Translations under genes and position numbers: made by a program
The notes under the pieces: generated by a model
What the model saw: the letters and a program-made list of their open reading frames with translations, nothing else
What the model was told of the DNA's origin: nothing
Database searches by the model: none
Part shown: in pieces, positions 1 to 64,000 of the stretch
Position numbering within the stretch: the stretch's first letter is position 1
How the letters are laid out: the number at the start of each line of letters is the position of its first letter
Source of the DNA: an uncultured Microthrixaceae bacterium
GTDB taxonomy: Bacteria > Actinomycetota > Acidimicrobiia > Acidimicrobiales > VFJN01
Length of the DNA: 64,000 nt
Assembly: GCA_963846555.1 (NCBI GenBank)
Contig: CAWJWI010000004.1
Span: forward strand, 2,043,616-2,107,615
Direction of reading: 5' to 3'

Positions 1-19
1 ATGGGCCCGGTGGAGGGCC

Positions 20-1078
20 TCAACGGTGCAGCTGCAGCTCGACGAGCAGGTCGCGGAGCTGCTCGAGGTCGGTGAACTGCTCGGCCCGCATCCCCAGCAC
101 CCGGGCCGCCTCCACATGAGAGAGCGTGTCGTCCACGAACAGCACCCTGTCGAGGGGCACGCCGATCCGCTCGGCGGCGGCCGCGAAGGCGCCTCCGTCG
201 GGCTTGGCCACGCCGATGTCGGCCGACCCGACCACGGCGTCGAAGGACTCGGTGATGCCAGACAGCTCGAGGTCGAGCTGCAGGTGGCTGCTGGCGTTCG
301 ACAGCAGGGCCACGGGCACGACGTCACGCACGGCCTCGACGAGCTCGAGCACGGCGAGGTCGATCTGCCAGGTCGAGGTGGCGAGGGCGTCGGCCGCCGA
401 TGACGGCTCGGCCCCATGGCGGGCCGCGATCTCCTCGCCCACCTCCGCGCACCACGCCTCGAAGGGGAGGCGGCCGTCGACCACCCGCGCGAGCCGGTCC
501 TCTTCGAGAGCGACCGACATCAGCGTGCCCTCGGGGATGCCGAGGCGACGGTCGGCTTCGGGACCGTAGGCCGGGTCCCAGTGCCGGATGACGCCGTCCA
601 GGTCGATGATGAGACCGTCGACCTGCGGAGCGAGCGGCTCCTCGGGCTCCTCGACCGCCGCTTCGGCTGAGCCTTCTGCGCCGCCCCGGACCTCCTTGGC
701 GATGCGGGCCAGCAGACCGTTCACGAAGCGCCCGGAGGCGTCGGTCGAGAAGCGGGAGGCCAGGTCCACGGTCTCGGAGAGGATGACGCCAGTGGGCACG
801 TCTGTGCGGGCGATCAGCTCCGCCGAGCCCATTCGCAGGGCCGCCCTGTCGAGGGCCGGCATGCGAGAAAGGGTCCAGCCCTGAGCGAACTGGGTCAGCA
901 GGCCGTCGATCCGCTCGCGGTGCTCGTCCACGGCGCGCACCAGGGAAACCGCGAAGTCGTCGGGTTCGACGGGGAGGTCGTCGAGCACCTCCGCTCCGGT
1001 GGTGCCCTTCGTCTCCGCTTCGTAGAGCAGTCCGAGGGCGCGCTCGCGCGCCGCTCGCCGCTCGATGGCGAGGGACAT
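20..1078 (-). CDS. nusB: Transcription antitermination factor NusB fused to a C-terminal HAD-superfamily hydrolase domain
   Basis: Uninterrupted 352-aa ORF. Residues 1-135 are NusB-like (RERALGLLYEAE, SRMPALDRAALRMGSAELI, ETVDLASRFS, FVNGLLARIA). After an acidic linker, residues ~160-352 carry the HAD motifs DLDGV / LLSNAS / AKPD / FVDD. The ATG at 1076-1078 lies 5 nt after the efp stop. Confidence 0.8.
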   Translation of the reverse strand: MSLAIERRAARERALGLLYEAETKGTTGAEVLDDLPVEPDDFAVSLVRAVDEHRERIDGLLTQFAQGWTLSRMPALDRAALRMGSAELIARTDVPTGVILSETVDLASRFSTDASGRFVNGLLARIAKEVRGGAEGSAEAAVEEPEEPLAPQVDGLIIDLDGVIRHWDPAYGPEADRRLGIPEGTLMSVALEEDRLARVVDGRLPFEAWCAEVGEEIAARHGAEPSSAADALATSTWQIDLAVLELVEAVRDVVPVALLSNASSHLQLDLELSGITESFDAVVGSADIGVAKPDGGAFAAAAERIGVPLDRVLFVDDTLSHVEAARVLGMRAEQFTDLEQLRDLLVELQLHR

Positions 1079-1083
1079 CCCCG

Positions 1084-1644
1084 CTAGGCCCGCGTGATGT
1101 ACTCGCCGGAGCGCGTGTCGACCTTGATGCGATCGCCCGGGTTGACGAACAGCGGCACCTGCAGCACGAGCCCGGTCTCGAGCGTGGCGGGCTTGCGGGC
1201 GCCCGACACGCGATCACCCTGCACCCCGGGCTCGGTCTCGGCCACGGCCAGCTCGACCGCCGCAGGGAGCTCGGAGCCCACGATCTCGTCGCCGTACATC
1301 TGGAGGGTGACCGTGGATCCGTCGACGATGTAGCTGGCTGCCTCGGCGAGGGCAGAGGGGGCGACCGTCAGCTGCTCGTAGCTCTGGTTGTCCATGAACA
1401 CGAAGTCGTCGCCGTCGCGGTACAGGTACTGCATGTCCCGCTTGTCGATTATGGCCTGATCGAGCTTCTCGTCGGCCCGGAAGGTGCGGTCGGCCTGGCC
1501 GCCGTTGCGCATGTTCCGCAGCGTGGTGCGCACGAAGGCACCGCCCTTGCCGGGCTTCACGTGCTGGAAGTCGACGACCTGGAACAGCCCCTCGGGGAGG
1601 TTGAGGGACATGCCCTTCTTGAGGTCGTTGGTGGAGACGGGCAT
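1084..1644 (-). CDS. efp: Elongation factor P
   Basis: Carries the EF-P signature HVKPGKGGAFVRTTLRN and conserved C-terminal OB domains. I trimmed the ORF-track start (1683) to the ATG at 1642-1644 (MPVSTNDLKKG), which is preceded by GAAGGTG. Confidence 0.9.
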   Translation of the reverse strand: MPVSTNDLKKGMSLNLPEGLFQVVDFQHVKPGKGGAFVRTTLRNMRNGGQADRTFRADEKLDQAIIDKRDMQYLYRDGDDFVFMDNQSYEQLTVAPSALAEAASYIVDGSTVTLQMYGDEIVGSELPAAVELAVAETEPGVQGDRVSGARKPATLETGLVLQVPLFVNPGDRIKVDTRSGEYITRA

Positions 1645-1657
1645 GTTGGGGGCACCT

Positions 1658-2773
1658 TCACTGGATCGAGGTCTTGGGAGCACGGGTCAGCGGTCGACAG
1701 CCGTCGGCGGTGACGACGACGGTGTCCTCGACTCGGACGCCGCCGTGCCCGGGGAGGTAGACACCAGGCTCCACGGTGACGACATGGCCGGCGGCGAGCG
1801 TAGCAGCCGACGTCGCGGACACCCACGGGGCCTCATGGATGTCGAGCCCCACGCCGTGCCCGGTGCCGTGCACGAAGGCCTCGCCCCAACCGGCGTCGTC
1901 GATGACGGCCCGACAGGCGGCATCGACGTCCTGGACGCCTCCACCAGCTCGCACCGTGGCCACCCCAGCGGCCTGCGACTCGGTGACGACGGCGACCATC
2001 CGCTGCTGCGTCTCGTCGAGTGCATCGTGCCCCCCGACGGGCACGGTCCTGGTCATGTCCGAGTGGTACCCGTCGACCAGGGCCCCGAAGTCGATCACCA
2101 CGAGGTCGCCCGACTCGATGGTGCGACGCTGCGGGGTGTGGTGAGGCCTGGAGCCGTTGGGGCCCGACGCCACGATCGTCTCGAAGCTGATGTCGTCGGC
2201 TCCCCGACGACGCATCTCGGCATCCAGCGCGAGCGCGAACTCGATCTCTGTCGGCGCCGCGTCGAGCATCGGGAGCAGCACAGCAAGGGCCTCGTCGGCG
2301 ATGGTGGACGCCGCCTCGATGCGGGCCACCTCGCCGTCGTCCTTCACAGCCCGAAGGGCCTCGACCGCGCCGGAGACGGGCACGAGCTCCGTACCCGGGA
2401 ACCACGTCTCGGCGTAGCGCTGCTGGCTGGCCCACGAGACGTGCTCGGACTCGAGTCCGAGGCGGGCCGTGCCCTTCGCGTGGGAGGCCACCACCTCGCG
2501 CTGGGCGTCGAGGGTCCGGGCGATCTCTATGCGGGCGTCCACACCGGAGGCGGCCAGCTCGCCGGCAGCCTGCTCCTCGTAGCGCCCATCGGTGACGAAG
2601 AGCAGCCCGTCCGGATCGACCACGAGGAGGGCGGCGGAGCCGGTGAACCCCGTCAGGTAGCGGATGTTCGTGAGGTGGGTGACGAGCAGGCGGTCGCAGC
2701 TCGCGGCCTCGAAGCCGGCTCGGAGGCGGCCGGCCCGGGCGGGCACGTCCATGACGGGCAGGTCGGTGGTCAC
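1658..2773 (-). CDS. M24B family Xaa-Pro peptidase (PepQ/PepP-like)
   Basis: 371-aa ORF with the metal-binding signature HGTGHGVGLDIHEAP and VEPGVYLPGHGGVRVEDTVVVT. It occupies the pepQ position between efp and aroQ. Its GTG start overlaps the aroQ stop (GTGA). Confidence 0.85.
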   Translation of the reverse strand: MTTDLPVMDVPARAGRLRAGFEAASCDRLLVTHLTNIRYLTGFTGSAALLVVDPDGLLFVTDGRYEEQAAGELAASGVDARIEIARTLDAQREVVASHAKGTARLGLESEHVSWASQQRYAETWFPGTELVPVSGAVEALRAVKDDGEVARIEAASTIADEALAVLLPMLDAAPTEIEFALALDAEMRRRGADDISFETIVASGPNGSRPHHTPQRRTIESGDLVVIDFGALVDGYHSDMTRTVPVGGHDALDETQQRMVAVVTESQAAGVATVRAGGGVQDVDAACRAVIDDAGWGEAFVHGTGHGVGLDIHEAPWVSATSAATLAAGHVVTVEPGVYLPGHGGVRVEDTVVVTADGCRPLTRAPKTSIQ

Positions 2774-3207
2774 GCGAGCAGGCGGGCCACGGCCGCCACA
2801 GCCAGCTGGTACCCATGACCGCCGAGGCCGGCGATCGTGGCCGTGGCCACGGGTGCGACCACAGATGTGCTCCGCCAGGCCTCACGGGCGCCGGGGTTCG
2901 ACAGGTGCAGCTCGATCACCGGCCCGTCGAAGGCGGCCAGCGCATCGTGGATGCCCCAGGCGTAGTGGGTGAACGCGCCAGGGTTGATGATGATCGCCGC
3001 GCAGCGACCGCGCGCCTCCTGGATGGCGTCGATCAGTGCGCCTTCGTGGTTGGACTGCAGGTGCTCGAGCGTGAGGTCGTGGGCGTCGGCGACGGCAGTG
3101 GCCGCAGCCACGTGGTCCGCGAGCGTGGCTGTCCCGTAGACGTCGGGCTCGCGCTCCCCGAGCAGGTTCAGGTTGGGTCCCGAGAGCAGGAGGACGGTGG
3201 CGGTCAC
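2770..3207 (-). CDS. aroQ: 3-dehydroquinate dehydratase, type II
   Basis: 145 aa with LLLSGPNLNLLGEREPDVYG, QSNHEGALID and IINPGAFTHY. Its GTG start overlaps the aroB stop. Confidence 0.92.
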   Translation of the reverse strand: MTATVLLLSGPNLNLLGEREPDVYGTATLADHVAAATAVADAHDLTLEHLQSNHEGALIDAIQEARGRCAAIIINPGAFTHYAWGIHDALAAFDGPVIELHLSNPGAREAWRSTSVVAPVATATIAGLGGHGYQLAVAAVARLLA

Positions 3208-4235
3208 GGCGCGGTCCCTTCTTCGATCATGGCGGTCAGCACGTCGACCGCCACGGACGCGTCGACAGCGGGCACGACCTCCACGCCGTCTGCGCCGTCG
3301 AGCACGAACGTGAGCCCGTCGAGGGCCTTCTTGTCCCGGCCCATGAGCTCGACGAGCGCAGCCGGGTCCGAACCGGCAGGGAGGCTGCCGTCGAGGTCGT
3401 AGGCGGACAGGACGGAGTCGTGGTCGGCCACGCGAGCGTCGTCGACGCGCCCGAGGCGGCGGGCCAGCCGGGCCGCGTAGCGAAGCCCCACCGCGACAGC
3501 CTCTCCGTGGCGCAGGTCGTAGCGGCCCGCGGTCTCGAGGGCATGGGCCAGCGTGTGGCCGTAGTTCAGCGTGGCCCGGCCCCGGCGGTCGGCGGGGTCC
3601 TCGCGCTCGTCGCCGGCCACGACACCGGCTTTGATGCGCACTGCGGCGGCGATCCGCTCCTCGAGGTCCAGGGAGAGCAGGTCGTCGCCCGTGAGGAAGT
3701 GGTACTTGGCCAGCTCACCCCGGCCGGAGGCCAGCTCGCGCCGTGGCAGGGTGGCCAGGGCGTCGGTGTCGCATACGACGGCGAGCGGCTGCCAGAACGC
3801 GCCGACCAGGTTCTTCCCCTCGGGCAGGTTCACGCCCGTCTTGCCTCCGATGGCCGCGTCGACCATGCCGAGGAGCGACGTGGCCACGTGCACCACCGGG
3901 ATGCCACGGTGGTAGGTGGCCGCCGCGAACCCCGCCACATCGGTGACCACGCCGCCGCCGACGGCCACCACGACGTCGCCCCGGTTGAGCCCCCAACGGG
4001 CCCAGGCCGAGCAGAGCGAACCAACGGTGGTGAGGTCCTTGGCCGATTCGCCGTCGCCGATCTCGAAGCGCTCGTGCTCGATGCCCGGATCGACGTCGAG
4101 CGGGATCCCGGCCTGGGTGACGATCGCAGCCCGCCTTGCCGTCGACGGCAGCAGGGCGGCCAGCTCCGAGCGCGCTCCCGGGCCGACGAGCACCGGATAC
4201 CGGCGGTCGCCGAGGTCGACGTCGACGGTGATCAC
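3204..4235 (-). CDS. aroB: 3-dehydroquinate synthase
   Basis: 343 aa with GGGVVTDVAGFAAATYHRGIPVVHVATSLLGMVDAAIGGKTGVNL and NYGHTLAHALE. Confidence 0.92.
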   Translation of the reverse strand: MITVDVDLGDRRYPVLVGPGARSELAALLPSTARRAAIVTQAGIPLDVDPGIEHERFEIGDGESAKDLTTVGSLCSAWARWGLNRGDVVVAVGGGVVTDVAGFAAATYHRGIPVVHVATSLLGMVDAAIGGKTGVNLPEGKNLVGAFWQPLAVVCDTDALATLPRRELASGRGELAKYHFLTGDDLLSLDLEERIAAAVRIKAGVVAGDEREDPADRRGRATLNYGHTLAHALETAGRYDLRHGEAVAVGLRYAARLARRLGRVDDARVADHDSVLSAYDLDGSLPAGSDPAALVELMGRDKKALDGLTFVLDGADGVEVVPAVDASVAVDVLTAMIEEGTAP

Positions 4236-4804
4236 GGGCCCGCCTCGCTGCTGACCCGGGCCCGTTCGTGGTCGCGCACGAGCCGCTCGATGTGCTCGGC
4301 CAGCGCCCGCTTCGGGTGCTCCTGTCCGAGGTGGAAGGGCTGTACGTCGACCGTGATGTCGGCCAGGTCGCGGTAGAGCGGGGCCCGTTCAGCGTGGAGG
4401 CGCACGAGGACGTCTCGCGGCGTCTCCTCCCCGGCCAAGAGGGGCCGGTGCTCTCGCTTGGCGATGCGGCTGGCCAGGAACGCCGGGTCGGCGTCGAGCC
4501 ACACGACCGTCACCTCGGGCTCATGGAGGCGGCGTCGGTTGTCCTCGCGGAGGACGACGCCGCCACCACTTGCGATCACGTGTGGCTGGTGGTGCTCGAG
4601 CAGCTCCTCGAGCACGTCGGCCTCCAACGCACGGAAGCGCTCCTCGCCGTCTGTGGCGAACACCTCCGCGATCGTGCGCTCTGTGATCTCCACGAGCGCA
4701 TCGTCGGCGTCGACGAACTGCCGGTCGAGCCGGGTTGCCAGGCGACGACCCACCGTGGTCTTGCCCGAGCCCATGAGGCCGACCAGCACGACGTGATGGG
4801 CCAT
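4232..4804 (-). CDS. aroK: Shikimate kinase
   Basis: 190 aa with the P-loop VLVGLMGSGKTTVGRRLA. Its start and stop overlap aroC and aroB respectively. Confidence 0.9.
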   Translation of the reverse strand: MAHHVVLVGLMGSGKTTVGRRLATRLDRQFVDADDALVEITERTIAEVFATDGEERFRALEADVLEELLEHHQPHVIASGGGVVLREDNRRRLHEPEVTVVWLDADPAFLASRIAKREHRPLLAGEETPRDVLVRLHAERAPLYRDLADITVDVQPFHLGQEHPKRALAEHIERLVRDHERARVSSEAGP

Positions 4805-5976
4805 CAGCCGAGCGTGGCGAGGAACGCGTCGCGGTTGCGGCGCAGCTCGTCGACGGAGTCGCCCCCGAACTTGCGGGTGGCTTCGTCGGCCAGCACGAGG
4901 GCCACCATGGTCTCGGCCACAACGCCCATCGCGGGCACGGCGGTCACGTCGGTGCGCTCCTTGAAGCTGACCGTCTCCTCCTTGGTGGCCGTGTCGACGG
5001 TCTTGAGCGTGGGGCGGTTGAGCGTGGCGAGTGGCTTCATGGCTGCCCTGGCCACGAGCAGCTCGCCAGTGGAGATGCCACCTTCGACACCGCCGGCCAG
5101 GGCCGACTCCCGCCGGTAGGCGCTCGCCTCGGCATCCCAGGAGATGGGGTCGTGGGCCTCGCTCCCCCGGCGCCCCGCCACCTCGAAGCCGTCACCGATC
5201 TCGACGCCCTTGACGGCCTGGATCGACATGAGGGCTCGGGCGAGCAGCGCATCGAGCTTGCGGTCCCAGTGCACGTGGCTCCCGAGGCCGACGGGCACGC
5301 CGTAGCCGAGCACCTCGACCACGCCGCCCAGGCTGTCGCCGTCCTTCGCGGCAGCCTTGATCTCCTCGACCATGGCCTCTTCGGCTGACGGGTCGAAGCA
5401 CCGCACCGGCGACTCGTCGACCTGGGCCAGGTCCGAGGGCGCGGGGCGCCCGGTGGCCTTCGAGCGGGCTGCGCCCATCTGGATGACGTGGCTGATGACC
5501 GCGATGTCGAGCTGAGCGAGCAGCGCCTTGGCGACCGTCCCCGCGGCGACGCGGGCGGCTGTCTCGCGGGCCGAGGCCCGCTCGAGGATGTCGCGGGCAT
5601 CGGTGAGGCCGTACTTCTGCATGCCGGCCAGGTCGGCGTGGCCTGGGCGCACCGAGGTGAGCGGCGCCTTGGTGGGGCCGTCCTCGGCCCGCACCGACAT
5701 CTCCTTCTGCCACTTGTCCGGGTCGCGGTCCCACTCGCTGTTGGCGACCTCGATGGCGACGGGCGACCCGAGCGTGCGACCGTGCCGGACGCCGCCGATG
5801 ATCGTGACCTCGTCCTGCTCGAAGCGCATGCGAGGGCCACGGCCGTACCCGAGGCGGCGGCGACCCAGCTCGCTCTGCACCTCCTCCACGGCCAGGGGCA
5901 GCCCAGCGGGCAGCCCCTCGACGATGACGACGAGGGCCCGTCCGTGCGACTCGCCTGCCGTCAGGTACCTGAGCAT
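4804..5976 (-). CDS. aroC: Chorismate synthase
   Basis: Contains MLRYLTAGESHGRALV, RPGHADLAG and SARETAARVAAG. I trimmed the ORF-track start (6078) to the ATG at 5974-5976, which gives the family-typical N-terminus. Confidence 0.92.
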   Translation of the reverse strand: MLRYLTAGESHGRALVVIVEGLPAGLPLAVEEVQSELGRRRLGYGRGPRMRFEQDEVTIIGGVRHGRTLGSPVAIEVANSEWDRDPDKWQKEMSVRAEDGPTKAPLTSVRPGHADLAGMQKYGLTDARDILERASARETAARVAAGTVAKALLAQLDIAVISHVIQMGAARSKATGRPAPSDLAQVDESPVRCFDPSAEEAMVEEIKAAAKDGDSLGGVVEVLGYGVPVGLGSHVHWDRKLDALLARALMSIQAVKGVEIGDGFEVAGRRGSEAHDPISWDAEASAYRRESALAGGVEGGISTGELLVARAAMKPLATLNRPTLKTVDTATKEETVSFKERTDVTAVPAMGVVAETMVALVLADEATRKFGGDSVDELRRNRDAFLATLG

Positions 5977-6095
5977 CGGGACAACGCTACTGGCCGGCCG
6001 CCAAACGACAGGAACCCGTTGCCCCTCCTGACGCTGCCGTCGAGGGCCGCACGGGCCGGATCGTCGACCAGCCTGCACCGCTACCTGGCCCCACG

Positions 6096-6866
6096 TCAGA
6101 CCAGCCGCAGGTCCGTGGCGTAGAAGGCCACGACTAGGCAGGCCAGCGCGAGGGCCGGACCGAACGGGAACTCGCCTCGCCGCCGGGTGACGATGGCGGA
6201 GAGCCCCCCGAACAGCACCCCCAACAGGCAGCCCAGCATCAGTCCGTAGAGCACGAGCTGGATCGGCCCCCCGACGGGATGCGAGCTCGACCAGCCCAGC
6301 CAGCCCAGGTAGAGGCCCATGACCAGCGCCAGCTTCACGTCACCGAAGCCCATGCCCCGCGGGTACACGAGGTGGGGCACGAGGAGGAGCACGAAGTAGG
6401 CGACCGAACCGATGAGGGCCGCCACGAACGAGTCCCCGTCGTCGTACCGGAGCGAGGCCAAGCCGACGAGGGGCACGGCGAGGGCCAGGGTCGGGAAGGT
6501 GACGAGGTCGGGGATGCGGAGGAGCTGGAGATCGATGACCGAGACCGCGACGAGCGAGGCGGCCAGCACGAGCAGGGGCACGATGCGGAGGTCCTCGCCG
6601 AAGCGGGCCGCGAAGATCGCGAAGACGACGGCCGTGACCAGCTCGACCCACAGCCACCGCTTGGGCAGTGCCTCCGCGCCGCCCCGCCCGCCCCGGAGCA
6701 GCCAGGGCTGGAACGGCGCCCCGGCCACCTCGATCGGCTCCGCCGGCTCGCCGTCCCGCGGTCCCCGCAGGGTCACCTTGTCGGGCACCCGGTCGATGAC
6801 GACGTTGAGGAACGATCCGACAGGAACACCGAGCACCCCGAGCCCCACCACCGCCGCCGCGTTCAC
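6096..6866 (-). CDS. A24 family prepilin peptidase-like membrane protease
   Basis: 256-aa polytopic membrane ORF with GSFLNVVIDR near the N-terminus and both catalytic Asp contexts (VIDLQLLRIPD and GFGDVKL). The Cys-rich Zn motif found in many PilD N-terminal loops is absent. Confidence 0.75.
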   Translation of the reverse strand: MNAAAVVGLGVLGVPVGSFLNVVIDRVPDKVTLRGPRDGEPAEPIEVAGAPFQPWLLRGGRGGAEALPKRWLWVELVTAVVFAIFAARFGEDLRIVPLLVLAASLVAVSVIDLQLLRIPDLVTFPTLALAVPLVGLASLRYDDGDSFVAALIGSVAYFVLLLVPHLVYPRGMGFGDVKLALVMGLYLGWLGWSSSHPVGGPIQLVLYGLMLGCLLGVLFGGLSAIVTRRRGEFPFGPALALACLVVAFYATDLRLV

Positions 6867-6884
6867 GTTCGGGACCCTAGAAGA

Positions 6885-8462
6885 TCAGCGCGTGTCGCCC
6901 GAGAGCAGGTAGCGCAGCTCGCTGGGGTCGACGGCCCGGTCGGCGGCCACTTCGGCATCGACGATGCCGTCATGCACGAGATCGGCCAGGGATTGGTCCA
7001 TCGTCCCCATGCCGCTCGTCGCTCCACCCAGGATGGCCTTCGACAGGTTGGCTGAGTCGCCCGCGCGGATGCACTCGACGACAGCCGGCGTGGGCAAGAG
7101 CACCTCGGTGGCGAGGGCCACGCCACCGTCGAGGGCCGGCACGAGCTGCTGGACGACGATGCCCCGCAGGGTGGTGGCCAGCTGCATTCTCACCTGGGGT
7201 TGCTGATCGACGGGGAACACGTCCACGATGCGCTCCACCGTCTGCACGGCGTCGATGGTGCGCAGGGTGGCGAACACGAGGTGCCCGGTCTCGGCCGCGC
7301 CCATGGCGAGGCGGATGGTCTCCACGTCGGGCAGCTCGCCGGCCACGAGCACATCAGGGTCCTGGCGCAGAGCATGACGGAGACCCGACGCGAAGCTCGC
7401 GGTGTCCTCCCCCACCTCCCGTTGGTTCACGAGGCCGCGCTGGTGTCGGTGCAGGAACTCGATCGGGTCCTCGACGGTCAGGATGTGGTCGGCCCGGGTG
7501 CGGTTGATCGAGTCGACGAGGGCGGCCAGCGTGGTCGAGGTGCCCGAGCCATGGGGACCGCAGACCAGCACGAGGCCGCGGCGGTGCTCGGCCCAGTCGA
7601 TCACCTCGTCGGGCAGGCCCAGGTCCTCGGCGCTGGGGATCTCGGCTGGCACCACCCGGAGCACGGCGCCGACCGAGTCCCGTTGGATGAAGGCGGAGAC
7701 CCGGAACCGGCCCTTGCCAGGTATGGCATGCGAGGTGGAGAGCTCGCCGTCGGCGAGGAAGCGATCGCGCTGGCGTTGGGTCAGGACGCCCAGGACGAGC
7801 CGACGCACCTCCGATCCGTTGAGCTGGCCGTGGCCGGGCATGCGTCGGAGCTCGCCCTGGACCCGAACGACAGGCGGGGCGCCGACGGAGAGGTGGAGGT
7901 CCGAGCCACCCACCCGCACGACCTCGCCGAGGAGGTCATCGAGCTGGAGCGGACGCGCCGGCCGAGCCGGGTCACCGGGTTGGTCGTCCGAAGCGCCTGC
8001 CGCGGCGCCCGTCCCGCCCGACGCCGGGCCGTACATCTGCTCGATCAGGCGGAGGAGGTCGTCCCGTACAGCGACAACAGGGATCACGGGAACCCCGAGG
8101 TCGGTCTCCAACGTGGAGATGACCTGCTCGTCCCCCGGATCCTCCAGGACGACGACGAGCCCTGTCGCCCGGCGCTCGAGGGCGACGGCGATGTAGCCCC
8201 GAGCCAGGTCCTCAGGGACGAGACCCCACACGTCGGGCAAGATCGACTGCTCGGCCAGGTCGACGAAGGGCACGCCCAGCTCGCTCGCCACGGCGGCGGT
8301 GAGGTCGTGATCGCTGACGACCTCCTCCAGGGTGAGCAGCTGCGTCAGGTGGATGCCGTCGGCCGCCTCGCGGGCGAGGAGCTCCTCGAGCGCGTCTCTG
8401 GACAGCACCCGCCGGGCCACCAGGAACTCGCCGAGGCGTCGAGAGGAGATGCGCATGCTCAA
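6885..8462 (-). CDS. PilT-like type IV pilus/T2SS ATPase with an N-terminal T2SSE_N (MshEN-like) domain and degenerate catalytic motifs
   Basis: 525 aa. Residues ~8-75 resemble GspE/MshE N-terminal domains (RRLGEFLVARRVLSRDALEELLARE...ELGVPFVDL). Residues ~180-525 align along their length to PilT (GSDLHLSVGAPPVVRVQGEL, ILTVEDPIEF, LVNQREVG, AAETGHLVF). Walker A reads GPHGSGTST rather than GPTGSGKST, GEMRD reads GELPD, and the His box TLHT reads TLRT. Confidence 0.8.
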   Translation of the reverse strand: MSMRISSRRLGEFLVARRVLSRDALEELLAREAADGIHLTQLLTLEEVVSDHDLTAAVASELGVPFVDLAEQSILPDVWGLVPEDLARGYIAVALERRATGLVVVLEDPGDEQVISTLETDLGVPVIPVVAVRDDLLRLIEQMYGPASGGTGAAAGASDDQPGDPARPARPLQLDDLLGEVVRVGGSDLHLSVGAPPVVRVQGELRRMPGHGQLNGSEVRRLVLGVLTQRQRDRFLADGELSTSHAIPGKGRFRVSAFIQRDSVGAVLRVVPAEIPSAEDLGLPDEVIDWAEHRRGLVLVCGPHGSGTSTTLAALVDSINRTRADHILTVEDPIEFLHRHQRGLVNQREVGEDTASFASGLRHALRQDPDVLVAGELPDVETIRLAMGAAETGHLVFATLRTIDAVQTVERIVDVFPVDQQPQVRMQLATTLRGIVVQQLVPALDGGVALATEVLLPTPAVVECIRAGDSANLSKAILGGATSGMGTMDQSLADLVHDGIVDAEVAADRAVDPSELRYLLSGDTR

Positions 8463-8497
8463 AGGATCTCCCGCCGCGGGCGGGCAGGCCCGGATGG

Positions 8498-9592
8498 TCA
8501 GCTCTTCACCGAGGAGAGGAACTTGAGGAGGAGGCCACGGTTGATCGAGCCATCGGTCTCCTCGGTCGCTTCGTCGAGGGCGGCGTCGCGCTCCTCGTCG
8601 GTGACGGCCTGCGCCGCGGCCCGCACCGCGTCAGCCGCACGGGGCGAGAGGGTGGCCAGCTGACGGGCCAGCTCCTCGTCATCGGCTGAGGCGACGGTGC
8701 CGCGGTTGGCCAGGCCCGGGAAGGCGGCCGCCAGGTCGTCGACCGCGATGTCCGCTGCTGGCTCCTCCTCGGTCGGCTTGGACGACATGTGACCGGGGAG
8801 CTCGATGGGCACAAACCGCTCGGGCTCGGAGGGACCGTCGTCCGCCGGCTGCTGCGCCTTGCTCCGCCGGGGTCGGAGAGGCCGGGCCACGGGCAGCTCG
8901 TCGTCGGCCTCAGCCAAAGGCGGTGCTGCCGGGCTGGCAGCCGGCTCCGGCGCCTCGGCCGAGGCTGCGGACATGTGCCTGTCGAGGTCGATGGTGGGCG
9001 GCTCGGGAGCAGCCGTGACCCTGGCGTCCGGGTGGGGCGACGGGGCGGCCGCCCCGATCTCGACCACACCGAGCTCGACGAGGTCGCGAAGGGCCCGGGA
9101 CACGGGGAGCTCGGCCAGCTGCAGCTCGTCGGCGACGGTCCGCACGCTGTCACCGCCACCGACCGCGACGAGGGTGGTCCACTGCTCGCTCGTGATGCTG
9201 ACCGTCGGACCGTCGAGGGTGCGTCGCAGCCGGACGTGCGCATCCAGTGACGGCACCACGGCTTCGATCTCGCGCCACTCGGCCAAGAGCGCCTCGGCAC
9301 CCGCAAGGAGGGACTCGACGTCGACGTCGGGACCAGACGATGGGGGGGCTTCGTCCGGCTCGAAGGCGAACGAGCCCTCGCGGAAGCGCAGCAGCTCGAA
9401 GACTGCGTCGACGGGCTCGACAGCGTGGGGTGCGTGGGTGGCCTCCACGACGCAGACTGCTCCCCCGGAGACCCAGATGCTGCCCGCGCCGCGCTCGGAG
9501 GTGATCCGCAGTCGTCCGCTCTTCTTCGTGGCGCCGAGGAGGCGCAGCACGTCAGGAAGAGCAAAGGTGTCGAGGGTGCCCTGCAGGGCCAC
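8498..9592 (-). CDS. DUF4388 domain protein with a central wHTH-like segment and a disordered acidic C-terminal half
   Basis: 364 aa. The N-terminus LQGTLDTFALPDVLRLLGATKKSGRLRITSERGAGSIWVSGGAVCVVEA matches the DUF4388 pattern. SVRTVADELQLAELPVSRALRDLVELGVVEI looks like a winged helix. The last 15 aa, INRGLLLKFLSSVKS, are amphipathic. The GTG start is preceded by GGAGG. Confidence 0.6.
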   Translation of the reverse strand: MALQGTLDTFALPDVLRLLGATKKSGRLRITSERGAGSIWVSGGAVCVVEATHAPHAVEPVDAVFELLRFREGSFAFEPDEAPPSSGPDVDVESLLAGAEALLAEWREIEAVVPSLDAHVRLRRTLDGPTVSITSEQWTTLVAVGGGDSVRTVADELQLAELPVSRALRDLVELGVVEIGAAAPSPHPDARVTAAPEPPTIDLDRHMSAASAEAPEPAASPAAPPLAEADDELPVARPLRPRRSKAQQPADDGPSEPERFVPIELPGHMSSKPTEEEPAADIAVDDLAAAFPGLANRGTVASADDEELARQLATLSPRAADAVRAAAQAVTDEERDAALDEATEETDGSINRGLLLKFLSSVKS

Positions 9593-9662
9593 GCTGACCT
9601 CCGGGTCAAGTGGTTCGATCTACCCATCGGCACGAACGGGCCGTGGCTTCAGTGGATTCTTC

Positions 9663-10515
9663 TTACCTCCGGTGGAGAAGGGACGCCATCACGGCGGCGC
9701 TCATGGCCTCCAGGGGGGGCTCCTCGCTGGTCCAGATCCGGAAGGCGTGGGCGGCCTGGTGGATGAGCATCCCGAGCCCGTTGACGGTGCGCAGGCCCTG
9801 GCCTCGGGCCGCCTCGGCCAGCGGGGTGATCACAGGGTGGTAGATCAGGTCGACGAGCACCTGGCCGGCCCCGAGGAGGCCTGGGTCGACGGGCAGAGGC
9901 TCCTCCTCGCCGTCGGTGGTCACGACGACTCCCATCCCCAGCGGGGTGGCGTTGATGACGACGTCGACTGTGCCGGCGTCCTCCGGAACCCCGACCCTCC
10001 CGACTCCACCGGCCAGCGCAGCCGCCGTCTCGGCTCGGTCCGGTGTCCGGTTCACGACGACCACGACCGAGGCTCCGGCCCGACCCAGCGCACGGACCAC
10101 CGCGCGCGCCGCACCCCCGGCGCCCAGCACGGCGAACGTGCGGCCGGCCGGGTCGAGGCCTTCGTCGAGCCGAAGGGCGTCGACCAGGCCGGGGCCATCG
10201 GTGTTGTGACCCACGAGCTCCCCGCCGTGCCGGGCGACGCAGTTGACGGCGCCGAGGACCTCAGCATCCTCGCGTGAGCCCGTCCAGGGCATCGAGGACG
10301 GCGGCCTTGTGAGGCATGGTGACCGAGACCCCCTCGAGGCCGAAGGCGCGCACGCCGGCCATGGCCAGACCTGCCGCGCCCTCGGGCACCTCGAAGGCGA
10401 GGTAGGCCCAGTCCAGGCCGCTGGCCGCGAAGGCCGCGTTGAAGATGGTGGGCGACAGCGAGTGCCGGACGGGAAGCCCGATGACGCCCGTGGTGCGGGT
10501 GGTCGCGCTGATCAC
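9663..10515 (-). CDS. aroE: Shikimate dehydrogenase (reading frame interrupted once in this sequence)
   Basis: The N-terminal part (GVIGLPVRHSLSPTIFNAAF...VSVTMPHKAAVLDALD) is the tail of ORF 10261..10929. The C-terminal part (LGAVNCV...GHNTDGPGL...VLGAGGAARAV) is ORF 9663..10292. The frame switches near 10270-10290. The GTG start at 10513-10515 is an estimate. Confidence 0.8.
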
Positions 10516-10528
10516 GAGGTCACCAGGA

Positions 10529-11745
10529 TCAGCCGCACCCGAGGCCGTTCTCACGGCAGCGGGCCTTGGCGGCCAGGAACTCGCTGTTGCTCTCGGTGAA
10601 GAAGTGGTTCCCCGCTTCGTCCTCGAGCACGTAGAAGATCCATGGGCCGTCCTCGGGGTTGAGGGCGGCCTCGATGCTGGCCCGGCCCGGGCTGGCGATG
10701 GGCGTAGGGGGCAGGCCCTGGACCCGCCGCGTGTTGTAGGGCGAGTCGCTGGTGAAGTCGATGTCTCCCCGATCGCGACCCGCGATCTCGGCCTCGTAGC
10801 GCGAGGTGGCATCGATCCCGAGCGGGATGCCCTCGCGCAGGCGGTTGTAGATGACCTGGGCCACCTTGGGTCGCTCGGCGTCGACCTTCGTCTCCTCCTC
10901 GATGAGCGACGCCACGATGAGGATCTCATAGGGGGTGAGGTTGAACCGCTCCTGGGCCGAGGCGACGTCCAGCTGGGCCAGCGTGGCGTCGAGCTGCCCG
11001 ACCATCAGGTTGAGGACGGCCAGCTCGTCGGCGCCGGCCGCCACCCGGTAGGTCTCCGGGAAGAGGATCCCCTCGTTGGACGCCTGGTCTGGCGGCTGGG
11101 CGGTGGACCGGACCTGACCGCTGTCGAGGAGCTGCTGCAGGGTGGCCGCGTCCAGGCCCAGGCCGCGCTCGGGGTCGGCCAGTCGAGCGATGGTCTCGGC
11201 GACGGTGAGGCCCTCGGGCATCGTGAACGAGCGCTCGTCGGGTGGACGAGGCCCCGCGGCGAGCAGGTCGACGACGTCACCCATGGCGCTGTCGGTCGGC
11301 AGCTCGTAGAGGCCGGCCTGGAAGGGGCCACCGCCGTTGATGCGGAGATACCACTCCCACACGAAGTCGCTCGAGATGATCCCCTCGGCCGCCAGGAGCT
11401 GGCCGATCTCGTCGGAGGTGGAGCCCTCGGGGATCTCGATCTCCTTGGCTTCGCCCGGCCCGCCGGGCGGATCGATCTGACGGGAGACCCAGAAGGCGGT
11501 CCCGCCGATGACGACCACCAGGATCAGGGCCAGCGCGGCCAGCACGGTCAGGACGCGTCGCCGCGCGAGGACTCCCGGCGCACGTCGACGTAGTGGGCGC
11601 CGCCCGCGCTGCGATCGTCATCCTCGTACTCGTCGTACTCGTCGTACTCGTACTCGTCTTGCTCGAGCTCGTCGTACGGGAGGTCGGCCTCCTGGTCGTA
11701 GAGGTCGTCAGGGGCGTCGGGGTCGTGCGGGGGGCGATCGGTCAC
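10529..11745 (-). CDS. mltG: Endolytic murein transglycosylase MltG (YceG-like) with an acidic N-terminal tail; probable frame interruption near 11560-11600
   Basis: ORF 10529..11545 has a TM helix followed by a YceG domain (LYELPTDSAMGDV, EGILFPETY, ASLIEEET, YNRL, PYNTRRVQGLPPTPIASPG). The acidic 65-aa ORF 11548..11745 starts with a GTG overlapping the ruvX stop (GTGA), as at other coupled junctions here, so I join the two. In the TM frame RRRAPGVLARRRVLTV continues upstream of 11545. Confidence 0.65.
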
Positions 11746-12180
11746 GGGTGTCCCTCGGGGGTGGGGGGTCGGCGATGGTCGAGCCAGGCCTGCAGCATGA
11801 TGGCCGCTGCGAGCTTGTCGACCACCTTGCGGCGGGCGGGGGCCTTCATGTTCAGAGCCAGCAGATCACGGTCGGCGGTGACGGTGGTGAGGCGCTCGTC
11901 CCAGGTCTCCACCGGGAGCCCGGTGGCGACGGCCAGCTCCTCGGCCTCGGCGAGCGCGCCCCGGGCCGCGGGGCCGACGGAACCGTCGAGCGAGAGCGGC
12001 AGTCCCACGACGATGCACTGGGCCCCGGCCTCCTCGGCCAGGGCTCGCGATGCGGCGGTGGTCGCGCTGGCGGTCACCAGAGCGGGGAACCACCTCGTAG
12101 GGCGTGGCCATCCGGCCGTCGCTGTCGGAGAGCGCCACCCCGACCCTCTTCGAGCCGAGGTCGATGCCCAGGGCCCTCAC
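11742..12180 (-). CDS. ruvX: Holliday junction resolvase-like protein RuvX/YqgF (one frame interruption)
   Basis: The N-terminus MRALGIDLGSKRVGVALSD...ATPYEVV is in ORF 11866..12180. The C-terminus IVVGLPLSLDGS...ERLTTV...KVVDKLAAAIMLQAWL is in ORF 11742..12077. The switch is at the GGGG run 12084-12087. Confidence 0.8.
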
Positions 12181-14778
12181 GAGCCGTCGAGGCCGGCCGC
12201 CGCCCGGACCGTGTCGAGGGCCGCGTCGAGGCCGGCCGCGTCCTTGCCGCCGGCCACGGCCAGCAGCGGATCCTTGCCACCGCCGCCCTTGATCAGCTTC
12301 TTGGCCTCTTCGAGGAGGGCCGAGGCGTCGAAGCCGCTGTCAGGCTTGACGGCTGCGACGATCGCCGCGCCACCCCCCTCGGGGGCGGTGCCGAGCACCA
12401 CGGCCCTCATGCCGGGCTGGTCGCGCAGAGCGAGGGCGAGGTCGCGCAGGCTGTCGCGCTCGAGCCCGTCCACCCGTTCGACGACGACGCCTTCGACCGC
12501 CCGCCCGGCCAGCTCGCCCGCCTGGTCGCCGGCGGCCTGGCGCTTCAGCACCTTGATCTCGTCGCGCAGGGCCTTGACCTCGTCGAGCCGCTTGCGAGCC
12601 CCCTCGACGACCTCGCCCACGGGCACGTTCAGAACCTCGGCCACCCGGGCCAGCAAGGCCTCCTCCTCGCGGAGGCGCTCGATGGGCCCCGTGCCTGTCA
12701 CGGCCTCGATGCGGCGCAGGTTCGAGCCGATCGAGCTCTCGGAGACGATCTTCACGGGCCCGATGTCGCCCAGAGCCCTCACGTGGGTGCCTCCGCACAG
12801 CTCGGTGGAGCGGCGGCCGGCCTCGAGGACGCGGACGTCTCGCCGTACTTGTCACCGAAGAAGGCGATGGCGCCCAGGGCCATGGCCTCGGCCTTGGTGG
12901 TCTCGTAGTGGCGCACCGTGTCGTTGTGGAGGATCTCCTCGTTGGCGAGGTCTTCGATCTGGCGCACCTGATCGGCGGTGAGGGCATCCGCCGGCCCGAA
13001 GTCGAACCGCAGCCGGTCGGGGTCGACGAGCGAGCCCTGCTGCTGGACGTCTGTCGCCGAGGACCTTGCGCAGAGCCCAGTGGAGGATGTGGGTGCCCGT
13101 GTGGTTGCGCCGGATGGCGTCCCGACGGGCCACGTCGAGGGTGGCCGTGACCTCGTCGCCCGCTTCGAGGGCGCCCTCGGTGATGCGGACGAGGTGGCGG
13201 TGCAGGCCGGGCAGACCGTATGTCGTGTCGCTCACCTCGGCCTGGCCCGCCTCGCCGACCAGCACGCCGGTGTCCCCGACCTGGCCACCGGACTCGGCGT
13301 AGAACGGGGTGCGGTCGAGGAAGACCGACGCCGTGCCGTCCTCGCCGGGTACCACGGCCAGCACGGTGGCCTTGGTCTCGTTCTCCTCGCGGCCGACGAA
13401 CTCCGTCGCGCCGAAGCGGTCGAGGATCTCTTGGAAGGAGGTGAGGTTGGCGTAGAGGTCCGAACCCGCCTTGGCGCCCGCCTTGGAGACCTGCTGGGCC
13501 TTCTCGAGGGCGGCGCGGTAGCCGGCGTCGTCGACCTCGATGCCGAGCTCGGCGGTGATCTCCTGGGTGACCTCGAGCGGGAACCCGAAGGTCTCGTAGA
13601 GGTCGAAGGCGACGTCGCCGCCGAGCGCCTGGCCCTCGCCCAGCTCGGACAGCTTGGAGTCGAGCAGGGTCGTCCCCCGCTTCAGCGTCTGGCGGAAGCG
13701 GTCCTCCTCCCGGCTGACGATGCCGGTGATGCGGTCCTGGTCGGCCCGCAGCTCGGGGTAGCCGTCGGCCATGGCGTCGACGACCGCCGCGATCAGCGGG
13801 GCCGAGAGGTCGCGCTCGACGCCGAGGAGGTAGGCGTACCGGACGGCGCGCCGAATGATGCGACGCAGCACGTAGCCCCGATCCTCGTTGGACGGGACGA
13901 TGCCGTCGGCCACGAGGAACGTCATCGTGCGACCGTGGTCAGCCAGGACCTTGAGGGCGATGTCGGTGCGGTCGTCGGTGCCGAGGCGAACGACCGGTGA
14001 TCGACTGGGCCACCTCCACGAGCTGGTTGAGGGGGTCGACGTCGTAGACCGTGTGCGTGCCGTTCAGGGCGGTGAGCATCCGCTCGAGCCCCGCCCCCGT
14101 GTCGATGCCAGGCTTGGGCAGGTCGGTGAGCTCGCCGTCGTGGCCCCGGAAGTACTGCGGGAAGACGAGGTTCCAGATCTCGACGTAGCGGTCCTCGGCG
14201 GCCGGGTTCTCGGGGCCGCCCTCGGGCCCGAAGTCGGCGCCGTAGTCCCAGAAGATCTCCGAGCTGGGACCGCAGGGGCCGATGTCGCCCATCTCCCAGA
14301 AGTTGTCCTTGTCGAGCCGCTGTATGCGGTCGCGGGGGAAGCCCACGGCGTCGGCCCAGATGTCTGCCGCTTCGTCGTCGCTGACGTGGACGGTGACCCA
14401 CATGCGATCGCCGTCGAGGCCCAAGACGTCGGTGAGGAGCTCCCACGCCCACGGGATGGCCTCGGCCTTGAAGTAGTCACCGAAGCTGAAGTTGCCGAGC
14501 ATCTCGAAGAAGCTCAGGTGGCGGGGCGTGCGACCGATGGCGTCGAGGTCGTTGTGCTTGCCGCCCGCCCGGACGCACTTCTGGACGGTGGCGGCGCGGG
14601 CCGGATCGAGGGAGGTCGACTCCTCGCCCAGGAAGATGGGGACGAACTGCATCATCCCCGAGTTCGTGAACATCGGGGCCGTCGGATGGGTCGGGATGAG
14701 GCTCGACGACGGGAGCAGCGTGTGCTGCTTGGCGACGAAGAACTCGTTCCAGGTTCGACGGAGACCGTTGGCGTCCAT
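12177..14778 (-). CDS. alaS: Alanine--tRNA ligase (3 or more frame interruptions)
   Basis: Four consecutive ORF fragments (13939..14778, 12852..13925, 12779..12967, 12177..12782) carry FTNSGMMQFVP, RHLSFFEMLGNFSFGDYFK, EIWNLVFPQY, DTGAGLERM, PSNEDRGYVLRRIIRRA, HTGTHILHWALR and the C-terminal DHHA1-like part. Frame switches lie near 13995, 13055 and 12838. The summed length (~867 codons) fits AlaS. Confidence 0.9.
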
Positions 14779-14814
14779 GGGTGGATCGAGCCTACCGGCC
14801 GTCTCCGGTAGGAC

Positions 14815-15075
14815 TCACCAGCGTTCGGGGGCGCCGCGACCGTCCCGGCCCAGCTCGGAGCGCAGCTCCGCCTCACGCTCGCGCATGGCTTCTCGCCCCT
14901 CGGCCACGGCGGCCCGGAGGTCGGTGCCGAGGCCCTTGACCGCCCCGGCCAGGTCGGCCGAGACGCGCTCGGGCGTGTAGCGGGCGGCCGTCTCGCGCAC
15001 GAACCGCATGATCCAGAACGAGGCTCCGAACCCGAAGCCGGCCCCGATGAGCAACCAGAACAGACGACGGAGCAC
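14815..15075 (-). CDS. Small hypothetical membrane protein
   Basis: 86-aa ORF with one N-terminal TM helix (LFWLLIGAGFGFGASFWIM) and a charged helical tail. It is co-directional with alaS and the DUF948 gene. No family recognised. Confidence 0.4.
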   Translation of the reverse strand: MLRRLFWLLIGAGFGFGASFWIMRFVRETAARYTPERVSADLAGAVKGLGTDLRAAVAEGREAMREREAELRSELGRDGRGAPERW

Positions 15076-15078
15076 GGG

Positions 15079-15444
15079 CTAGCGCTCGTTCCGGGTGCGC
15101 CGGAATCGGCGCGCCGCCCGTCCGGTGCCCGACGCCAGGGCCACGGCCTTGATGGCCGGGTTCGAGAAGAGCAGGTAGGCGAGCCGAGACGCGGAGTCGA
15201 CCGTGCCCCCGATGGACTCGGCCGTGCCGAGAACGCCGTCGAGCCGCTCGAGCTCCGCGTTGGCGTTGCGCACCGTGTGGCCCAGCTCGGTCATGACGGG
15301 GACCGTCTCGGTGCGCAGCAGCTCGACGGTCTCCCGCACCGCCTTGAGGGTCTTGGTGATCGACACGAGGGCCACGGCGAGGAGGACCACCGCGACGACG
15401 CTGGCGATGGCCACGATGAGCGCGGCTAGCTCTTCCGCGCTCAC
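15079..15444 (-). CDS. DUF948 domain membrane protein
   Basis: 121 aa with an N-terminal TM helix (LAALIVAIASVVAVVLLAVALV) followed by a coiled region (TLKAVRETVELLRTETVPVMTEL...) typical of actinobacterial DUF948 proteins. Confidence 0.55.
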   Translation of the reverse strand: MSAEELAALIVAIASVVAVVLLAVALVSITKTLKAVRETVELLRTETVPVMTELGHTVRNANAELERLDGVLGTAESIGGTVDSASRLAYLLFSNPAIKAVALASGTGRAARRFRRTRNER

Positions 15445-16754
15445 GGCGTCTCGCTCGGGTTGGTCCTGCGTTCCATGCGCGTGCGGATCTCCTGCTCGAA
15501 GCCGTGGTCGGACGGGTCGTAGTACCGGCGGTCGCTCACCTCGTCAGGGAGGTGCTGCTGCGGGACCCAGCCCTCGGGGTGGTCGTGAGGATAGTCGTAG
15601 CCCACGCCGTGCCCGAGCTTCTGCGCCCCCTGGTAGTGGCCGTCGCGCAGGTGCACGGGCACCTCCACCGAAGGCCCGTGGCGCACATCCTCCAGAGCGG
15701 CCCAGATCCCGAGGGCGGCCCGGTTCGACTTGGGCGCCGTGGCCAGGTGGACGACGGCCTGAGCCAGGTTGAGCTGCGCCTCGGGCAGGCCGACGTGCTC
15801 GACGGCGTGAGCCGCGGCCACGGCCACCACCAGGGCCTGAGGGTCGGCCATGCCGACGTCCTCGCTCGCCGCGATGACGATGCGCCGAGCGATGAAGCGG
15901 GCGTCCTCCCCCGCCTCGAGCATGCGGGCCAGCCAGTAGAGGGCGGCGTCGGGGTCAGAGCCGCGCATGCTCTTGATGAACGCCGAGATGACGTCGTAGT
16001 GCTCGTCGCGCCCGTAGCGCAGGGCCTTCGTGCCCAGCGCCGCCTCGGCGTCGGGCAGCGTCACGTTCGCAGCGCCGCCACCCGCCCGGGCCCGGGCGAT
16101 GGCGACCGCGACCTCGAGGCTGGTCAGCGCGTGGCGACCGTCGCCGTTGGAGTGGCCGGCGAGGTGCTCGAGGGCATCCTCGTCGGCGGTGGCCTCTTCG
16201 GCGCGGAGCCCCTTGTGGAGGAGGGCGCGGGCGGCGTCGGCGTCGAGGGCGTTGAGCCGGAACAGCGTCGACCGGCTCAGCAGCGGTGGGTTGACCTCGA
16301 AGAACGGGTTCTCGGTGGTGGCGCCGATGAGCGTGATCAGCCCGGTCTCGACGCCAGGGAGGAGGGCGTCCTGCTGCGACTTCGTGAACCGGTGGACCTC
16401 GTCGAGGAACAGGATCGTGCCCTGGCCCCGCTCGCCGAGGCGGTGCTTGGCCCGCTCGAGCACGTCACGAACGTCCTTGACGCCGGCGCTGACCGCCGAG
16501 AGCTGTTCGAAGGCCTTGCTCGTGTGGGCGGCGATGGCCTGGGCCAAGGTCGTCTTGCCCGTCCCCGGCGGCCCCCAGAGGATCACCGACGACAGGCGGT
16601 CGGCCTCGACGAGGGTGCGCAACGGCCGACCGGGCCCGAGGAGCTGCTCCTGCCCGACGATGTCATCGAGCGTGCGGGGCCGCAGACGGGCGGCGAGAGG
16701 CGCGTTGCGGGCCAGAGCATCCTCCGCGGCCGAGGAGAACAGGTCGTCAGCCAT
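15441..16754 (-). CDS. rarA: Replication-associated recombination protein A (RarA/MgsA AAA+ ATPase)
   Basis: Intact 437-aa ORF with LRPRTLDDIVGQEQLLG, the Walker A LWGPPGTGKTTLA, LFLDEVHRF, LIGATTENP and the C-terminal MgsA domain (YDVISAFIKSMRGSDPDAALYWLARML). Confidence 0.92.
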   Translation of the reverse strand: MADDLFSSAAEDALARNAPLAARLRPRTLDDIVGQEQLLGPGRPLRTLVEADRLSSVILWGPPGTGKTTLAQAIAAHTSKAFEQLSAVSAGVKDVRDVLERAKHRLGERGQGTILFLDEVHRFTKSQQDALLPGVETGLITLIGATTENPFFEVNPPLLSRSTLFRLNALDADAARALLHKGLRAEEATADEDALEHLAGHSNGDGRHALTSLEVAVAIARARAGGGAANVTLPDAEAALGTKALRYGRDEHYDVISAFIKSMRGSDPDAALYWLARMLEAGEDARFIARRIVIAASEDVGMADPQALVVAVAAAHAVEHVGLPEAQLNLAQAVVHLATAPKSNRAALGIWAALEDVRHGPSVEVPVHLRDGHYQGAQKLGHGVGYDYPHDHPEGWVPQQHLPDEVSDRRYYDPSDHGFEQEIRTRMERRTNPSETP

Positions 16755-16843
16755 CGGTAGCCGACGCTACCGCCACCACCCCTGGACCGCATCCCTTGAT
16801 GCCCTTACAGTCCATCTCAGTCCTTCCCCCTCACCGACCCACG

Positions 16844-16893
16844 GCTTCTGTGCGCAGCCAGCCCCGCAGGGCGGGGCGGCGTGCGCACAGATC
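16844..16893. repeat. Palindromic repeat, copy L (left flank of the DUF559 gene)
   Basis: GCTTCTGTGCGCAGCCAGCCCCGCAGGGCGGGGCGGCGTGCGCACAGATC. It is an imperfect hairpin (CTGTGCGCA/TGCGCACAG outer stem, GCCCCGC/GCGGGGC inner stem). It matches the reverse complement of 17842-17891 at 44/50 positions. Confidence 0.85.
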
Positions 16894-16915
16894 CACGCAC
16901 CCCTAGGGGGTTGAG

Positions 16916-17833
16916 ATGTCCATCGAGCTCTCCACCGTCATCGACGAGCTCGCGCGAGCCCAGCACGGGCTCGTCACCACCGACCAAGCTCTCAAGGCGC
17001 TCGGACCGAGCCGCAAGGACCGTTGGGTCTCGGAGCGACGCCTGCTGTGCGTGCAGCCTCGGGTCTTCCGGGTCGCAGGTGCACCCCAGACCTGGCACCA
17101 GAGCCTGATGGCAGCCGCCCTCACGACGGGTGGGGTGATCTCGCACCGATCGGCGGCCGAGATGTGGGGCCTGATCCAGCCCGCCGGGTACGTCGATGTG
17201 TCGATCCAACCCGCCCGTGCCCCCCGTGCCCAACCTCCGGTCATCGTCCATCGGATCAAGGACCTGCACCCAGAGCTGGCGAACGAGCGTGAGGGGCTCA
17301 GGCTGACAGATCCCGTTCGGACCCTCATCGACCTCGGGCTGGTCCTGCCGACCTGGGCCGTGCGCGACGCGCTCAGCCGCGGCATCACGACCCGTCTGTT
17401 CGCGGTCGGTCAGGTCGACCGCCTTCGCGACGCCCTGGGCCGCAAGGGGCGGAACGGAACGGGGGTGGTCCGGCAGCTGCTCGACGAGCGCGCCCTCATG
17501 GCCGGGGAGGACAGCGTGCTCGAGCGCCGTCTGATGCTCCTGGCTCAGCGGCACGACCTCCCACCGATGTCCATCCAGCACGAGGTCTGGCACGCAGGGC
17601 GCTTCATCGCCCGCATCGACGGCGCGTACGCGGACCGAAAGCTGGCCATCGAGGTCGACGGGTACGAGCACCACTCCTCCCCCGACGCCTTCCAACGCGA
17701 CCGCGAGAGGCAGAACCGGCTCGTGGCCCTCGGATGGACCGTGCTCCGGTTCACGTGGAAGGACGTCGTGCAACGGCCCGCATCGGTCGCCAAGCAGATC
17801 AGCGACGCCATCAACCGCCTGCCGGCTGCCTGA
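16916..17833 (+). CDS. DUF559 (Vsr/endonuclease-like fold) protein with an AbiEi_4-like N-terminal HTH
   Basis: Intact 305-aa ORF. The N-terminus (LARAQHGLVTTDQALKALG...RVFRVAG...SHRSAAEMWGL) matches AbiEi-type antitoxin-like domains. The C-terminus (DGAYADRKLAIEVDGYEHHSSPDAFQRDRERQNRLVALGWTVLRFTWKDV) is the DUF559 signature. It is the only plus-strand gene within a ~21-kb minus-strand run. Confidence 0.8.
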   Translation: MSIELSTVIDELARAQHGLVTTDQALKALGPSRKDRWVSERRLLCVQPRVFRVAGAPQTWHQSLMAAALTTGGVISHRSAAEMWGLIQPAGYVDVSIQPARAPRAQPPVIVHRIKDLHPELANEREGLRLTDPVRTLIDLGLVLPTWAVRDALSRGITTRLFAVGQVDRLRDALGRKGRNGTGVVRQLLDERALMAGEDSVLERRLMLLAQRHDLPPMSIQHEVWHAGRFIARIDGAYADRKLAIEVDGYEHHSSPDAFQRDRERQNRLVALGWTVLRFTWKDVVQRPASVAKQISDAINRLPAA

Positions 17834-17841
17834 GGTCCTCC

Positions 17842-17891
17842 GATCTGTGCGCAGGGAGCCCCGCATCGCGGGGCTGGCTGCGCACAGAAGC
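17842..17891. repeat. Palindromic repeat, copy R (right flank of the DUF559 gene, inverted relative to copy L)
   Basis: GATCTGTGCGCAGGGAGCCCCGCATCGCGGGGCTGGCTGCGCACAGAAGC. Its outer 24 nt are identical to the reverse complement of the outer 24 nt of copy L. Confidence 0.85.
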
Positions 17892-17893
17892 TG

Positions 17894-19623
17894 TCAGGTC
17901 TTGGGTGGGAGGAGCCTGAGGCCCAGGTCTCTCAGCTGGGGCTCCTCGACCTTGGTGGGAGCCGAGGTCATGGGGTCGACGCCGGACTGGGGCTTCGGGA
18001 AGGCGATGACCTCGCGGATGTTCTCCTCGCCGGCCAGGATGGCGGCCAGGCGGTCGATGCCGAAGGCGAAGCCACCGTGCGGCGGGGCGCCGTAGCGGAA
18101 CGGGGTCAGGAAGAACCCGAAGCGGCGCTCGGCCTCCTCCTCGCCGATGCCGAGCAGGTCGAAGATGCGCTGCTGCAGGTCGGGCTCGTGGATCCGGATC
18201 GACCCGGAGCCCAGCTCCCAGCCGTTCAGCACGAGGTCGTAGGCCTTCGACCGCACCGACATCGGGTCGGACTCCAGCCGGTCGAGGTCCTCAGGGTGCG
18301 GGCGGGTGAACGGGTGGTGGGCGGGCTTGGGCGTGCCGTCGTCGGCCCGGCCCACGAACATCGGGAAGTCGATGACCCAGACGTACCGGTACGGCCCCTC
18401 GTGGACGGGCGGGCGGCCCAGGTCGTTGCGCAGCGTGCCCAGCACCTCGCAGGCCATGTGCCACTCGTCGGCGACGAGGAGCAGCAGGTCGCCCGCCTCC
18501 GCCTCGAGGGCGGTGACCAGCTCGGCCTGCTCGGTGTCGCTGAGGAACTTGGCCACCGGGCTCTCGAGGGCGCCGCCGTCGCCGACCTTCATCCAGACCA
18601 GGCCCTTGGCGCCGAGCTGCTTGGCCCGGTCGGTGAGCCCGTCGAGCTTGTTGCGGCCGAAGTCAGCTGCTCCCCCGGCCACCCGGAGGCCCTTGATGGC
18701 ACCGGCTGAGGCGAACGCCTTGAACTCGGTGGCCGCGAAGACCGGCGTGAGCTCGACGAGCTCCATGCCGAAGCGCAGGTCCGGCTTGTCGCTGCCGAAC
18801 CGGTCCATGGCGTCGTGCCAGGTGATCTGCGGGATCTCGCCGGGGCGCTCGCCGGTGACCGCCTCGGCCGCGTCGAGCACGGACTCGGACACGAACGCCA
18901 GCACCTCGTCCTGGGTGACGAAGCTGGCCTCCGCGTCGAGCTGCATGAACTCGTACTGACGGTCGGCCCGCAGGTCCTCGTCCCGCAGGCAGCGGGCGAT
19001 CTGGTAGTAGCGGTCGGTGCCGCCGACCATCAGCAGCTGCTTGAAGAGCTGGGGCGACTGCGGGAGCGCGTAGAAGGAGCCCGGCACCTGGCGGGACGGC
19101 ACGAGGAACTCGCGGGCCCCCTCGGGCGTCGACGGCATGAGCATCGGGGTCTCGACCTCGACGAAGTCCTGCCGCTCGAAGGCGGCCCGGATGGCCGAGT
19201 TCACCTTGGCTCGGATGCGCAGGTTGCGCTGCATGCGGTCGCGCCGCAGGTCGAGGTAGCGGTAGCGCAGGCGGATCATCTCGTCGACGTCGTCGGCCCG
19301 AGCGTCGATGGGGAACGGGGGCGGTTCGGCCGCTGAGAGGATCTCGACCGTGCAGTCACCGACCTCCACGTCGCCGGTGGCCGAGCGCATCGTTGCGGGT
19401 GCCGTCGGGGCGTTCGCGAACCGTGCCGGTGATGCGCACCACGTACTCGCTGCGCAGGTCGGCCGCGCCGTCGACGACGCATTGGATGACGCCCGTGTGG
19501 TCGCGCAGGTCGATGAAGGCGAGGTGCTCGCCGTGCTCCCGGCGGCGCCCGACCCAGCCGCACAGCGCCACCTGCTCCCCCGCGTGTCAGGGCCCGCAGC
19601 TCCCCACAGCGGTGGGTGCGCAT
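17894..19623 (-). CDS. aspS: Aspartate--tRNA ligase (2 or more frame interruptions near the 5' end)
   Basis: ORF 17894..19645 carries [61 protein letters not shown] and [15 protein letters not shown]. The true N-terminus is spread over two other frames ([10 protein letters not shown] in 19276..19623; [30 protein letters not shown] in 19356..19571). Switches lie near 19580 and 19380. Confidence 0.88.
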
Positions 19624-19682
19624 CAGGTCGGTGGGCGTCGGTCACTGCGTCTCCAGGAGGTTCGGGGGGTGGAACAACGTTG

Positions 19683-20939
19683 TCACCGCGTCGAGGTGAG
19701 GTGCACCACGAGTTCGGCCATGGGCACCGAGATCTGCTCGCCTGCCGTCAGGTCGCGGACCGTGGCCGTGCCGCCGGACCGCTCGTCGTCGCCGATGATG
19801 ACGGCGGTCCCGGCCCCGCTCTTGGCGGCCGCCTTCATCTGCGACTTCATCGACCGACCGTCGAAGGCCCGATCCACCGACAGCCCGGCCCGGCGCAGCT
19901 CGGCGGTCAGCGTCACCGCCACCTCGCCGCCGGTCGTGTCGATCACGAAGACGTCGATCAGCCTCTCGGGCGGACCGAACACGCCCTCGGCGTCGCAGGT
20001 GAGCAGCACGCGCTCGATGCCCGATCCGAACCCGATCCCGGGGGTCGGCGCTCCGCCGAGCTGCTCGATGAGCCCGTCGTAGCGGCCTCCGCCGAGGATC
20101 GTCGACTGGGCGTTGCCGAGGGCGTCGCTCTGGAACTCGAAGAGCGTGTGGGTGTAGTAGTCGAGGCCCCGCACGAGGTTCTCGTCGATCTCGAAGTCGA
20201 TGCCCAGCGGCTCGCAGCCCAGCCTGCACCCGCTCGCCGTGGGCCACGGACTCGGCGTCGAGGCTGTCGGCCATCCGCGGCGCGTCGACGAGGACGGCCC
20301 GGGTCTCCTCGCGCTTGGAGTCGAGGACGCGCAGCGGATGGTCCTCGATCTTGGCCGCGTCGTCGGGTGCGAGGTCATCCGACCGCTCGCGCAGCCAGGC
20401 CTGGAGCACTGCGGCGTAGGCGACCCGATCGGCCGGCGTGCCCATGAAGTTGAGGACGAGCCGCCACTGCTGCAGCCCGAGTGCCCTCAGGTAGTCGTGG
20501 CCGAGGGCGATGACCTCGACGTCGACATCGGGGTCGGCGCTGCCGATGGCCTCGATGCCGACCTGGTGGTGCTGGCGCAGTCGGCCGGCCTGGGGTCGCT
20601 CGTAGCGGAAGGCGGGGGTGGCGTACCAGACCTTCCAGGGCGTGTGCGGATGGTGCTCGACGAAGGCCCGGGCCACCGACGCGGTGCCCTCGGGGCGCAG
20701 CGCGACGTGACGGTCGCCCTTGTCGTGGAAGTCGTACATCTCCTTGGCCACGACGTCGGTGCCCTCGCCGATGCGCTGGAAGACGCCGATGTCCTCGAAC
20801 ATCGGCGACTGGATCAGGCCGTACCCGAGCCCGGCCGGCGACGTCGGCGAACATGGCCAGGAGCGCCTGCCAGCGAGCCGATTCAGGAGGCAGGACGTCC
20901 GGGTGCCCTTCGGCGCGCGGAAGTCGGACGTTCAGGCAC
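19683..20939 (-). CDS. hisS: Histidine--tRNA ligase (3 or more frame interruptions)
   Basis: Fragments carry FRAPKGTR / LPPESARWQALLAMFADVAGRA / MFEDIGVFQR...RPEGTASVARAF...YATPAFRYERPQAGRLRQHHQVG / RGLDYYTHTLFEF, GGGRYDGL, GFGSGIERV and the anticodon-binding tail. Switches lie near 20905-20925, 20828 and 20204 (a CCC run). The GTG start at 20937-20939 is tentative. The total of 419 codons fits HisS. Confidence 0.85.
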
Positions 20940-20983
20940 GAGGAGCCGAGGCTACCGGGTGGTCCCCGGCGCCCCGAAGTCCG

Positions 20984-21405
20984 CTAGCGGACGCCGAGCA
21001 GGTCGACCACGAACACGAGCGTCTCGTCGGGACCGATCACGCCGCCGGCGCCCTGGCGGCCGTAGGCCTTGCCCGGCGGGATGACGATGCGACGCCGTCC
21101 GCCGACCTTCATGCCGGCCACGCCTTCGTCCCAGCCCTTGATGACCTGGCCCGCTCCGAGGCCGAAGCTGAACGTCTCGCCGCGGTCCCAGCTGGCGTCG
21201 AACTGCTTCCGTGTGCGCCACGAGACGCCCACGTAGTGCACCTCCACCTGCGAGCCGCTGGGGTCGCTTCGGCGCCGTCGCCGACCTCGATGTCCTCGAT
21301 CTCCAGCTCGGCCGGCGGGGTCTCCCCGGCCGGGACGTACACGTGGGGCTTCTCGTTTCGGGCATCCGGCGAACCTATCGGACCACTCGTAGGCTCGCCC
21401 GCCAT
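20984..21405 (-). CDS. FKBP-type peptidyl-prolyl cis-trans isomerase (one frame interruption)
   Basis: The N-terminus MAGEPTSG...PAELEIEDIEVGDGAEA is in ORF 21109..21405. The FKBP core VEVHYVGVSW...FDASWDRGETFSFGLGAGQVIKGWDEGVAGMKVGGRRRIVIPPGKAYG is the tail of ORF 20984..21784. The switch is near 21262. Confidence 0.8.
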
Positions 21406-23503
21406 GTCGCCGACCCCGCCCGTCGCCCCCCGCCGCCCTCATCCGATCGCCGCCCACGGTGACGAGCGGGTCGACGACTGGTTCTGGCTCCGCAGCGACG
21501 ACCGCAGCGACCCGGAGGTGCTGGCCCACCTGGCCGCAGAGAACGAGTTCGTCGCCAGCTCGCTCGCCCACACCGAGGCGCTGCAGGCCGAGCTGTTCGC
21601 CGAGATGAAGGCCCGCATCAAGGAGACCGACCTCTCGGTCCCGTTCCGCAAGGACGGCCGCTGGTTCTACAGCCGCACCGAGGAGGGCCAGCAGTACCCG
21701 ATCCTCTGTCGCACGGCCCTCGAGCCGCGACCCGCGCTCGCCCGAGGGCGACGCCATGCCCGGCGAGGAGGTGCTCCTCGACATGAACGTGCTCGCCGGC
21801 GACAGCGACTACTTCGGCATCGGCGCCTACGACCTCGCTCCGAGCCAGGACCTGCTCCTCTACTCGACCGACCACGACGGCTCCGAGCGCTACACGATGC
21901 GCGTCCGCGACCTGCGCACGCGGCACCGACCTCGACGACGTGATCCCCGAGACCACCTACGGCACGGCGTGGGCCGGCGACGACACGTTCTTCTACGTGC
22001 GCCAGGACGCGGCGATGCGGCCCCACCAGGTGTGGCGCCACGACGATCGGTACGACCCCGGACGACGACGTCCTCGTCTACGAGGACCCCGACGAGCGCT
22101 TCTTCGTGTCGGTCGGCCTCAGCCTCACCGAGGAGTGGGTGCACATCTCGTCGAGCTCGAAGGTGACCACCGAGGAGCACCTGATCCCCGCCGCCGACCC
22201 GACTGCTTCGCCCCGCTGCGTGCAGCCCCGGGAGCAGGACGTGGAGTACGACGTCACCCACGCGCCCACCCCGTCGACGGCGACCGCTTCCTCGTCCTCA
22301 CCAACGCCGACGGGGCCGTGAACTTCAAGCTCATGAGCGCGCCGGTCGACGACGCCCGGCCGCGACGCACTGGGTCGAGGTCGTCGCCCACCGACCCGAC
22401 GTGAAGCTCGAGGGCGTGACCGCCTTCGCCGACCACCTCATCCGCTACGAGCGTCGCGAGGGCGTGCGCCGCATCATCGCCACCGCCTACGCCGACGGCG
22501 CCGAGCGCGAGCTCGACATGCCCGAGCCGGTCTACGACACCGGTCCGGCCACCAACGCCGAGTTCGACACCCGCACGCTGCGCTTCACCTACACGTCGCT
22601 GTCACGCCCGGCACCGTCTTCGACGAGGACCTCGACACCGGCGAGCGGACGCCTCCTCAAGCAGACCGAGGTGCTCGGCGGCCACGACCCGGGCGACTAC
22701 GAGACCGGCCGCCTGTGGGCCACGGCGGCCGACGGCACGCAGGTGCCGATCTCCTACGTGCACCGGGCCGGCATCGCCCACGACGGCTCCGCGCCCTGCC
22801 TCCTCTACGGCTACGGCTCCTACGAGGCGTGCATGGACCCGACGTTCTCCACCCTGCGGCTGTCGCTGCTCGACCGGGGCTTCGTGTTCGCCATCGCCCA
22901 CGTCCGCGGCGGCGGCGAGCTGGGTCGCCCCTGGTACGACGACGGCAAGCGCCTGCACAAGCGCAACACGTTCACGGACTTCATCGCCTGCGCCGAGCAC
23001 CTCGTGGCCGAGGGCGTCACCGCACCGGAGCGCCTCGTGGCCCGCGGCGGATCGGCCGGCGGCCTGCTCATGGGCGCCATCACCAACCTGCGCCCCGACC
23101 TGTTCGCGGCCGTCGTGGCCGAGGTGCCCTTCGTCGACTGCCTCACCACGATCCTCGACGAGACGCTCCCGCTCACGGTCACCGAGTGGGAGGAGTGGGG
23201 CAACCCGGTCGAGGACCCGCAGGTGTACGCGTACATGAAGAGCTACAGCCCGTACGACAACGTCGCCCCGCGGGACTACCCGGCCGATCCTGGCCACGGG
23301 CGGGCTCAACGACCCCCGGGTCTCCTACTGGGAGCCGGCCAAGTGGGTGCAGCGCCTCCGGTCGGCGACGACCAGCGGCAAGCCCGATCTACCTCAAGAC
23401 GGAGATGGGCGCCGGCCACCAGGGCCCGTCGGGTCGCTACGACGCATGGAAGGACGAGGCCTTCGTCTACGCCTTCATCCTCGACGCCCTCGGTCTCAGC
23501 TGA
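21404..23503 (+). CDS. S9A prolyl oligopeptidase family protease (oligopeptidase B-like; 7 or more frame interruptions)
   Basis: Stitched fragments carry HGDERVDDWFWLR, LAAENEF, VPFRKDGRWFYSR, YDLAPSQDLLLYSTDHDGSERYTMRV, VIPETTYGTAWAGDDTFFY, ERFFVSVGLSLTEEW and the catalytic domain with the nucleophile elbow ARGGSAGGLLMGA, PFVDCL, YSPYDNV and MGAGHQGPSGRY. The total of 700 codons fits the family. Its ATG at 21404 overlaps the FKBP start on the opposite strand. Confidence 0.8.
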
Positions 23504-24647
23504 AGGACGTGAGGAAGAGCGAGTCGTAGGCCAGGCCCCAGGGCGGCCGTAGGAAGCCGAGGGCTCGCACGTCTTCGAACCAGTGGGCGTATGGCGAGCG
23601 GGCGCTGAACGTCCCGCCGCCGAGCACCCGAGTGAGGCCGACCAGGACCTCCTCGGCCATCTCGGCGACCGACTCCTTGGCCCGCAGGGCATCGTGCAGG
23701 GCCGACGCCGATCCGGTCTCCACGGACCGCACCGCGCCTTCGTAGGCCTGGACTGCGACCCAGTGCTTCATCTCGGCTCGCGACCACTCCACCTGCTCGT
23801 AGGCGCGCAGATCGGCCACCTTGCCGGCCAGCTGGGAGCGGGCCAGCGCCACCGCCTCGTCGAGTACGCCGAGGATCACGGCCGTGAACAGCGTGGCGAT
23901 CAGGGGCGCCGCCGGGAGGCTGACCTCCTCGAGCGGTCCGGCCCAGGCCACGCGCACCGCGGGTGCCCCCGACAGGCGCATCGCATGGCTCTGGGTGGCG
24001 GCCATGCCCATGCCGTCCCACTCGGCCAGGAGCTGCATCCCTGCCGTGCCGTCCCACGGACGATCTCGCGTGTCCAGCACGAAGATGGCGGGGGCGTCCT
24101 CCCCCGCCGGGAGCGCTGTCGTGATCATGCGGTCACAGATGCCCGACCCGCTCCCGAAGTGCTTGTCGCCCGAGATGCCGTAGAGCTCGCCGGCCAGGAA
24201 CGGCTCTCCAGCCAGGACGACGGCCTCGGCCTTGGTCTTCGCGATGTCACCGCCGCTGCCGGGCTCCGAGGTGATCGTGCCCCACTGCTCCCCCGCCATG
24301 GCGCTGCCGAACACCGACGCCCGCTGGGCCTGCCAGGCCGGGTCGGGGTCGTCGGGTCCGTAGAGCCAGTAGCCGAGGACGGCGGGGTGCATGGCCGACA
24401 CCAACGTCACGGACGGGTCGGCGCCGGCCAGGTGGCGGTACAGCTCGCAGAGGGGCCGAGCCGAGGCCGGGCCCTCCCAGAGGCCCTCGGCCGCGATGGG
24501 CACTGCGAGACGGAGCAGGCCGGCGTCGCGCAGGGAATCGAAGTCGACCCGGTCGAGGTGCCGGCGGGCCTGCCGGTCCGCGCGCTCGCCCCGCCATCGC
24601 GCCGCGATGTCGCGGACCGCCCCGTCGACCTCGTCCTGCCCGACCAT
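23496..24647 (-). CDS. Acyl-CoA dehydrogenase family protein
   Basis: Intact 383-aa ORF with ACAD-like features (WGTITSEPGSGGDIAKTKAEA and a C-terminal helical domain). The substrate is not inferable. Confidence 0.6.
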   Translation of the reverse strand: MVGQDEVDGAVRDIAARWRGERADRQARRHLDRVDFDSLRDAGLLRLAVPIAAEGLWEGPASARPLCELYRHLAGADPSVTLVSAMHPAVLGYWLYGPDDPDPAWQAQRASVFGSAMAGEQWGTITSEPGSGGDIAKTKAEAVVLAGEPFLAGELYGISGDKHFGSGSGICDRMITTALPAGEDAPAIFVLDTRDRPWDGTAGMQLLAEWDGMGMAATQSHAMRLSGAPAVRVAWAGPLEEVSLPAAPLIATLFTAVILGVLDEAVALARSQLAGKVADLRAYEQVEWSRAEMKHWVAVQAYEGAVRSVETGSASALHDALRAKESVAEMAEEVLVGLTRVLGGGTFSARSPYAHWFEDVRALGFLRPPWGLAYDSLFLTSFS

Positions 24648-24718
24648 CGACCGGCACGCTACGCCTCGAACGACGCACGCGTGCCGGTTCCCTCGGAGCG
24701 CGGAACCAGCCGTCCCGG

Positions 24719-26287
24719 CTATGGACGACTCGGCGCGCTTCGCTGCGCCTGCGCGACCGGCGCCCGGGCGGTGCGAGACTTCACGAAGGGGTCGATCGAG
24801 TGGAGCGCCACCTTCTGCGCCTTCCCCCGGACATCGAACACCCCGCGCGCCTTGGTGCGGAGCCCCGGCACGGTGAGGGCGAGGCGCGTCGCCTCGGTGA
24901 TGAGGATCGCGTCACCCGTCTCCTTCGTGAGGGCTTCCACCCGGGACGCGACGTTGACCGTGTCACCGATGACGGTGAACTCGAGCTTGCCGCCCCCGCC
25001 GATGGTCCCGGCGATCACGGACCCGGAGTTCACGCCGATCCCGATCCGGAGCTCCTTCCCGAACTCCTCCTGCACCCGGCGGTGCACCTCGATGGCGCAA
25101 GCCACCGCCCGATCGGCGTGGTCGCGAAGCGGGTTGGGGGTTCCGAAGACGGCGAGCACGCCGTCCCCGAGGTAGTGGTTGGCGTGCCCGTCCTGCTCCC
25201 GGATCACCGGCACCACGACCGCGAAGAAGCGGTTCAGGAGGTGGACGGCCTCACGTGCGGTGGCCGTCTCGGCGAAGGTCGTGAAGTCGCGGACGTCGGC
25301 GAACAGCACCGAGACCTCGACGTCCTCGCCCTCGAACGTGGCGTCGCCCTGGTCGAGCAGGCGCTGGGCCAGGGCGGGGTCGACATAGGAGCCGAAAGCA
25401 GCCTGGAGGGACTGCCGTTCCCGCAGGCCACGCTGCATCTCGTTGAACGCTGCGGCGAGATCGCCGAACTCGTCGCTCGAGGTGACGGGCACGAGCTCGG
25501 TCAGATCGCCCCTCCCCACTCGTCTCGTGGCCCCGATCAGGCTCTTCAGCGGTCGCAGGCTCGGCTCGACGACGCCGCTCCGGAAGATGAGCGTCAGGTA
25601 GGTGCCGAGCACCACCGATGCGATGAGCACGGCGGCGTACCGGCCCTGGCGGGTCTCCCACTCCAGCGTGACGACCGATGCCGCGACCGCCGCCGACGTG
25701 GTCATGGTCAGCCCGGTGGCGAGGAGCCGGAAGCGGAGGCTCCAGCCCCGCACGAGGGTGATCTCCCCCGTCACCTCGGGCGCCAGCTCGTCGAGCATCG
25801 GGGCCAGGTACTGAGCCAGCCAGATCCCGGAGAGCAGCCACGACGCCAGGACCAGGATCGTGTTCGTCCCCGTGACCGAGATCGTCTCCACCACGGTGAG
25901 GTCCGCCACGTGGTGCAGGTACGGCATCAGCGTCCCGAGGAACGCGGGGGCCAGGACCGGGTGGAGGCGAGTGGTCAGCAGCCGGGGGGCGAGCAGGGCC
26001 GCCTCCCACGCCTCGAGCGGTGCGCTCCGATCGCCGCAGGCCCACCGCTCGATGGGTCGCAGACGACCCCGGGCGGTCATGGCCGTCAGCATGCCGGCCA
26101 GCGCGGCGAAGAAGCAGCAGCCGTAGCAGACGAGGGACTGCTCCAGCGTCAGGTCGAAGTACAGGATCAGCACGACCATGGCGGGGCCGGTGATGCCGAC
26201 GATCCAGGCGAAGACCGTCGTGGAGATCAGGCCAGCGACATAGCTGCGCGGGCGCACCCGCAACAGCCACTCCGCCAGGCGACCCAC
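24719..26287 (-). CDS. Membrane-anchored class III adenylate/guanylate cyclase with a HAMP domain
   Basis: Intact 522-aa ORF with multiple N-terminal TM helices, a HAMP-like segment (VGRGDLTELVPVTSSDEFGDLAAAFNEMQRGL) and a cyclase core (VSVLFADVRDFTTFAE, LGDGVLAVFGTP, RIGIGVNSGSVIAGTIGG, VIGDTVNVASRVEAL). Confidence 0.88.
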   Translation of the reverse strand: MGRLAEWLLRVRPRSYVAGLISTTVFAWIVGITGPAMVVLILYFDLTLEQSLVCYGCCFFAALAGMLTAMTARGRLRPIERWACGDRSAPLEAWEAALLAPRLLTTRLHPVLAPAFLGTLMPYLHHVADLTVVETISVTGTNTILVLASWLLSGIWLAQYLAPMLDELAPEVTGEITLVRGWSLRFRLLATGLTMTTSAAVAASVVTLEWETRQGRYAAVLIASVVLGTYLTLIFRSGVVEPSLRPLKSLIGATRRVGRGDLTELVPVTSSDEFGDLAAAFNEMQRGLRERQSLQAAFGSYVDPALAQRLLDQGDATFEGEDVEVSVLFADVRDFTTFAETATAREAVHLLNRFFAVVVPVIREQDGHANHYLGDGVLAVFGTPNPLRDHADRAVACAIEVHRRVQEEFGKELRIGIGVNSGSVIAGTIGGGGKLEFTVIGDTVNVASRVEALTKETGDAILITEATRLALTVPGLRTKARGVFDVRGKAQKVALHSIDPFVKSRTARAPVAQAQRSAPSRP

Positions 26288-26375
26288 GGGAGAGAGTTCT
26301 AATCACGTCCGGGGCTCCGCCGCGTGATGGTGGCGCCAGTTCCGGCGCCGCGCTCCGCCCGCTCAGCCGCCCCGA

Positions 26376-27383
26376 CTAGTCCGGGTAGCGCATGTAGGCG
26401 TCGTGGAGGCGCTCGAGGAAGCCTTCGTCGTGGAACGGGTCCTCGGCGCGGGGCGGGGTCGGGTCGGTTCCCCTGTCGGCCAGGTCGGCACAGAGCCGGC
26501 GCAGGACCTCGACCAGGTCGAGGTCGTCGAGGTGCTCGTCGTGGCGGAGCCGGTCCGCCTCGTCGGCGAACACGTCGGCCTTCCACGAGAGGCTGACCCT
26601 CACCCGCGAGCGATCGAACTCCGCCAGCCGCACCCCTGCGGACTCGATCCACCATGACCTGCCGTCGTCGGTGCGCAGCTCGTCGTCTAGGGACAGGGTG
26701 ATCATTCCGTCCTCGGCGCGCCCCGTGGGCCGGACCCGGTGCCACATGAAGTCGTTGTCGCCGACGACGGCGGTGTTGTGGATGTCCCCTTGGTGGAGCA
26801 CGGAAGGCGCGCCGGGCCCGTCGGGCCAGTACTCGAACCCACCGTCGTCCCCCTCGTAGAACCAGGCGACGGCGGTCGCCACCTTGACCCGCTCGGCCTC
26901 GAAGAGGCCCGACTGGCCGAGCAGGGTGAGGAAGGCGATGGGCACCGTGGTGCGATCGAAGCCACGGAAGGCCGGGATGTCGGTGTGGCCCCGGCCCTGC
27001 TCGAAGGGGAGCTGCCAGGTCAGGTTCGCGTAGACGGTGTGCGGGCGGACGATCTCCGCCTCGAACAGGTGCCGGGCGCCCTCGATGAACGGCTGGTGCT
27101 TCAGCAGCGCGTCGACGCCGTCGCGGATCTCACGGCCGCGGGCCCAGTCGCCGCGAAACACTGGGGCGATGACTGGCTCCGACGATGTCCGGGAGCCGCT
27201 GAGCGTGGCGTACTCGGCGGTGGTGGTCGTGTAGCGCTGCACGGGCCAGAACGGCTGGTGCGCACACAGGAGCGCATCGACGATCGACGGGTCATCGAAG
27301 ACCCGGTCGATGGGGATGGGGGCACGGGGCAGCGGTTGGGTCGACATGGATGTGGGCCAGTTCAGCAGAGTCGGCGACCTCAC
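26376..27383 (-). CDS. Hypothetical protein (no family recognised; possible HxD...H metal site)
   Basis: Intact 335-aa ORF with strong coding-frame GC bias and no TM helices. It contains GRGHTDIPAFRG and later FMWHRVRP. An alternative ATG start at 27347 gives MSTQPLPRAP. Confidence 0.5.
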   Translation of the reverse strand: MRSPTLLNWPTSMSTQPLPRAPIPIDRVFDDPSIVDALLCAHQPFWPVQRYTTTTAEYATLSGSRTSSEPVIAPVFRGDWARGREIRDGVDALLKHQPFIEGARHLFEAEIVRPHTVYANLTWQLPFEQGRGHTDIPAFRGFDRTTVPIAFLTLLGQSGLFEAERVKVATAVAWFYEGDDGGFEYWPDGPGAPSVLHQGDIHNTAVVGDNDFMWHRVRPTGRAEDGMITLSLDDELRTDDGRSWWIESAGVRLAEFDRSRVRVSLSWKADVFADEADRLRHDEHLDDLDLVEVLRRLCADLADRGTDPTPPRAEDPFHDEGFLERLHDAYMRYPD

Positions 27384-27528
27384 TGGTCAGCGCTCCGCTA
27401 CCCGCCCCTGGCCGGGCACCACCCGGTTCGCCTCGTCTACCCCCGACTGTGCGCTGTGCTCCTTTCCAGAGGCCCAGGTCACAGCCGGACGTAGGAGGCA
27501 CATGCATCGGGTCGATCGTGGTGCGCGA

Positions 27529-27745
27529 TCACAACGGGTTGAGAGCGTGGAGGCTCACCTTGTTCACTTTGCCTCGGACCTCGAACTCGCCACGCTCCGT
27601 CGAGAGCGGGTGAGGCGCCGAGAGGGCCAGCCGGGTGGCGTCGGTGACCAGGATCGGGCGTTCGGGGTGATCAGCGACACGGCGCCCACGTTGGCACCGA
27701 CACCGCTGAGCCGCTTCTTCTTGGTCTTGGTGGGAACCTGGAGAC
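27529..27745 (-). pseudogene. 3'-terminal remnant of a class III cyclase paralogue
   Basis: Minus-strand translation gives ...KKKRLSGVGANVG / RRVADHPERPILVTDATRLALSAPHPLSTERGEFEVRGKVNKVSLHALNPL*. This parallels the C-terminus of the 24719..26287 cyclase (VIGDTVNVASRVEALTKETGDAILITEATRLALTVPGLRTKARGVFDVRGKAQKVALHSIDP). No upstream catalytic domain is present, since the next gene ends at 27801. The remnant also contains an internal frame switch. Confidence 0.6.
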
Positions 27746-27800
27746 CCTTGTCACGTCATCGGGGCGCGCGGACACATCGGACGTTCGATAGGGGCGACTA

Positions 27801-29103
27801 TCAGAGGGCTCGGGGTCGGAAGCGGTGCTCGAACGCAGACCGAACGCGTTGCTTGTCCGAATCAGGCAGATCGGCACGATCGTTGAGCACGGCGATCAGC
27901 TCAGCTTGTTCTCGCAACGCTGCCAGGGTGTCAGATGGGGCACTCCGCAAGGACACCTCGAGGAGACTGAGAACCTCGAGGAGGTAGATCTGGACCGTGG
28001 GCAACTCGGCGGATGCGAGCCGAACTTCATCAAAGGCCAGCTCGACAACCTTGCGGGGGGTGAACTGCTGATCGAGCATCACCACTCGCTCATCGTCGCC
28101 ATCACAACGCCGAGCTGGCGGGGTACGCGAGAGGAGTTCTCGCAACAGCGTCCCGAGGTGGAAGATCGCATCCTGGGCGGTCGTCGGGTCGTTTATGCCG
28201 GGTGACAACGCCTTCAGCGCGACGTCGGCAAGCTGTCGAACGCCGTAGGTCGCATCGTCACGCATCGTCCGGCTACGTCCGACGAGGACTGCCGCGCGCA
28301 CCGACCGCCGCACCGCCTCGGGGTCATCGGGAACGGGCAGCACGCGGCCGATCGGGGTACCCGCGATGGCGTACCGACCCGCCACTGTCTCGACCTGCAG
28401 CACCGTGGACGGGCCGATCGCTCTGAGAAGCGCGTCGGTGTCGATCTCTTGCACCCATCCGTCACAGTCGAAATCGATGACGCATGCCTCATCGCCTAGA
28501 GAATCGACGGGCGCGACCGACTCCGGTCCGCTCGACGCGTTCAGGCCACTGCGCGCGGATCTGTCGGAGCGCCTCCTGACTTGCATCGTGGAGGATCTCC
28601 GAGACATCCATCGTGTGGGCGCTATGACTGATGAACGCGACGATCGAGAGGATCGCGATCACCCCGAGGAGGACCGCGAGCCCTATGGAGATGCTTGGAA
28701 CGACAGGCTGCCCTCCCTCCTCCAACGGCCCCCGCACCGCCCGAAGCACGATGAGGCAGTAGGTGAACGTGCCGATGACGACGCCCATGACGCGCTTGTT
28801 GTACGGATCCCGAAACAGGCCATGCACCACCCGTGGCGAGTACTGCGACGACGCCAGTGAGATGAGCAGCAAGCTCACGGAGAAGGCGACGCCTGCGAAG
28901 CTGATGGTCGCACCCGCCACGACGCCCAGTACTGCTCGGGCGCTGTCGACGGTTGCCGTGAAGCGCACACTCACATCATCGATTCGGTCGTCCACCTCAA
29001 GGGCTGCCTGGCCGAGCACGAACCCCCCGACCACGAACAGCATCGGGACGTAGAAGAGGCTGCTCCGGACGCTCTCCTGCAGCGATTTGAACCTTGAGAG
29101 CAC
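27801..29103 (-). CDS. DUF2254 family membrane protein (one frame interruption)
   Basis: The N-terminal four-TM part (LFYVPMLFVVGGFVLG...SLASSQYSPRVVHGLFRDPYNKRVMGVVIGTFTYCLIVL...) is in ORF 28489..29226. The soluble C-terminal part (GVRQLADVALKALSPGINDPTTAQDAIFHLGTLL) is in ORF 27801..28607. The switch is near 28540. The GTG start at 29101-29103 is preceded by GGGAGG. Confidence 0.7.
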
Positions 29104-29200
29104 GAGGCAACCTCCCGAGTACGGCGACCCCGGGCTAGCAGAGCGTGCGTAGGGTAGGTCAACCGGAGGGCGTCTCGCCCCCGACACCCGGGCGCCGTCG

Positions 29201-29233
29201 ATCTCCGATGACGCAACCCCACGCATCGGAGAT
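29201..29233 (+). promoter_or_regulatory. Perfect 10-bp-stem hairpin that pairs with the glsB Shine-Dalgarno sequence
   Basis: ATCTCCGATG (29201-29210), a 13-nt loop, then CATCGGAGAT (29224-29233). The right arm contains GGAG at 29228-29231, 6 nt before the ATG at 29238. Confidence 0.45.
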
Positions 29234-29237
29234 CCTC

Positions 29238-29489
29238 ATGATCGGTTTCATCGTGTTCGGCTTGGTCGTTGGTGCAGTCGCTCGCCTGATCGTCCCCGGA
29301 AAGCAAGACTTGAGCGTCTTGGCCACGCTCATCCTCGGGCTAGCTGGGTCGGTCATCGGTGGCCTGGTTGCGAACGTCATCGGATCGGGCGACATCTTCG
29401 AGCTCAACATCATCGGCGCGATCGTCGCCTTCTTCTCTGCCGCATTGCTGATAGCGGCGGTCGAAGCGTCCGGCGTCGCCCGTCGATGA
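29238..29489 (+). CDS. GlsB/YeaQ/YmgE family stress-response membrane protein
   Basis: MIGFIVFGLVVGAVARLIVPGKQDLSVLATLILGLAGSVIGGLVANVIG matches the transglycosylase-associated (GlsB) family. I chose the start at 29238 because family members begin directly with the first TM helix. An in-frame ATG at 29208 is an alternative. Confidence 0.7.
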   Translation: MIGFIVFGLVVGAVARLIVPGKQDLSVLATLILGLAGSVIGGLVANVIGSGDIFELNIIGAIVAFFSAALLIAAVEASGVARR

Positions 29490-29490
29490 A

Positions 29491-30444
29491 GTGATGATTG
29501 GTTTCCGATCAGCGCAGCAACGTCTGCTCACCGTCGAGCCAGCCTCCGACGAGGTGAGCGAGTCCGCTAGGTCGATCTGGCGCACAGCTCTTGATGCCGG
29601 GCCGCGAGTAGGCGTTGCAGTTGCCATCGTTGTCGCCGGCTGGGCGCTGAGCCGGATCCTGCGCTGGGGGATGCACCGGGCTCTGGAGCGTCGCCGCACC
29701 CCGAGCTTTGCCCGAGTGATCAGCAAGGTCGTCGGCTGGACCGTGCTGACCATCGTGGTGCTCCTCGCCGTCGCGGTGACCTTTCCTTCGGTGCGGCCCG
29801 TGAACATCCTCGCCGGACTGGGCTTCTTCTCGGTCGCCGTCGGCTTTGCATTCCAGGACATCCTTGAGAACACGCTCGCCGGGATCCTTCTGCTGTTCCG
29901 TCAGCCCTTCCAGTCGGGTGATCAGATCAGTGTGGTCGGCTGCTCTGGCACCGTGACCGAGATCAACATCCGAGAAACGCGACTTCGCACCTTTGGCGGG
30001 GAGGTGGTCATCGTCCCCAATCGCGACGTCTACAAGGGCGTGATCCTGGTTCACACCGCCCACGAACATCGGCGACTGGAGTTCGCCGTGGGCATCGCTT
30101 ACGAGAACGAGGCCGACGAGGCCACGCAGCTCATCGTCCAAGCTCTCAACACCGTGCCTGCCGTGCTGTCAGAACCGCCTCCGTTGGCGCTCGTGAACGA
30201 GCTGGGCACCTCCACGGTGAACATTCGCGTCCTGTTCTGGGCGTCGTCCCACGCCGCAGACTCGATCGCCGCGACCGACGCCGCCATCAAGGCGGTCAAG
30301 TCATCCTTGGATGCCGCCGGGATCGAGCTTCCGGCGGATGTGGTTGTCCTCCAGGCGGCGCCGAGCTTCAAGGCCGCCGTGCAGGGTGACGCAGAGGTGA
30401 CCCCAGCTGGCGGGGTGAAGGGTGCTCCCGGCACGCATCAGTGA
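29491..30444 (+). CDS. Small-conductance mechanosensitive channel (MscS family)
   Basis: Intact 317-aa ORF with three TM helices and then the MscS core LAGLGFFSVAVGFAFQDILENTLAGILLLFRQPFQSGDQISVVGCSGTVTEINIRETRLRTFGGEVVIVPN. It starts immediately after the glsB stop. Confidence 0.85.
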   Translation: MMIGFRSAQQRLLTVEPASDEVSESARSIWRTALDAGPRVGVAVAIVVAGWALSRILRWGMHRALERRRTPSFARVISKVVGWTVLTIVVLLAVAVTFPSVRPVNILAGLGFFSVAVGFAFQDILENTLAGILLLFRQPFQSGDQISVVGCSGTVTEINIRETRLRTFGGEVVIVPNRDVYKGVILVHTAHEHRRLEFAVGIAYENEADEATQLIVQALNTVPAVLSEPPPLALVNELGTSTVNIRVLFWASSHAADSIAATDAAIKAVKSSLDAAGIELPADVVVLQAAPSFKAAVQGDAEVTPAGGVKGAPGTHQ

Positions 30445-31189
30445 TCGACGGCAACCAGCTCTGGCGAACAACAGAAGCACCGCGAGCAGCTCGAGCCTTC
30501 GGCAGCTTGCCTGCCCTCGACGCATCGTGCGGGAACCCCTCCATCGTGCCGCGAAACGATCACCGCTGCGACCGACATTCCGACGGCGGACTGCACCAAG
30601 TAGGGCGTCCAAGTCGACACCGACCATGCGAAGTGCAACGGACTTGGCAGCAGCTGGCGGCCCTGCGACCAATCCGACGACCACGCGGCTCGAGCGCAGC
30701 CAGACCAGCGGCGGTCATCCATCCGGCACGCAGGATTCGCGGCCGTATGGGCGCAGCGATGCACCGATCAGACCCGCTAGCGGCCCAGCTATCGCGGCGA
30801 ACACGAAGTAGATGCGGTTCGACGCGATGAGGGTCGACATCTCCGCCGGAAATCCTCCGCCTCGGAGATTCCCGGCGAGGAGCGAGTTCCCGCCAAAGCG
30901 CCATAGAAGGCCACCAGCGCGAGGCGCACAGGCCAGCGTTCCCATCGCTACGCCCTGTTTCCGGCTCGAGGTGGTGGCCCCAGCGAGGAATGGGACGATG
31001 AGCCACGGCGCGGCTCGAGGTTGCCGATGCCAGCGCGCAGCAGAGATCCGTCCCCCTTCACGAGCCCCATCAGCAGTCCGAAGGCAACCGAAGCGGCCAA
31101 GGCGAAAGCCCGTCGCCGGCGTGCCTTCTGGCGGCGGCTCGCAGGATCTTTCGAGCAGCTCTGGCTCGCGATGTCAGCCGAGGGTCCAC
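30438..31189 (-). pseudogene. Fragmented gene for a polytopic membrane protein (family uncertain, possibly DUF6518-like)
   Basis: No long ORF. Minus-strand pieces in three frames read MDPRLTSRARAARKILRAAAR / RRRAFALAASVAFGLLMGLVKGDGSLLRAGIGN / APWLIVPFLAGATTSSRKQGVAMGTLACA... / NRIYFVFAAIAGPLAGLIGASLRPYG. There are at least 3 frame switches, and both ends are uncertain. Confidence 0.3.
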
Positions 31190-31336
31190 TCGAGGTAGAG
31201 GGCAGGGTCGGTCACGGGTCGACGTTATCGATGGGGCTGGGCCAGTAGTGCCGACCGATCTGCCCGACCCGCTCCGTCGGCAACGACGTCAACCCCGCGG
31301 TTGGGAACGGCCGCGATCCATCGGGTCGATCGCGGT

Positions 31337-32716
31337 TCACCGCGGTGGAGGAAGGGCGCGAAGCACCTTCCACGTTCCGGGCACTCCCTTCAGCTCGTGG
31401 TCGCCCGCGTCTTCGAACTCAAAGTTGGAGCCTGCGACCAGGTCACGGACCGTACTGGTGACCATCACCTCGCGCGGCTGGGCCAAAGCGGAGACGCGGG
31501 CTCCGATGTGCACCGCCATCCCCGCGAGGTCATCACCACGGATCTCGCACTCCCCGGCGTGGACGCCAGCGCGCACGTGGAGCTGGATCGCCGCAGCCGC
31601 GTCGACGATGGCGTGCGCACATCGGATCGCCCGCGCGGGGCCGTCGAATGCGGCGAAGAACCCATCGCCGGTGGTGGACACCTCGGCGCCGCGAAATCGC
31701 TTCAGCTCCCGCCGCACGGCGGTGTCGTGTGCGTCGAGCAGCTCCCGCCAGCGTGCGTCGCCCATCCGGGCGGCGGTGCGTGTGGAGTCCACGATGTCGG
31801 TGAACAGCACCGTCTTGAGAGCACGATCCGGTTCCTGGGCGCGAGCCGTGCCCGTGAGGAACTCCTCCATCGCCTCCAGCACAGGGCCGTAGCGCTCCGG
31901 TCGCCACGTCACGTGGAAGTCACCGGGGATCTCGACGTACTGGGCACCCTTGATGTGCCGGGCGAGGTAGCGGGAGTGCTCCACGCTGATGAACGGGTCA
32001 CGGTCGCAGTGCATGATGAGGGTTGGCACGTTGATCGATGGCAGCACGGCCCGTACGTCGATCTCGACGTTCGCTCGCATGATCGAAGCGGCGACACCCG
32101 GCGTGCTCCCATGCCGCTCGAACCGAGCCGCCGCTGCCACGGCGTCGAGTCCGTCGGGCGGATCAGGCGCGTTCGCCGAGAGCAGGACACCCGTCCCCCA
32201 CAGCGATGGGATGGCCTCGATGAAGTCGGCCGCGGCTTCCGGCGACACACCGTGTGGATAGTCGGATCCCGACACCGCTCGGGCGAAGCTTGCGAAGAGC
32301 ACCAGCGACGTGACCCGGCTGGGGTACGACGCGGCGAACATCATGGACAGGGGACCGCCCTCCGACAGACCGACGAGAGCGGCTCGTTCGACGCCCGCAG
32401 CGTCCATGACCGCCCGAACGTCGTCCATGCGGTCTTCCAGCGCGCCCGCCCCCAATTGCCGGTCGGACAGGCCCGTGCCCCGCTTGTCGAAGGTGATCAC
32501 CCGACCAAACCTCGCCAAGCCCTCGATGAACCCGCTCACCGGGCTCGGCTCCCATTGCAGCTCGACGTGGGACACCCACCCTGGGACGTACACGATGTCC
32601 ACGTCGCCGTCGCCGACCACTTGATAGGCGATGCTCAGCTCGCCGCTCGTCGCGTAGCGGGTCTGTGGGCTCTGGCGCACCGCTTGATCATGGTCGTCCG
32701 GGCCTGCCGTCGCCAC
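31337..32716 (-). CDS. Alpha/beta-hydrolase fused to a class III adenylate/guanylate cyclase domain (Rv1900c/LipJ-like architecture)
   Basis: Intact 459-aa ORF. The N-terminal hydrolase carries HVELQW, FDKRGTGLSD and the nucleophile elbow GLSEGG. The C-terminal cyclase carries TVLFTDIVDSTRTAARMGD, TGDGFFAAFDGP, VRAGVHAGECE and GMAVHIGARV. Confidence 0.85.
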   Translation of the reverse strand: MATAGPDDHDQAVRQSPQTRYATSGELSIAYQVVGDGDVDIVYVPGWVSHVELQWEPSPVSGFIEGLARFGRVITFDKRGTGLSDRQLGAGALEDRMDDVRAVMDAAGVERAALVGLSEGGPLSMMFAASYPSRVTSLVLFASFARAVSGSDYPHGVSPEAAADFIEAIPSLWGTGVLLSANAPDPPDGLDAVAAAARFERHGSTPGVAASIMRANVEIDVRAVLPSINVPTLIMHCDRDPFISVEHSRYLARHIKGAQYVEIPGDFHVTWRPERYGPVLEAMEEFLTGTARAQEPDRALKTVLFTDIVDSTRTAARMGDARWRELLDAHDTAVRRELKRFRGAEVSTTGDGFFAAFDGPARAIRCAHAIVDAAAAIQLHVRAGVHAGECEIRGDDLAGMAVHIGARVSALAQPREVMVTSTVRDLVAGSNFEFEDAGDHELKGVPGTWKVLRALPPPR

Positions 32717-32943
32717 CTAACGTGCGCCTCGAAGTGCCGCCTCGGCGGAGGGTCGGTGCGTCATCCGGGGCACCCCTCCGCGACAACGAGTGGTTCCCCT
32801 CCGTGCCGCTGCGCCGCCACGAGGAGCAGGACGCCGGAGCCGGCAGCTCGCGCGAGCGCCCGGTGCCTCCTGGTGCTGCCCGCAGGCTTCGAGCACGACG
32901 CCGGCGGCAGGTGGCAGCACCTCCCGGGCAGGCCTCGGGCTGA

Positions 32944-35179
32944 CTAACCGCCGTGGCCGGGGACCACTCGGTACGCCTCGTAGACGCTGTCGATGCCTCG
33001 CAGCGTGGCGAGGAGGGCGTCGAGGTGGCTGGGGTCGGCCAGCTCGAACTCGAAGCGCATCTTGGAGACGCGATCCGTGCCGGTGTGGGTGGTGGCGCTC
33101 AGGATGTTGACGTGGTGGTCGCTCATCGACGACGCCACGTCCCGGAGGAGCCGGCCCCGGTCCAGGGCCTTGACCTCGATGGTGGCCACGAAGGTGCCCT
33201 CGTGGGATTCGTCCCAGTCGACGTCGATGAGGCGGTCGGCCTGACCCGCGGCGAGCGACACGGCGTTGGTGCAGTCCGCCCGGTGCACCGAGACGCCGCG
33301 GCCCACGCGTGACGAACCCGAGGATCTCGTCGCCGGGGACAGGCGTGCAGCAGCGGGACAGGCGCACCATGAGGTCGTCGAGGCCCTCGACGTGGACTCC
33401 GGCAGCCGGGCGCTTGCGGGACCCTGGCCGGCGCTGGCTGCGCACCGTCGTGGGGAGGATCTCGTCCTCCTCGTTGCTGGGGTCGACCTCCCGCATGATC
33501 TTGGCCACCCGAGCCGCGATGGCCTTGCCGGACACGTGGCTCTCGCCGACGGCCGCGTACAGCGCGTCGAGGTCGACGTAGTTGAGCTCCCGGGCCACAT
33601 CGTGGAGCAGGCTGCCCTGGGCGATCTTCTGCACGGGCAGGCCCTCGCGGCGCAGGGCCTTGGTGAGCTCGTCACGGCCGAGCTCGACAGCGTCCTCCCG
33701 CCGCTCCCGCGAGAACCAGTGACGGATCTTCGAGGCGGCCCGCGGCGTGGCCACGATGTGCAGCCAGTCGCGCGACGGACCGGCGCCCTCCACCTTCGAT
33801 GTGAAGATCTCGACGGAGTCGCCCGAGGACAGCTTCGAGTCGAGCGACACGAGGCGGCCGTTGACACGGGCGCCGATGCAGGCGTGGCCCACCTCGGTGT
33901 GGATGGCGTAGGCGAAGTCGATCGGCGTGGCCCCAGCGGCGAGGGTCACGACCTGGCCCTTCGGCGTGAAGACGAAGACCTCGTCCTGCTCGAGGTCGAT
34001 CTTCAGGTTGTTCATGAACTCGTCGGGGTCCGAGGTCTCGGACTGCCAGTCGATGATTCGGTTCAGCCAGGTGACGTCGGCCGCCGTCGAGCCGTTGACG
34101 TCCTTGTACTGCCAGTGGGCGGCCACGCCCTGCTCGGCCCGGGTGTGCATCTCCCAGGTGCGGATCTGCACCTCGAGGGGCTTGCCCTGCGGACCGACCA
34201 CGGTCGTGTGGAGCGACTGGTAGAGGTTGAACTTCGGCATCGCCACGTAGTCCTTGAAGCGGCCCTGCACCGGCTTCCAGGTGGCGTGGATCGACCCGAG
34301 GGCGGCGTAGCAGTCCTTCACGGAGTCGACGATGACCCGGATGCCCACCAGGTCGAAGATGTCGTCGAACTCTCGCCCCTTCACGACCATCTTCTCGTAG
34401 ATGGAGTAGAGGTGCTTCGGGCGGCCGGTGACCTCGGCGTTGATGCGCAGCTCGGCCAGGCGCTCGCGCACCTGCTCGAGCACCTGGGTCAGGTAGATGT
34501 CGCGCTCGGGGCTGCGGGTCGACACCATGTGGTCGATCTCGGCGTAGCGCTTCGGGTGCATCGCGGCGAAGGACAGGTCCTCCAGCTCTTGGCGCATCTC
34601 CTGCATGCCGAGGCGATGGGCCAGCGGGGCGTAGATGTCGATCGTCTCGCGGGCCGTGCGCTCCTGCTTCCACTCCGGCATGGCGGCGATGGTGCGCATG
34701 TTGTGCAGGCGGTCGGAGAGCTTGATGATCAGGACCCGCAGGTCCTTGGCCATCGCGACGAGCATCTTGCGCATCGAGGCGGCCTGCTGGGCCTCCTTCG
34801 TGTCGAACTTGATGCGGTCGAGCTTGGTGACGCCGTCGACGATGGCCGTGACATCACGACCGAAGTCGGCCTCGAGGTCGGCGATCGTGATGCCGGTGTC
34901 CTCCACCGCGTCGTGGAGGAGGGCGGCGGCGACCGTGACGTCGTCGAGGCCGAGGTCGGCCACGATGCGGGCCACGGCCAGCGGGTGCTGGATGTAGGGC
35001 TCACCCGACCGACGGGACTGGCCCCGATGGGCCTCGGCCGACGTGAGGTAGGCCTGGGTTATCAGCGCCGTGGAGGCCTTGGGGTGCCGGGCCCGGTAGG
35101 CGTCGAGCAACGGGGCGACCTCGTCCGCCGGAGGGCGCTCGTTGCGCCGCCAGGGCAGGACCCGATCGACCGTGGGCAT
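32944..35179 (-). CDS. relA: Bifunctional (p)ppGpp synthetase/hydrolase RelA/SpoT homologue (one frame interruption)
   Basis: Contains the HD domain (HRGQSRRSGEPYIQHPLAVA, LLHDAVEDT), the synthetase domain (RPKHLYSIYEKM, DLVGIRVIV, YQSLHTTV, EVQIRT), the TGS domain (VFVFTPKGQV) and the ACT-like end (ATIEVKALDRGRLLRDV). The frame switches at the CCC run 33302-33304 (GFVTRG | RGVSVHRADC). Confidence 0.9.
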
Positions 35180-35204
35180 GGCGTCAGGCTACCGGTCGGC
35201 CTGG

Positions 35205-36332
35205 CTAGCGCTTCTTGCCCTTCTTCCGAGGCCGCGGCGGGATGGGACGGCCCGAGAGGGGCGGAGCCTGCCCCCGGGTCACCGGAGCCTTGGGCGGGGT
35301 CGACGGGCTCGCAGCAGCCTCGGTGGGATCGGCGTCGGACGCACCCACCCGAGCCGGGATGGGGGCGTCGATCGGGCTCTTGAGCTGCTCGGCCCGGGCC
35401 CTGATCTGACGGTTGCGAGGCTCCTTCTCCTTGATCCACGCCACCACCGGGGAAGCGATGAGGATCGACGAGAACGCACCGATGAGGATCCCGACCGTGA
35501 GCGCGAGGGCGAACTCCTCGAGGGCTGCCGCGCCCATCACGTAGGTGCCGACGAAGAGCATCGCCACCACCGGGAGCAGAGCCGTGATCGTCGTGTTCAC
35601 CGAGCGCATCAGCACCTGGTTCAGCGAGCTGCTCACGATGTCCGTGTAGGTGAGCTTGCCGATGGCGCTCAGACGGGCCGAGTTCTCCTGCATCCGGTCG
35701 AAAACGACGATCGTGTCGTACAGCGAGTAGCCGAGGATCGTCAGGAAGGCGATCACCGTCGCCGGTGTGATCTCGATCTGGAACAGGGCGTAGATGCCGA
35801 CCGAGATGATGAGGTCGTGGACCACCGAGGCCAGCGCGCCGATGGCCATCTTCCACTCGAGCCGCCACGTGATGTACAGCGTGATGGCGAGGAAGAACCA
35901 GAGCATGGCCCTCAGTGCCTTGTCGGTGACCTGCTCGCCCCACGACGGTCCGACGGTCGAGATGCTGATGTCGGCGACCTCGACGCCGGCTGCTTCGGCC
36001 AGCACGTCGGCCACCTCGGAGCGGGTCTCGTCGTCGTCGGACTTGGACTGAACGCGCAGGACACGGGTGTCGCCCCGGCCGAGGTCTTGGATCTTGGCCC
36101 CCTCCTGGCCCACGTCGCCCAGGGCGTCACGGGCGTCGTCGACGCTGAGCTCGCGGGTGGGGACGTCCCAGGACGTGCCACCCTCGAAGTCGAGGCCGAG
36201 GTTGAGGCCCCGGCCGACGATGCCGAACAGGCTGGCCGCCAGGACCAGCAGCGACAGGGTGGTGCCGTACTTCCAGACCTTGCGGAAGTCGATGACGTCG
36301 TCATAGGACCGCATCTTCGAGATGAAGCTCAC
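35205..36332 (-). CDS. secF: Protein translocase subunit SecF (with a Pro/Lys-rich C-terminal tail)
   Basis: Intact 375-aa ORF with LGLDFEGGTSW and a six-TM SecF core. It has a ~75-aa basic tail ending in PRPRKKGKKR. Its start overlaps the secD stop. Confidence 0.9.
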   Translation of the reverse strand: MSFISKMRSYDDVIDFRKVWKYGTTLSLLVLAASLFGIVGRGLNLGLDFEGGTSWDVPTRELSVDDARDALGDVGQEGAKIQDLGRGDTRVLRVQSKSDDDETRSEVADVLAEAAGVEVADISISTVGPSWGEQVTDKALRAMLWFFLAITLYITWRLEWKMAIGALASVVHDLIISVGIYALFQIEITPATVIAFLTILGYSLYDTIVVFDRMQENSARLSAIGKLTYTDIVSSSLNQVLMRSVNTTITALLPVVAMLFVGTYVMGAAALEEFALALTVGILIGAFSSILIASPVVAWIKEKEPRNRQIRARAEQLKSPIDAPIPARVGASDADPTEAAASPSTPPKAPVTRGQAPPLSGRPIPPRPRKKGKKR

Positions 36333-37979
36333 GGCTGACCTCCCGGACGCATCCCCACGCCGAGCAGGTCGGGTCGGTGCCCCACCCGCTTGCTCTTGGC
36401 GAGGAACAGCACGAGGGGCCGCATGAACCAGTACGAGGCGATCATGTCGAGCACCGTGCCGATGGCGAGGAAGAGGGCGAAGCCGCGGACCGAGCCCACG
36501 GTCAGGACGTAGAGCAGCACAGCGCCGATGAGGGAGGCCATGTTGGCCGTCACGATGGTGCGAAAGGAGCTGTTGAAGCTGGCCGAGGCCACGCTGCGAG
36601 GGGTCCGGCCCTGCCAGACCTGTTCCTTGAAGTCCTCGTAGAACACCACGTTGGAGTCCACCGCCACACCGATCGAGACGATGATGCCGGTGATGCCGGC
36701 CAGCGTGAGGGCAAGGTCCCGCGTCTCGCCCATCCAGGCGATGATCGCCCAGAGCAGCCCGGCCGAGATGGCGAGGCTCCCGATGGCGACGAGGCCGAGG
36801 AGCCGGTAGTAGGCGATCAGGTAGAGCGACACGAGGGCCAGGCCGACGATGCCGGAGATGAGCCCGGCGCGCATCGAGTCGCTGCCGAGGGTGGCCGACA
36901 CCTCTCGGGTCTGCTGGATCTCGAAGGCGACGGGCAGGGAGCCGTAGCGGAGCACGAGGGCCAGGTCCTTGGCCTCCTGCTCGGTGAAGTCACCGCTGAT
37001 CTGGATCTGGTCCCGTTGGAAGCTGGCTTGCTGGATCGTCGGGGCCGAGATCACCTCGGAGTCCAAGACGATGGCCAGCTGGCCCGACGGGCAGTTCTGC
37101 GTGCGGCTGAAGCACTCCGCGGCCATGGCGTTGAACTGGTCGATGCTGTCACCGCCGCTGGATCACCAGGTCGACTGACCACTGCGTGGTGGCCAGCCGG
37201 GCGCTGGCGGTGGACACGATCTCGCCGGTCGCTCCGGCCGGTCCCAGCTGGTAGGTGAAGCTGATCTCGTCGTCGTCGCCGAGCTGAGCGAGGGTGACCG
37301 GGAGCTCCGGGTCGTCCTCGTCGCGCGGCGTGAGCTCGAAGCCAGTCGTCGGCTCGCCTGCAGGTGCGGCCGTGGTGGTCGTGGCGCTGTCGTCGGCTCC
37401 TGCGGTGGTCGTGGTGGCGGGAGCAGTGGTGCTCGTCGAGCCGTCCTGGAACGGCACCGCCCCGCCGGCGGTCGACTGACCGCTGACGTCGCCGGTGGTG
37501 GTCGTGGCGTCGTCGCCCGCCGTCGTGGTCGTGGAGGATCCGTCGCCGGCCGTGGTGGTGGTCGCGTCGGCGGCGGTGGTGGTGGTCGTGGTGGCGAGGA
37601 GGTCCTCGATGGAGCCCGGGATCGAGCTGAGAACGGGCCGGAAGCGCAGCTCAGCTGTCTGGCCCACGAGCTGTCGGGCCCGCTCACGGTCGGTGACGCC
37701 GGGGAGGCTGACGTCGATCGTGCTCCCCTGGCGGGTGATCTCGGGCTCGGCCACGCCGAGCGAGTCGACGCGGGAGCGGACGATCTCGATGGCCTGGTCG
37801 AGCACCTCGTCAGAGGTCTCCTCGACCGGCTGCAGGGTGACCGCGAAGCCGCCCTCCAGGTCGAGGCCCAGCTTCGGGCCCCAGCCTGCGGCCAGCACGC
37901 CGCCGAGCGCGCCCACGGTGATGGCGACGAGGAGGACGAGCGGGGCGAGGCCGGACCGCTTGAGGCGGTTGCGCCTCAT
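36329..37979 (-). CDS. secD: Protein translocase subunit SecD (one frame interruption; Thr-rich insertion)
   Basis: The N-terminal ORF 37149..37979 carries LGLDLEGGF, IVRSRVDSLGVAEPEITRQG and VGQTAELRFRPV. The C-terminal ORF 36329..37126 carries VLRYGSLPV and six TM helices. The switch is near 37145. Residues ~121-207 are low-complexity T/A/G/D. Confidence 0.88.
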
Positions 37980-38075
37980 CGAAGCACTGGGCCGGGCGCC
38001 GGCTGGGCCTGGGGGGACATCGGTTGCACTGCGTCTCCGTCTCGATGGTTCGGCTGGAACGGCCGAGGGGCGAGG

Positions 38076-39191
38076 TTACTCATAGGCCGCGCGGACACGC
38101 GAACGCACCGCTTCGAGCGACCCGGTCCCGATGGCGGTCCGCACCTCCTCGACGAGGCGGAGAGTCCACCACACGTTGTGGATGGTGAGCAGGCGGGGCG
38201 CCGTCGGCTCGTCGACCACGAGGAGGTGGCGCAGGTAGGCCCGCGACCACCGGGCGCACACCGGGCAGCCGCAGGCGACGTCGAGCGGGGCGCCGTCGTC
38301 CGCGTTCTCGGCCCGCTTCAGGTTGTAGCGACCCGCCGTCGACAGCACCGTGCCGTGCCGAGCGAAGCGGGTCGGGAGCACGCAGTCGAACAGGTCGATC
38401 CCGAGGGCGATCGCCTCCACCATCCCGATGGGATCTCCCAGCCCCATGAGGTAGCGGGGCTGGTCCTCGGGCAGGTGGGGCAGCGTGGCGGCGAGCGCTT
38501 CGAGCATCGCGTCGCGTGACTCGCCGACGGACAGGCCACCGATGGCGTACCCGTCGAACCCGAGGGCCACCGTGCGCTCCGCGCTCTCGACCCGCAGCTC
38601 GATGTCGGTGCCGCCCTGCACGATGCCGAACTGGTTGAGGTCGGGCCGGTCACGGGCCAGGAACTCGGTTCGAGCCACCTCGGCCCAGGCCGCCGTGCGC
38701 TCGACGGCCTCGCGGAGCACGTCCGGTGGTGACGGCAGCGGGGCGCAGACGTCGAGCACCATCTGGATGTCGCTTCCCAGCTGGGTCTGGATCTCCACGG
38801 CGGAGGCGGGAGTGAGTCGGTGGGTGCCGCCGTCGTAGGTCGACCGGAAGGTCACGCCGTCGTCGTCCACGCGCACGTTGCCGCCCGGGTCGAGCGAGAA
38901 GATCTGGTAGCCGCCCGAGTCGGTGAGGAGGTGGCCTCGCCAGTCGGCGAACCGGTGGAGTCCTCCGAGGCGGGCGATGCGCTCGGCCCCCGGCTTCAGC
39001 ATGAGGTGGTACGTGTTGCCGAGGATGATCTCGGCCCCCAGGTCCTCCAGATCGGCCGACGAGAGGGTGCGCACCGCGCCCCGGGTGCCCACGGGCATGA
39101 AGCACGGCGTGGGGATCTCGCCCCGGGCGGTGCGGATGACTCCGGCCCGGGCCGGGCCGAGGCGATCGGTGATCTCGATGGCGAGGGTCAA
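38076..39191 (-). CDS. tgt: tRNA-guanine transglycosylase (queuine tRNA-ribosyltransferase)
   Basis: Intact 371-aa ORF with [60 protein letters not shown] and the Zn motif CGCPVC...H. Confidence 0.92.
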
Positions 39192-40204
39192 CCCCGCTCC
39201 CCTCGTAGGAACATGGCGTCGCCGAAGCTGAGGAACCGGTAGCCCGTGCGGAGCGCCTCGGCGTAGAGGGCCCGCCAGCGCGGCCCGATGAACGCATCGA
39301 CCAGGACGAGCAGCGACGAGCGGGGCTGGTGGAAGTTCGTGACCAGCGCGTCGACGACTGCGAAGGGGCGATCACCGTGGATGAACAGGTCGGTGCGTCC
39401 CTCCAGCTCGCCTCGGGCCGCGGCCGACTCCAGGGCCCGCACCGTGGTGGTGCCGATGGCCACGACCCGCTCTGCCCGCTTCGCAGGCCGCCATGGTCGC
39501 GGCGGGAACCCGGTAGCGCTCAGCGTGCATCTCGTGGTCGTCGACCCGCTCGGTTGCGATCGGCCGGAACGTGCCCAGGCCCACGACCAGCTCCACCGGG
39601 ACGACGGCGGCCCCACGGCGCGGACGGCCGCCAGCACCGCCGGCGTGAGGTGGAGCCCGGCGGTGGGGGCGGCCACCGACCCGGGCTCGACGGCGTAGGT
39701 GGTCTGGTAGCGCTCCGGGTCTGCCAGCGGGGTGGTGATGTAGGGCGGCAGGGGGACGGCACCGTGGCGGTCCAGGACGGCGAGCAGGTCGGCTCCGGCG
39801 CCCAGGTGGAGCTCGACCCGGCGCCGACCCTCGCCGAGGTCGTCGCCCACGACCACGGTGAGGTCGTCGCCGGCGGTCAGCGCCGTGCCGGGCGCCACCT
39901 TGCGGCTGGGGCGCACGAGCGCCTCCCAGGTTCGCTCGTCCGGGTCGAGCGGCTCGAGGAGCAGCACCTCGACCGCACCGCCGGTGGGCTTGGTCAGGTG
40001 GAGGCGGGCCGGGAGGACGCGGGTGGTGTTGAGGACGACGACGTCACCCGGCCCGACCAGCGAGGGCAGGTCCGTGACGGTCCCGTGGCGCGGAGCCAGG
40101 GCCGGCCCGTCGTCGATGAGCAAGCGGGCCGCGTCGCGAGGCTCGACGGGGGTCTGGGCGATGGCCGATGGCGGCAGGTCGTAGTCGAGATCGGCGGTGT
40201 CCAT
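39188..40204 (-). CDS. queA: S-adenosylmethionine:tRNA ribosyltransferase-isomerase (2 compensating frame interruptions)
   Basis: [43 protein letters not shown] and [11 protein letters not shown] are in the main frame. [12 protein letters not shown]...HAERY is in ORF 39372..39596. The sequence then returns to [14 protein letters not shown] and [10 protein letters not shown]. Switches lie near 39600 and 39475. The ORF-track entry 39188..40480 also reads through the ruvB 3' end. Confidence 0.85.
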
Positions 40205-40275
40205 GGCGGCCCGACGAGTGTCCCGAGCAGTGCGAACAGCACCGAATCGCGAGGCAAATGCCCGCGGTCTTCGAC

Positions 40276-41325
40276 TCAGCCGAACAGGCCGGGGGGCGGT
40301 TGGTGGCCCTCGCACGTGGCGGGGAACGGCCACGCCGAGGTGGGCGAAGGCGGCCGCCGTGGCCACGCGGCCCCGGGGGGTGCGCATGAGCAGGCCCCGC
40401 TGGATGAGGAAGGGCTCGTAGACGTCCTCGACGGTCTCGGTCTGCTCCCCCACGCTGATGGCCAGCGTCGAGAGGCCCACCGGGCCGCCGCCGAAGCGCT
40501 CGCAGATGGCCGAGAGGATGGCCCGGTCGACCTTGTCGAGGCCCAGCTCGTCGACGCCGAAGATGGCCAGGCCGTCGGACGCGGTCGGCGAGGTCGACGG
40601 TGCCGTCGCCCCGCACCTCGGCGAAGTCGCGCACGCGACGCAGCAGCCGGTTGGCGATGCGGGGTGTGCCCCGGGCCCGGCCGGCGATCTCCCGGGCGCC
40701 GTCGGTGTCGATCCGCACGCCGAGGATGCCGGCGGCCCGGGTGACGATGGCCTCGAGGTCGGTCGGCTCGTAGTAGTCGAGCCGGGCGACGAGGCCGAAG
40801 CGGTCGCGCAGCGGCCCGGTGATGGACCCGGTGCGGGTGGTGGCGCCGACGAGGGTGAACCGGGGCAGGTCGAGGCGGATCGATCGGGCGGCCGGGCCCT
40901 TGCCGAGCACGATGTCGATCTGGAAGTCCTCCATGGCCGGGTAGAGGACCTCCTCGACGACCCGGGGGAGCCGGTGGATCTCGTCGATGAAGAGGACGTC
41001 GCCCTCGCCGAGCTGCGAGAGCATGGCGGCGAGGTCGCCGGCCCGCTCGATGGCGGGACCGGAGGTGACGTGGATGGCGACGCCCATCTCGCTGGCGATG
41101 ATGCCGGCCAGGCTCGTCTTGCCGAGACCGGGCGGGCCGGCGAGCAGCACGTGGTCGACGGCCTGGGCCCGGCGGCGGGCGGCCTCGAGGATGATCTCGA
41201 GGTGGTCCTTCAGCTCCGGCTGCCCCACGAACTCGGCCAGGGTGCGGGGCCGCAGGCTGACCTCGGCGGCGACCTCGGCGTCGTCAGTCGGGCTCGACCT
41301 CGGGACGGAGCAGCTCCTCGCGCAT
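40276..41325 (-). CDS. ruvB: Holliday junction branch migration helicase RuvB (3 frame interruptions)
   Basis: [12 protein letters not shown] | TDDAEV...[59 protein letters not shown] | ...[28 protein letters not shown]...[19 protein letters not shown] | ...GLFG*. Switches are at the GGG run 41290-41292, near 40580 and at the GGGG run 40321-40324. The total of 350 codons fits RuvB. Confidence 0.88.
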
Positions 41326-41334
41326 CGCCCTGCC

Positions 41335-41946
41335 TCAGCGTCGAGCCGCGGCCAGGCGCTGGAGGGCGTCGCGGAGCAGAGCCCCTGCGTCGCCGTCGTC
41401 GGGGAGGTCGGCCATGACCTCGCGCACCTCGCCTCGGTGTAGCCGAGCCCGGCGAGGGCCACGCGCACGTCGGCACGGGCACTCGACGAGCCGGGGACGT
41501 CGGAGCGGCGGCCCGAGGCGGCCGGCGAGCTCCCGAGGTCGGGGACCGACAGCCGGGACTTGAGGTCGATGAGCAGGCGGGCGCGGTCTTCTTGCCCACG
41601 CCGGGCACCAGGCACAGGGCGCCGAGGTCGTCCTCGGCCAGGACTCGGGCCAGCGCGATCGGCGAGTGGACGGACAGGATGGCCAGGGCCAGCGCCGGCC
41701 CGACGCCGTGGGCGCCGAGCAGCGCCTCGAAGCGTCGTGCGCTCGTCCTTGGTGGCGAAGCCGTAGAGCGTCTGCGGCGTCCTCGCGCTGGTGGTGGTGG
41801 ATCCAGCAGAACACCTCGTCGCCCACGTCGCCGAGGGAGACGGCGGTCGTGGGGCTGACCACGACGCGGTAGCCGACGCCGACCACCTCGACGGTGACCT
41901 CGGCGGCCCCCCGGTCGAGCAGCGTGCCCCGCAGCGAGCCGATCAT
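41335..41946 (-). CDS. ruvA: Holliday junction DNA helicase subunit RuvA (4 or more frame interruptions)
   Basis: Pieces over three frames read [13 protein letters not shown]...[10 protein letters not shown]...[10 protein letters not shown] / [20 protein letters not shown]...[10 protein letters not shown] / [10 protein letters not shown]...[13 protein letters not shown] / [10 protein letters not shown]...LRDALQRL. The total is 204 codons. Confidence 0.85.
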
Positions 41947-42459
41947 CGGAGCACCGCCTTGGACTGCGGCCACCGCCACCCGACCCCGCATCGGCGCGTG
42001 GGCGAGGTGGCAGAGGGCCAGCGCCACGGCGTCGGCCGCGTCGACCGGCCGCAGGGGGTGGGCGATGCCGAGCAGGGTCTGCACCATGCGCTCCATCTGG
42101 TCCTTCGTGGCCCCGCCGACGCCGGCGACGGCCTGCTTCACCTGGTTCGGGGAGTACTCCACGACCTCGCAGCCCGCGGCCACCGCCTCGGCCATGGCGA
42201 TGCCGGCTGCCTGGGCCACCGAGATGGCCGTGCGCACGTTGACCTGGAACAGCACCCGCTCGATGGCGACGACGGCGGGCCGGTGCTCGGCGAGGAGGGC
42301 CCGCAGATCGACCTGCAGCTCGGCCAGGCGGTCCGGGACGGGCTGGGACGGCTCGGTGCGCAGCACGCCGACCGCGACGGCTCGGGTGCCGGACGGGCGC
42401 TGCTCGACGAGGCCGTAGCCACAGCGCGACAGGCCCGGATCGATGCCGAGGACGTACAC
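41943..42459 (-). CDS. ruvC: Crossover junction endodeoxyribonuclease RuvC
   Basis: Contains VLGIDPGLSRCGYG, VVAIERVLFQVNVRTA, VVEYSPNQVKQAVAGVGGATKDQ and DAADAVALALCH. In this sequence the frame runs on into ruvA without a stop. The expected ATGA overlap stop at 41943-41945 is out of frame by one, which implies an indel in the 3' tail. Confidence 0.82.
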
Positions 42460-42588
42460 GCGTTCGACGGTAGTGGGCGGGGGGCATCTGGCGGTGGATG
42501 CGGCGAGGTCGCTCAAGGGAGCAGTGGCCGAGGCCGATCCCCTCCCGTGCCCACGATCACCAGCCCGGCGGCGTCTACCGTCGCCCCG

Positions 42589-43567
42589 ATGGAGCCCGAC
42601 CCGCCCGTCATCGCCCTCGACGGCGTGGTGAAGTCCTTCGGGCCCCACCCGGCCCTCACCTCGCTCGACCTGCGCGTCCCGGCCGGCGAGATCACCGTGC
42701 TCCTCGGCCCGAACGGGGCCGGCAAGACGACGGCCATCCGCATGATCACCGGCGCCTTCGCCCCCGACGCGGGCTCGGTGCGGGTGTTCGGGCTCGACCC
42801 GGCCGTCGACGGCGAGGCCGTCCGCGTCCCGCTGCGGCGTCGTGTCGGCCAAGCCGTCGCTCTACGACCGCCTCGACGGGTGGGACAACCTGCGCTACTC
42901 CGCCGAGCTCCACGGCCTGGGCCGCGGCGCCCGATGTCGACGCCCGCATCGCCGAGTGCGCAGACCGCTTCGGCATCGACGCCGCCCTCGACGACCAGGT
43001 CGGCAGCTACTCGACCGGGATGAAGACGCGCCTGGCCCTGGCCCGGTCGGTCCTCCACCGGCCCGACCTGCTGCTCTACGACGAGCCGACGTCGGGCCTC
43101 GACCCCGAGTCGTCGCACGCCGTGCTCGAGCTGATCCGGGAGATGACCGGCGACGGCTCCACCGTGGTGATGTGCACGCACCTGCTCCTCGAGGCCGAGG
43201 GTCTGGCCGACCAGGTCGTCGTGCTCCAGGACGGCGCCGACATCGTGCACGGCTCCCCGGACGAGCTCGACGCGCCGGTACTGGCCCGACGACGTCGTGC
43301 GCATCGGCGCCGAGGACCCCGCTGGCCTCGACGTGCTGCGCGACCACGAGGGCGTCCTCGGCTACGAGCGGGCGCGACGGGCTGGCCACGCTCCACATCG
43401 ACGGCGCCTCCACGGGTGCCCGACCTGGTCGCCGCGCTGGCCGACGTCCGGCGTGCGCGTCACCCGCGTCGAGCCCCACGAGCCAAACGCTCGAGGACCT
43501 CTACTTCGCCGTCCGCCAGACGTCGGGCCACAGCCGGCTCGGCACCGTCGCAGGGAGCGCCGTCTGA
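42589..43567 (+). CDS. ABC transporter ATP-binding protein (5 or more frame interruptions)
   Basis: Stitched pieces read IALDGVVKSFG, the Walker A LLGPNGAGKTT, PSLYDRLDGWDNLRY, the signature YSTGMKTRLALA, the Walker B LLLYDEPTSGLD, the H-loop VVMCTHLL and the C-terminal LEDLYFAV. Confidence 0.8.
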
Positions 43568-44427
43568 TGGCCACGACCGTCCGCCGCCGCCCGCCGACCC
43601 CTGCAGTGGGCCACGTCCGGACCGTGGCCCGCACCGACCTCAAGCAGCTCGTGCAGGCCAAGGACTACTGGATCCCGATGATGATCCTGGGCGGCATCTT
43701 CTTCGTGTTCGTGCCCACCGTCCTGCTGCTCACGATCACCCAGCTCGGCGACGTGCGGCGCCGTCGAGCCAGCTCTCGCAGGCGCTCGAGGTCCTGCCCC
43801 AGAAGGCCCAGGACGCCGATCCAGGGCGACACCGAGAAGGGCCGGGCCGCCTACGCCCTGGCCGTGTACCTGTTCGCTCCCGTGGCCGTCGTCGTGCCCA
43901 TCACCATCTCGACCGCCGTCGGCGCGGCCACGATCGTCGGCGAGCGGGAGCGGGGCACCGGCGAGTTCCTCGCCCACTCCCCCGCCGGCATCCGCGAGAT
44001 CTTCTACGGCAAGCTGATCGCCAGCCTGCTCCCCGGCTACCTCACGACCATCGTCGGCTTCGGCATCTACTCGCTGATCGTCAACACGATCGTCGGCCCC
44101 GACGTCGGCGGCTGGTTCTTCCCGACCCGCCAGTGGTGGGTGCTGATGCTCTGGGTCGTGCCGCCGTTCCTCGCCTTCACCCTGTCGCTCGTGCTGCGCC
44201 TGTCGGCCAAGGTGAAGTCGACGGCCGCCGCCCAGCAGGCGTCCGGCCTGGTCAGCCTGCCGCTGATCATGGTCGCCTACAGCCAGGCCACCGGCAGCCT
44301 CTACGGCGGCGACGCCCTGGCCTGGTACATCGGCGCCATCGCCTGGATCCTCGCCATCCTCGCCCTCTGGCGCGGCGTTCACTCCGTGACCCGTGCTCGC
44401 CTGCTCGGCGTCGCCGACGAGCAGTAG
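43567..44427 (+). CDS. ABC-2 type transporter permease (2 compensating frame interruptions near 43750-43820)
   Basis: Six predicted TM helices (WIPMMILGGIFFVFVPTVLLL, AVYLFAPVAVVVPI, LLPGYLTTIVGFGIYSL, WWVLMLWVVPPFLAFTL, LVSLPLIMVAY, YIGAIAWILAILAL). The ATG overlaps the ATPase stop (TGATG). Confidence 0.72.
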   Translation: MATTVRRRPPTPAVGHVRTVARTDLKQLVQAKDYWIPMMILGGIFFVFVPTVLLLTITQLGDVRRRRASSRRRSRSCPRRPRTPIQGDTEKGRAAYALAVYLFAPVAVVVPITISTAVGAATIVGERERGTGEFLAHSPAGIREIFYGKLIASLLPGYLTTIVGFGIYSLIVNTIVGPDVGGWFFPTRQWWVLMLWVVPPFLAFTLSLVLRLSAKVKSTAAAQQASGLVSLPLIMVAYSQATGSLYGGDALAWYIGAIAWILAILALWRGVHSVTRARLLGVADEQ

Positions 44428-44901
44428 CTAGGAGGCGGCCCTGACCGCCTCCACGAGCTCCTCGGTGGAGCGGAAGGTGAGCCCAGCCACGGCCCGGTGG
44501 GCGTAGCGGACGATGCCCGCGGCGTCGACCACGAACGCCGAGCGGCGGTAGAAGCCGAGCGGCCCGAGGATGCCGTAGGCCTCGCCCACCGCCTTGTCGG
44601 CGTCGGCCAGCAGCGGGAACCCGAAGCCCACCCTGCTTGCACGGCGAAGTCGTCGTGGCTCTGCACCGACTGGGGGCTGATGGCCAGCACCTGGGCGCCG
44701 ACCTCGTCGAAGGAGCCGATGTCCTCGGTGTAGGCGTTGAGCTGACGGGTGCACACCGGGGTGTTGTCGCCCGGGTAGAAGACGAGCACCACCGACCTGC
44801 CCGCGGTGCTCGGCGAGCGAGTAGCGGCGGCGACCCGCTTCGGTGCCGTCGCTGCCGTCGAGGGTGAAGTCGGGAGCGGGCGTCCCGACCTCGGCCGCCA
44901 T
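44428..44901 (-). CDS. bcp: Thiol peroxidase, Bcp/AhpC-TSA family (2 frame interruptions)
   Basis: [14 protein letters not shown]...YSLAEHRG | [21 protein letters not shown]...[15 protein letters not shown] | [16 protein letters not shown]...RSAFVVD. The peroxidatic Cys lies in the PVCT context. Confidence 0.8.
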
Positions 44902-45647
44902 CAGGCTGATGCCTTCGAGGATGGCGTCGGGGATGTCGAAGTTGGCGTAGACGTCCTGCACGTCGTCGTTGTCGTCGAGGATGTCGATGAGGTTCAGCAC
45001 CTTCTTGGCCGCCTCGGCGTGTCGAGGGCGATGGTGGCGTTCGGCACCATCGTGAGCTCGGACGATGTCACCGCGATGCCGGCCTCCTCGAGCGCGGTGC
45101 GCACGGCGTGGAGCTCGGTGGCCGGGGTGGTGACGCGCCAGGCCTCACCGTCGTCGGCGATGTCCTCGGCGCCGGCGTCGAGCGCGACGAGCATCAGGTC
45201 GTCCTCCTCGGCGGCGCGGTCGGCGAGCACGATGCCCTTGCGCTCGAACTGCCACGCCACCGCGCCCGGCTCGGCCATCGAGCCGCCGTTCTTCGAGAAG
45301 AGGTTGCGGATCTCCGAGCCGGTGCGGTTGCGGTTGTCGGTGAGCACGTCGACGAGCACGGCGACGCCGCCCGGGGCGTAGCCCTCGTAGGTGATCGACT
45401 CGTAGATGACGCCCTCGAGGTCGCCGGTGCCCCGCTTGATGGCCCGCTCGATGGTGTCGATCGGCACCGACGCGTCACGGGCCTTCTGGAACATCGTGCG
45501 CAGCGTCGGGTTCATGTCCGGGTCGCCGCCGCCCTCGCGCGCCGCCACCTCGACCTGGCGGATCAGCTTGGCGAAGAGCTTGCCCCGGGCCGCGTCGGCG
45601 GCCCCCTTCTTGTGCTTGATGGTTGCCCACTTGGAATGTCCGGACAT
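44901..45647 (-). CDS. YebC/PmpR family DNA-binding transcriptional regulator (1-2 frame interruptions at the 3' end)
   Basis: [41 protein letters not shown] and [10 protein letters not shown] are in ORF 44994..45647. The C-terminal [24 protein letters not shown] is the first part of ORF 44428..45000. The expected stop (TGA overlapping the bcp ATG) is out of frame here. Confidence 0.82.
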
Positions 45648-45653
45648 GAGAGA

Positions 45654-46224
45654 TCAGATCTCCTTCAGGAAGCGATCGTGGAGGCGGACGTCGTCGCGAG
45701 AGCTCCGGGTGGAAGGCGGCGACCGTGACGGCGCCCTGACGGCAGAGCACAGGGTGCCCGTCCACGGTGGCCAGCACCTCGACCTCGGGGCCGGCCCGCT
45801 CGACGAAGGGCGCGCGGATGAACACGGCCGGGAACGGCGCCGGGGTCGCCCTCCAGCGTCCAGGTCGGCCTCGAAGGAGTCGACCTGACGGCCGAAGGCG
45901 TTGCGGCGCACGGAGATGTCGACGGCGCCGAAGCAGCGCTGGTCGGACCGTCCGTCGAGGATCTCGGTGCCCAGCAGGATCATCCCGGCACACGTGCCGA
46001 GCGCGGGCATGCCCCCGGCCAGGCGGGCCGCGACGGGCTCGAACAGCCCGGACGACTCGAGGAGCATCGACATCGTCGTCGACTCGCCGCCGGGCAGGAC
46101 GAGCGCGTCGACGTCCGCCAGGTCGTCCGGCGGTGCGGACCTCGCGCGGCTCAGCGCCGAGGGAGCGCAGAACCGCCGCGTGCGCGGCGAACGCGCCCTG
46201 CAGGGCCAGCACGCCGACCTTCAC
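45654..46224 (-). CDS. pdxT: Pyridoxal 5'-phosphate synthase glutaminase subunit PdxT (3 or more frame interruptions)
   Basis: [11 protein letters not shown] / LFEPV...[13 protein letters not shown]...[21 protein letters not shown] / [11 protein letters not shown]...VAAFHPELS / [10 protein letters not shown]. Confidence 0.82.
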
Positions 46225-46277
46225 CTGGAGGCCTCGCTGCGAACATCACGACGATGGTACGAGGACCGGGGACACGG

Positions 46278-47185
46278 CTACCAGCCGCGCTCGGCGAAGG
46301 TGGTCTCGAGGCCGGCGATCTCGAGCCCCGGCATGGCCGGGCCCGAGCCCGCGGGACACCTTGGCGATGATGGCGGGATCGGCGAAGTGGGTGGTGGCCT
46401 CGACGATCGCCTTGGCCCGCCGGGCCGGGTCGTCGGACTTGAAGATGCCCGAGCCGACGAACACGGCCTGAGGCGCCGAGCTGCATGACCAGCGCGGCAT
46501 CGGCCGGCGTGGCGAGCCCACCGGCGCAGAAGAGCGGCACGGGCAGCTCGCCGGTCTCGGCCAGCTCCTGCACGAGCCCGACCGGCGCCTGCAGGCGCTT
46601 GGCCCAGTCGTACAGCTCGGCCGAGTCGGCCTGGGTGATCTTGCGCACGTCGCCGAGGATCGAGCGGAGGTGGCGGACGGCCTCGACGACGTTGCCGGTG
46701 CCGGCCTCGCCCTTCGAGCGCAGCATGGCCGCGCCCTCGCTGATGCGCCGGAGCGCCTCGCCCAGGTTGGTGGCGCCGCACACGAAGGGCACGGTGAACG
46801 CCCACTTGTCGATGTGGTGCGCCTCGTCGGCCGGGGTCAGCACCTCGGACTCGTCGACGTAGTCGACGCCGAGCGACTCGAGCACCTGGGCCTCGACGAA
46901 GTGGCCGATGCGGGCCTTGGCCATCACGGGGATGGTGACGACCTCCTTGATGCCCTCGATCATCTCCGGGTCGGACATGCGGGCCACGCCGCCGTCGCGC
47001 CGGATGTCGGAGGGCACCCGCTCGAGGGCCATCACGGCGACCGCACCGGCGTCCTCGGCGATCTTGGCCTGGTCGGGGTCGACGACATCCATGATGACGC
47101 CGCCCTTGAGCATCTCGGCCAGGCCGCGCTTCACGCGGGTGGTGCCGGTGTCGTGGCTGATGGGGCGGGAGGAGGCGTCGGCCAT
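46278..47185 (-). CDS. pdxS: Pyridoxal 5'-phosphate synthase lyase subunit PdxS (2 or more frame interruptions near the 3' end)
   Basis: [90 protein letters not shown], then [14 protein letters not shown] and FAERGW in other frames. Confidence 0.88.
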
Positions 47186-47237
47186 GGGTCGATCGTACCG
47201 CCGGCCCCGGAGAACCCCGAAGCCGGTTCGGAGCCGG

Positions 47238-48321
47238 CTACAGCCGCCGGGCCCCGCCGGGCGGGGCGAGCGCGATCCAGGTGCGTCCGGGGGTGAGGCC
47301 GATCGGGTTGCCGTCCACGTCGGGTAGGTGGTGACGGCGTCGAGCGCCGGCTTGTGCCACGTGGCGGCGACGACGCCGCCCGCTGTGAGCACCCAGGCCT
47401 CGCCCGAGCCGACCAGCTGGGCCTCGGGGATCGGCACCGCCGAACTGGTCGTTGACGTCGGACCCGGCGTAGGGCGTGAACTGGACGATCACGTTCTCCG
47501 GCGCGATCTGGGTGCCGGCCGCGTCGACGTGGGGCGTGCCCTTCTGGAAGCGAGCCCAGCCGGCGCCGGTCCAGCGGTACTCGACCGGCGCGGCTCCGGC
47601 ACTCGTCCCGAAGCTGATGCCGACCCCCGCCACGGGTCTCGAGGTGGGCCGGCTCGGGGTTGTCCCCGGCTCGGTAGGTGAACAGGGCCGGCGGGGGTGA
47701 GGACCCTTCGTTGGGCAGGGCCATGATCTCGTTCGTGCCCTTGAGCATGAGGTTGTGGGGCGCGGGCCGGTCGCCCGCCCTGAAGTAGTGGCTGGTGGCC
47801 GCGTCGTATCCCACGTCGGCCAGGTTGGCCTCGCGGATGCGCGCCGCGAACGTGTTGTTGGCTCCGCTCCACGCGTAGAAGGGACGGTGCAGGGCTGCGA
47901 GCACGCCGATGTCGGAGGTGCGGGCCGAGCGCACCGGACCGACGGGCGCGACGTCGGTGGAGTGGAACACGGCGAGGAAGCGGGTGACGCTGCCTTCGAC
48001 CCGCTCTTCGTAGACGACGTCGGCCTGGTTGATGCCGACCTGTGGTCGGGCCTTGGGCTCGACGTTGTCGATCTTCACCACGAGGGCGGGCCGGCCGATC
48101 CGGGCCGGGTCCCCCGGGATCCCGAGCAACGGGGCCGCCGGGACAGGGGCCGTCGTCGTGGTGGCCTCCGTCGTCGTCGTGGTGCTCGAGGTCGTGGTGG
48201 GGGGCGGCGCGTCGTCCCCGCCACCCACGAGGGCCAGGCCGATGCCGCCGGCCAGCATGAGCACGGCGACCGCGCCCGCCCCGATCCGCTTCGTCGTCGT
48301 GTCCAAGGCCGAGGCCAGCAA
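47238..48321 (-). CDS. DUF3048 domain (YerB-like) secreted/lipoprotein-type protein (about 3 frame interruptions)
   Basis: N-terminal TM/signal helix, then a Thr-rich linker ([18 protein letters not shown]), then [42 protein letters not shown] and PVRSARTSD. The C-terminal parts lie in ORFs 47238..47633 and at the start of 46151..47437. Confidence 0.6.
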
Positions 48322-48336
48322 TGCGTCTCCTGTCGA

Positions 48337-49255
48337 CTAGAGCTCGCGGAGGAGCGCGATGCGCTCCTCGAGCGGCGGATGGGTGTTGAACATCCGGTTG
48401 AGCTTGGAGATCCGACCCTCTTGCTCCTCGACCGCCTGCGGCTGCTCGATCCAGAGGTGCGCTGTCGCGTGCGACGTCGAGCCGACGACGGTGTAGTCGT
48501 CCCGGAGCTTCTCGAGCGCGGAGATCAGGCCGGGCGGGTAGCGGGTGAGCTCGACGCCCGAGACGTCGGCCAGCATCTCGCGCTCGGCGGCTGACGGCCG
48601 CCTGCATGACCTTGGCGATCAGCGGCGAGAGGATGAGCAGGGCGAACCCGAGCGACGGCGAGGATGGCGAGCACGCCGCCTCCGCCGTTGTCGTTGTCGT
48701 TGTTGCGGCTGCGGCCCATCCCGAACCACAGGAAGCGCACGCCCACGTCGGCTGCGATGGCGATGAGCCCCACCATCGTGACGGCGAGCGTGGAGACGAG
48801 GATGTCGTAGTTCTTGATGTGGCTCAGCTCGTGGGCGATCACGCCCTCGAGCTCCACCCGGTTCATGCGCTCGAGCAGGCCGGTGGTGACCGCGATGGCG
48901 GCGTGCTTCGGGTTGCGGCCGGTGGCGAACGCGTTGGGCGACGGGTCGTCGACGACGTAGATCCGGGGCTTGGGCAGGCCGCCCGGCGATGCAGAGGCCC
49001 TCGACGAGGTTGTGGAGCCGGGGGTACTCCTCGATCGACGCCGGTTGGGCCCGACTGACAGCGAGGGCGATGGCGTCGGACTTCCAGTACGACAGCGCCG
49101 CGGAGCCGCCCGCGATCACGACGGCCACGCCGATGAACACCGGACCGCCCTGCACGAGGAGGTTGAGGGCGAAGCCCACCGCCACGATCGAGGAGGACGA
49201 AGCCAGCGATCAGGAGGATGGAGCGACGCTTGTTCTGGGCGACCTGGTCGTACAC
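48337..49255 (-). CDS. htpX: M48 family zinc metalloprotease HtpX (4 or more frame interruptions)
   Basis: Fragments read [19 protein letters not shown] / AVGFALNLL...[14 protein letters not shown]...[12 protein letters not shown] / [21 protein letters not shown] (HExxH) / [23 protein letters not shown]...[10 protein letters not shown]. Confidence 0.82.
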
Positions 49256-49289
49256 GCGGGGTTCAGGGTCCTTGGGTGGAGCAGAGGTG

Positions 49290-49949
49290 TCAGGAGCGGG
49301 CGATCAGCCGTCGGGGCTGATCAGGGCGCAGGAGGCGCCGCCGGCGGCGCGGCCGGCGAGTTCCGCCGAGGTCGACGGGCGGGGCCTGCCCGAAGTCGAC
49401 GTCCACGGGGCCGCGGGCGTCGTCGTCGGCCTCGAAGTACTCGCGCTCGGTGAACTTGAACTGCGAGGCGATGGTGTTGGCCGGGAACGTCTGGATCTTC
49501 GTGTTGTACCGGACGACGGAGTCGTTGTAGTACTGCCGCGCGTAGGCGATGCGGCCCTCGGTGCCCGACAGCTCCTCCTGCAGGTTGAGGAAGTTCTGGT
49601 TGGCCTTGAGGTCGGGGTACGCCTCGGAGAGGGCGAACACGGACTTGAGCGCCCCGGTGATCATGTTCTCGGCCTCGGCCTGGTCGTGCGGGCCCGAGGC
49701 GGCCATGGCCATGTTGCGGGCCTGGATCACGGCCTCGAGCGTCTCGCGCTCGTGGGCGGCGTAGCCCTTGACCGTCTCGACGAGGTTCGGGATCAGGTCG
49801 TAGCGGCGCTTGAGCTGCACGTCGATCTGGGCCCAGGCGTTCTCGATCTTGTTCCGCAGGGTGACGAGGCCGTTGTACGTGACCATCACGTACAGGCCGA
49901 GGACGACCACGAGGGCCAAGAGGATCCAGATGATCAGCACGCCGTGCAC
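49290..49949 (-). CDS. lemA: LemA family protein
   Basis: TM helix LIIWILLALVVVLGLYV, then YNGLVTLRNKIENAWAQIDVQLKRRYDLIPNLVETVKGYAAHERETL and YPDLKANQNFLNLQEEL. It sits directly upstream of htpX, a common pairing. The exact start (GTG at 49949 or 49940) is uncertain. Confidence 0.78.
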   Translation of the reverse strand: MHGVLIIWILLALVVVLGLYVMVTYNGLVTLRNKIENAWAQIDVQLKRRYDLIPNLVETVKGYAAHERETLEAVIQARNMAMAASGPHDQAEAENMITGALKSVFALSEAYPDLKANQNFLNLQEELSGTEGRIAYARQYYNDSVVRYNTKIQTFPANTIASQFKFTEREYFEADDDARGPVDVDFGQAPPVDLGGTRRPRRRRRLLRPDQPRRLIARS

Positions 49950-50002
49950 TCCTCGTGTCGAAGGTGGGACCACTGTAGAGGGCGACGTGGCCGCCCCGGC
50001 CA

Positions 50003-51090
50003 TCACTGGGTCGAGGTCACCTGGGTGTAGATCGCCGACGTAGCGCTCGGCCAGCCGGACCATCGACAGCTCGTCGGCCCGGCGCCGTCCGCCCGGCCAC
50101 GAGCTCGTCGCGCAGCGCGCGGTCGTCGAGCACGCGACGCAGCGCCTTGGCGAGGGCGGCGGCGTCGCCCACCGGAGCAAGGAGGGCGTCGACGCCGTCC
50201 GTGGCCACGTTGCGGTGCCCGTCGAGGTCGGAGGCCACGAGCGCGCACCGCGACGCCATGGCCTCGAGCAGCACCATGCCGAAGCTCTCGCCCCGCACCG
50301 ACGGCGAGCAGTAGACCGTGCAGCCCCGCATGCGCGCGGCCCGCTCCTCGTCGCTGATGCGTCCGAGCCACTCGATGCGCGGATCGCCGGCGTGACGCTG
50401 GCGCAGCTCGGCCGACTGCGGGCCGTCGCCGCCGACCCACACGCGCACGTCGTCGGGGAGGTCGGCGAGGGCCGCGAGCAGCACGTCGAGGCCCTTGCGA
50501 GGCTCGTGGCGCCCGAGGAAGAAGATCGTCGGGGCCGTCGGTGGGATGGGCCGTCGCCCTCCGCGAAGCGCTCCACCTCGATGCCGTTGAAGAGCAGCTC
50601 GTAGGTGCCGCCCGAGGTGCGTCGCTGGCCAGCGCCTCGGCGTCAGGCGACACGGCCACTCGGTGGTCGAAGCCGCTTGGCCATCCGCCGCAGCCCCCAC
50701 CCGAGGTACCGGTAGGCGGCGCTCTCCCCCGCGGCGTGGAAGGTGCCCACGAGCGGGGCCCCTGCGAAGAGCAGCGCGGTCATCGTGGGACCGGGCGCGA
50801 TCGGCTCGTGCAGGTGCACGACGTCGAACCCCTCGTCGCGCAGGGCCCGGATGGTGCGCAGCTGGGCGGACGGGTCGGGGGCGATGGGGGCGACCGAGCC
50901 GTTGGCCGCGGTGGGCACGCTGCGACCGAGCGGCGTGACGCCGGCGTCGGGCGGCGGGCCGTCGCACGGTCCGAGCACGCGCACCTCGTGGCCGAGCGCG
51001 CGCAGCGACCGGGCCAGGCCCGAGCACCTGGCCCTGCACGCCCCCGGGGATGGTCAACGAGTAGGGACAGACCAGCCCGATGCGCACCAC
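50003..51090 (-). CDS. pimA: GT4 family glycosyltransferase, PimA-like phosphatidylinositol mannosyltransferase (5 or more frame interruptions)
   Basis: RIGLVCPYSLTIPGGVQGQV / LGHEVRVLGP...VVHLHEP...GTFHA / FFLGRHEPRKGLDVLL...VWVGGDGP...SPSVRGESFGMVLLEAMA. The gene order pgsA-acyltransferase-GT4 matches the actinobacterial PIM locus. Confidence 0.75.
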
Positions 51091-51097
51091 CCCAGCC

Positions 51098-51993
51098 TCA
51101 GGACGGACGCTGCGGTCGCTGGGCCAGTTGGGCTGGAGGAGGTGCCACTGCTCGGGGCCCTGCGGATGAGCACCTCGAGGGCCGTGGCCAGGTCCTGGGT
51201 GACGCGGTGCACGTCGTCGCGCAGCTCGCCGTGGCGGGTCGTGTCGAGGGCGGGCAGCAGGACGGCGTGCCGGGATGTCGGGCCCGTCGAAGTAGATGGC
51301 CGTGGGCACGATCGGCGCGCCGGTGCGCAGGGCGAGGGTGGCCGGGCCGCCGGGCAGCGTCGTGCGCTCGCCGAAGAACTCCACCTCGGGCCCGGTGCCC
51401 GCCAGGTCGCGGTCGCAGAGCAGGGCGAGGATGTGGTTGGCCTTCAGGGCCTCGCGCCGTGGCCGTGCCGGCGTCTGGCCCGAGCGGCCACGATCTCGAA
51501 GCCGAAGGAGCGGCGCAGCCCGACGAACCAGTCGAAGAGCGCCGGCGGCTCGAGCTGCTCGACCACGACGGTGACCGGGCAGGCCGCTTGCACCTGGGTG
51601 AGCCAGAACCCGGACCACTCCCAGCCGCCGAGGTGGGGCAGGGCCATGATGGCGCCGTTGCCTGCGTCGAGGGCGGCCTCGAGGTGCTCGTAGCCCTCGT
51701 GGGTGAACCCGGCGTCGAGGTCGGCGGCGCTCGTGCCGGGCAGCCGGAAGGACTCCTCGTAGTACCGGGCGTAGGACTCGAAGGTCTCGCGCACGAGCCG
51801 AGTCGAGCTCGGCATCGCTGCAGGGCGGGGTCGACGCGCCGCAGGTTGCGCTCGACCTGGGCTCGGCGCGGCCGCCGCGATGCGACCCGCCACCCGCCCG
51901 AGACCGCGGGCCGCGCCAGCCGCCACGGGCTTGGGGGCCAGGCGGGCCAGCGCGGCCGCGCGCCTTGTAGGCGGGCGTGACGAGGTCGACCAC
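51098..51993 (-). CDS. Lysophospholipid/lipid A-type acyltransferase, PIM acyltransferase-like (5 or more frame interruptions)
   Basis: Fragments read FESYARYYEESFRLP...GYEHLEAAL...GAIMALPHLGGWEW and ILALLCDRDLAGTGPEVEFFGERTTLPGGPATLALRTGAPIVP...PEQWHLLQPNW. It occupies the Rv2611c position between pgsA and pimA. Confidence 0.7.
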
Positions 51994-52013
51994 CGCCGCG
52001 ATCGAGGCCTGCG

Positions 52014-52699
52014 AGGGCTGGGCTAGCGGCGGCCGGCGCGGGCCTGGCGCCGCCAGCCCGCTCGGTGGGCCGGGCGGCCCGACGGGCCTTCCACCGACTG
52101 GCCGCGGGGGCGGGCCGGGCCACGGAGGCCTGCCGCCACACCTTCACGAAGCGCTGGACTGCGGTGATCAGCGTGAGGACCAGCATCCCCCAGAGGATCG
52201 GGATGAGGATGGAGTCGAACAGGAGGCCGACGCCGAGGGCGATGATGCGCTCGGCCCGCTCCATCAGGCCGCCCCGGGCGTCGAAGCCGAGCGACTCGGC
52301 CTTGGCCCGCTCGTAGGAGATGAGCATCGATGCGCCGAGGACGGCGAGCGGCAGGACGGCGATGCGCCCGGGATGGGTGGTGGAGAGGTGCCAGGCCACG
52401 CCGCCGAGGAGGAGCGCGTCGGTGACGCGGTCCGATACGGAGTCGAAGAAGGCGCCACGGGGGCCAGCCGTGCCCGAGGCCTTGGCCACGGCGCCGTCGA
52501 GCAGGTCGGGCAGCGCGCAGAGGACGAGCAGGAGCAGGCCGGCCCGCAGGGCGCCGTTGGCGATGGCGAGCGAGGCCGCCCCTGCGAGCACCACACCGCT
52601 GGCGGTGAGGTGGTCAGCGGTGATGCCGGTGCGGCGGATGTTCGCTCCGACAGGCTTGAGGCCCGCTTCGAAGCTGGACCGCCAGCGTCCGTCGAACAT
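52014..52699 (-). CDS. pgsA: CDP-alcohol phosphatidyltransferase (phosphatidylinositol phosphate synthase-like; 3' end frame uncertain)
   Basis: The ATG at 52697-52699 is preceded by GAGGGA. The CDP-alcohol motif is PDLLDGAVAKASGTAGPRGAFFDSVSDRVTD. In this sequence the frame reads on for >1.5 kb (ORF 51098..52846), so I infer the stop (TAG at 52014-52016 in a neighbouring frame). Confidence 0.75.
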
Positions 52700-52773
52700 G
52701 AGGGATCCCTCGGGGGTTAGGGGGCGAGAGTGCTTGCTCCAGGCTAACAGTCGATGCCCGGCGCTCCCCGGTT

Positions 52774-53700
52774 TCAACCGTCTCCCCTGCCCTGGACGTT
52801 CCAGTCCGCCGCCTCGGCAGCGATCCCCGCGAGGACGGCGGACCATCGCGGAAGCAGCAGGTGGTGGCCGGCATCAGGCACGACCTCGAGCACTCGCCGA
52901 GGCCAGCCGCGCGGCCAGCCAGCGCCCCACCTCGGGGGGTGACACGCCGTCGTCCACGCCGTGGAAGGTGCGCACCGGGCGCGGTCACCCGGGCCAGGTC
53001 CAGCCCGGGCTCGAGCTGGGCGACGAGCTCGTGCACCAGGCCGTCCCGACCCCCCGCCACGCAGGCCACGAGCGAGGTCGGCCAGGCGGTCGGCTGCCCC
53101 GGCCACCGCCGCCAGCTCGGCCCGGCCCCGCTCCCCCGCCGCCTCGAGGACGTGGTCGAGCGCGGTCACCGCGTCGAGGGGATCGGGCACGAGGTACGGC
53201 GCCATCTCCGCCGCCAGCTCCTCCGGGTCGAGGTCCGCCGGCCAGCTCGACGAAGGCTCGGCGGGACGGGCCGAGGGCAGCGACGCACGTCGCGGATCGG
53301 CGTAGGCCTCGACCGGCGGCACGGTGCCGACGAGGCGCACGGCGAGCACCCGCTCGCCCAGCCCTGAGGCCGCAGCCAGCGCGAAGAGCCCGCCTGCGGA
53401 CCAGCCGAGCACCACCGCCCGTTCGATGTCGAGGTCGTCGAGGACGTGGCCGAGGTCGACGCCGAACGAGCCCAGGGTGCCCGCGGGGTCGTGGTCGCTG
53501 GCCCCGCAGCCGGGCCGGTCGACGGCGACGAGGCGCACACCAGCAGCCGCGGCCAGCCCGTCGTCGGGATGGCGGGCCAGCCGGGAGTCGGGCGTGCCGT
53601 GGAGGTAGACGACGGGCAGCCCCGTCGGGTCACCCACGTCGTCGACGGCGAGGATGCGCCCGTCGGGCAGCCGGACCGAGTCGGGGCGCCTCCACCAGCA
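52774..53700 (-). CDS. Alpha/beta hydrolase (2-3 frame interruptions)
   Basis: VVYLHGTPDSRL, VAVDRPGCGASD, the nucleophile elbow VVLGWSAGG and, near the C-terminus, VLEVVPDAGHHLLL. The start is approximate. Confidence 0.65.
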   Translation of the reverse strand, partial: CWWRRPDSVRLPDGRILAVDDVGDPTGLPVVYLHGTPDSRLARHPDDGLAAAAGVRLVAVDRPGCGASDHDPAGTLGSFGVDLGHVLDDLDIERAVVLGWSAGGLFALAAASGLGERVLAVRLVGTVPPVEAYADPRRASLPSARPAEPSSSWPADLDPEELAAEMAPYLVPDPLDAVTALDHVLEAAGERGRAELAAVAGAADRLADLARGLRGGGSGRPGARARRPARARAGPGPGDRARCAPSTAWTTACHPPRWGAGWPRGWPRRVLEVVPDAGHHLLLPRWSAVLAGIAAEAADWNVQGRGDG

Positions 53701-53740
53701 CACGGTAGGTCGCAGGGATACCCTGCCGGACACTCGCCCG

Positions 53741-55834
53741 ATGAACGCGAGGGGGACCCGCGTGCAGCTCTTGTCCATCCGAGAAGATCCGCAACGTCGC
53801 CTTGGTCGGCCACGGGGGCGCCGGCAAGACGACGCTGGCCGAGGCCCTGCTGCACCGGGCCGGCGCCATCAACCGGCTGGGGCGGGTGGAGGACGGCACG
53901 ACCGTCTGCGACCACGACCCCGAGGAGCAGCGTCGGGGCCTCTCGCTGTCGCTCGCCGTCGCACCGTTCGAGTGGAAGGGCCACAAGGTCAACCTCGTCG
54001 ACACCCCCGGCTACGCCGACTTCATGGGCGACGTGGCTGCCGCCCTGCGGGTCGTCGACCTGGCCGTGTTCGTGGTGTCCGCCGTCGACGGCGTCGAGGT
54101 GCAGACCGAGGCCATCTGGCGGGAGGCGGCCCGGCTCGGCGTTCCCCGCATGATCTTCATCAACAAGCTCGACCGGGAGCGGGCCAGCTTCGAGCGCACG
54201 CTCGACCAGCTCCGCGACCGGCTCGGCGCGGGCGTGGCGCCCCTCGAGCTGCCCATCGGCGAGGAGGCCGACTTCCGTGGCATCGCCGACCTGCTCACCG
54301 ACACGGCCCACGTCTACGAGGGCGGCGTGCCCCGCACGGAGCCCATCCCCGACGACATGGAGGCCCTCGAGCACCAGGTCCACGACAACCTCGTGGAGGG
54401 CATCGTGGTGGCCGAGGATGCCCTCCTCGAGCGCTACCTCGAGGGTGACGTCCCGACGCTCGACGAGCTCGAGCACGCCCTGACGCTCGGCATCGAGGCG
54501 GCGAGCGTGTTCCCGGTGGTCTGCGGATCGGCGACGGGCGAGGTCGGGATCGACCGCCTGGCCGACTTCCTCGTCGAGATCGGTCCGCCCGCCGGCCGAC
54601 CGCCCCACCACCGTCACGGCCGGCGACATCGAGGTGGAGTGCCCGCCGACCCCGCGGGCGACCCGCTCGCCGTTCGTGTTCAAGACGATCGCCGATCCGT
54701 TCGTCGGCCAGCTCTCGCTGTTCAAGGTGCTGTCGGGCACGATCCGCAACGACGATCACCTCGTCAACAGCCGCACCGGCGCCGACGAGCGCCTGCACGG
54801 CCTGTTCGTCGTGCGGGGGCAAGGACCACGAGCCAGCCGACGCCCTGGCTGCCGGCGACATCGGCGGCGTGGCCAAGCTGGTCGGCACGGCCACCGGCGA
54901 CACGCTCGCCGCCACGGGCACGCCCGGTGGCGGTCCCGCCGATCGAGCAGCCTCCGGCGGTGCTGTCGATGGCGGTGGTGCCCGAAGACGCAGGCCGACG
55001 ACGACAAGCTGGCCACCGCCCTCCACCGCCTCCAGGAGGAGGACCCGGGCCTCGTGGTCGACCGCGACGAGGAGACGCACCAGACGATCCTGCGGGGCGT
55101 CGGCGAGACGCACCTCGCGATCGCCCTGGAGAAGCTGGAGCGCAAGTTCGGCGTGAGGGTCACCACCGAAGACGTGCGGGTGCGCTATCGGGAGACGATC
55201 ACCGAGCCGGCCGAGGCCGAGGGCCGGCACAAGAAGCAGTCCGGCGGCCACGGCCAGTTCGCGGTGGCGAGCATCCGGGTCGAGCCGCTCGAGCGGGGCG
55301 CGGGCTTCGAGTTCGTGGACAAGATCGTCGGCGGGGCCATCAGCCGGAGCTACATCCCGGCCGTGCGAGCGCGGCGTCGCGGAGACCATGGCCCATGGAG
55401 GCGTGAACGGCCATCCCGTCGTCGACGTGCGGGTGACGCTCGCTCGACGGCAAGGAGCACAGCGTCGACAGCTCGGAGATGGCGTTCCGCATCGCCGGGC
55501 GCCTCGCCTTCCGGGCAGGCCATGGCCCAGGCCGGCCCGGTCGTGCTCGAGCCGATCTCCCGGGTCGACGTCACCGTGCCCTCGGACCTGCTCGGCGACG
55601 TGATGGGCGACCTCAACGCCCGCCGTGGCCGAGTGCAGGGCACCGAGCCCGGCGACGCGGGCGAGCAGGTCGTCTACGCCGTCGTGCCCGAGAGCGAGCT
55701 GCTGCGCTACGCCATCGAGCTGCGGTCGCTCACCGGCGGCCGGGGACGGTTCCGGGCCGAGCACGACCACTACGACGTCGGTTCCCGCCCACCTCGTCGA
55801 GGCCATCCGCCGCGCGGTGCACGAGGCAGACTGA
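53741..55834 (+). CDS. Elongation factor G-like GTPase (EF-G2-type paralogue; 6 or more frame interruptions)
   Basis: G1 is IRNVALVGHGGAGKTTL, G3 is LVDTPGYADF (Tyr where canonical EF-G has His) and G4 is FINKLD. Domains II-V follow (FVFKTIADPFVGQLSLFKVLSG, DDDKLATALHRLQEEDP, GETHLAIALEKLERKFGV, KKQSGGHGQF, VVLEPI...GDVMGDLNARRG, LRYAIELRSLTGGRG). The total is 698 codons. Confidence 0.8.
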
Positions 55835-55838
55835 CCGG

Positions 55839-56344
55839 GTGGCCGATCCGACCCCCCGTCTGACGCCGTCGTCGCCCTTCGCTCGCTCGGCCGCCGCTAC
55901 CGAGGCCTCTTCGCCGGCCTCGGCGACGACGAGTCGCCCGACGACCTGGCCCACCGCAACGGGGCCGACGGCCGCTCGGCCCTCGACCACGTCGTGGCCG
56001 CCACCCGCACGATCACCTTCCTCGGGCGGGCGCTGCGAGCAGGTCGCTCGTCGACGACGACGCCGTCCTGCACCCGGCCGTGACCGACGCAGCCCAGCGC
56101 GAATGGCCCGACGCCGACGGGCACCGTCGACGAGCGCGCGTCGACGAGCTGGCGCGGGCAGGCGGACGACCTCGCCGACCAGGCGGCCAACGTGGCCGCC
56201 GGCGAGTGGGGCCGCGACGGCCCGCGTCGCCGGCCACGACGCCACGGTCTCCGCCGCTGGACGTCCTCTGGGACGCTGTCGACACCGCCGTCGGCCCACC
56301 TCAAGGCCGCCGAGCAGACCCTGGCCCAGGTCCGCGGCCGCTGA
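55839..56344 (+). CDS. Hypothetical protein (about 3 frame interruptions)
   Basis: Stitched reading: MADPTPRL / DAVVALRSLGRRYRGLFAGLGDDESPDDLAHRNGADGRSALDHVVAATRTITFLGRAL / VDDDAVLHPAVTDAAQREWPDADG / ...DVLWDAVDTAV / AHLKAAEQTLAQVRGR*. It is helical and I recognise no family with confidence. Confidence 0.4.
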
Positions 56345-56353
56345 GCACCCCTG

Positions 56354-56402
56354 GTTCTGTGCGCACACAGCCCCGCCGTGCGGGGCTGTGTGCGCACAGA
56401 AC
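56354..56402. repeat. Palindromic repeat, solo copy (perfect 23-bp stem, 3-nt loop) between convergent genes
   Basis: GTTCTGTGCGCACACAGCCCCGC-CGT-GCGGGGCTGTGTGCGCACAGAAC. It belongs to the same family as 16844-16893 and 17842-17891. It lies 10 nt after the plus-strand stop (56342-56344) and 8 nt before the minus-strand stop (56411-56413). Confidence 0.9.
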
Positions 56403-56410
56403 CCGTGAGG

Positions 56411-56925
56411 TCAGGTCAGGTCGGACCAGTCCTCGGGGTTGTCCTCGGTGAAGTGGGCGACGATCTCACCGTCGACGCCGTCGACGAGCACGAGGCCCCG
56501 GGTCCTGGGCGGATCCTCCGCCGAGTAGAGCAGGATGCGCCAGGTGGGCCGGCTGCGGAGGCCGCGCCAGCCGAGCTGGGCCGAGGCGTGGCCGACGGCG
56601 AAGCCGACCTCGCGGGTGGCGGCCACGAGGGCGTCGCGCTCGTCGACGTCGAGGTCCCAGCCCGCGACGAGGTGGTAGGCGCCGAGCAGCACGAGCAGGA
56701 CCCCGGCGAACGAGGAAGCCGCCGTTGACGAGCACGCCGTCGCCCTGGCCGGTGAGCGGCCCACGCCGCGATGCAGCCGGCGCCGCCGAACGAGGTAGAG
56801 GTAGCCGGGGATGCGGCGGCGGTTGTTGTTCGGGAAGACGTAGGGGCCGACGTACGCCGGCGGCGTTCAGGTCGTCGGGCAGCTCGTCGCGGACCTCGGC
56901 GTCGCTCGTGGGTGTCGTCGGCCAT
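56411..56925 (-). CDS. Hypothetical two-TM membrane protein with a soluble C-terminal domain (4 or more frame interruptions)
   Basis: Stitched reading: MADDTH / SDAEVRDELPDDLNAAG / YVGPYVFPNNNRRRIPGYLYLV / FGGAGCIAAWAAH / ...FAGVLLVLLGAYHLVAGWDLDVDERDALVAATREVGFAVGHASAQLGWRGLRSRPTWRILLYSAEDPPRTRGLVLVDGVDGEIVAHFTEDNPEDWSDLT*. Confidence 0.45.
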
Positions 56926-56955
56926 CGCGAGCGCCGACGGTACTGGCGGGCGCGC

Positions 56956-57488
56956 TCAGGCAGGCCAGGCGGCCCGCAGGCGCGTCGGCCGCCTCGCTCG
57001 AGGCTGACCGGCAGGACGCGGGTCTCGGCGGCGACGGCGATGAAGTTGGCGTCGCCCTCCCAGCGCGGCACGCAGTGCACGTGGAGGTGGTCGGACTGCG
57101 AGCCCCCGGCGGCCGCCCCGAGGTTCAGCCCGACGTTGACCGCGTCGCAGCGCGAACGCCGCCTTCAGCGCCACGACCGCCGCGCGCACCGCCGCCCACA
57201 GCTCGGCGTGCTCGTCGTCGGTGAGGTCCTCGAGCTCGGCCACCGCCCGGCTGCGGCAGCACCATGAGGTGGCCGGCGGTGTACGGGTAGAGGTTCAGGA
57301 GCGCGAAGCAGGTCGCGCCCCGCCAGAGCACCCCGGCGGCCTCGTCGCCCTCCTCGTCGGCGCCGGCGAGGATCCGCTCGAAGAGCGTGCGGCCCGCCGG
57401 CCTCCTCGGGCGTCGGGATGGTGCGCGTGTCGACGATGCGGCCGACGTAGGCCGAGCGCCAGGTGGCCCAGAGGTGGTCGAGCGGCAC
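56956..57488 (-). CDS. HIT family nucleotide hydrolase/phosphorylase (Rv2613c-like; 4 or more frame interruptions)
   Basis: [14 protein letters not shown] / [10 protein letters not shown]...[26 protein letters not shown] / [30 protein letters not shown] / [26 protein letters not shown] (HxHxH motif). It lies directly downstream of thrS, as in mycobacteria. Confidence 0.75.
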
Positions 57489-57491
57489 GGG

Positions 57492-59520
57492 TCAGGCCTT
57501 GGCCACGACCTCGGCGGCCAGCCGCTCGACGAAGGCGTCGACGTGCGACGTCTCGCTCGGGCTGGTCGGCGCCGCGGGCGTTGACGCCCACGGTGCCGGC
57601 CTCGACGTCGCTGTCGCCCACCACGAGGATGTACGGCAGCTTCTCCAGCTTGGCCTTGCGGATGCGGCGCGCCGAGCGGCTCGTCGGCCTCGACGAGGGA
57701 CGGCGCGGAAGCCGTCGGCCTGCAGCCGGTCGACGACGCGGGCCGCGTAGGCGTGGTGGTCGCTGCGCACCGGCAGCACCCGCACCTGCTCGGGCGACGA
57801 GCCAGGCCGGGAAGGCGCCGGCGTAGTGCTCGACGAGCACGCCGAAGAAGCGCTCGATCGACCCGAACAGGGCGCGGTGGATCATGATCGGCCGGTGCCG
57901 CTCGTTGTCGGCGCCGACGTACTCGATCTCGAAGCGCTGCGGCGTCTGGAAGTCGAGCTGGATCGTCGACATCTGCCACGTGCGACCGATGGCGTCGCGG
58001 GCCTGCACGGAGATCTTCGGCCCGTAGAACGCACCGCCGCCCTCGTCGAGCACGAGCTCGAGGTCCTTGGTCGGACGCCACCTGGCGGAGCGCCTCAGTG
58101 GCCTCCTCCCACTCCTCGTCGGTGCCGACCGCCTTGCCCGGGGGCTTGGTGGAGAGCTCGAGGTAGAAGTCGTCGAGGCCGTAGTCGGCGAGCAGGCCGA
58201 GGACGAAGTCGAGCAGCGAGGCGAGCTCCTCGCCCATCTGCTCCTTGGTCGTGAAGATGTGGGCGTCGTCCTGCGTCATGCCGCGCACCCGCGTGAGGCC
58301 GTGGATCACGCCGCTCTTCTCGTAGCGGTACACGGTGCCGAACTCGAAGAGCCGCAGCGGCAGCTCCCGGTAGCTGCGCAGCCGCGAGCGGAAGATCAGG
58401 CACGTGGAACGGGCAGTTCATCGGCTTCAGGTAGTAGTCCTGGCCCCCCTCGCCACCCTCGTCGTCGAAGTGGATCGGCGGGAACATGCCGTCGGCGAAC
58501 CAGTCGAGGTGCCCGGAGGTCTCGAACAGGCCCGCCTTGGTGATGTGGGGCGAGTTGACGAACTCGTAGCCCGCCTCCTCGTGGCGCTGGCGCGAGTAGT
58601 CCTCCATGAGGCGGCGCACGAGGCCGCCCTTGGGGTGGAACACGGCCAGCCCGGAGCCGATCTCGTCGGGGAAGCTGAACAGGTCGAGCTCCACGCCGAG
58701 CTTGCGGTGGTCGCGCTTGGCCGCCTCCTCGAGGCGGTGCGAGGTGCTCCTCGAGGGCCTTCTTCGAGTCCCACGCCGTGCCGTAGATGCGCTGCAGCTG
58801 CGGGTTGCTTCTCGTCGCCCCGCCAGTAGGCGCCGGCGACCCGCATCAGCTTGAAGTGACCGAGGTGGTGCTCCGTGTCGGGCACGTGCGGGCCTCGGCA
58901 CAGGTCGATGAAGCCGGGGTAGCCGGCGAAGGGCGGCGCCGTCCTTGGGCGACGGCGGCGGGTTCTCGTAGGTGCGCACCGACTCGGACGGCCGACGTGG
59001 CCGACATCGGGTCGGTGCTGGCGTCGTCGATGATCTCGAGCTTGTAGCGGTGGCCGGCGAAGATCTCGCGGGCCTCGTCGGCGGAGAGCTCGTCGCGGAC
59101 GAACGGCTGGGACTCGGCGATGATCTCGCGCATCCGCGCCTCGATGCGCTCGAGGTCGTCCTCCACGGAACGCGCCGCCGTCGGGCAGCTCGAAGTCGTA
59201 GTAGAAGCCGTCCTCCACGGGCGGACCGATGCCGAAGGTGGCCCCGGGGAAGAGGTCGAGCACGGCCTGGGCCAGCACGTGGGCCGTCGAGTGACGGATC
59301 GTGAACAGGCCCGCGGTCGCTGTCGCCGGTGACGATCGCCACCTCGTCGCCGTCCGCGAGCGGCGTGGCGAGGTCGCGCTCCTCGCCGTTCACGACCGCG
59401 ATCACGGCCGCCTTGGCCAGCCGGGACCCGATCGACGTCGGCCAGGTCGGCCGCGGTGGTGCCGGCGGCCAACGCACGCGTCGAACCGTCGGGCAACCTG
59501 ATCGCGATCTCGTCGGCCAT
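57492..59520 (-). CDS. thrS: Threonine--tRNA ligase (about 10 or more frame interruptions)
   Basis: Fragments over three frames carry the TGS start [13 protein letters not shown], then [105 protein letters not shown] and the anticodon-binding end [11 protein letters not shown]. Confidence 0.88.
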
Positions 59521-59576
59521 GGGGCCGGAGGGTACCGGAGCCGGCGTCCGGGCTCAGGAACCCGATCCGGCTGACC

Positions 59577-60409
59577 TCAGGCCCACTTCGAGAGCACGTC
59601 GGCGCTGGAGCGCCGGGGTTGCTCGCTGGTGTCATCGGGGCCGTCGCCATTGGTGCTGGGCCGCTCGCCGCCGATCGCGACGACGTTCGTCGACTCCGCG
59701 GACGGGAAGCTCTCGGCCTTCTTGGTGGCGTACTCGTCGACGTACTCCTGGCCCGTGAGGTCCCGGATCTCGAACATCACCTCGTCGATGATCTGGCGGA
59801 GCACGCATCCGGTCGTCGGCCCGCTCGGCGTAGCGGGTCACGTCGATCGGGCGCCCGAAGCGGACCTCGGCCGGCTTGAACGGCTTCGGCATCTTGGCTT
59901 CGGGCGGCTGGATCTCACGGGTGCCGATGATCCCGACGGGCACGATCGGCGTCGCCCGTGCGCAGGGCCAGGCGGGCCGGGCCGGTGTGGCCGCGGTGGA
60001 GCCGGCCGTCGCGGGCCCGGGTGCCCTCGGGGTAGATGCCGAAGAACCCGCCCGTCCTCGAGGACGCGGGCCGCCGTGTTGAGGGCCCGCTCGGCTGCGC
60101 TGCCGCCGCTGCGGTCGATCGGGATCATGCCGAGGGCGGGGAAGAGGCTGCTTGCGTCTTCCACGAGTCCATGTACTCGGCCTTGCCCACGAACTTGATC
60201 TGCCGGGGCAGCACGAGGGGCAGGAAGAACGAGTCGATCACCGAGGTGTGGTTGGGGCAGAAGATGGCCCCGCCCTCGGTGGGGACGTTCTCGAGCCCCT
60301 GGACGTCGACCTTCCAGAGGGTCTTGAACAGCGGGCTCAGGACGGCTCGGGCCACGGGGTACAGCCGGCCGACGCCCTCTCCCTTGGTGACGTCCTCGGT
60401 GCCTCCCAC
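59577..60409 (-). CDS. plsC: 1-acyl-sn-glycerol-3-phosphate acyltransferase (about 4 frame interruptions)
   Basis: [11 protein letters not shown] (NHx4D), [15 protein letters not shown], (Y)PEGTR context and [10 protein letters not shown]. It has an acidic/disordered C-terminal tail. The GTG start at 60407-60409 is an estimate. Confidence 0.75.
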
Positions 60410-60440
60410 GGGGCGGAGTCTTGCAGGGGGGAACCTCCTG

Positions 60441-61598
60441 TCAAGAACGCGGCAGCGAGATGCCGAGGAGCGCGGCTGCGGCGGACACGCCGTGGCCCGC
60501 CGCGGCGGCGGCGTCGATGGCGGCGACCGCACCGGGGGTGTCGAGGTCGTCGTCGAGCCGGCCCGGACCTCGTCGAGCCCGCCGTCACCTCGCCGGCGGC
60601 CCGCCAGCGCTCGAGCCGCTCGGCGGCGCGCGGCATCCGGGTGTCGTCCCACTCCCACGCCGTGCGGTAGTGGTTCTCGACGATCAGGAGCCGGATGGCC
60701 ATCGGGCTCCCACTCCTTGCGCAGCTCGGAGACGAACACGAGGTTGCCGAGCGACTTCGACATCTTCTCGCCGTCCATGCGGACCATGGCCTGGTGCATC
60801 CAGTGGCGCACGAACGGCTCGCCGGTGGCTGCCTCGGACTGGGCCCGCTCGCACTCGTGGTGCGGGAAGATCAGGTCGGCTGCCGCCGCCGTGCAGGTCG
60901 ATCGTGGTGCCGAGCTCCCGCAGGGCGAGCGCCGAGCACTCGATGTGCCAGCCCGGGCGGCCCGGGCCCCAGAGCGTGTCCCAGGACGGCTCGTCCTCGA
61001 GCGACGGCTGCCAGAGCACGAAGTCGAGCGGATCGCGCTTGTGGGGGTCGTCGACGTTGCCGCCCCGCTCGGCGGCGAGCGCCAGCATCTCCTCGCGGGA
61101 GTAGCCCGAGACGGAGCCGAAGTCCGGGAAGCGAGGAGACGTCGAAGTAGACGGCTCCCCCGGCCTGGTAGGCGTGGCCGCGGTCGAGCACCATGCCGAT
61201 GAAGCCGCGGATGTCGGCGATGGCCGAGGTGGCCCGGGGCTCGCTCCACGACTCGAGCATCCCGAGGGCGGCCATGTCGTCGTCGAAGCGGGCCGTCTCG
61301 GCCGCGGCGAGGTCGAGGTAGTGCACGCCGAGCTCGCGGGCCTTGCCCAGGATCGAGTCGTCGACGTCGGTGATGTTGCGCACGCAGCGGCGTCTCGTGG
61401 CCGAGGTCGCGCAGCCGGCGCTGCAGCACGTCGTAGGTGACGTAGACGGCGGCGTGACCGAGGTGGGTGGCGTCGTAGGGCGTGATGCCGCACGTGTACA
61501 TGCGTGACGACCGGCCCGGGCTGGAAGGGCACGACCTCGCGTCGGGCCGTGCACCAGAGGCGCATCGGCCCCTCCCCCGCCGTCACCATCGGAGTCAT
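60441..61598 (-). CDS. mshC: Cysteine ligase of the CysS class-I family, MshC-like (5 or more frame interruptions)
   Basis: [125 protein letters not shown] and the terminal [11 protein letters not shown]. At ~386 codons, with no CysS anticodon-binding domain, it fits MshC better than CysS. Its ATG overlaps the upstream stop (ATGA). Confidence 0.7.
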
Positions 61599-62254
61599 TC
61601 CGGGATGCTGGTGAACTTCACCGCGACGCGGGTCTTGTAGCGCACGTTGAGCTGCAGCAGCACGGCGGTGAACGACTCGATGGGGGTGGCCAGCGACAGC
61701 TCACCGCAGTCGAGCGGGCCGCATGTTCGGGATCTTGGCGACGAGGTCGGCGGTGGTCTGGCTGGCGGCCGGGAAGTCCGAGCAGATCAGCACGTCGCTC
61801 TCGATCGGGTGGTCGAGGTCGCCGAGCTCCTTGGCCGGGACGTGGTGGAGCCCGGCGGCCACGTAGCTCTTGGGCAGCACGGCCTGCACGCTGGCGGCCA
61901 CCGACCCACGGGGCGGCACGAGGGGCTGGAACTCCTTGCCGATCCGGGTGAGGGCGTTGGCCATCGAGATGACGACCTTGCCCCGCAGCTGCGCCTCGAC
62001 CGACTGCGCCGTCTGCGTCGGCGCCGTCCCACGGCGTGGCGATGACGACGAGATCGGCCTCGGCCGCGTCCTGCGTTGTCGCCCGCCTCGATCGTCAGCT
62101 CCCGGTCGGGCCAGCGGGCCAGCAGCCCGTCGACGGCCTCCATGGCCCGGTACTTCGACCGCGAGCCGACGACCGTCTCGAACCCCACCGATGCCAGCCG
62201 GGCGGCCAGGGCGCTCCCCGCCGGACCCGTGCCACCAAGGATCCCGATGCGCAT
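61595..62254 (-). CDS. NADPH-dependent F420 reductase / NADP oxidoreductase family (2-3 frame interruptions)
   Basis: The Rossmann start is [21 protein letters not shown]...VVGSRS, followed by [27 protein letters not shown] and the tail [12 protein letters not shown]...KFTSIPE*. The total is 220 codons. Confidence 0.65.
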
Positions 62255-62341
62255 CGGCGACACCGTAGCGGCGGCGCTCCCGCGAGCTGCAGTCCGCGCC
62301 CGGGCCGTAACGGGCGAGCCGCGCCTGGCAGTCTCTACGGC

Positions 62342-63120
62342 CATGTCCCTCCTCGACGGCAAGCGCATCCTCGTCACCGGCGTCCTCACCGACGCCTCCC
62401 TCGCCTTCGGCGTGGCCCAGCTGGCCCAGGAGCAGGGCGCCGAGGTGATCCTCACCGGCGCCGGCCGCGGCCTCTCGCTCACGCAGCGGACGGCCCGCAA
62501 GCTCGCCACCGAGGCCGAGGTGCTCGAGCTCGACGTCACCGTCACCCGAGCAGGTCGCTGCCGTGCGCGACGCCCTCGGCGAGCGCTGGGGCCGGGTCGA
62601 CGGCGCCCTCCACGCCATCGGGTTCGCCCCGCCGTCGTGCCTCGGCGGCGGCTTCCTCGACGCCCCCTGGGAGGACGTGGCCGTGGCCATGCAGATCTCG
62701 GCCTACTCGCTGAAGACGCTGGCCGACGTCGTCGTGCCGCACATGTCCGACGGCGGGTCGATCGTGGGCCTCGACTTCGACAACAGCCGCCAGGCCTGGC
62801 CGGCCTACGACTGGATGGGCGTGGCCAAGGCGGCCCTCGAGTCGACGTCGCGCTACCTGGCCCGCGACCTCGGGCCCAAGGGCATCCGCGTGAACCTCGT
62901 GGCCGCCGGGCCCGATCAAGACCCTGGCCGCCAAGTCGATCCCCGGGTTCTCCAAGTTCGAGGACGTGTGGGACGAGCGCAGCCCCGCTCGGCTGGGACG
63001 TCAAGGCGCGACGCCGACGCTGTCGCCGCGTCCTGCGTGGCCCTGCTCTCCGACTGGTTCCCGAAGACGACGGGCGAGATCGTCCACGTCGACGGCGGCT
63101 TCCACGCGGTCGCGACCTGA
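62342..63120 (+). CDS. inhA: NADH-dependent enoyl-ACP reductase, InhA/FabI family (about 3 frame interruptions)
   Basis: LLDGKRILVTGVLTDASLAFGVA, HAIGFAP, the catalytic Tyr/Lys context YDWMGVAKAALES, IRVNLVAAGP and GEIVHVDGG. Confidence 0.8.
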
Positions 63121-63121
63121 G

Positions 63122-64000
63122 CTAGGTGGCTGGGTCGTCGAGCCAGGACGGGTTGGCGACCAGGAGCTTGTCCCGGACGACTGGCGCCACTGCCTGGCGG
63201 ACCTCCTCGGTGCGGTCGTCGAGCTCGCCGCTGCGGATCCTGGTCGCCAGCTCGGCGTCGTCGCCGCAGCCCAGGTCGACCAGTCGGGCCCGGTGGGCAT
63301 CGGTGAGGGCCGGCTCGAGCGCGATCTCCCGCTCCACCATCCGCAGGGCGTTGGTGGCCACGCGGGCGTGGAACGACAGCCGGCCCTCGGTGCCCTCCCG
63401 CACATCGCCGTCGACCCACTCGCGGACCGCCTCGACGAGCTCGGCCAGGGTGGGACGGTCGTGCAGAGCGGCACCGCGGCGACGCCGGGGGCGGGTCCTC
63501 GCTGGGCAGCGGGCCGCCGGGCAGCAGGGCCAGCAGGTCCCACTCGTTCTCGCAGACGCGGCGGCCGATGGTGGCCAGCTCCACCGAACGGGTCGCCCCG
63601 CTGAGGTGGCCCCATGCCTGCATCACGCAGATCACACCCCACTTGAGGGTGCCGAGCACCTCCCACCAGCGCAGGGCCCCTCGATCGACCGTCGGTGCCC
63701 GACGCCGCCTCGTAGGCGGCCACCAGGTCGTCGCGCGTGGCGACGCCGCCAGCGGGGAGCGGCGATCCGAACCGCCAGGCCCGCACGCAGAACCAACCCA
63801 GGTCCTCCAGCGGGTCGCCGAGGTGGGCCAGCTCCCAGTCGAGGACGGCCCGCAGGCCCTCGGCGTCGACGAGGAGGTTGCCGAGGCGGAGGTCACCGTG
63901 GACGACCGTGCGCCGGGCCTGCTGCGGCCGGTTGGCCTCCAGCCAGCGCGAAGCCCAGCTCGAAGGCCGGGTGCGGCTCGCCCAGCGCGTCGAGCACCGC
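63122..64000 (-). CDS. Phosphotransferase (APH/choline-kinase-like) family protein; the 5' end lies beyond the window, with several frame interruptions
   Basis: Stitched pieces read HGDLRLGNLLVD...VLDWELAHLGDPLEDLG (Brenner and DxD-type motifs), RWWEVLGTLKWGVICV and the intact C-terminal ORF 63122..63403 (SFHARVATNALRMVEREIAL...). Confidence 0.65.

Follow-up and report, generated by a model that had tools for sequence, protein, structure and literature searches.

Cyanobacterial PatA-type PATAN-REC regulators (PixG, PixE, and LsiR) bind PilB1 and PilC; in PixE it is the PATAN domain that binds the N-terminal domain of PilB1, and PilC, and PATAN domains co-occur with GspE_N. Among the ATPases of type IV pili, PilT/PilU proteins such as Aquifex PilT (2EWV) and P. 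aeruginosa PilT (3JVV) are retraction ATPases. TadZ of the Tad/Flp pili, a member of the ParA/MinD-like superfamily, is an ATPase-fold pilus protein with an atypical Walker A that serves as a localization/scaffold factor rather than a motor. Among the A24 prepilin peptidases, the Cys-rich CxxC...CxxC domain is linked to N-methyltransferase activity, and M. tuberculosis Rv2551c is an orphan A24-like gene adjoining aroE, as in other Actinobacteria.

The locus described here brings together proteins related to all three kinds of PATAN, PilT, and A24 component. It lies in a 64-kb stretch (the window) of the 3.07-Mb genome of an uncultured Microthrixaceae bacterium and comprises three intact minus-strand genes flanked by aroE and aroC. 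We think it likely that this trio is the remnant of a type IVa pilus (T4aP) cluster situated between aroE and aroC in Acidimicrobiia, and that its pseudo-PilT and PATAN proteins have a non-motor role. The relevant features of the window are as follows.

4804-5976, minus strand: aroC (chorismate synthase; PF01264 at 5e-115), the downstream flank of the trio
6096-6866, minus strand: A24 (PilD-like) prepilin peptidase, 256 aa (PF01478 and PF06750)
6885-8462, minus strand: MshEN domain plus PilT-family ATPase, a predicted pseudo-ATPase (TIGR01420, PF05157, and PF00437)
7533-7559, minus strand: degenerate Walker A/P-loop of the ATPase (codons read directly; 2EWV alignment)
8498-9592, minus strand: PATAN (DUF4388/PatA_N) protein with a probable winged helix (wHTH), 364 aa (PF14332)
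9663 to about 10515, minus strand: aroE (shikimate dehydrogenase; PF18317 and PF01488), the upstream flank
10529-11545, minus strand: mltG/YceG

A sequence-only reading of this DNA had described a DUF4388/wHTH protein, a T2SSE_N-PilT-like ATPase, and an A24 peptidase separated by gaps of 35 and 18 nt, and open reading frames and profile matches bear out both the gene content and the domain calls. The ATPase and A24 genes are indeed 18 nt apart; the 35-nt gap between the DUF4388 and ATPase genes requires the ATPase to start at the TTG at 8462 (525 aa), and widens to 41 nt if translation begins at the ATG at 8456 (523 aa), as in the identical database protein P0001. The spacing is 70 nt from aroE to the DUF4388 gene and 119 nt from the A24 gene to aroC, 3' of which lie aroK, aroB, aroQ, pepQ, efp, and nusB (ORF translations and synteny). 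Co-transcription of the module with aroE and aroC is probable, as a simple consequence of the ancestral pilus cluster's position inside this housekeeping array. The window was likewise said to hold no pilin, platform, or alignment genes, and this stands: in a search covering 64 kb of the 3.07-Mb genome, tblastn with relatives' T4P proteins as queries detected none of PilB, PilC, pilin, PilM, PilN, or PilO, nor any T2SSE-type ATPase besides that of the trio, and no pilin-like class III signal was found in the rest of the window, nor any Flp-like G/xxxxEY signal within it.

Comparison of gene neighborhoods, which the earlier reading had proposed, found the order of the trio conserved in 19 genome loci (Acidimicrobiales/Microthrixaceae) and in further metagenome loci. 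In the 19 it runs mltG-aroE-DUF4388-ATPase-A24-(0.1-6 kb variable)-aroC-aroK-aroB-aroQ, and independent Pfam calls gave the identical trio order at L033; this recurrence is not due to chance. No pilus genes besides the trio were found within 10 kb of it in the 19 related loci, and in the trio-bearing lineage, whose MAGs go by the names Microthrixaceae, Acidimicrobiales, or Acidimicrobiia, only PATAN, PilT, and PilD are left here. At the same site other Acidimicrobiia have a full T4aP cluster, aroE-pilB-pilT-pilC-pilin-pilD(A24)-pilM-pilN-pilO-aroC, exemplified by L025 (ruvX-mltG-aroE-PilB-PilT-x-pilin-A24-PilM-PilN-...-aroC-aroB-pepQ) and L026 (alaS-ruvX-mltG-aroE-PilB-PilT-PilC-pilin-A24-PilMNO). 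L078, L053, L080, and other metagenome loci follow the same pattern; taxon names accompany some of the comparison loci, the PilTs of L029 and L030 bearing the name "Acidimicrobiia bacterium". The clusters of L025, L026, L029, L030, and L078 occupy the window's own slot, between aroE and aroC/efp, have an MshEN N-terminus on both PilB and PilT, include an A24, and match the window in orientation and order for the genes that it still has. The window differs from them in that PilB, PilC, pilin, and PilM/N/O are missing at the locus, the ATP site and AIRNLIRE motif of its PilT are degenerate, and its A24 lacks the four Cys.

A closer relative, L031, is in an intermediate state (alaS-mltG-aroE-PatA_N-PilB-PilT-PilC). 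The window ATPase is 52% identical to the PilT of this locus, which is intact. The PATAN protein of L031 shares 42% identity with the window ortholog over residues 1-179 as well as the C-terminal tail, A24 and pilMNO are not adjacent, and a pilin gene lies 9 kb downstream. Among metagenome contigs, L044, L045, L048, L054, and L072 have aroE-DUF4388-A24-aroC with no ATPase, and L062, L074, L094, and L041 have aroE-A24-aroC. The last arrangement agrees with the earlier remark on A24 genes beside aro genes elsewhere, with no actinobacterial origin of these contigs implied; the A24 holds the same position as in the Actinobacterial orphans such as Rv2551c, and these loci differ from the window in having neither the PATAN nor the PilT-like gene.

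Since a whole T4aP cluster fills the aroE/aroC interval in related Acidimicrobiia, the trio arose by deletion rather than insertion and, with full, intermediate, and reduced loci at one site, the window corresponds to one step in a series of deletions. The sequence-only reading was sound on gene content, spacing, and missing partners, whereas its terms "inserted" and "orphan" were misleading, and the DUF4388-ATPase pair, which it could assign to no known system, is assignable: in L031 a PATAN ortholog heads an intact pilB-pilT-pilC cluster directly after aroE. It is highly improbable that the trio is an orphan module placed into the shikimate operon, as that reading had it, by horizontal acquisition. 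The genes do interrupt an otherwise housekeeping array and their partners are absent nearby, but their GC content is uniform with that of the flanks, many Acidimicrobiales loci have them in exactly this position and order, relatives carry full or intermediate T4aP clusters in the same interval, and the ATPase's N-terminal domain is nearest to PilTs encoded in Acidimicrobiia clusters.

The ATPase shares its core fold family with the PilT/PilU retraction ATPases. It matches TIGR01420 (pilT_fam) at 407.9 bits (cutoff 319.1) from residue 174 to 515 (2-343 of 343 profile positions), and its PilT core, residues 170-522, aligns to 2EWV with an E value of 2.6e-100 (340 bits). Compared with 2EWV and 3JVV, the protein has an extra N-terminal MshEN/GSPII domain at about residues 9-148 (PF05157 match at 62-148, 54 bits) and has lost ATP-site residues. 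The N-terminal domain is matched best by Acidimicrobiia-type MshEN-PilTs that are intact, 39-49% identical, and colinear with it starting at residue 1. A neighbor-joining tree recovered the trio clade as monophyletic in 50/50 bootstraps, on a long stem, and its placement is ambiguous, the sister group being the intact Acidimicrobiia-type clade in 25/50 and a canonical PilT in 22/50.

Alignment with 2EWV reveals a Walker A of GPHGSGTST (residues 302-310) in place of the canonical PilT GPTGSGKST, with the Lys replaced by Thr and the Thr by His. None of 119 near-full-length orthologs has Lys at the former position (T 87, I 17, L 10, M 5). Other motifs are altered as well: GEMRD has become GELPD, with Pro for Arg at residue 378; the His box TLHT has become TLRT, with Arg for the second His at 401; and the conserved C-terminal Arg, at 448, is replaced by Val or Leu. 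The PilT-specific AIRNLIRE motif is gone, the aligned segment reading AVVECIRAG, and invariant residues close to it have changed from Lys to Asp at 469 and from Gln to Asn at 472. The 119-ortholog comparison identified 13 clade-specific replacements at otherwise invariant positions. In contrast, among 41 intact Acidimicrobiia-type proteins GPTGSGK is present in all 39 matched by the Walker A pattern, and the GEMRD Arg and TLHT His box are present in 41/41. A 50%-identity representative search returned Walker A Lys in 122/149 proteins, and the sole Thr variants among the 149 were fragments of the trio clade. From these replacements we infer that the ATPase has ceased to hydrolyze ATP and does not work as a retraction motor. 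What it retains is most of the P-loop, the Glu of the Asp-box, that of Walker B, and the first His, together with the RFR segment; with the first four of these elements still conserved, the protein may yet bind nucleotide, or hydrolyze it slowly or unusually. The loss of the Walker A Lys and other ATP-site residues had been overlooked in the sequence-only reading.

It is unlikely, in our assessment, that the pseudo-ATPase is a second-messenger sensor that binds c-di-GMP through its MshEN domain. A c-di-GMP-type MshEN domain was defined by PF05157 together with two tandem 24-residue RLGxx[LVI][LVI]xxG[LVI][LVI]xxxxLxxxLxxQ motifs. PF05157 matches, the NCBIfam motif model gives a weak score of 24.5 bits (under its cutoff of 38), and motif I (RLGEFLVARRVLSRDALEELLARE) is highly conserved and agrees at 9/11 consensus positions. 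Motif II (HLTQLLTLEEVVSDHDLTAAVASE), however, agrees at about 5/11 positions, with the R, the two G, and the Q all missing, and at E47 the window ATPase has lost a Gly whose conservation in the intact clade is 90%. The overall pattern resembles the GSPII-A domain of Thermus PilF, which has one good and one degenerate motif and does not bind c-di-GMP (PMC11731258).

The PATAN protein begins with a PATAN domain at about residues 1-110 (PF14332 at residues 4-107, 1.4e-16), followed by a linking helix and what is probably a winged helix (about 125-180), a linker at 186-280 that is disordered and rich in Pro/Ala/Glu, and a conserved helical C-terminal region whose last residues are near-invariant (NRGLLLKFLSSVKS). 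The AF2 model has pLDDT above 90 over residues 1-185 and places a helix-helix-helix-strand at 135-180, consistent with a winged helix; the MarR_2, HTH_27, and TrmB matches are weak and sub-threshold. The conserved blocks were seen in alignments of 14 and of 40 orthologs. In the ATPase-less "duo" loci the protein keeps both its architecture and its C-terminal tail, and it must therefore have at least one partner or role independent of the pseudo-PilT. With the PatA-type regulators it shares the N-terminal PATAN domain and a link, here in the form of conserved adjacency, to a T4P ATPase whose N-terminus is of the GspE_N/MshEN type. A profile search found no Response_reg (CheY-like receiver) match, so that, lacking a REC domain, it is not a response regulator. 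Unlike the cyanobacterial proteins it has the probable winged helix, the long disordered linker, and the conserved helical tail, and its predicted partner is PilT-type and catalytically degenerate, rather than PilB-type.

Purifying selection acts on each of the three genes to a degree similar to that seen in the flanking housekeeping genes. Median pairwise dN/dS is 0.24 in the ATPase, the value also obtained for aroE and aroB; A24 gives 0.32 and DUF4388 0.40, and the flanking genes mltG and aroC give 0.26 and 0.12. The ATPase is 71-83% identical across loci whose aroE is just 62-74% identical, and at least 119 cluster representatives of the ATPase and 120 of DUF4388 have, like the window itself, intact full-length ORFs. 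These values tell against the idea that the trio consists of decaying pseudogenes, non-functional leftovers heading for loss, which is suggested by the missing catalytic residues of the ATPase, by its complete loss in other lineages, and by frameshifts in neighboring genes of the window, but which we regard as having very little chance of being correct. Judged by its sequence, the ATPase is best described as a conserved pseudo-ATPase, not as a gene in decay.

The A24 peptidase appears to remain catalytically competent, its catalytic residues D112 and D176 (in GFGDVKL) being present and invariant in alignment with the A24s of intact clusters. Its N-terminal cytoplasmic domain has no CxxC...CxxC motif; all four Cys are absent from the trio-clade A24s and present in four reference full-cluster A24s. 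By a crude count the motif is also missing in about half of T4P-context A24s, and its absence is therefore no proof of lost function. The pilins of related full clusters bear the canonical EGFTLIELMVVV signal, and the processing of class III (prepilin-type) signal peptides on proteins from elsewhere in the genome may be why the gene was kept.

A likely model for the trio is that the PilT derivative persists as a pseudo-ATPase, probably still as a ring, whose MshEN N-terminal domain would dock the PATAN domain encoded by the gene upstream, by analogy with PilB1 of Synechocystis. The PATAN/pseudo-PilT pair would then be a regulatory or scaffolding device, not a machine. TadZ offers a functional parallel; it comes from a different superfamily, is paired with another domain, and has no homology to the protein here. 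A24 would be a working prepilin peptidase with substrates encoded elsewhere, for example Flp/Tad proteins or relocated pilins. The most likely function thus appears to be that of a non-motor PATAN/pseudo-PilT pair together with a working prepilin peptidase serving remote substrates. The pilB, pilC, pilin, and pilMNO genes may have been relocated rather than lost, with L031 showing a cluster already fragmenting.

The same observation bears on a related proposal, namely that T4a (or Tad) pili are still made from genes elsewhere, the locus keeping the peptidase, the PATAN regulator, and a non-catalytic PilT paralog that tunes the remote machine, for instance by braking it or by competing for the PilC platform. 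The separation of A24, pilMNO, and pilin from the L031 cluster, the intact A24 active site, the purifying selection on all three genes, and the action of cyanobacterial PATAN proteins on pilus motors would all fit such a split but working system. We nevertheless consider it possible rather than probable, given that no further pilus gene was found in the 64-kb window or in the 10 kb around the trio in the 19 related loci, and that the ATPase lacks its ATP site and AIRNLIRE motif.

More tentatively still, and with low probability, the PATAN protein and dead PilT ring might have been exapted after pilus loss as a stand-alone signaling or scaffolding device. Such a device would control something unrelated to pili, for instance functions of the envelope or of secretion, or how the surrounding aro/housekeeping array is expressed; a pseudo-ATPase regulator would have become fixed throughout one clade of Acidimicrobiales, and the long-noticed orphan A24 beside aroE in Actinobacteria would be the last fossil of the ancestral T4aP cluster.

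As a separate observation on the upstream flank, the aroE reading frame of the window breaks near 10270, where tblastn with the L033 aroE as query recovers the gene in two frames (10270/10271).

The trio is read on the minus strand between aroE and aroC, in a window of about 71% G+C throughout that shows no compositional break at the module.

Genes at the aroE/aroC site of the window, from high to low coordinates
10529-11545, minus strand: mltG/YceG
9663 to about 10515, minus strand: aroE
8498-9592, minus strand: DUF4388 (PATAN) protein; PF14332 at residues 4-107 (Pfam)
6885-8462, minus strand: ATPase; PF05157 (MshEN), PF00437 and TIGR01420 (pilT_fam, 408 bits against a cutoff of 319)
6096-6866, minus strand: A24 peptidase; PF01478 and PF06750
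4804-5976, minus strand: aroC, then aroK, aroB, aroQ, pepQ, efp and nusB

Pfam and NCBIfam bear out the domain calls of the sequence-only reading. All three reading frames are intact, and the tight spacing it described holds, with gaps of 18 nt and 35 nt (41 nt in place of 35 nt when translation begins at the ATG at 8456, which is the start of the identical database protein P0001). Judged from this spacing, the trio may plausibly be co-transcribed with its neighbours aroE and aroC; scans of 4700-11700 for promoter and terminator consensus sequences gave no match, a result that is uninformative at 71% GC, and no Rfam family matched anywhere in the window. Naive GC3 gene calling proved too noisy for annotating the window. 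The reported lack of pilin, platform and alignment genes in the window was confirmed by tblastn with PilB, PilC, pilin, PilM, PilN and PilO from related clusters, which matched only the ATPase and A24 genes, and the rest of the 64-kb window contained no class III signal-peptide candidate. Beside the module, the essential genes aroE (around 10270), ruvX (around 12042) and alaS (around 13985) are each split over two reading frames relative to their orthologues in the related locus L033; assembly indels (or pseudogenes) are the probable cause of these splits. The NusB reading frame (20-1078, minus strand) encodes 352 aa, of which about 200 aa form a C-terminal HAD-hydrolase-like extension, against 133 aa for NusB of L033, and may be a fusion or reflect a lost stop codon.

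The trio genes are conserved neighbours. The order mltG-aroE-DUF4388-ATPase-A24-(variable, 0.1-6 kb)-aroC-aroK-aroB-aroQ was found in 19 genome loci, and the trio order is repeated in L033 with independent Pfam calls. Close homologues of the ATPase number in the hundreds; the best 120 clusters are 69-100% identical, and those with a named source come from MAGs of Acidimicrobiales, Microthrixaceae or Acidimicrobiia. Its closest full-length relatives that still have intact motifs are encoded within complete type IVa pilus (T4aP) clusters, which occupy this same site on the chromosome.

Pilus clusters at this site in related loci
L025: ruvX-mltG-aroE-PilB-PilT-x-pilin-A24-PilM-PilN-...-aroC-aroB-pepQ
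L026: alaS-ruvX-mltG-aroE-PilB-PilT-PilC-pilin-A24-PilM-PilN-PilO
L029 and L030: PilB-PilT-PilC-pilin(s)-A24-PilMNO, then efp-nusB or aroC-aroB; PilTs named 'Acidimicrobiia bacterium'
L031: alaS-mltG-aroE-PatA_N(DUF4388)-PilB-PilT-PilC; intermediate state

The pilins of the full clusters (L025, L026, L029 and L030) carry a canonical ...EGFTLIELMVVV class III signal. In L031 the PilT is intact and 52% identical to the window ATPase, while the PATAN protein is 42% identical to that of the window over residues 1-179 and ends at its C-terminus in INRGLLLKFLSSVRS, a tail found also in the window protein. L031 shows that the PATAN gene is a genuine member of the cluster. Further states emerged from a metagenome scan with the A24 alignment, which gave 80 loci: 60 in a T4P context (aroE or aroC also being visible in 11 of those), six with DUF4388 and A24 without a pilus gene, and seven with A24 flanked by aro genes only (e.g. 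L094, L062, L074). In L044, L045, L048, L054 and L072 aroE precedes DUF4388, which is followed directly by A24 with no room for the ATPase, and then by aroC in four cases and aroB in L048; on the sixth, the short contig L037, DUF4388 and A24 lie 2.3 kb apart and no aro gene is present.

Since full, intermediate and further-reduced states occupy the aroE/aroC site of relatives, the window appears to represent one stage of a reduction series rather than an insertion. This series would run from a full T4aP cluster to PATAN, the altered PilT (PilT*) and the PilD-like A24 peptidase, then to PATAN and PilD, and finally to PilD alone. The idea of an "orphan" module "inserted" into the shikimate operon is contradicted by this succession of loci at one chromosomal site, and the origin of the module is explained by ordinary gene loss. 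The main alternative, which is less likely, is that pilB, pilC, the pilins and pilMNO moved to another part of the genome instead of disappearing. Under the gene-loss reading, what had been a puzzle becomes a testable evolutionary series. In a neighbor-joining tree the pseudo-PilT clade was monophyletic in 50/50 bootstraps and had the intact Acidimicrobiia-type clade as its sister in just 25/50, its placement being ambiguous because of a long stem. Orthology to the Acidimicrobiia-type cluster PilTs therefore rests on synteny, on the combination of MshEN and PilT that both share and on the N-terminal domain, which matches intact Acidimicrobiia-type proteins best (39-49% identity, colinear from residue 1). 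Literature searches on Acidimicrobiia pili, Microthrix pili, prepilin peptidase with aroE, or Rv2551c found nothing relevant, and full-text searches found no description of the pseudo-PilT clade or of the aro-embedded cluster. What is new here is a variant of the known T4aP cluster, PilT ATPase and PATAN regulator.

The A24/aroC junction is a hotspot of gain and loss, as the interval holds 1.7-6 kb of variable cargo in L001-L017 and L033 (e.g. L002 12370-14600, L009 10700-16100) against 119 nt in the window. This cargo comprises an APH-like kinase and a conserved 351-aa protein without a Pfam match, with an additional P450 and VapBC-like pair in L009; no pilus-related genes were found among the cargo of relatives. 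L041 (7456-9986) has two reading frames (485 and 429 aa) between aroE and a Cys-containing A24, which from their translations looked like an MBOAT-type acyltransferase and an SGNH-type hydrolase, and is a further case of cargo in place of pilus genes at the aroE/A24 site. In L074 (1860-4860), the contig that bears aroE-A24-aroC has a GC content of just 31.6% and may come from a low-GC actinobacterial lineage or another phylum. L027 (1-11629) carries an MshEN-PilT as an extra PilT paralogue beside PilB, canonical PilT and PilC, in a cluster that also holds a sigma70-GGDEF fusion, pilins and a GAF-HD protein and adjoins pepQ-aroQ on the other strand.

The ATPase itself departs from PilT at several of its hallmark motifs. 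Aligned to the Aquifex PilT structure 2EWV (E 2.6e-100), it has GPHGSGTST in place of the Walker A GPTGSGKST, GELPD in place of GEMRD, TLRT in place of TLHT and AVVECIRAG in place of AIRNLIRE. Among 119 near-full-length orthologues none retains the Walker A Lys (T in 87, I in 17, L in 10, M in 5) and the conserved Arg at 448 is replaced by Val or Leu; essentially no variation is seen at H304, C301, P378, R401 and D469. When 1.84 billion representatives were searched, this clade formed one 50%-identity cluster, and the next 149 proteins had Lys in 122, the sole Thr variants being fragments of the same clade. The Acidimicrobiia-type MshEN-PilTs have GPTGSGK in 39/39 matched by the Walker A pattern (41 examined), and the GEMRD Arg and TLHT in 41/41. 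These alignments show a catalytically degenerate ATPase and a clade-specific loss of its ATP-site residues, and we infer that the pseudo-PilT is no longer able to act as a motor. Full-text searches found no description of a PilT pseudo-ATPase or Lys-less PilT. Among the database proteins P0278-P0354 are many tandem PilT-PilT fusions of about 720 aa, with named sources in Myxococcota, Lentisphaerae, Victivallales and Eremiobacterota.

Median pairwise dN/dS (Nei-Gojobori) across comparison loci
ATPase: 0.24
A24: 0.32
DUF4388 protein: 0.40 (includes the disordered linker)
aroE: 0.24
mltG: 0.26
aroB: 0.24
aroK: 0.26
aroC: 0.12

Across the same loci the ATPase is more conserved than aroE (71-83% against 62-74% identity), and the gene is not decaying. 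This PilT derivative, strongly conserved throughout its clade but without the residues for ATP hydrolysis, is a candidate pseudoenzyme among the secretion and pilus ATPases; its retention with a PATAN partner under strong purifying selection is unexpected and experimentally tractable.

It is plausible that the protein is conserved because it binds or scaffolds, the simplest case being a partnership with the PATAN protein through the MshEN domain. The sequence-only reading could not assign the DUF4388 and ATPase pair to a known system; DUF4388 is the PATAN domain, and its pairing with an MshEN-ATPase therefore corresponds to a known type of interaction, in keeping with the PATAN gene inside the L031 cluster. 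The window PATAN protein has no receiver domain. In its AF2 model residues 1-185 form a confident PATAN-helix-winged-helix unit, followed by a disordered linker at 186-280 and by helices at the C-terminus; Pfam gave only weak MarR/HTH matches to the middle part, and Foldseek found no solved relative. Because this architecture and the tail are kept in the ATPase-less L044, L045, L048, L054 and L072, the PATAN protein would have a role independent of the pseudo-PilT. The C-terminal tail might be a PilT*-docking peptide, but it is equally conserved without the ATPase and its hydrophobic moment is only moderate. The pseudo-PilT clade offers a natural experiment on the roles of the PilT ring and PATAN domain apart from pilus movement.

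The MshEN domain matches 9/11 consensus positions in motif I and only about 5/11 in motif II, a pattern resembling the GSPII-A domain of Thermus PilF, which does not bind c-di-GMP (PMC11731258). We consequently regard c-di-GMP binding by the window domain as doubtful, and a receptor reading was downgraded given the degenerate motif II. In the A24 enzyme the two catalytic Asp residues (D112 and D176) are preserved, and it would most simply be a prepilin peptidase that is still active and is maintained for substrates whose genes lie elsewhere. It lacks the four Cys of reference full-cluster enzymes; this motif is also missing in about half of T4P-context A24s by a crude count, so its loss was dropped as a marker of pilus loss and carries no functional conclusion.

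Genes of the ATPase clade currently carry the name "PilT/PilU family type 4a pilus ATPase" or "twitching motility protein PilT". Both names would lead to a false prediction of twitching motility for Microthrixaceae-type bacteria, which are common in soils and activated sludge, and the second is probably misleading.

Follow-up and report, generated by a model that had tools for sequence, protein, structure and literature searches.

Proteins closely resembling the one studied here are labelled 'twitching motility protein PilT' or 'PilT/PilU family type 4a pilus ATPase' in public databases, and the question raised by the present locus is whether such a protein is still the motor that these labels imply. 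Its gene, of an MshEN-PilT type that we describe as a pseudo-ATPase, occupies positions 6885-8462 on the (-) strand of the stretch of DNA that we analysed (64 kb from an uncultured Microthrixaceae bacterium, hereafter the window); all the other features given below lie on the (-) strand as well. A preliminary description made from the letters alone had proposed a regulatory or scaffolding pseudo-ATPase, or else an ATPase with atypical chemistry, rather than a retraction motor. No relevant earlier description of a lysine-less or pseudo-ATPase PilT was found in the open-access literature.

Architecture and catalytic site of the PilT-like protein

The open reading frame encodes 525 aa from a TTG at 8462, with its stop codon at 6885-6887. 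The orthologues and the database copy of the protein (P0001) begin two residues later, at an ATG at 8456 (523 aa), which is likely the true start. The C-terminal part had been reported to be colinear with PilT, and the full PilT core is indeed found: the NCBIfam model TIGR01420 (PilT/PilU) matches residues 174-515 with 407.9 bits (cut-off 319.1) over profile positions 2-343 of 343, and the protein is colinear with the solved PilTs of Aquifex and Geobacter at ~48% identity (E values of 1e-96 to 1e-100). Pfam recognises both a T2SSE domain (125 bits) and an MshEN domain (PF05157; 54 bits, cut-off 23.1). The AF2 model has a pLDDT of 84 and a TM score of 0.92 against the PilT structure 6OJX.

From the N-terminus, the protein starts with a four-helix MshEN region that holds two 24-residue motif remnants (aa 9-61; positions 8280-8438), as delineated by the model NF053729 and by predicted helices at residues 7-16, 22-35, 39-45 and 51-62, followed by the MshEN alpha/beta subdomain (aa 62-148; 8019-8279), seen by Pfam and in the structural model, in which the complete four-helix plus alpha/beta fold is visible. 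A disordered linker (aa 149-170; 7953-8018; pLDDT below 50 at residues 149-168) leads to the PilT N-terminal (N2D/PAS-like) domain (aa 171-275; 7638-7952), with its RFR motif kept (R252, R254), and then to the PilT C-terminal RecA-like ATPase domain (aa 276-525; 6888-7637), which is the most constrained region of the protein and is catalytically degenerate.

This degeneracy is seen at several sites, of which the preliminary description had named the first three; alignment to the solved PilTs confirmed all three readings. The Walker A remnant (aa 302-310; 7533-7559) reads GPHGSGTST in place of GPTGSGKST, with T133 and K137 (Geobacter PilT4 numbering) replaced by H304 and T308. The end of Walker B (aa 375-379; 7326-7340) reads GELPD in place of GEMRD or GELRD, the catalytic Glu being kept as E376 and the Arg (R207) replaced by P378. 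In the His box ETGHLVFATLRT (aa 391-402; 7257-7292), where TLRT stands for TLHT, the first His is kept and the second (H230) is replaced by R401. Finally, the motif AIRNLIRE reads AVVECIRA (aa 460-467; 7062-7085), and R278 is replaced by V. The lysine of the pattern GxxGxGK[ST] and the pair of His-box histidines (in Geobacter PilT4, H223 and H230), both of which go with TIGR01420 proteins, are therefore not found here, nor is the AIRNLIRE motif of PilT proper. In Pseudomonas PilT, E204A and H229A each abolish twitching (PMC6858323). What is still present in the window protein includes E376, the Asp-box E335, S309/T310, T392 (the equivalent of T221) and the RFR arginines, R254 among them, and the alignment also bears out the reported retention of the Asp box (EDPIE) and of AAETGH. 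As had been argued from the Thr codon, the changes are substitutions and not indels: T308 is encoded by ACC, H304 by CAT, P378 by CCC and R401 by CGC, and the coding sequence has no long homopolymer runs.

Conservation of the substitutions across the lineage

The orthologue set consisted of the 120 closest protein clusters (69-100% identity), which belong to metagenome-assembled genomes (MAGs) of Acidimicrobiales/Microthrixaceae and come from independent NCBI, ENA, JGI and Logan assemblies. The Walker A lysine is absent from all 120, with T, I, L or M in its place and G[PSQA][HR][GR][SA]G[TILM]ST as the overall pattern; the second His-box position is R in 117 of them, P378 is near-invariant (119 of 120), and both R278 and the AIRNLIRE motif are gone throughout. 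H304 is common to the family and, like R401, is a positively charged residue newly fixed at the former nucleotide site. The catalytic Glu is kept in 88% of the family and is D, A or S in the remaining 12%, and there is drift at the Asp-box D (D/E/Q) and at the first His of the His box (H/Q) as well. When 85 positions conserved at 90% or more in 109 canonical PilT-type representatives are taken as the reference, the family keeps 65 of them and has replaced 10, the latter including K to T/I/L/M, T to H, R to P, H to R and R to V/L.

The open reading frame is intact and full-length in every one of the 120 clusters, with the same substitutions throughout. Its dN/dS ratio is ~0.24, compared with 0.26, 0.33 and 0.32 for the mltG, pepQ and A24 peptidase genes, respectively, and along the gene pN/pS is lowest in the ATPase core (0.23) and reaches a neutral 0.95 in the linker. 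The gene is thus under purifying selection and evolves like its housekeeping neighbours. The shared non-canonical residues, including those at the lysine and second His-box positions, for which a comparison of orthologues had been suggested, support the earlier reading of a conserved pseudo-ATPase, and they exclude a strain-specific lesion or base error.

The same comparison bears on the idea that the gene is a decaying relic of a lost pilus cluster, or that its substitutions stem from error-prone assembly. The gene is demonstrably the remainder of a reduced pilus cluster (see below), and the window assembly does contain indel errors, which break alaS, ruvX and aroE into pieces in different reading frames; however, the idea is scarcely credible and is already refuted by the orthologues, in which independent assemblies agree on substitutions rather than indels, the reading frame is kept at a housekeeping level of constraint, and new invariant residues have arisen. 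Sequencing error as the origin of the substitutions is rejected on the same agreement of independent assemblies.

To judge from these residues, the protein appears to have lost ATP hydrolysis, and perhaps ATP binding. Nucleotide binding or some residual chemistry may persist at the site, since the catalytic residues are partly retained and H304 and R401 are new invariants there. It is a further step to suppose that the protein is still a motor, an ATPase with atypical chemistry in which H304 and/or R401 stand in for the lysine of Walker A and the histidine of the His box. The charge and conservation of these two residues would suit such a role, as would the retention of E376, E335, S309/T310, T392 and R254 in the window protein, but the lysine position is variable, being hydrophobic in many orthologues, and thus seems unconstrained, the catalytic Glu, the Asp box and the first His have all drifted, R207 and R278 are lost too, and the locus has no pilus machinery to drive. 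We therefore regard this second proposal of the preliminary description as very improbable.

The locus and its origin in a type IVa pilus cluster

Directly upstream of the gene lies a PATAN/DUF4388 (PatA_N) gene (8498-9592; 364 aa), whose stop is 35 nt before the start of the PilT-like gene. Its product matches Pfam PF14332 over residues 4-107 with 61.1 bits (cut-off 25), is listed under PatA_N at L027, an orthologous locus, and has a disordered middle part, an invariant C-terminal peptide NRGLLLKFLSSVKS and no receiver domain. Downstream, 18 nt past the stop, begins a gene for a PilD-like A24 prepilin peptidase (6096-6866; 256 aa; PF01478, 54 bits with a cut-off of 26.5; A24_N_bact, 28 bits with a cut-off of 23), whose translation has both Asp motifs (VIDLQ...IPD and GFGDVK). 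The cassette is bordered upstream by aroE (shikimate dehydrogenase; 9663-10511), which appears frameshifted in this assembly, and downstream by aroC (chorismate synthase; 4804-5976). The order aroE-DUF4388-pilT-like gene-A24 was found in 17 of the 19 orthologous loci examined and in L027, that is, in all those whose contig extends to the flanking genes; members of the DUF4388 partner family are found on contigs that carry the PilT-like family, and the PilD-like gene is intact beside the PilT-like gene in every locus.

No pilB, pilC, pilMNO or prepilin/pilin gene and no second T2SSE ATPase gene was found in the 64-kb window or within ~10 kb at the orthologous loci examined, while the two loci used as positive controls, L025 and L026, were both detected. 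A protein search with the PilB of L025 gave at least 120 matches, of which all those listed were 74-100% identical and came from the clade with the canonical cluster; none of these had a contig equal in length to one that carries the PilT-like pseudo-ATPase. We also considered, and reject, the possibility that pilus genes are hidden in the 2-6 kb that separate the peptidase gene from aroC at other loci: this stretch encodes a kinase of the APH type and a conserved protein of 351 aa, besides further unrelated genes. Promoter, terminator and Rfam scans of the locus and the window returned nothing, riboswitches included. The claim that the protein is not a retraction motor gains from this lack of pilB, pilC, pilin and pilMNO genes at the locus, together with the purifying selection on the gene.

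At the 50%-identity level the family forms a single representative. The other 146 representatives listed include no further lysine-less GxxGxG-x-[ST] Walker A; nearly all have GxxGxGK[ST], and a handful either do not match the regular expression or read GR. The best full-length canonical relatives are P0133 and P0134 (loci L025 and L026, respectively), with 42-43% identity, the same range as for the flanking housekeeping proteins. They share with the present protein the domain architecture, the length (513-531 aa) and the chromosomal site, alaS-ruvX-mltG-aroE ... pepQ, but they carry GxTGSGK[ST], GEMRD, TLHT and A[IV]RNL[IV]RE. Their genes lie between aroE and pepQ inside pilB-pilT-pilC-pilin-pilD-pilM-pilN-pilO, in a cluster without a PATAN gene, and each provides a complete pilus cluster with its sole PilT. 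The preliminary description was right that a T2SSE_N domain is present, but this is not special to the protein: the canonical relatives carry the MshEN-PilT fusion too, and therefore the fusion predates the loss of the catalytic residues. The protein thus descends from the MshEN-bearing PilT of an Acidimicrobiia type IVa pilus cluster situated in the alaS-ruvX-mltG-aroE ... aroC operon. At this site in the Microthrixaceae-like lineage, only the dead pilT and pilD are left, with a newly acquired PATAN/DUF4388 gene immediately upstream of the former.

The residues that split ATP have been lost lineage-wide, yet the gene is under selection beside its PATAN partner; therefore, a motor turned regulator or scaffold is the most likely outcome, and on balance we favour the explanation that the protein is a catalytically inactive descendant of a pilus-cluster PilT, now working together with the PATAN protein as a scaffold or regulator. 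A more specific form of this explanation, which we hold to be rather unlikely, is that it regulates a live motor in a competitive or dominant-negative way: it would dock on the PilC/TadB-like platform of a type IV filament machine encoded elsewhere, or co-assemble with active PilT or PilB, and extension or retraction would be blocked or gated under PATAN control. The PilD retained beside the gene would imply prepilin substrates somewhere in the genome, but an A24 peptidase beside aroC may be an old actinobacterial arrangement rather than a mark of a type IVa pilus, and no partner genes for such a motor were found in the regions searched above. Likewise, T392 and L440, the counterparts of the packing-interface markers T221 and L269, do not vary in the family, which would suit such a regulator, while AIRNLIRE, typical of working PilTs, is lost. 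The finding that PATAN regulators bind both PilB1 and the N-terminal domain of PilC (bioRxiv 10.1101/2021.06.11.447907) also speaks for a regulator of this kind.

Possible function and known systems

For the favoured explanation, the following sequence may be proposed. ATP hydrolysis would have been lost along with Lys and Thr of Walker A, the Arg that follows the catalytic Glu, the gamma-phosphate His and the R278 equivalent, and the remaining PilT-shaped, probably hexameric protein would serve as a scaffold or adaptor. The co-encoded PATAN protein would dock on its MshEN domain, as the cyanobacterial PATAN does on the N-terminal part of PilB1, and the pair would relay a signal to a membrane-associated target, either a filament machine encoded elsewhere or a non-pilus process. 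The contact between PATAN and MshEN is suggested by the adjacency of the two genes and by the analogy to PilB1. A variant in which the two proteins form a pilus-independent signalling module is tentative and somewhat doubtful; here the PilT hexamer would have been re-used, after the type IVa pilus was lost, as a scaffold sensing nucleotides or partners, the invariant C-terminal helix of the PATAN protein could act as a tether, and what the module controls in these bacteria, which are often filamentous, might for instance be the growth of the envelope, polarity or exopolysaccharide. If this variant is true, a motor of the secretion superfamily would have turned into a pseudoenzyme regulator that outlived its machine.

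The MshEN domain could also make the protein mainly a sensor. Its first motif, RLGEFLVARRVLSRDALEELLARE, follows the MshEN pattern with exactly the two departures reported for the first helix in the preliminary description (G18 to R and Q32 to E); it is separated by the spacer AADGI from a second motif, HLTQLLTLEEVVSDHDLTAAVASE, which is far more degenerate (R38H, G40T, T44 at a hydrophobic position, G47E and Q61E). As in Vibrio cholerae MshE, motif 1 starts with R9-L10-G11, in identical numbering, and is followed by a 5-residue spacer, and the four-helix bundle and alpha/beta subdomain precede a secretion-type ATPase as in MshE, PilB and PilF; unlike in these proteins, however, the relaxed published motif is violated at seven positions, two in motif 1 and five in motif 2, of the four hallmark glycines (G11, G18, G40 and G47) G11 alone is present, both Gln are Glu, and in MshE the change G11I by itself abolished c-di-GMP binding (PMC5013675). 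The 53-residue c-di-GMP motif model NF053729 gives 24.5 bits, below its cut-off of 38. Canonical c-di-GMP binding by this domain is therefore unlikely, with only one of the four glycines left; the pattern noted for the first helix in the preliminary description is confirmed, and c-di-GMP sensing is not to be taken for granted. A second-messenger receptor, in which c-di-GMP or some other nucleotide is still bound, either by the MshEN domain or by the remodelled P-loop, would be in keeping with the Pfam match, with the near invariance of motif 1 in the family (RLGEFLV..RVLSRD.L.ELLARE), which is nearer to the MshEN consensus than the corresponding region of P0133 and P0134, and with H304 and R401 as new invariants in the former ATP pocket; given the seven mismatches and the low motif score, we consider it distinctly unlikely.

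In NCBI and JGI the proteins are annotated as if they were functional PilTs, and an inference of twitching or pili from this gene would mislead in Acidimicrobiales/Microthrixaceae, bacteria that are abundant in soil and activated sludge. The family also offers a natural experiment in the conversion of a hexameric secretion-type motor to a pseudoenzyme, with ten replacements around the nucleotide site and the remaining fold under housekeeping-level selection.

Compared with the PilT/PilU retraction ATPases (Geobacter metallireducens PilT4, 6OJX; Aquifex aeolicus PilT, 2EWV; Pseudomonas aeruginosa PilT, 3JVV), the protein has both PilT domains end to end, and the 65 of the 85 conserved positions that are kept include RFR, EDPIE, NQREVG, the catalytic Glu and AAETGH; it differs in the replacement of Lys and Thr in Walker A, of the Arg following the catalytic Glu, of the second His, of R278 and of AIRNLIRE, in its N-terminal MshEN domain, and in a locus without pilB, pilC and pilin. 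Non-hydrolysing P-loop proteins are also known as regulators, localisers or scaffolds of type IV filament machines, namely FlaH/ArlH of the archaellum and TadZ/CpaE of the Tad system, but these have other folds (KaiC/RecA-like and MinD/ParA-like, respectively), do not descend from PilT and have their genes within the loci of working machines. The closest parallel for the pairing is found in cyanobacteria. In Synechocystis, PATAN (DUF4388) binds the GspE_N-containing N-terminal part of PilB1, and DUF4388-GspE_N fusion proteins are known, while no binding of the PATAN regulators to PilT1 was seen (bioRxiv 10.1101/2021.06.11.447907). As with the PatA-type regulators PixE, PixG and LsiR, a PATAN protein is here associated with an ATPase-type protein bearing GspE_N/MshEN, which would extend this association to Actinomycetota and provide a simple two-protein system for the study of PATAN recognition; in contrast to those regulators, the PATAN protein of the present locus lacks a receiver domain and combines a long stretch of disorder with the invariant peptide at its C-terminus, and the protein with which it presumably pairs is a dead one of the PilT type rather than PilB.

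PilT fold and inactivated nucleotide site

The minus-strand ORF at 6885-8462 encodes 525 aa when counted from a TTG codon, and the start used by its orthologues and by the identical database protein is an ATG two codons later. Residues 174-515 match the PilT/PilU family from end to end (NCBIfam, 407.9 bits; cut-off 319.1), and Pfam places MshEN at residues 62-148, in addition to T2SSE. The protein is colinear with the solved PilTs of Aquifex, Geobacter, Thermus and Pseudomonas (E-values 1e-89 to 1e-100). In an AlphaFold2 model with a mean pLDDT of 84, MshEN forms a four-helix plus alpha/beta unit (residues 7-144), the linker (149-168) is disordered, and the PilT body superposes on Geobacter metallireducens PilT4 (6OJX) with a TM of 0.92. 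Judged from its sequence, the protein is a PilT/PilU member by homology that fails both the catalytic definition of this family and the PilT-specific motif AIRNLIRE, which here reads AVVECIRA.

All of the substitutions listed in the preliminary description (Walker A, GELPD, TLRT) are seen in the alignment to the solved PilTs, and the codon of T308 is indeed ACC. Further mapping on Geobacter PilT4 gave the replacements T133 to H304, K137 to T308, R207 to P378, H230 to R401 and R278 to V448, with R83 (R254), the Asp-box Glu, the catalytic Glu (E376), T221 (T392), the first His-box His (H394) and L269 (L440) being kept. The loss of the Walker A lysine, described earlier for this protein, is common to its orthologues rather than strain-specific, as the lysine is absent from 120 of the 120 closest protein clusters (69-100% identical; NCBI, ENA, JGI and Logan assemblies), those with names being Acidimicrobiales, Microthrixaceae or Acidimicrobiia MAGs. 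Across this family the lysine position is occupied by T, I, L or M, and is therefore unconstrained; little or no variation is seen at H304, C301, P378 and R401. The Asp-box D drifts (D, E or Q), as does the first His-box H (H or Q), and the catalytic Glu is E in 88% of the family. As a canonical reference we used 109 PilT-type representatives chosen for GK[ST] and the second His, so that these two columns are 100% by construction; 65 of the 85 positions at least 90% conserved in this set stay at least 90% conserved in the lysine-less family, and the 10 that are replaced cluster around the nucleotide site. The protein lacks the Walker A Lys, the gamma-phosphate His and two arginines of the nucleotide site, and H229A and E204A each kill Pseudomonas PilT (PMC6858323), so that it would not hydrolyse ATP. 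It probably still forms PilT-like rings, since neither of the interface markers (T392, L440) varies.

Selection and integrity of the reading frame

Pairwise dN/dS (Nei-Gojobori, 16 orthologues) was 0.24 for the PilT-like gene, 0.12 for aroC, 0.26 for mltG, 0.32 for the A24 peptidase gene, 0.33 for pepQ and 0.40 for the DUF4388 gene, values that are good for ranking only, as synonymous sites are near saturation. Within the gene, pN/pS was lowest, and constraint thus strongest, in the inactivated ATPase core (0.23); both MshEN subdomains are under constraint as well (0.38-0.40), the linker evolving neutrally (0.95). A lesion or an assembly artefact was considered as the source of the altered site and rejected, the changes being substitutions confirmed by independent assemblies. 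The ORF is intact despite frameshifts in other genes of the window.

As for those genes, the frames of alaS (12177-14814; at least three frame changes needed), ruvX (11742-12177) and aroE (9663-10511) are broken, the latter two each giving two tblastn segments in different frames. Also split are secD/F (pieces at 36329-38075) and an EF-G-like gene (piece at 54484-55863), and ruvC and ruvA_N lie within one frame at 41335-42861. The essential genes broken here are intact in the orthologous loci. Related loci come from 'MFD' MAGs, and one locus (L015) is similarly fragmented; the splits look like indel errors of long-read MAG assembly, not real pseudogenes.

Descent from a pilus cluster

When 1.84 billion 50%-identity representatives were searched exhaustively, the lysine-less family came down to one full-length representative (P0093) and two fragments. 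No second lysine-less GxxGxG-x-[ST] Walker A was found among the other 146 representatives listed, nearly all of which carry GxxGxGK[ST], a few having no regex match or GR (P0187 first site, P0223). About 10 of those listed align from the N-terminus, and thus share the MshEN-PilT architecture with canonical residues. The best two, P0133 and P0134, are 42-43% identical to the window protein, within the range of the flanking housekeeping proteins (alaS 44-48%, rarA 56%, mltG 34-39%, aroE ~36%, aroC 61%). They are encoded in complete type IVa pilus clusters (pilB, MshEN-pilT, pilC, pilin, pilD, pilM, pilN, pilO) at 6331-15414 of locus L025 and 5413-14250 of locus L026, inside the conserved alaS-ruvX-mltG-aroE ... 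aroC/pepQ string, in the order rarA-alaS-ruvX-mltG-aroE-[PilB]-[MshEN-PilT]-[PilC]-[pilin]-[PilD]-[PilM-PilN-PilO...]-pepQ; the sole PilT there bears MshEN, and relatives of the L025 PilB carry Acidimicrobiia names. From the same site and an identity in the housekeeping range, the window protein is the positional orthologue of the only PilT in the complete type IVa cluster that other Acidimicrobiia hold in the alaS/aro operon.

In the window the order is aspS-(REase)-rarA-DUF948-alaS-ruvX-mltG-aroE-[DUF4388/PATAN]-[PilT-like]-[A24 peptidase]-aroC-aroB-pepQ-efp-nusB, which is kept in every orthologous locus examined whose contig extends to the neighbours (17 of the 19 taken from GTDB species genomes, and L027). 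No pilB, pilC, pilMNO, second T2SSE ATPase or prepilin signal was found in the 64-kb window, nor within ~10 kb in the orthologous loci examined; identical scans detected the pilus genes in L025 and L026. Gaps of 35 nt and 18 nt separate the three cassette genes, scans of the locus showed neither a terminator-like site nor an Rfam match, and we infer that the cassette is co-transcribed within the aro string. The analysis establishes a PilT fold, an inactivated nucleotide site, conservation under selection, pilus-cluster descent and tight linkage to the PATAN gene and pilD; it is highly probable that the protein is a conserved pseudo-ATPase descended from the PilT of the cluster.

The distance from the A24 peptidase gene to aroC varies from 0 to 6 kb in other genomes and is filled by unrelated genes (L002, 12424-14541; L009, 10731-16063; L027, 12447-15676), an islet absent in the window (6078-6096). 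Most related genomes have here genes for an APH-type phosphotransferase and for a conserved protein of 351 aa, to which some add a P450-like gene and a small pair resembling a toxin-antitoxin system; all of these are missing from the window genome. Between rarA and aspS, a lone plus-strand gene (16907-17833) encodes REase_MTES_1575/DUF559 endonuclease domains, and in L027 this gap is occupied by an AbiEi_4 antitoxin-like gene instead, suggesting that the site is a small hot spot of defence or mobile genes. The G+C content falls to 0.64-0.67 at 28000-32000, versus ~0.71-0.75 elsewhere, and an MscS-type channel gene (29455-30444, plus strand) lies inside this region.

The MshEN domain and the PATAN partner

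Motif 1 of MshEN (R9-E32, RLGEFLVARRVLSRDALEELLARE) fits the published pattern save for G18R and Q32E, in agreement with the preliminary description, and is nearly invariant across the lysine-less family, a sign that its surface is in use. Motif 2 (H38-E61) has five departures, four of them at key positions (R38H, G40T, G47E, Q61E) and the fifth, T44, at a hydrophobic position. Neither motif passes even the relaxed search pattern of Wang et al. (PMC5013675), only one of the four hallmark glycines is left, and in MshE G11I by itself abolished binding (PMC5013675). The 53-residue motif scores 24.5 bits with the NCBIfam model (cut-off 38). With the motifs failed and the score below cut-off, canonical c-di-GMP binding is unlikely. 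The window ORFs that were scanned included no GGDEF, EAL or PilZ gene; within 30 kb, the minus strand encodes two class III nucleotidyl cyclase proteins (one a HAMP-cyclase, the other an alpha/beta-hydrolase-cyclase) as well as a RelA/SpoT homologue (24719-26302, 31337-32716, 32717-35188).

The PATAN/DUF4388 gene (8498-9592) lies directly upstream of the PilT-like gene, and the two families are found together on many contigs. In the PATAN protein a near-invariant PATAN N-terminus is followed by a disordered middle, and several short motifs are conserved, among them RFVPIELPGH and DDLAAAFPGL. Nearly all of the 120 listed homologues finish with the C-terminal peptide NRGLLLKFLSSVKS (8498-8542), which comes after a long disordered stretch rich in Pro, Ala and Glu; the few exceptions end in G or bear one substitution. 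The peptide may serve as an amphipathic helix for membrane targeting or as a docking site for a partner. We tentatively propose, as a mechanism whose chances fall somewhat short of even, that the PATAN protein would bind the MshEN domain of the PilT-like protein, and that the pair would work at the membrane as a scaffold or switch. Its target may be a type IV filament machine with genes elsewhere, conceivable because pilD has been kept, or a process that has nothing to do with pili.

In the searchable literature neither a lysine-less subfamily of PilT nor a pairing of PATAN with PilT turned up, and public databases label these proteins as functional PilT, an annotation that is corrected here. 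The family offers a clean example of a motor turned pseudoenzyme as well as a handle on PATAN function, and overturns no current view. The canonical clusters of L025 and L026 are without a PATAN gene, whereas in the window this gene stands at the place of pilB. In Synechocystis, the PATAN domains of PatA-type regulators bind the GspE_N-containing N-terminal part of PilB1 as well as the N-terminal domain of PilC and are membrane-localised, and DUF4388-GspE_N fusion proteins exist (bioRxiv 10.1101/2021.06.11.447907).

Follow-up and report, generated by a model that had tools for sequence, protein, structure and literature searches.

REP/RAYT systems are marked by a Y1 (HUH) tyrosine transposase, by a GTAG or CGTC tetranucleotide at the palindrome end and by hundreds of repeat copies. 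As far as two published accounts describe it, the RAYT gene is single-copy and vertically inherited, and it is flanked by two REP palindromes that are also dispersed at extragenic sites; RAYT paralogues have different cognate repeat families, and the dispersed copies turn over between relatives and are homogeneous within a genome (bioRxiv 10.1101/2022.05.22.493013; PMC3337134). Two other described proteins resemble the two parts of the protein studied here. At its own promoter, AbiEi binds a pair of 23-bp inverted repeats with 3 bp between them (PMC7319586). The homodimeric, multidomain endonuclease I-Bth0305I has a footprint of about 60 bp, the core of which is pseudopalindromic (PMC3239194).

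We analyzed a stretch of 64 kb (the window) in which a plus-strand gene at 16916-17833, identified by ORF calling and Pfam, encodes a 305-residue AbiEi-like/DUF559 (Vsr-type) nuclease fusion. The gene lies between rarA (MgsA) and aspS, with one 45-nt palindrome on each side. Our reading of the sequence, to which we assign roughly even chances, is that these palindromes are the DNA sites of the very protein whose gene they flank, in a system that is like RAYT/REP but not a member of it. That this layout recurs across Actinomycetota points to a kind of nuclease-plus-repeat partnership not described before, and away from a jumping gene cassette.

The upstream palindrome (copy L) occupies 16847-16891 (16844-16893 with its flanks; covariance model score 59.6 bits, E = 4e-16) and the downstream palindrome (copy R) occupies 17844-17888 (17842-17891 with its flanks; 64.6 bits, E = 1e-17). 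Each has a 21+3+21 structure. A third, solo copy at 56356-56400 (56354-56402 with its flanks; 72 bits) sits in a 66-nt spacer separating convergent genes; no strand is assigned to any of the three. Run over the 64 kb, the covariance model, which is based on 30 members of the family, picks out just these three copies (E = 7e-20 to 2e-14), and the next match has an E value of 0.12. A repeat search recovers the flanking pair as inverted-repeat arms of 53 nt at 16841-16893 and 17842-17894, which are 87% complementary. Folded as single-stranded DNA, the three copies have energies between -25 and -36 kcal/mol, and their z scores relative to shuffled sequences lie between -6.3 and -12; copy L is at -26.2 kcal/mol and z = -6.3. 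Copy L lies in the spacer of divergent genes and ends 24 nt before the start codon. Copy R lies in the spacer of convergent genes, 10 nt after the stop codon of the nuclease gene, and its end is 5 nt from the aspS stop codon.

An earlier note on this DNA had located the two flanking copies correctly, in both coordinates and sequence. It had also counted 44 of 50 matches between copy L and the reverse complement of copy R, with the outer 24 nt identical, and had described the nuclease gene as the sole plus-strand gene of a minus-strand run; the sequence bears out the count, and the run extends from base 20 to about 21.8 kb. The third copy, described there as a perfect palindrome built from two outer-type half-sites, is perfect except in the loop, but the half-site description is only approximately right because its CACA half-site differs from the GCCA of copies L and R. 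The same note drew attention to a 10-bp palindrome, CCCCTAGGGG, before the start codon. It is present, one base away from the position given, at 16900-16909, and overlaps the G-rich ribosome-binding region. We rejected it as a functional site because orthologues do not keep it.

In the encoded protein, a complete AbiEi-type DNA-binding module is joined to a domain that resembles Vsr/EDxHD homing endonucleases. The AbiEi-like module, a winged helix-turn-helix followed by an AbiEi C-terminal domain, spans residues about 9-200 (16940-17515, plus strand). It is matched by the PADLOC AbiEi profile at residues 9-181 (E = 2.4e-21), by the AbiEi antitoxin structure 6y8q in Foldseek (E = 4e-5 over 197 columns) and, weakly at the N terminus, by Pfam AbiEi_4. 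The nuclease domain, residues 227-299 (17594-17812, plus strand), matches MTES_1575/DUF559 in Pfam. Foldseek aligns it with the Vsr-like catalytic domain of I-Bth0305I (3r3p; E = 9e-4, 26% identity) and with 3hrl, which is also found by a profile match (E = 4e-4). The structure model of the protein has a mean pLDDT of 68, a moderate confidence. The candidate catalytic residues D235, E246, D248 and H253 show no variation across 31 orthologues. More than 120 orthologue-like proteins share 66-99% identity.

Gene and both palindromes are found between rarA and aspS in 22 of 22 related genomes, down to 58% protein identity. Given the same location in all 22 relatives, the site-gene-site unit is an ancient one that has been passed on vertically at a fixed place between rarA and aspS, and is not recently mobile. 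Among relatives in which the respective flank is available, 21 of 22 have the upstream palindrome, and 21 of 21 the downstream palindrome, at the orthologous position. The orthologous palindromes are always 45 nt long, keep constant distances to the start and stop codons and have invariant ends (TCTGTG...CACAGA). One orthologous locus (L053) has kept the gene and mostly lost the upstream copy, which counts against the palindromes being cognate sites. The objection, raised in advance, that relatives might carry the gene without repeats is answered by these loci, which carry both. The empty sites with a single hairpin that had been envisaged between rarA and aspS did not appear: a RarA search reached relatives of at least 80% identity, and all of those whose locus was examined carry the gene.

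Conservation extends upstream of copy L. Across 15 orthologous loci a TACAGT box hardly varies, and a T[TG]G[AC]C-type hexamer precedes it by 17-19 nt. Conservation and consensus thus mark 16783-16811 (plus strand) as a putative promoter of the nuclease gene, with a -35-like TGGACC at 16783-16788, a 17-nt spacer and a -10 TACAGT at 16806-16811; a strict promoter scan returned nothing in this interval. Copy L would lie at about +29 to +73 relative to the inferred transcription start, between the promoter-like box and the ribosome-binding site. This geometry can be set beside the operators of AbiE type IV toxin-antitoxin systems. The N-terminal 200 residues match AbiEi by both profile and fold, and the putative site has two 21-nt arms around a 3-nt center, just 3' of a conserved promoter. 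Unlike AbiE, the nuclease gene adjoins no AbiEii (DUF1814) toxin gene, either here or at any orthologous locus, where the neighbors are rarA and aspS; the AbiEi-like module is instead fused to a nuclease domain. A second site 3' of the gene and further sites in unrelated spacers also set it apart.

The layout is not confined to this locus. We fetched 80 metagenomic DUF559-homologue loci (482 kb) through the protein alone, using a two-sequence alignment as the query of the metagenome scan. Gene flanks make up 7.6% of this sequence and contain 54 of its 72 strong hairpins (binomial p about 4e-45), a roughly 35-fold enrichment at DUF559 flanks that disposes of the objection that no such enrichment would exist. 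Upstream and downstream repeats match each other (score of at least 20) in 44 of 68 metagenomic loci; the control mean is about 10. A recognizable repeat pair is absent from about 35% of homologue loci, which again counts against the cognate-site reading. The matched repeats belong to many different sequence families; their sequence, ends included, varies by paralogue family, and the architecture is constant. Two further loci (L026 and L049) have the same bracketed layout, as does a cultured Tsukamurella genome, where the spacing is 995 nt compared with 997 nt in the window. The suggestion that other DUF559 paralogues would be bracketed alike has therefore held up. Several paralogue families are likewise syntenic. 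The second palindrome family of L026 was not found again in roughly 40 kb of that genome. Plasmid and phage collections yielded one full-length homologue, from Tsukamurella, and the few phage matches involve the nuclease domain and cover at most about half of the query.

Four genomes, and Tsukamurella as well, have solo palindromes at other spacers, and solo copies occur in convergent, tandem and divergent spacers. Loci of metagenome-assembled genomes contain extra copies too. Copy number looks low: in the 274 kb surrounding the genes we found two cognate copies beyond the flanking pairs. Solo copies come and go between related genomes: presence differs between relatives at two orthologous spacers, and the spacer orthologous to that of the window's solo copy measures 6 and 15 nt in two relatives and has no palindrome. 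Solo copies also evolve in concert with the gene-flanking pair. When flanking pairs from 23 genomes are compared, the window's solo copy is closest to the window's own pair, and across four genomes the own pair ranks first, first, fourth and first. Over the variable 33 nt, upstream and downstream copies have an identity of 0.73 when both come from one genome and of 0.45 when they come from different genomes. Ordinary gene conversion or another trans-acting factor could also be the source of this concerted evolution.

These properties are shared with REP/RAYT systems. A single-copy, vertically inherited gene lies between two short palindromes, the palindrome is also present in multiple dispersed extragenic copies, and paralogue families have their own repeats, whose copies turn over and are homogeneous within a genome. 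However, the flanked protein is an AbiEi-like/Vsr-type nuclease and not a Y1 HUH transposase, the ends are TCTGTG/CACAGA with no GTAG or CGTC tag, copies apparently number in the tens per genome rather than the hundreds, and the flanking pair may be direct or inverted.

If the palindromes are the cognate sites of the protein, two protomers would bind each of them, and occupation of the upstream site, just 3' of the conserved promoter, would lead to autorepression. Nuclease action at the sites, followed by repair and gene conversion, would homogenize the copies, and the same process may occasionally seed new ones. A wider proposal, which we regard as possible but doubtful, is that AbiEi-Vsr genes and their palindromes constitute a second, independently evolved and long-lived nuclease-plus-repeat partnership, parallel to RAYT/REPIN and widespread in Actinomycetota. 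The nuclease would bind genome-specific palindromes, repress itself via the upstream one, and create, homogenize and disperse solo copies by cleavage-induced gene conversion.

Alternatively, the palindromes could be generic REP-like or terminator hairpins that are unrelated to the protein, insulate or terminate around a potentially toxic, oppositely oriented gene and accumulate where spacers tolerate them. The stems are very stable, single copies are found in spacers of every gene orientation, and the downstream copy lies between convergent genes in the window and in 19 of 26 paralogue loci. A further point against cognate sites is that palindrome pairs also surround unrelated genes (DLH, SDR and HemD). 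Even so, we consider generic hairpins unlikely. They would leave unexplained the family-specific repeats matched across both flanks, the enrichment at DUF559 genes and the match to AbiEi operator geometry, and the upstream copy is placed between divergent genes, 3' of the promoter-like box. An intrinsic terminator was rejected because no T-run follows the stems and the terminator scan has no site at either flanking palindrome. Somewhat less probable still is a role of the palindromes as RNA, in which both would be transcribed, one in the 5' UTR and the other in the 3' UTR, and would act on the nuclease mRNA through its stability, attenuation or translation, and solo copies would serve as mRNA stabilizers or terminators for other genes. 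The location of the upstream copy ahead of the ribosome-binding site would suit such a role, as would that of the downstream copy, which follows the stop codon and in paralogues overlaps it. Arm-to-arm covariation in the stems is strong, a pattern in which a folded hairpin or cruciform and a symmetric duplex site would look alike. Stem mismatches, scored symmetrically, comprise 39 G:T and 29 A:C; since the two do not differ significantly (p = 0.27), the sense strand has no excess of G:U-compatible mismatches and there is no sign of an RNA-only role. Solo copies in spacers of all orientations speak against this role, the hairpins match no Rfam family (best E = 0.77, far under the gathering score), and a stem sequence common to all copies of one genome would have no explanation.

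The earlier note favored a mobile cassette. The bracketing on which it built is real, but we find no current mobility. In such a scheme, hairpin, gene and hairpin would together form a transposon, a free-standing homing-endonuclease gene or a circle integrating at solo palindromes, and the rarA-aspS copy would be an old, immobilized insertion. Many paralogues do share the bracketed layout in many contexts, as a unit of about 995-997 nt, and solo palindromes could be empty sites. At one locus (L123) the relative orientation of the gene between aspS and rarA is reversed, which inversion or re-insertion between flanking palindromes would be expected to produce, and the nuclease domain is similar to a homing-endonuclease domain. 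The likeness to EDxHD enzymes such as I-Bth0305I includes the Vsr-like catalytic fold with its conserved acidic and histidine residues, the multidomain organization with a separate DNA-binding region and a long (pseudo)palindromic target, here a predicted one. Yet no intron or intein houses this gene, which is chromosomal, old and syntenic; the gene itself has intact candidate targets on its flanks, and no gene-less allele was found in the 22 relatives. Transposons with terminal inverted repeats, MITEs and IS200/IS605 elements with subterminal hairpins are comparable in that hairpin-forming repeats end a nuclease-encoding unit of about 1 kb. They differ in that no transposase family, target-site duplication or set of multicopy identical elements is seen here, and in that each end is a full palindrome.

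Synteny argues against mobility. All cassette pairs with at least 78% identity are syntenic well past the palindromes, and no near-identical cassette occurs in two contexts. Searches of Pfam, NCBIfam and PADLOC returned DUF559/MTES_1575 and AbiEi and no transposase or recombinase. Inspection of the locus, in agreement with the earlier note, revealed no target-site duplication beside the repeats. The description of the copies as terminal inverted repeats is not supported: some loci have the pair in direct orientation and others in inverted orientation, and the palindrome also occurs singly and around unrelated genes. We judge a mobile cassette to be improbable, on a par with the RNA role. A tblastn search with 70-odd homologues detected no DUF559 copies or remnants elsewhere in the window, including near the third palindrome; its matches were at chance level. 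An integron attC cassette, suggested by imperfect palindromes with a central bubble, was set aside, as no GTTRRRY-type ends, integrase or array were seen.

Proteins with DUF559/AbiEi domains are among the commonest uncharacterized multicopy proteins in actinobacteria, including the clinically relevant Mycobacteriales, and to our knowledge they have no assigned function. Our literature search found no paper tying DUF559 or AbiEi fusions to flanking palindromes. A family-specific palindrome on both sides of the gene amounts to a predicted DNA target for each protein, which makes function directly testable. Were the protein to maintain the dispersed copies, REP-like repeats would have a second class of enzyme that sustains them over the long term, which would bear on the origin of persistent, vertically inherited repeat families. 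These proteins would also be long-site, programmable-looking nucleases that have diverged in specificity together with many natural targets.

Comparison of metagenomic loci indicates that bracketing by palindromes is a general property of this clade of DUF559 proteins. In the window, the 305-aa open reading frame (16916-17833, plus strand) lies between rarA (15441-16754) and aspS (17894-19645), both on the minus strand, and is the sole plus-strand gene from base 20 to ~21.8 kb. One 45-nt palindrome precedes it (16847-16891) and another follows it (17844-17888), with perfect outer arms, TCTGTGCGCA and TGCGCACAGA; the earlier note's description of the gene and its flanking repeats matches the sequence as read. 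The small palindrome CCCCTAGGGG, also singled out there, is present (16900-16909) but is not conserved among relatives. With a covariance model based on 30 family members, exactly three copies emerge in the 64 kb (E 7e-20 to 2e-14), including a solo copy at 56356-56400, and no further match is better than E 0.1. Folded as single-stranded DNA, each copy reaches -25 to -36 kcal/mol (z -6 to -12). The ORF adjoining the solo copy (56411-56925) covers the C-terminal 84% of a ~170-190 aa hypothetical protein that has no Pfam domain and is 89-99% identical across Acidimicrobiales metagenomes. Three housekeeping genes of the window are apparently split between reading frames: hisS is read as a pair of ORFs that overlap (19642-20802 and 19683-20378), the N-terminal ORF of alaS (~13900-14800) passes into nonsense, and Pfam domain matches in an EF-G-like gene (54300-55900) are discontinuous. 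Because these genes are intact in relatives, the splits are probably assembly indels and not pseudogenes.

Orthologue-like relatives of the 305-aa protein number more than 120 (66-99% identity), and the layout ruvX-alaS-...-rarA / gene / aspS-hisS is common to every relative with readable context (22 genomes). Of the 22 genomes having the upstream flank, 21 carry the palindrome there and L053 has lost most of it; the downstream palindrome occurs in 21 of 21. These palindromes are 45 nt long throughout; the upstream copy ends 19-47 nt ahead of the start codon and the downstream copy begins 5-25 nt past the stop codon. No part other than TCTGTG...CACAGA is invariant; arm positions 7-9 and 15-21 covary, and pairing is often lacking at positions 10-14. 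Judged by its conservation, the unit of gene plus palindromes is old and fixed. In 15 orthologues the upstream palindrome is directly preceded by a conserved -10-like TACAGT (window 16806-16811), itself preceded by a -35-like box at a distance of 17 nt in the window. The strongly conserved block around TACAGT (window 16790-16840 and the orthologous region of L050-L141) reads TTACAGTCC..TTTCAG..CTTCCCCC; within it CAGTCC is repeated and there is also a C-rich box. On the opposite strand, a TAGCGT/TACGGT box ~10 nt ahead of the rarA ATG suggests a leaderless rarA transcript.

Viewed as a sequence family, the palindrome is not confined to nuclease genes. Scanning one genome per species for exact arms gave 27 sites, each exactly 45 nt, in Acidimicrobiales and Actinomycetota MAGs, with several in individual genomes. 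They occupy short intergenic spacers in all gene orientations, and some pairs ~1 kb apart flank ordinary genes. TCTGTGCGCA-type pairs 0.8-1.06 kb apart enclose a dienelactone hydrolase gene and a 105-aa ORF (L032 93-1203), a short-chain dehydrogenase gene (L040 6604-7478) and HemD (L041 6675-7724); by a rough estimate, such close pairs are commoner than copy number predicts. Two tandem doublets also occur (L039 3551-3665 and L048 750-901). The arms covary, with 87% of cells paired vs 73% in shuffles and both-side changes in 97 cells vs 39, a pattern equally compatible with a folded hairpin and a symmetric duplex site. On these family data alone, the palindrome looks like a generic REP.

A metagenome scan by protein alone returned 80 loci, ~18 of them rarA-aspS orthologues and the remainder paralogues in other contexts. 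Of 72 strong hairpins, scored strand-symmetrically, 54 fell into the zone from -40 to +200 nt relative to the gene ends, which makes up 7.6% of the sequence (p ~4e-45). Upstream and downstream repeats matched at a score of at least 20 in 44 of the 68 loci having both flanks (control mean ~10, maxima mostly ≤14.5). Many sequence families are represented among the repeats (e.g. TTCTTGGCGCGC, TTCTGGCG, CCGTTTTGGCGTCC, AACGCGTGGACGCG and GTCTCGGTGCATC), all with one architecture of outer stem, asymmetric bubble, inner stem and 3-5 nt centre over ~41-59 nt. The two copies are direct or inverted depending on the locus, and the downstream copy frequently overlaps the last codons of the gene.

Hairpin-seeded loci yielded three further homologues. 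L049 (29% identity) is flanked by two TCTGTGCGCA-type palindromes; it has EVSG in place of the E-x-D-G of other homologues (729-1616, minus strand) and may be inactive, since a candidate catalytic aspartate is replaced. A tandem-repeat run resembling CACCGCCCCCCGCTG lies upstream of its palindrome (1745-1850). L025 (41%) has a single palindrome overlapping the start codon (3332-3381), with a poorly paired centre that contains the ribosome-binding site GGAAGGAG and a GTG start codon within the right arm; as no downstream copy is found, this may be a decaying site. L026 (33%) is flanked by a quite different palindrome, TTCGGAGGATCCGCTACC..., spaced at 997 nt as in the window. Outside Acidimicrobiia, a DUF559 gene of Tsukamurella tyrosinosolvens NCTC13231 (30% identity over 92% of the query) lies between 41-nt palindromes, TGCGGTGGAT...ATCCACCGCA, that are 93% complementary and spaced at 995 nt; two further records of that genome have solo copies in spacers between genes.

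Solo copies turn over. The spacer of the window's third copy is just 6 and 15 nt long, without a palindrome, in two relatives and holds a variant hairpin in a third, while the thrS-HIT gene spacer carries a 45-nt palindrome in three relatives and none in the window or L136. In L139 (3581-4526), three additional small genes (96, 61 and 81 aa) separate the 180-aa and 165-aa genes, a position at which the window and the remaining relatives show just a short spacer. In the four genomes with readable solo copy and flanking pair, the solo copy has the genome-specific sequence: against the flanking pairs of 23 genomes, its own genome ranks 1st, 1st, 4th and 1st. Over the variable 33 nt, upstream and downstream copies are 73% identical within a genome and 45% between genomes. 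Copies separated by tens of kilobases thus undergo concerted evolution.

Residues 9-181 of the protein match the AbiEi profile (E 2.4e-21). Its AlphaFold model (mean pLDDT 68; good at both ends, poor in the middle) resembles the AbiEi antitoxin 6y8q (E 4e-5). The C-terminal domain resembles 3hrl, which a sequence profile also reaches (E 4e-4), and 3r3p (E 9e-4, 26% identity), the catalytic domain of I-Bth0305I, a homing endonuclease. Across 31 orthologues, D235, E246, D248 and H253 do not vary. At its own promoter, AbiEi binds a pair of 23-bp inverted repeats 3 bp apart (PMC7319586), and I-Bth0305I is a multidomain homodimer with a ~60 bp footprint and a pseudopalindromic core (PMC3239194). 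The 21+3+21 layout of the palindrome agrees with both.

On the most economical reading, the encoded protein would have the palindromes as its own sites: it would bind them, repress its own gene and cleave DNA. This would account for flanks whose repeats match each other family by family, for the hairpins being enriched around DUF559 genes, for a geometry and placement like those of an operator, and for flanking copies that evolve in concert with solo ones. The resulting arrangement resembles RAYT/REP systems, in which a Y1 HUH transposase gene is flanked by its own repeats, but does not belong to them because the enzyme is of another kind and the palindromes lack a GTAG or CGTC tag. REP or terminator elements unconnected with the protein are an unlikely alternative, which would leave the matched flanks and the enrichment unexplained. 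The palindromes could also act as RNA hairpins in untranslated regions, a still less probable role: stem mismatches give no support for a sense-RNA function (G:T 39 vs A:C 29, p 0.27, not significant).

We consider the mobile cassette proposed in the earlier note just as improbable as RNA hairpins. Bracketed genes do occur in many contexts, and in a more distant lineage (L123 3363-7231; RarA 64% identity) aspS and rarA enclose a DUF559 homologue (39%) that shares their strand, the reverse of the window orientation, with its own palindrome CGTTGGGAC...GTCCCAACG at both sides and the stop codon inside the downstream copy. The proposal is weakened by universal synteny and by the absence of identical copies in other places; wherever two cassettes share at least 78% nucleotide identity, their homology extends far outside the palindromes, which gives no sign of recent transposition.

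Nucleases or regulators with cognate dispersed palindromes are a known kind of system, and full-text searches yielded no description of DUF559, AbiEi_4 or MTES_1575 genes associated with palindromic repeats. If the protein does use the palindromes as its sites, there would be a concrete, testable candidate DNA target for a domain that is very common but has no known function.
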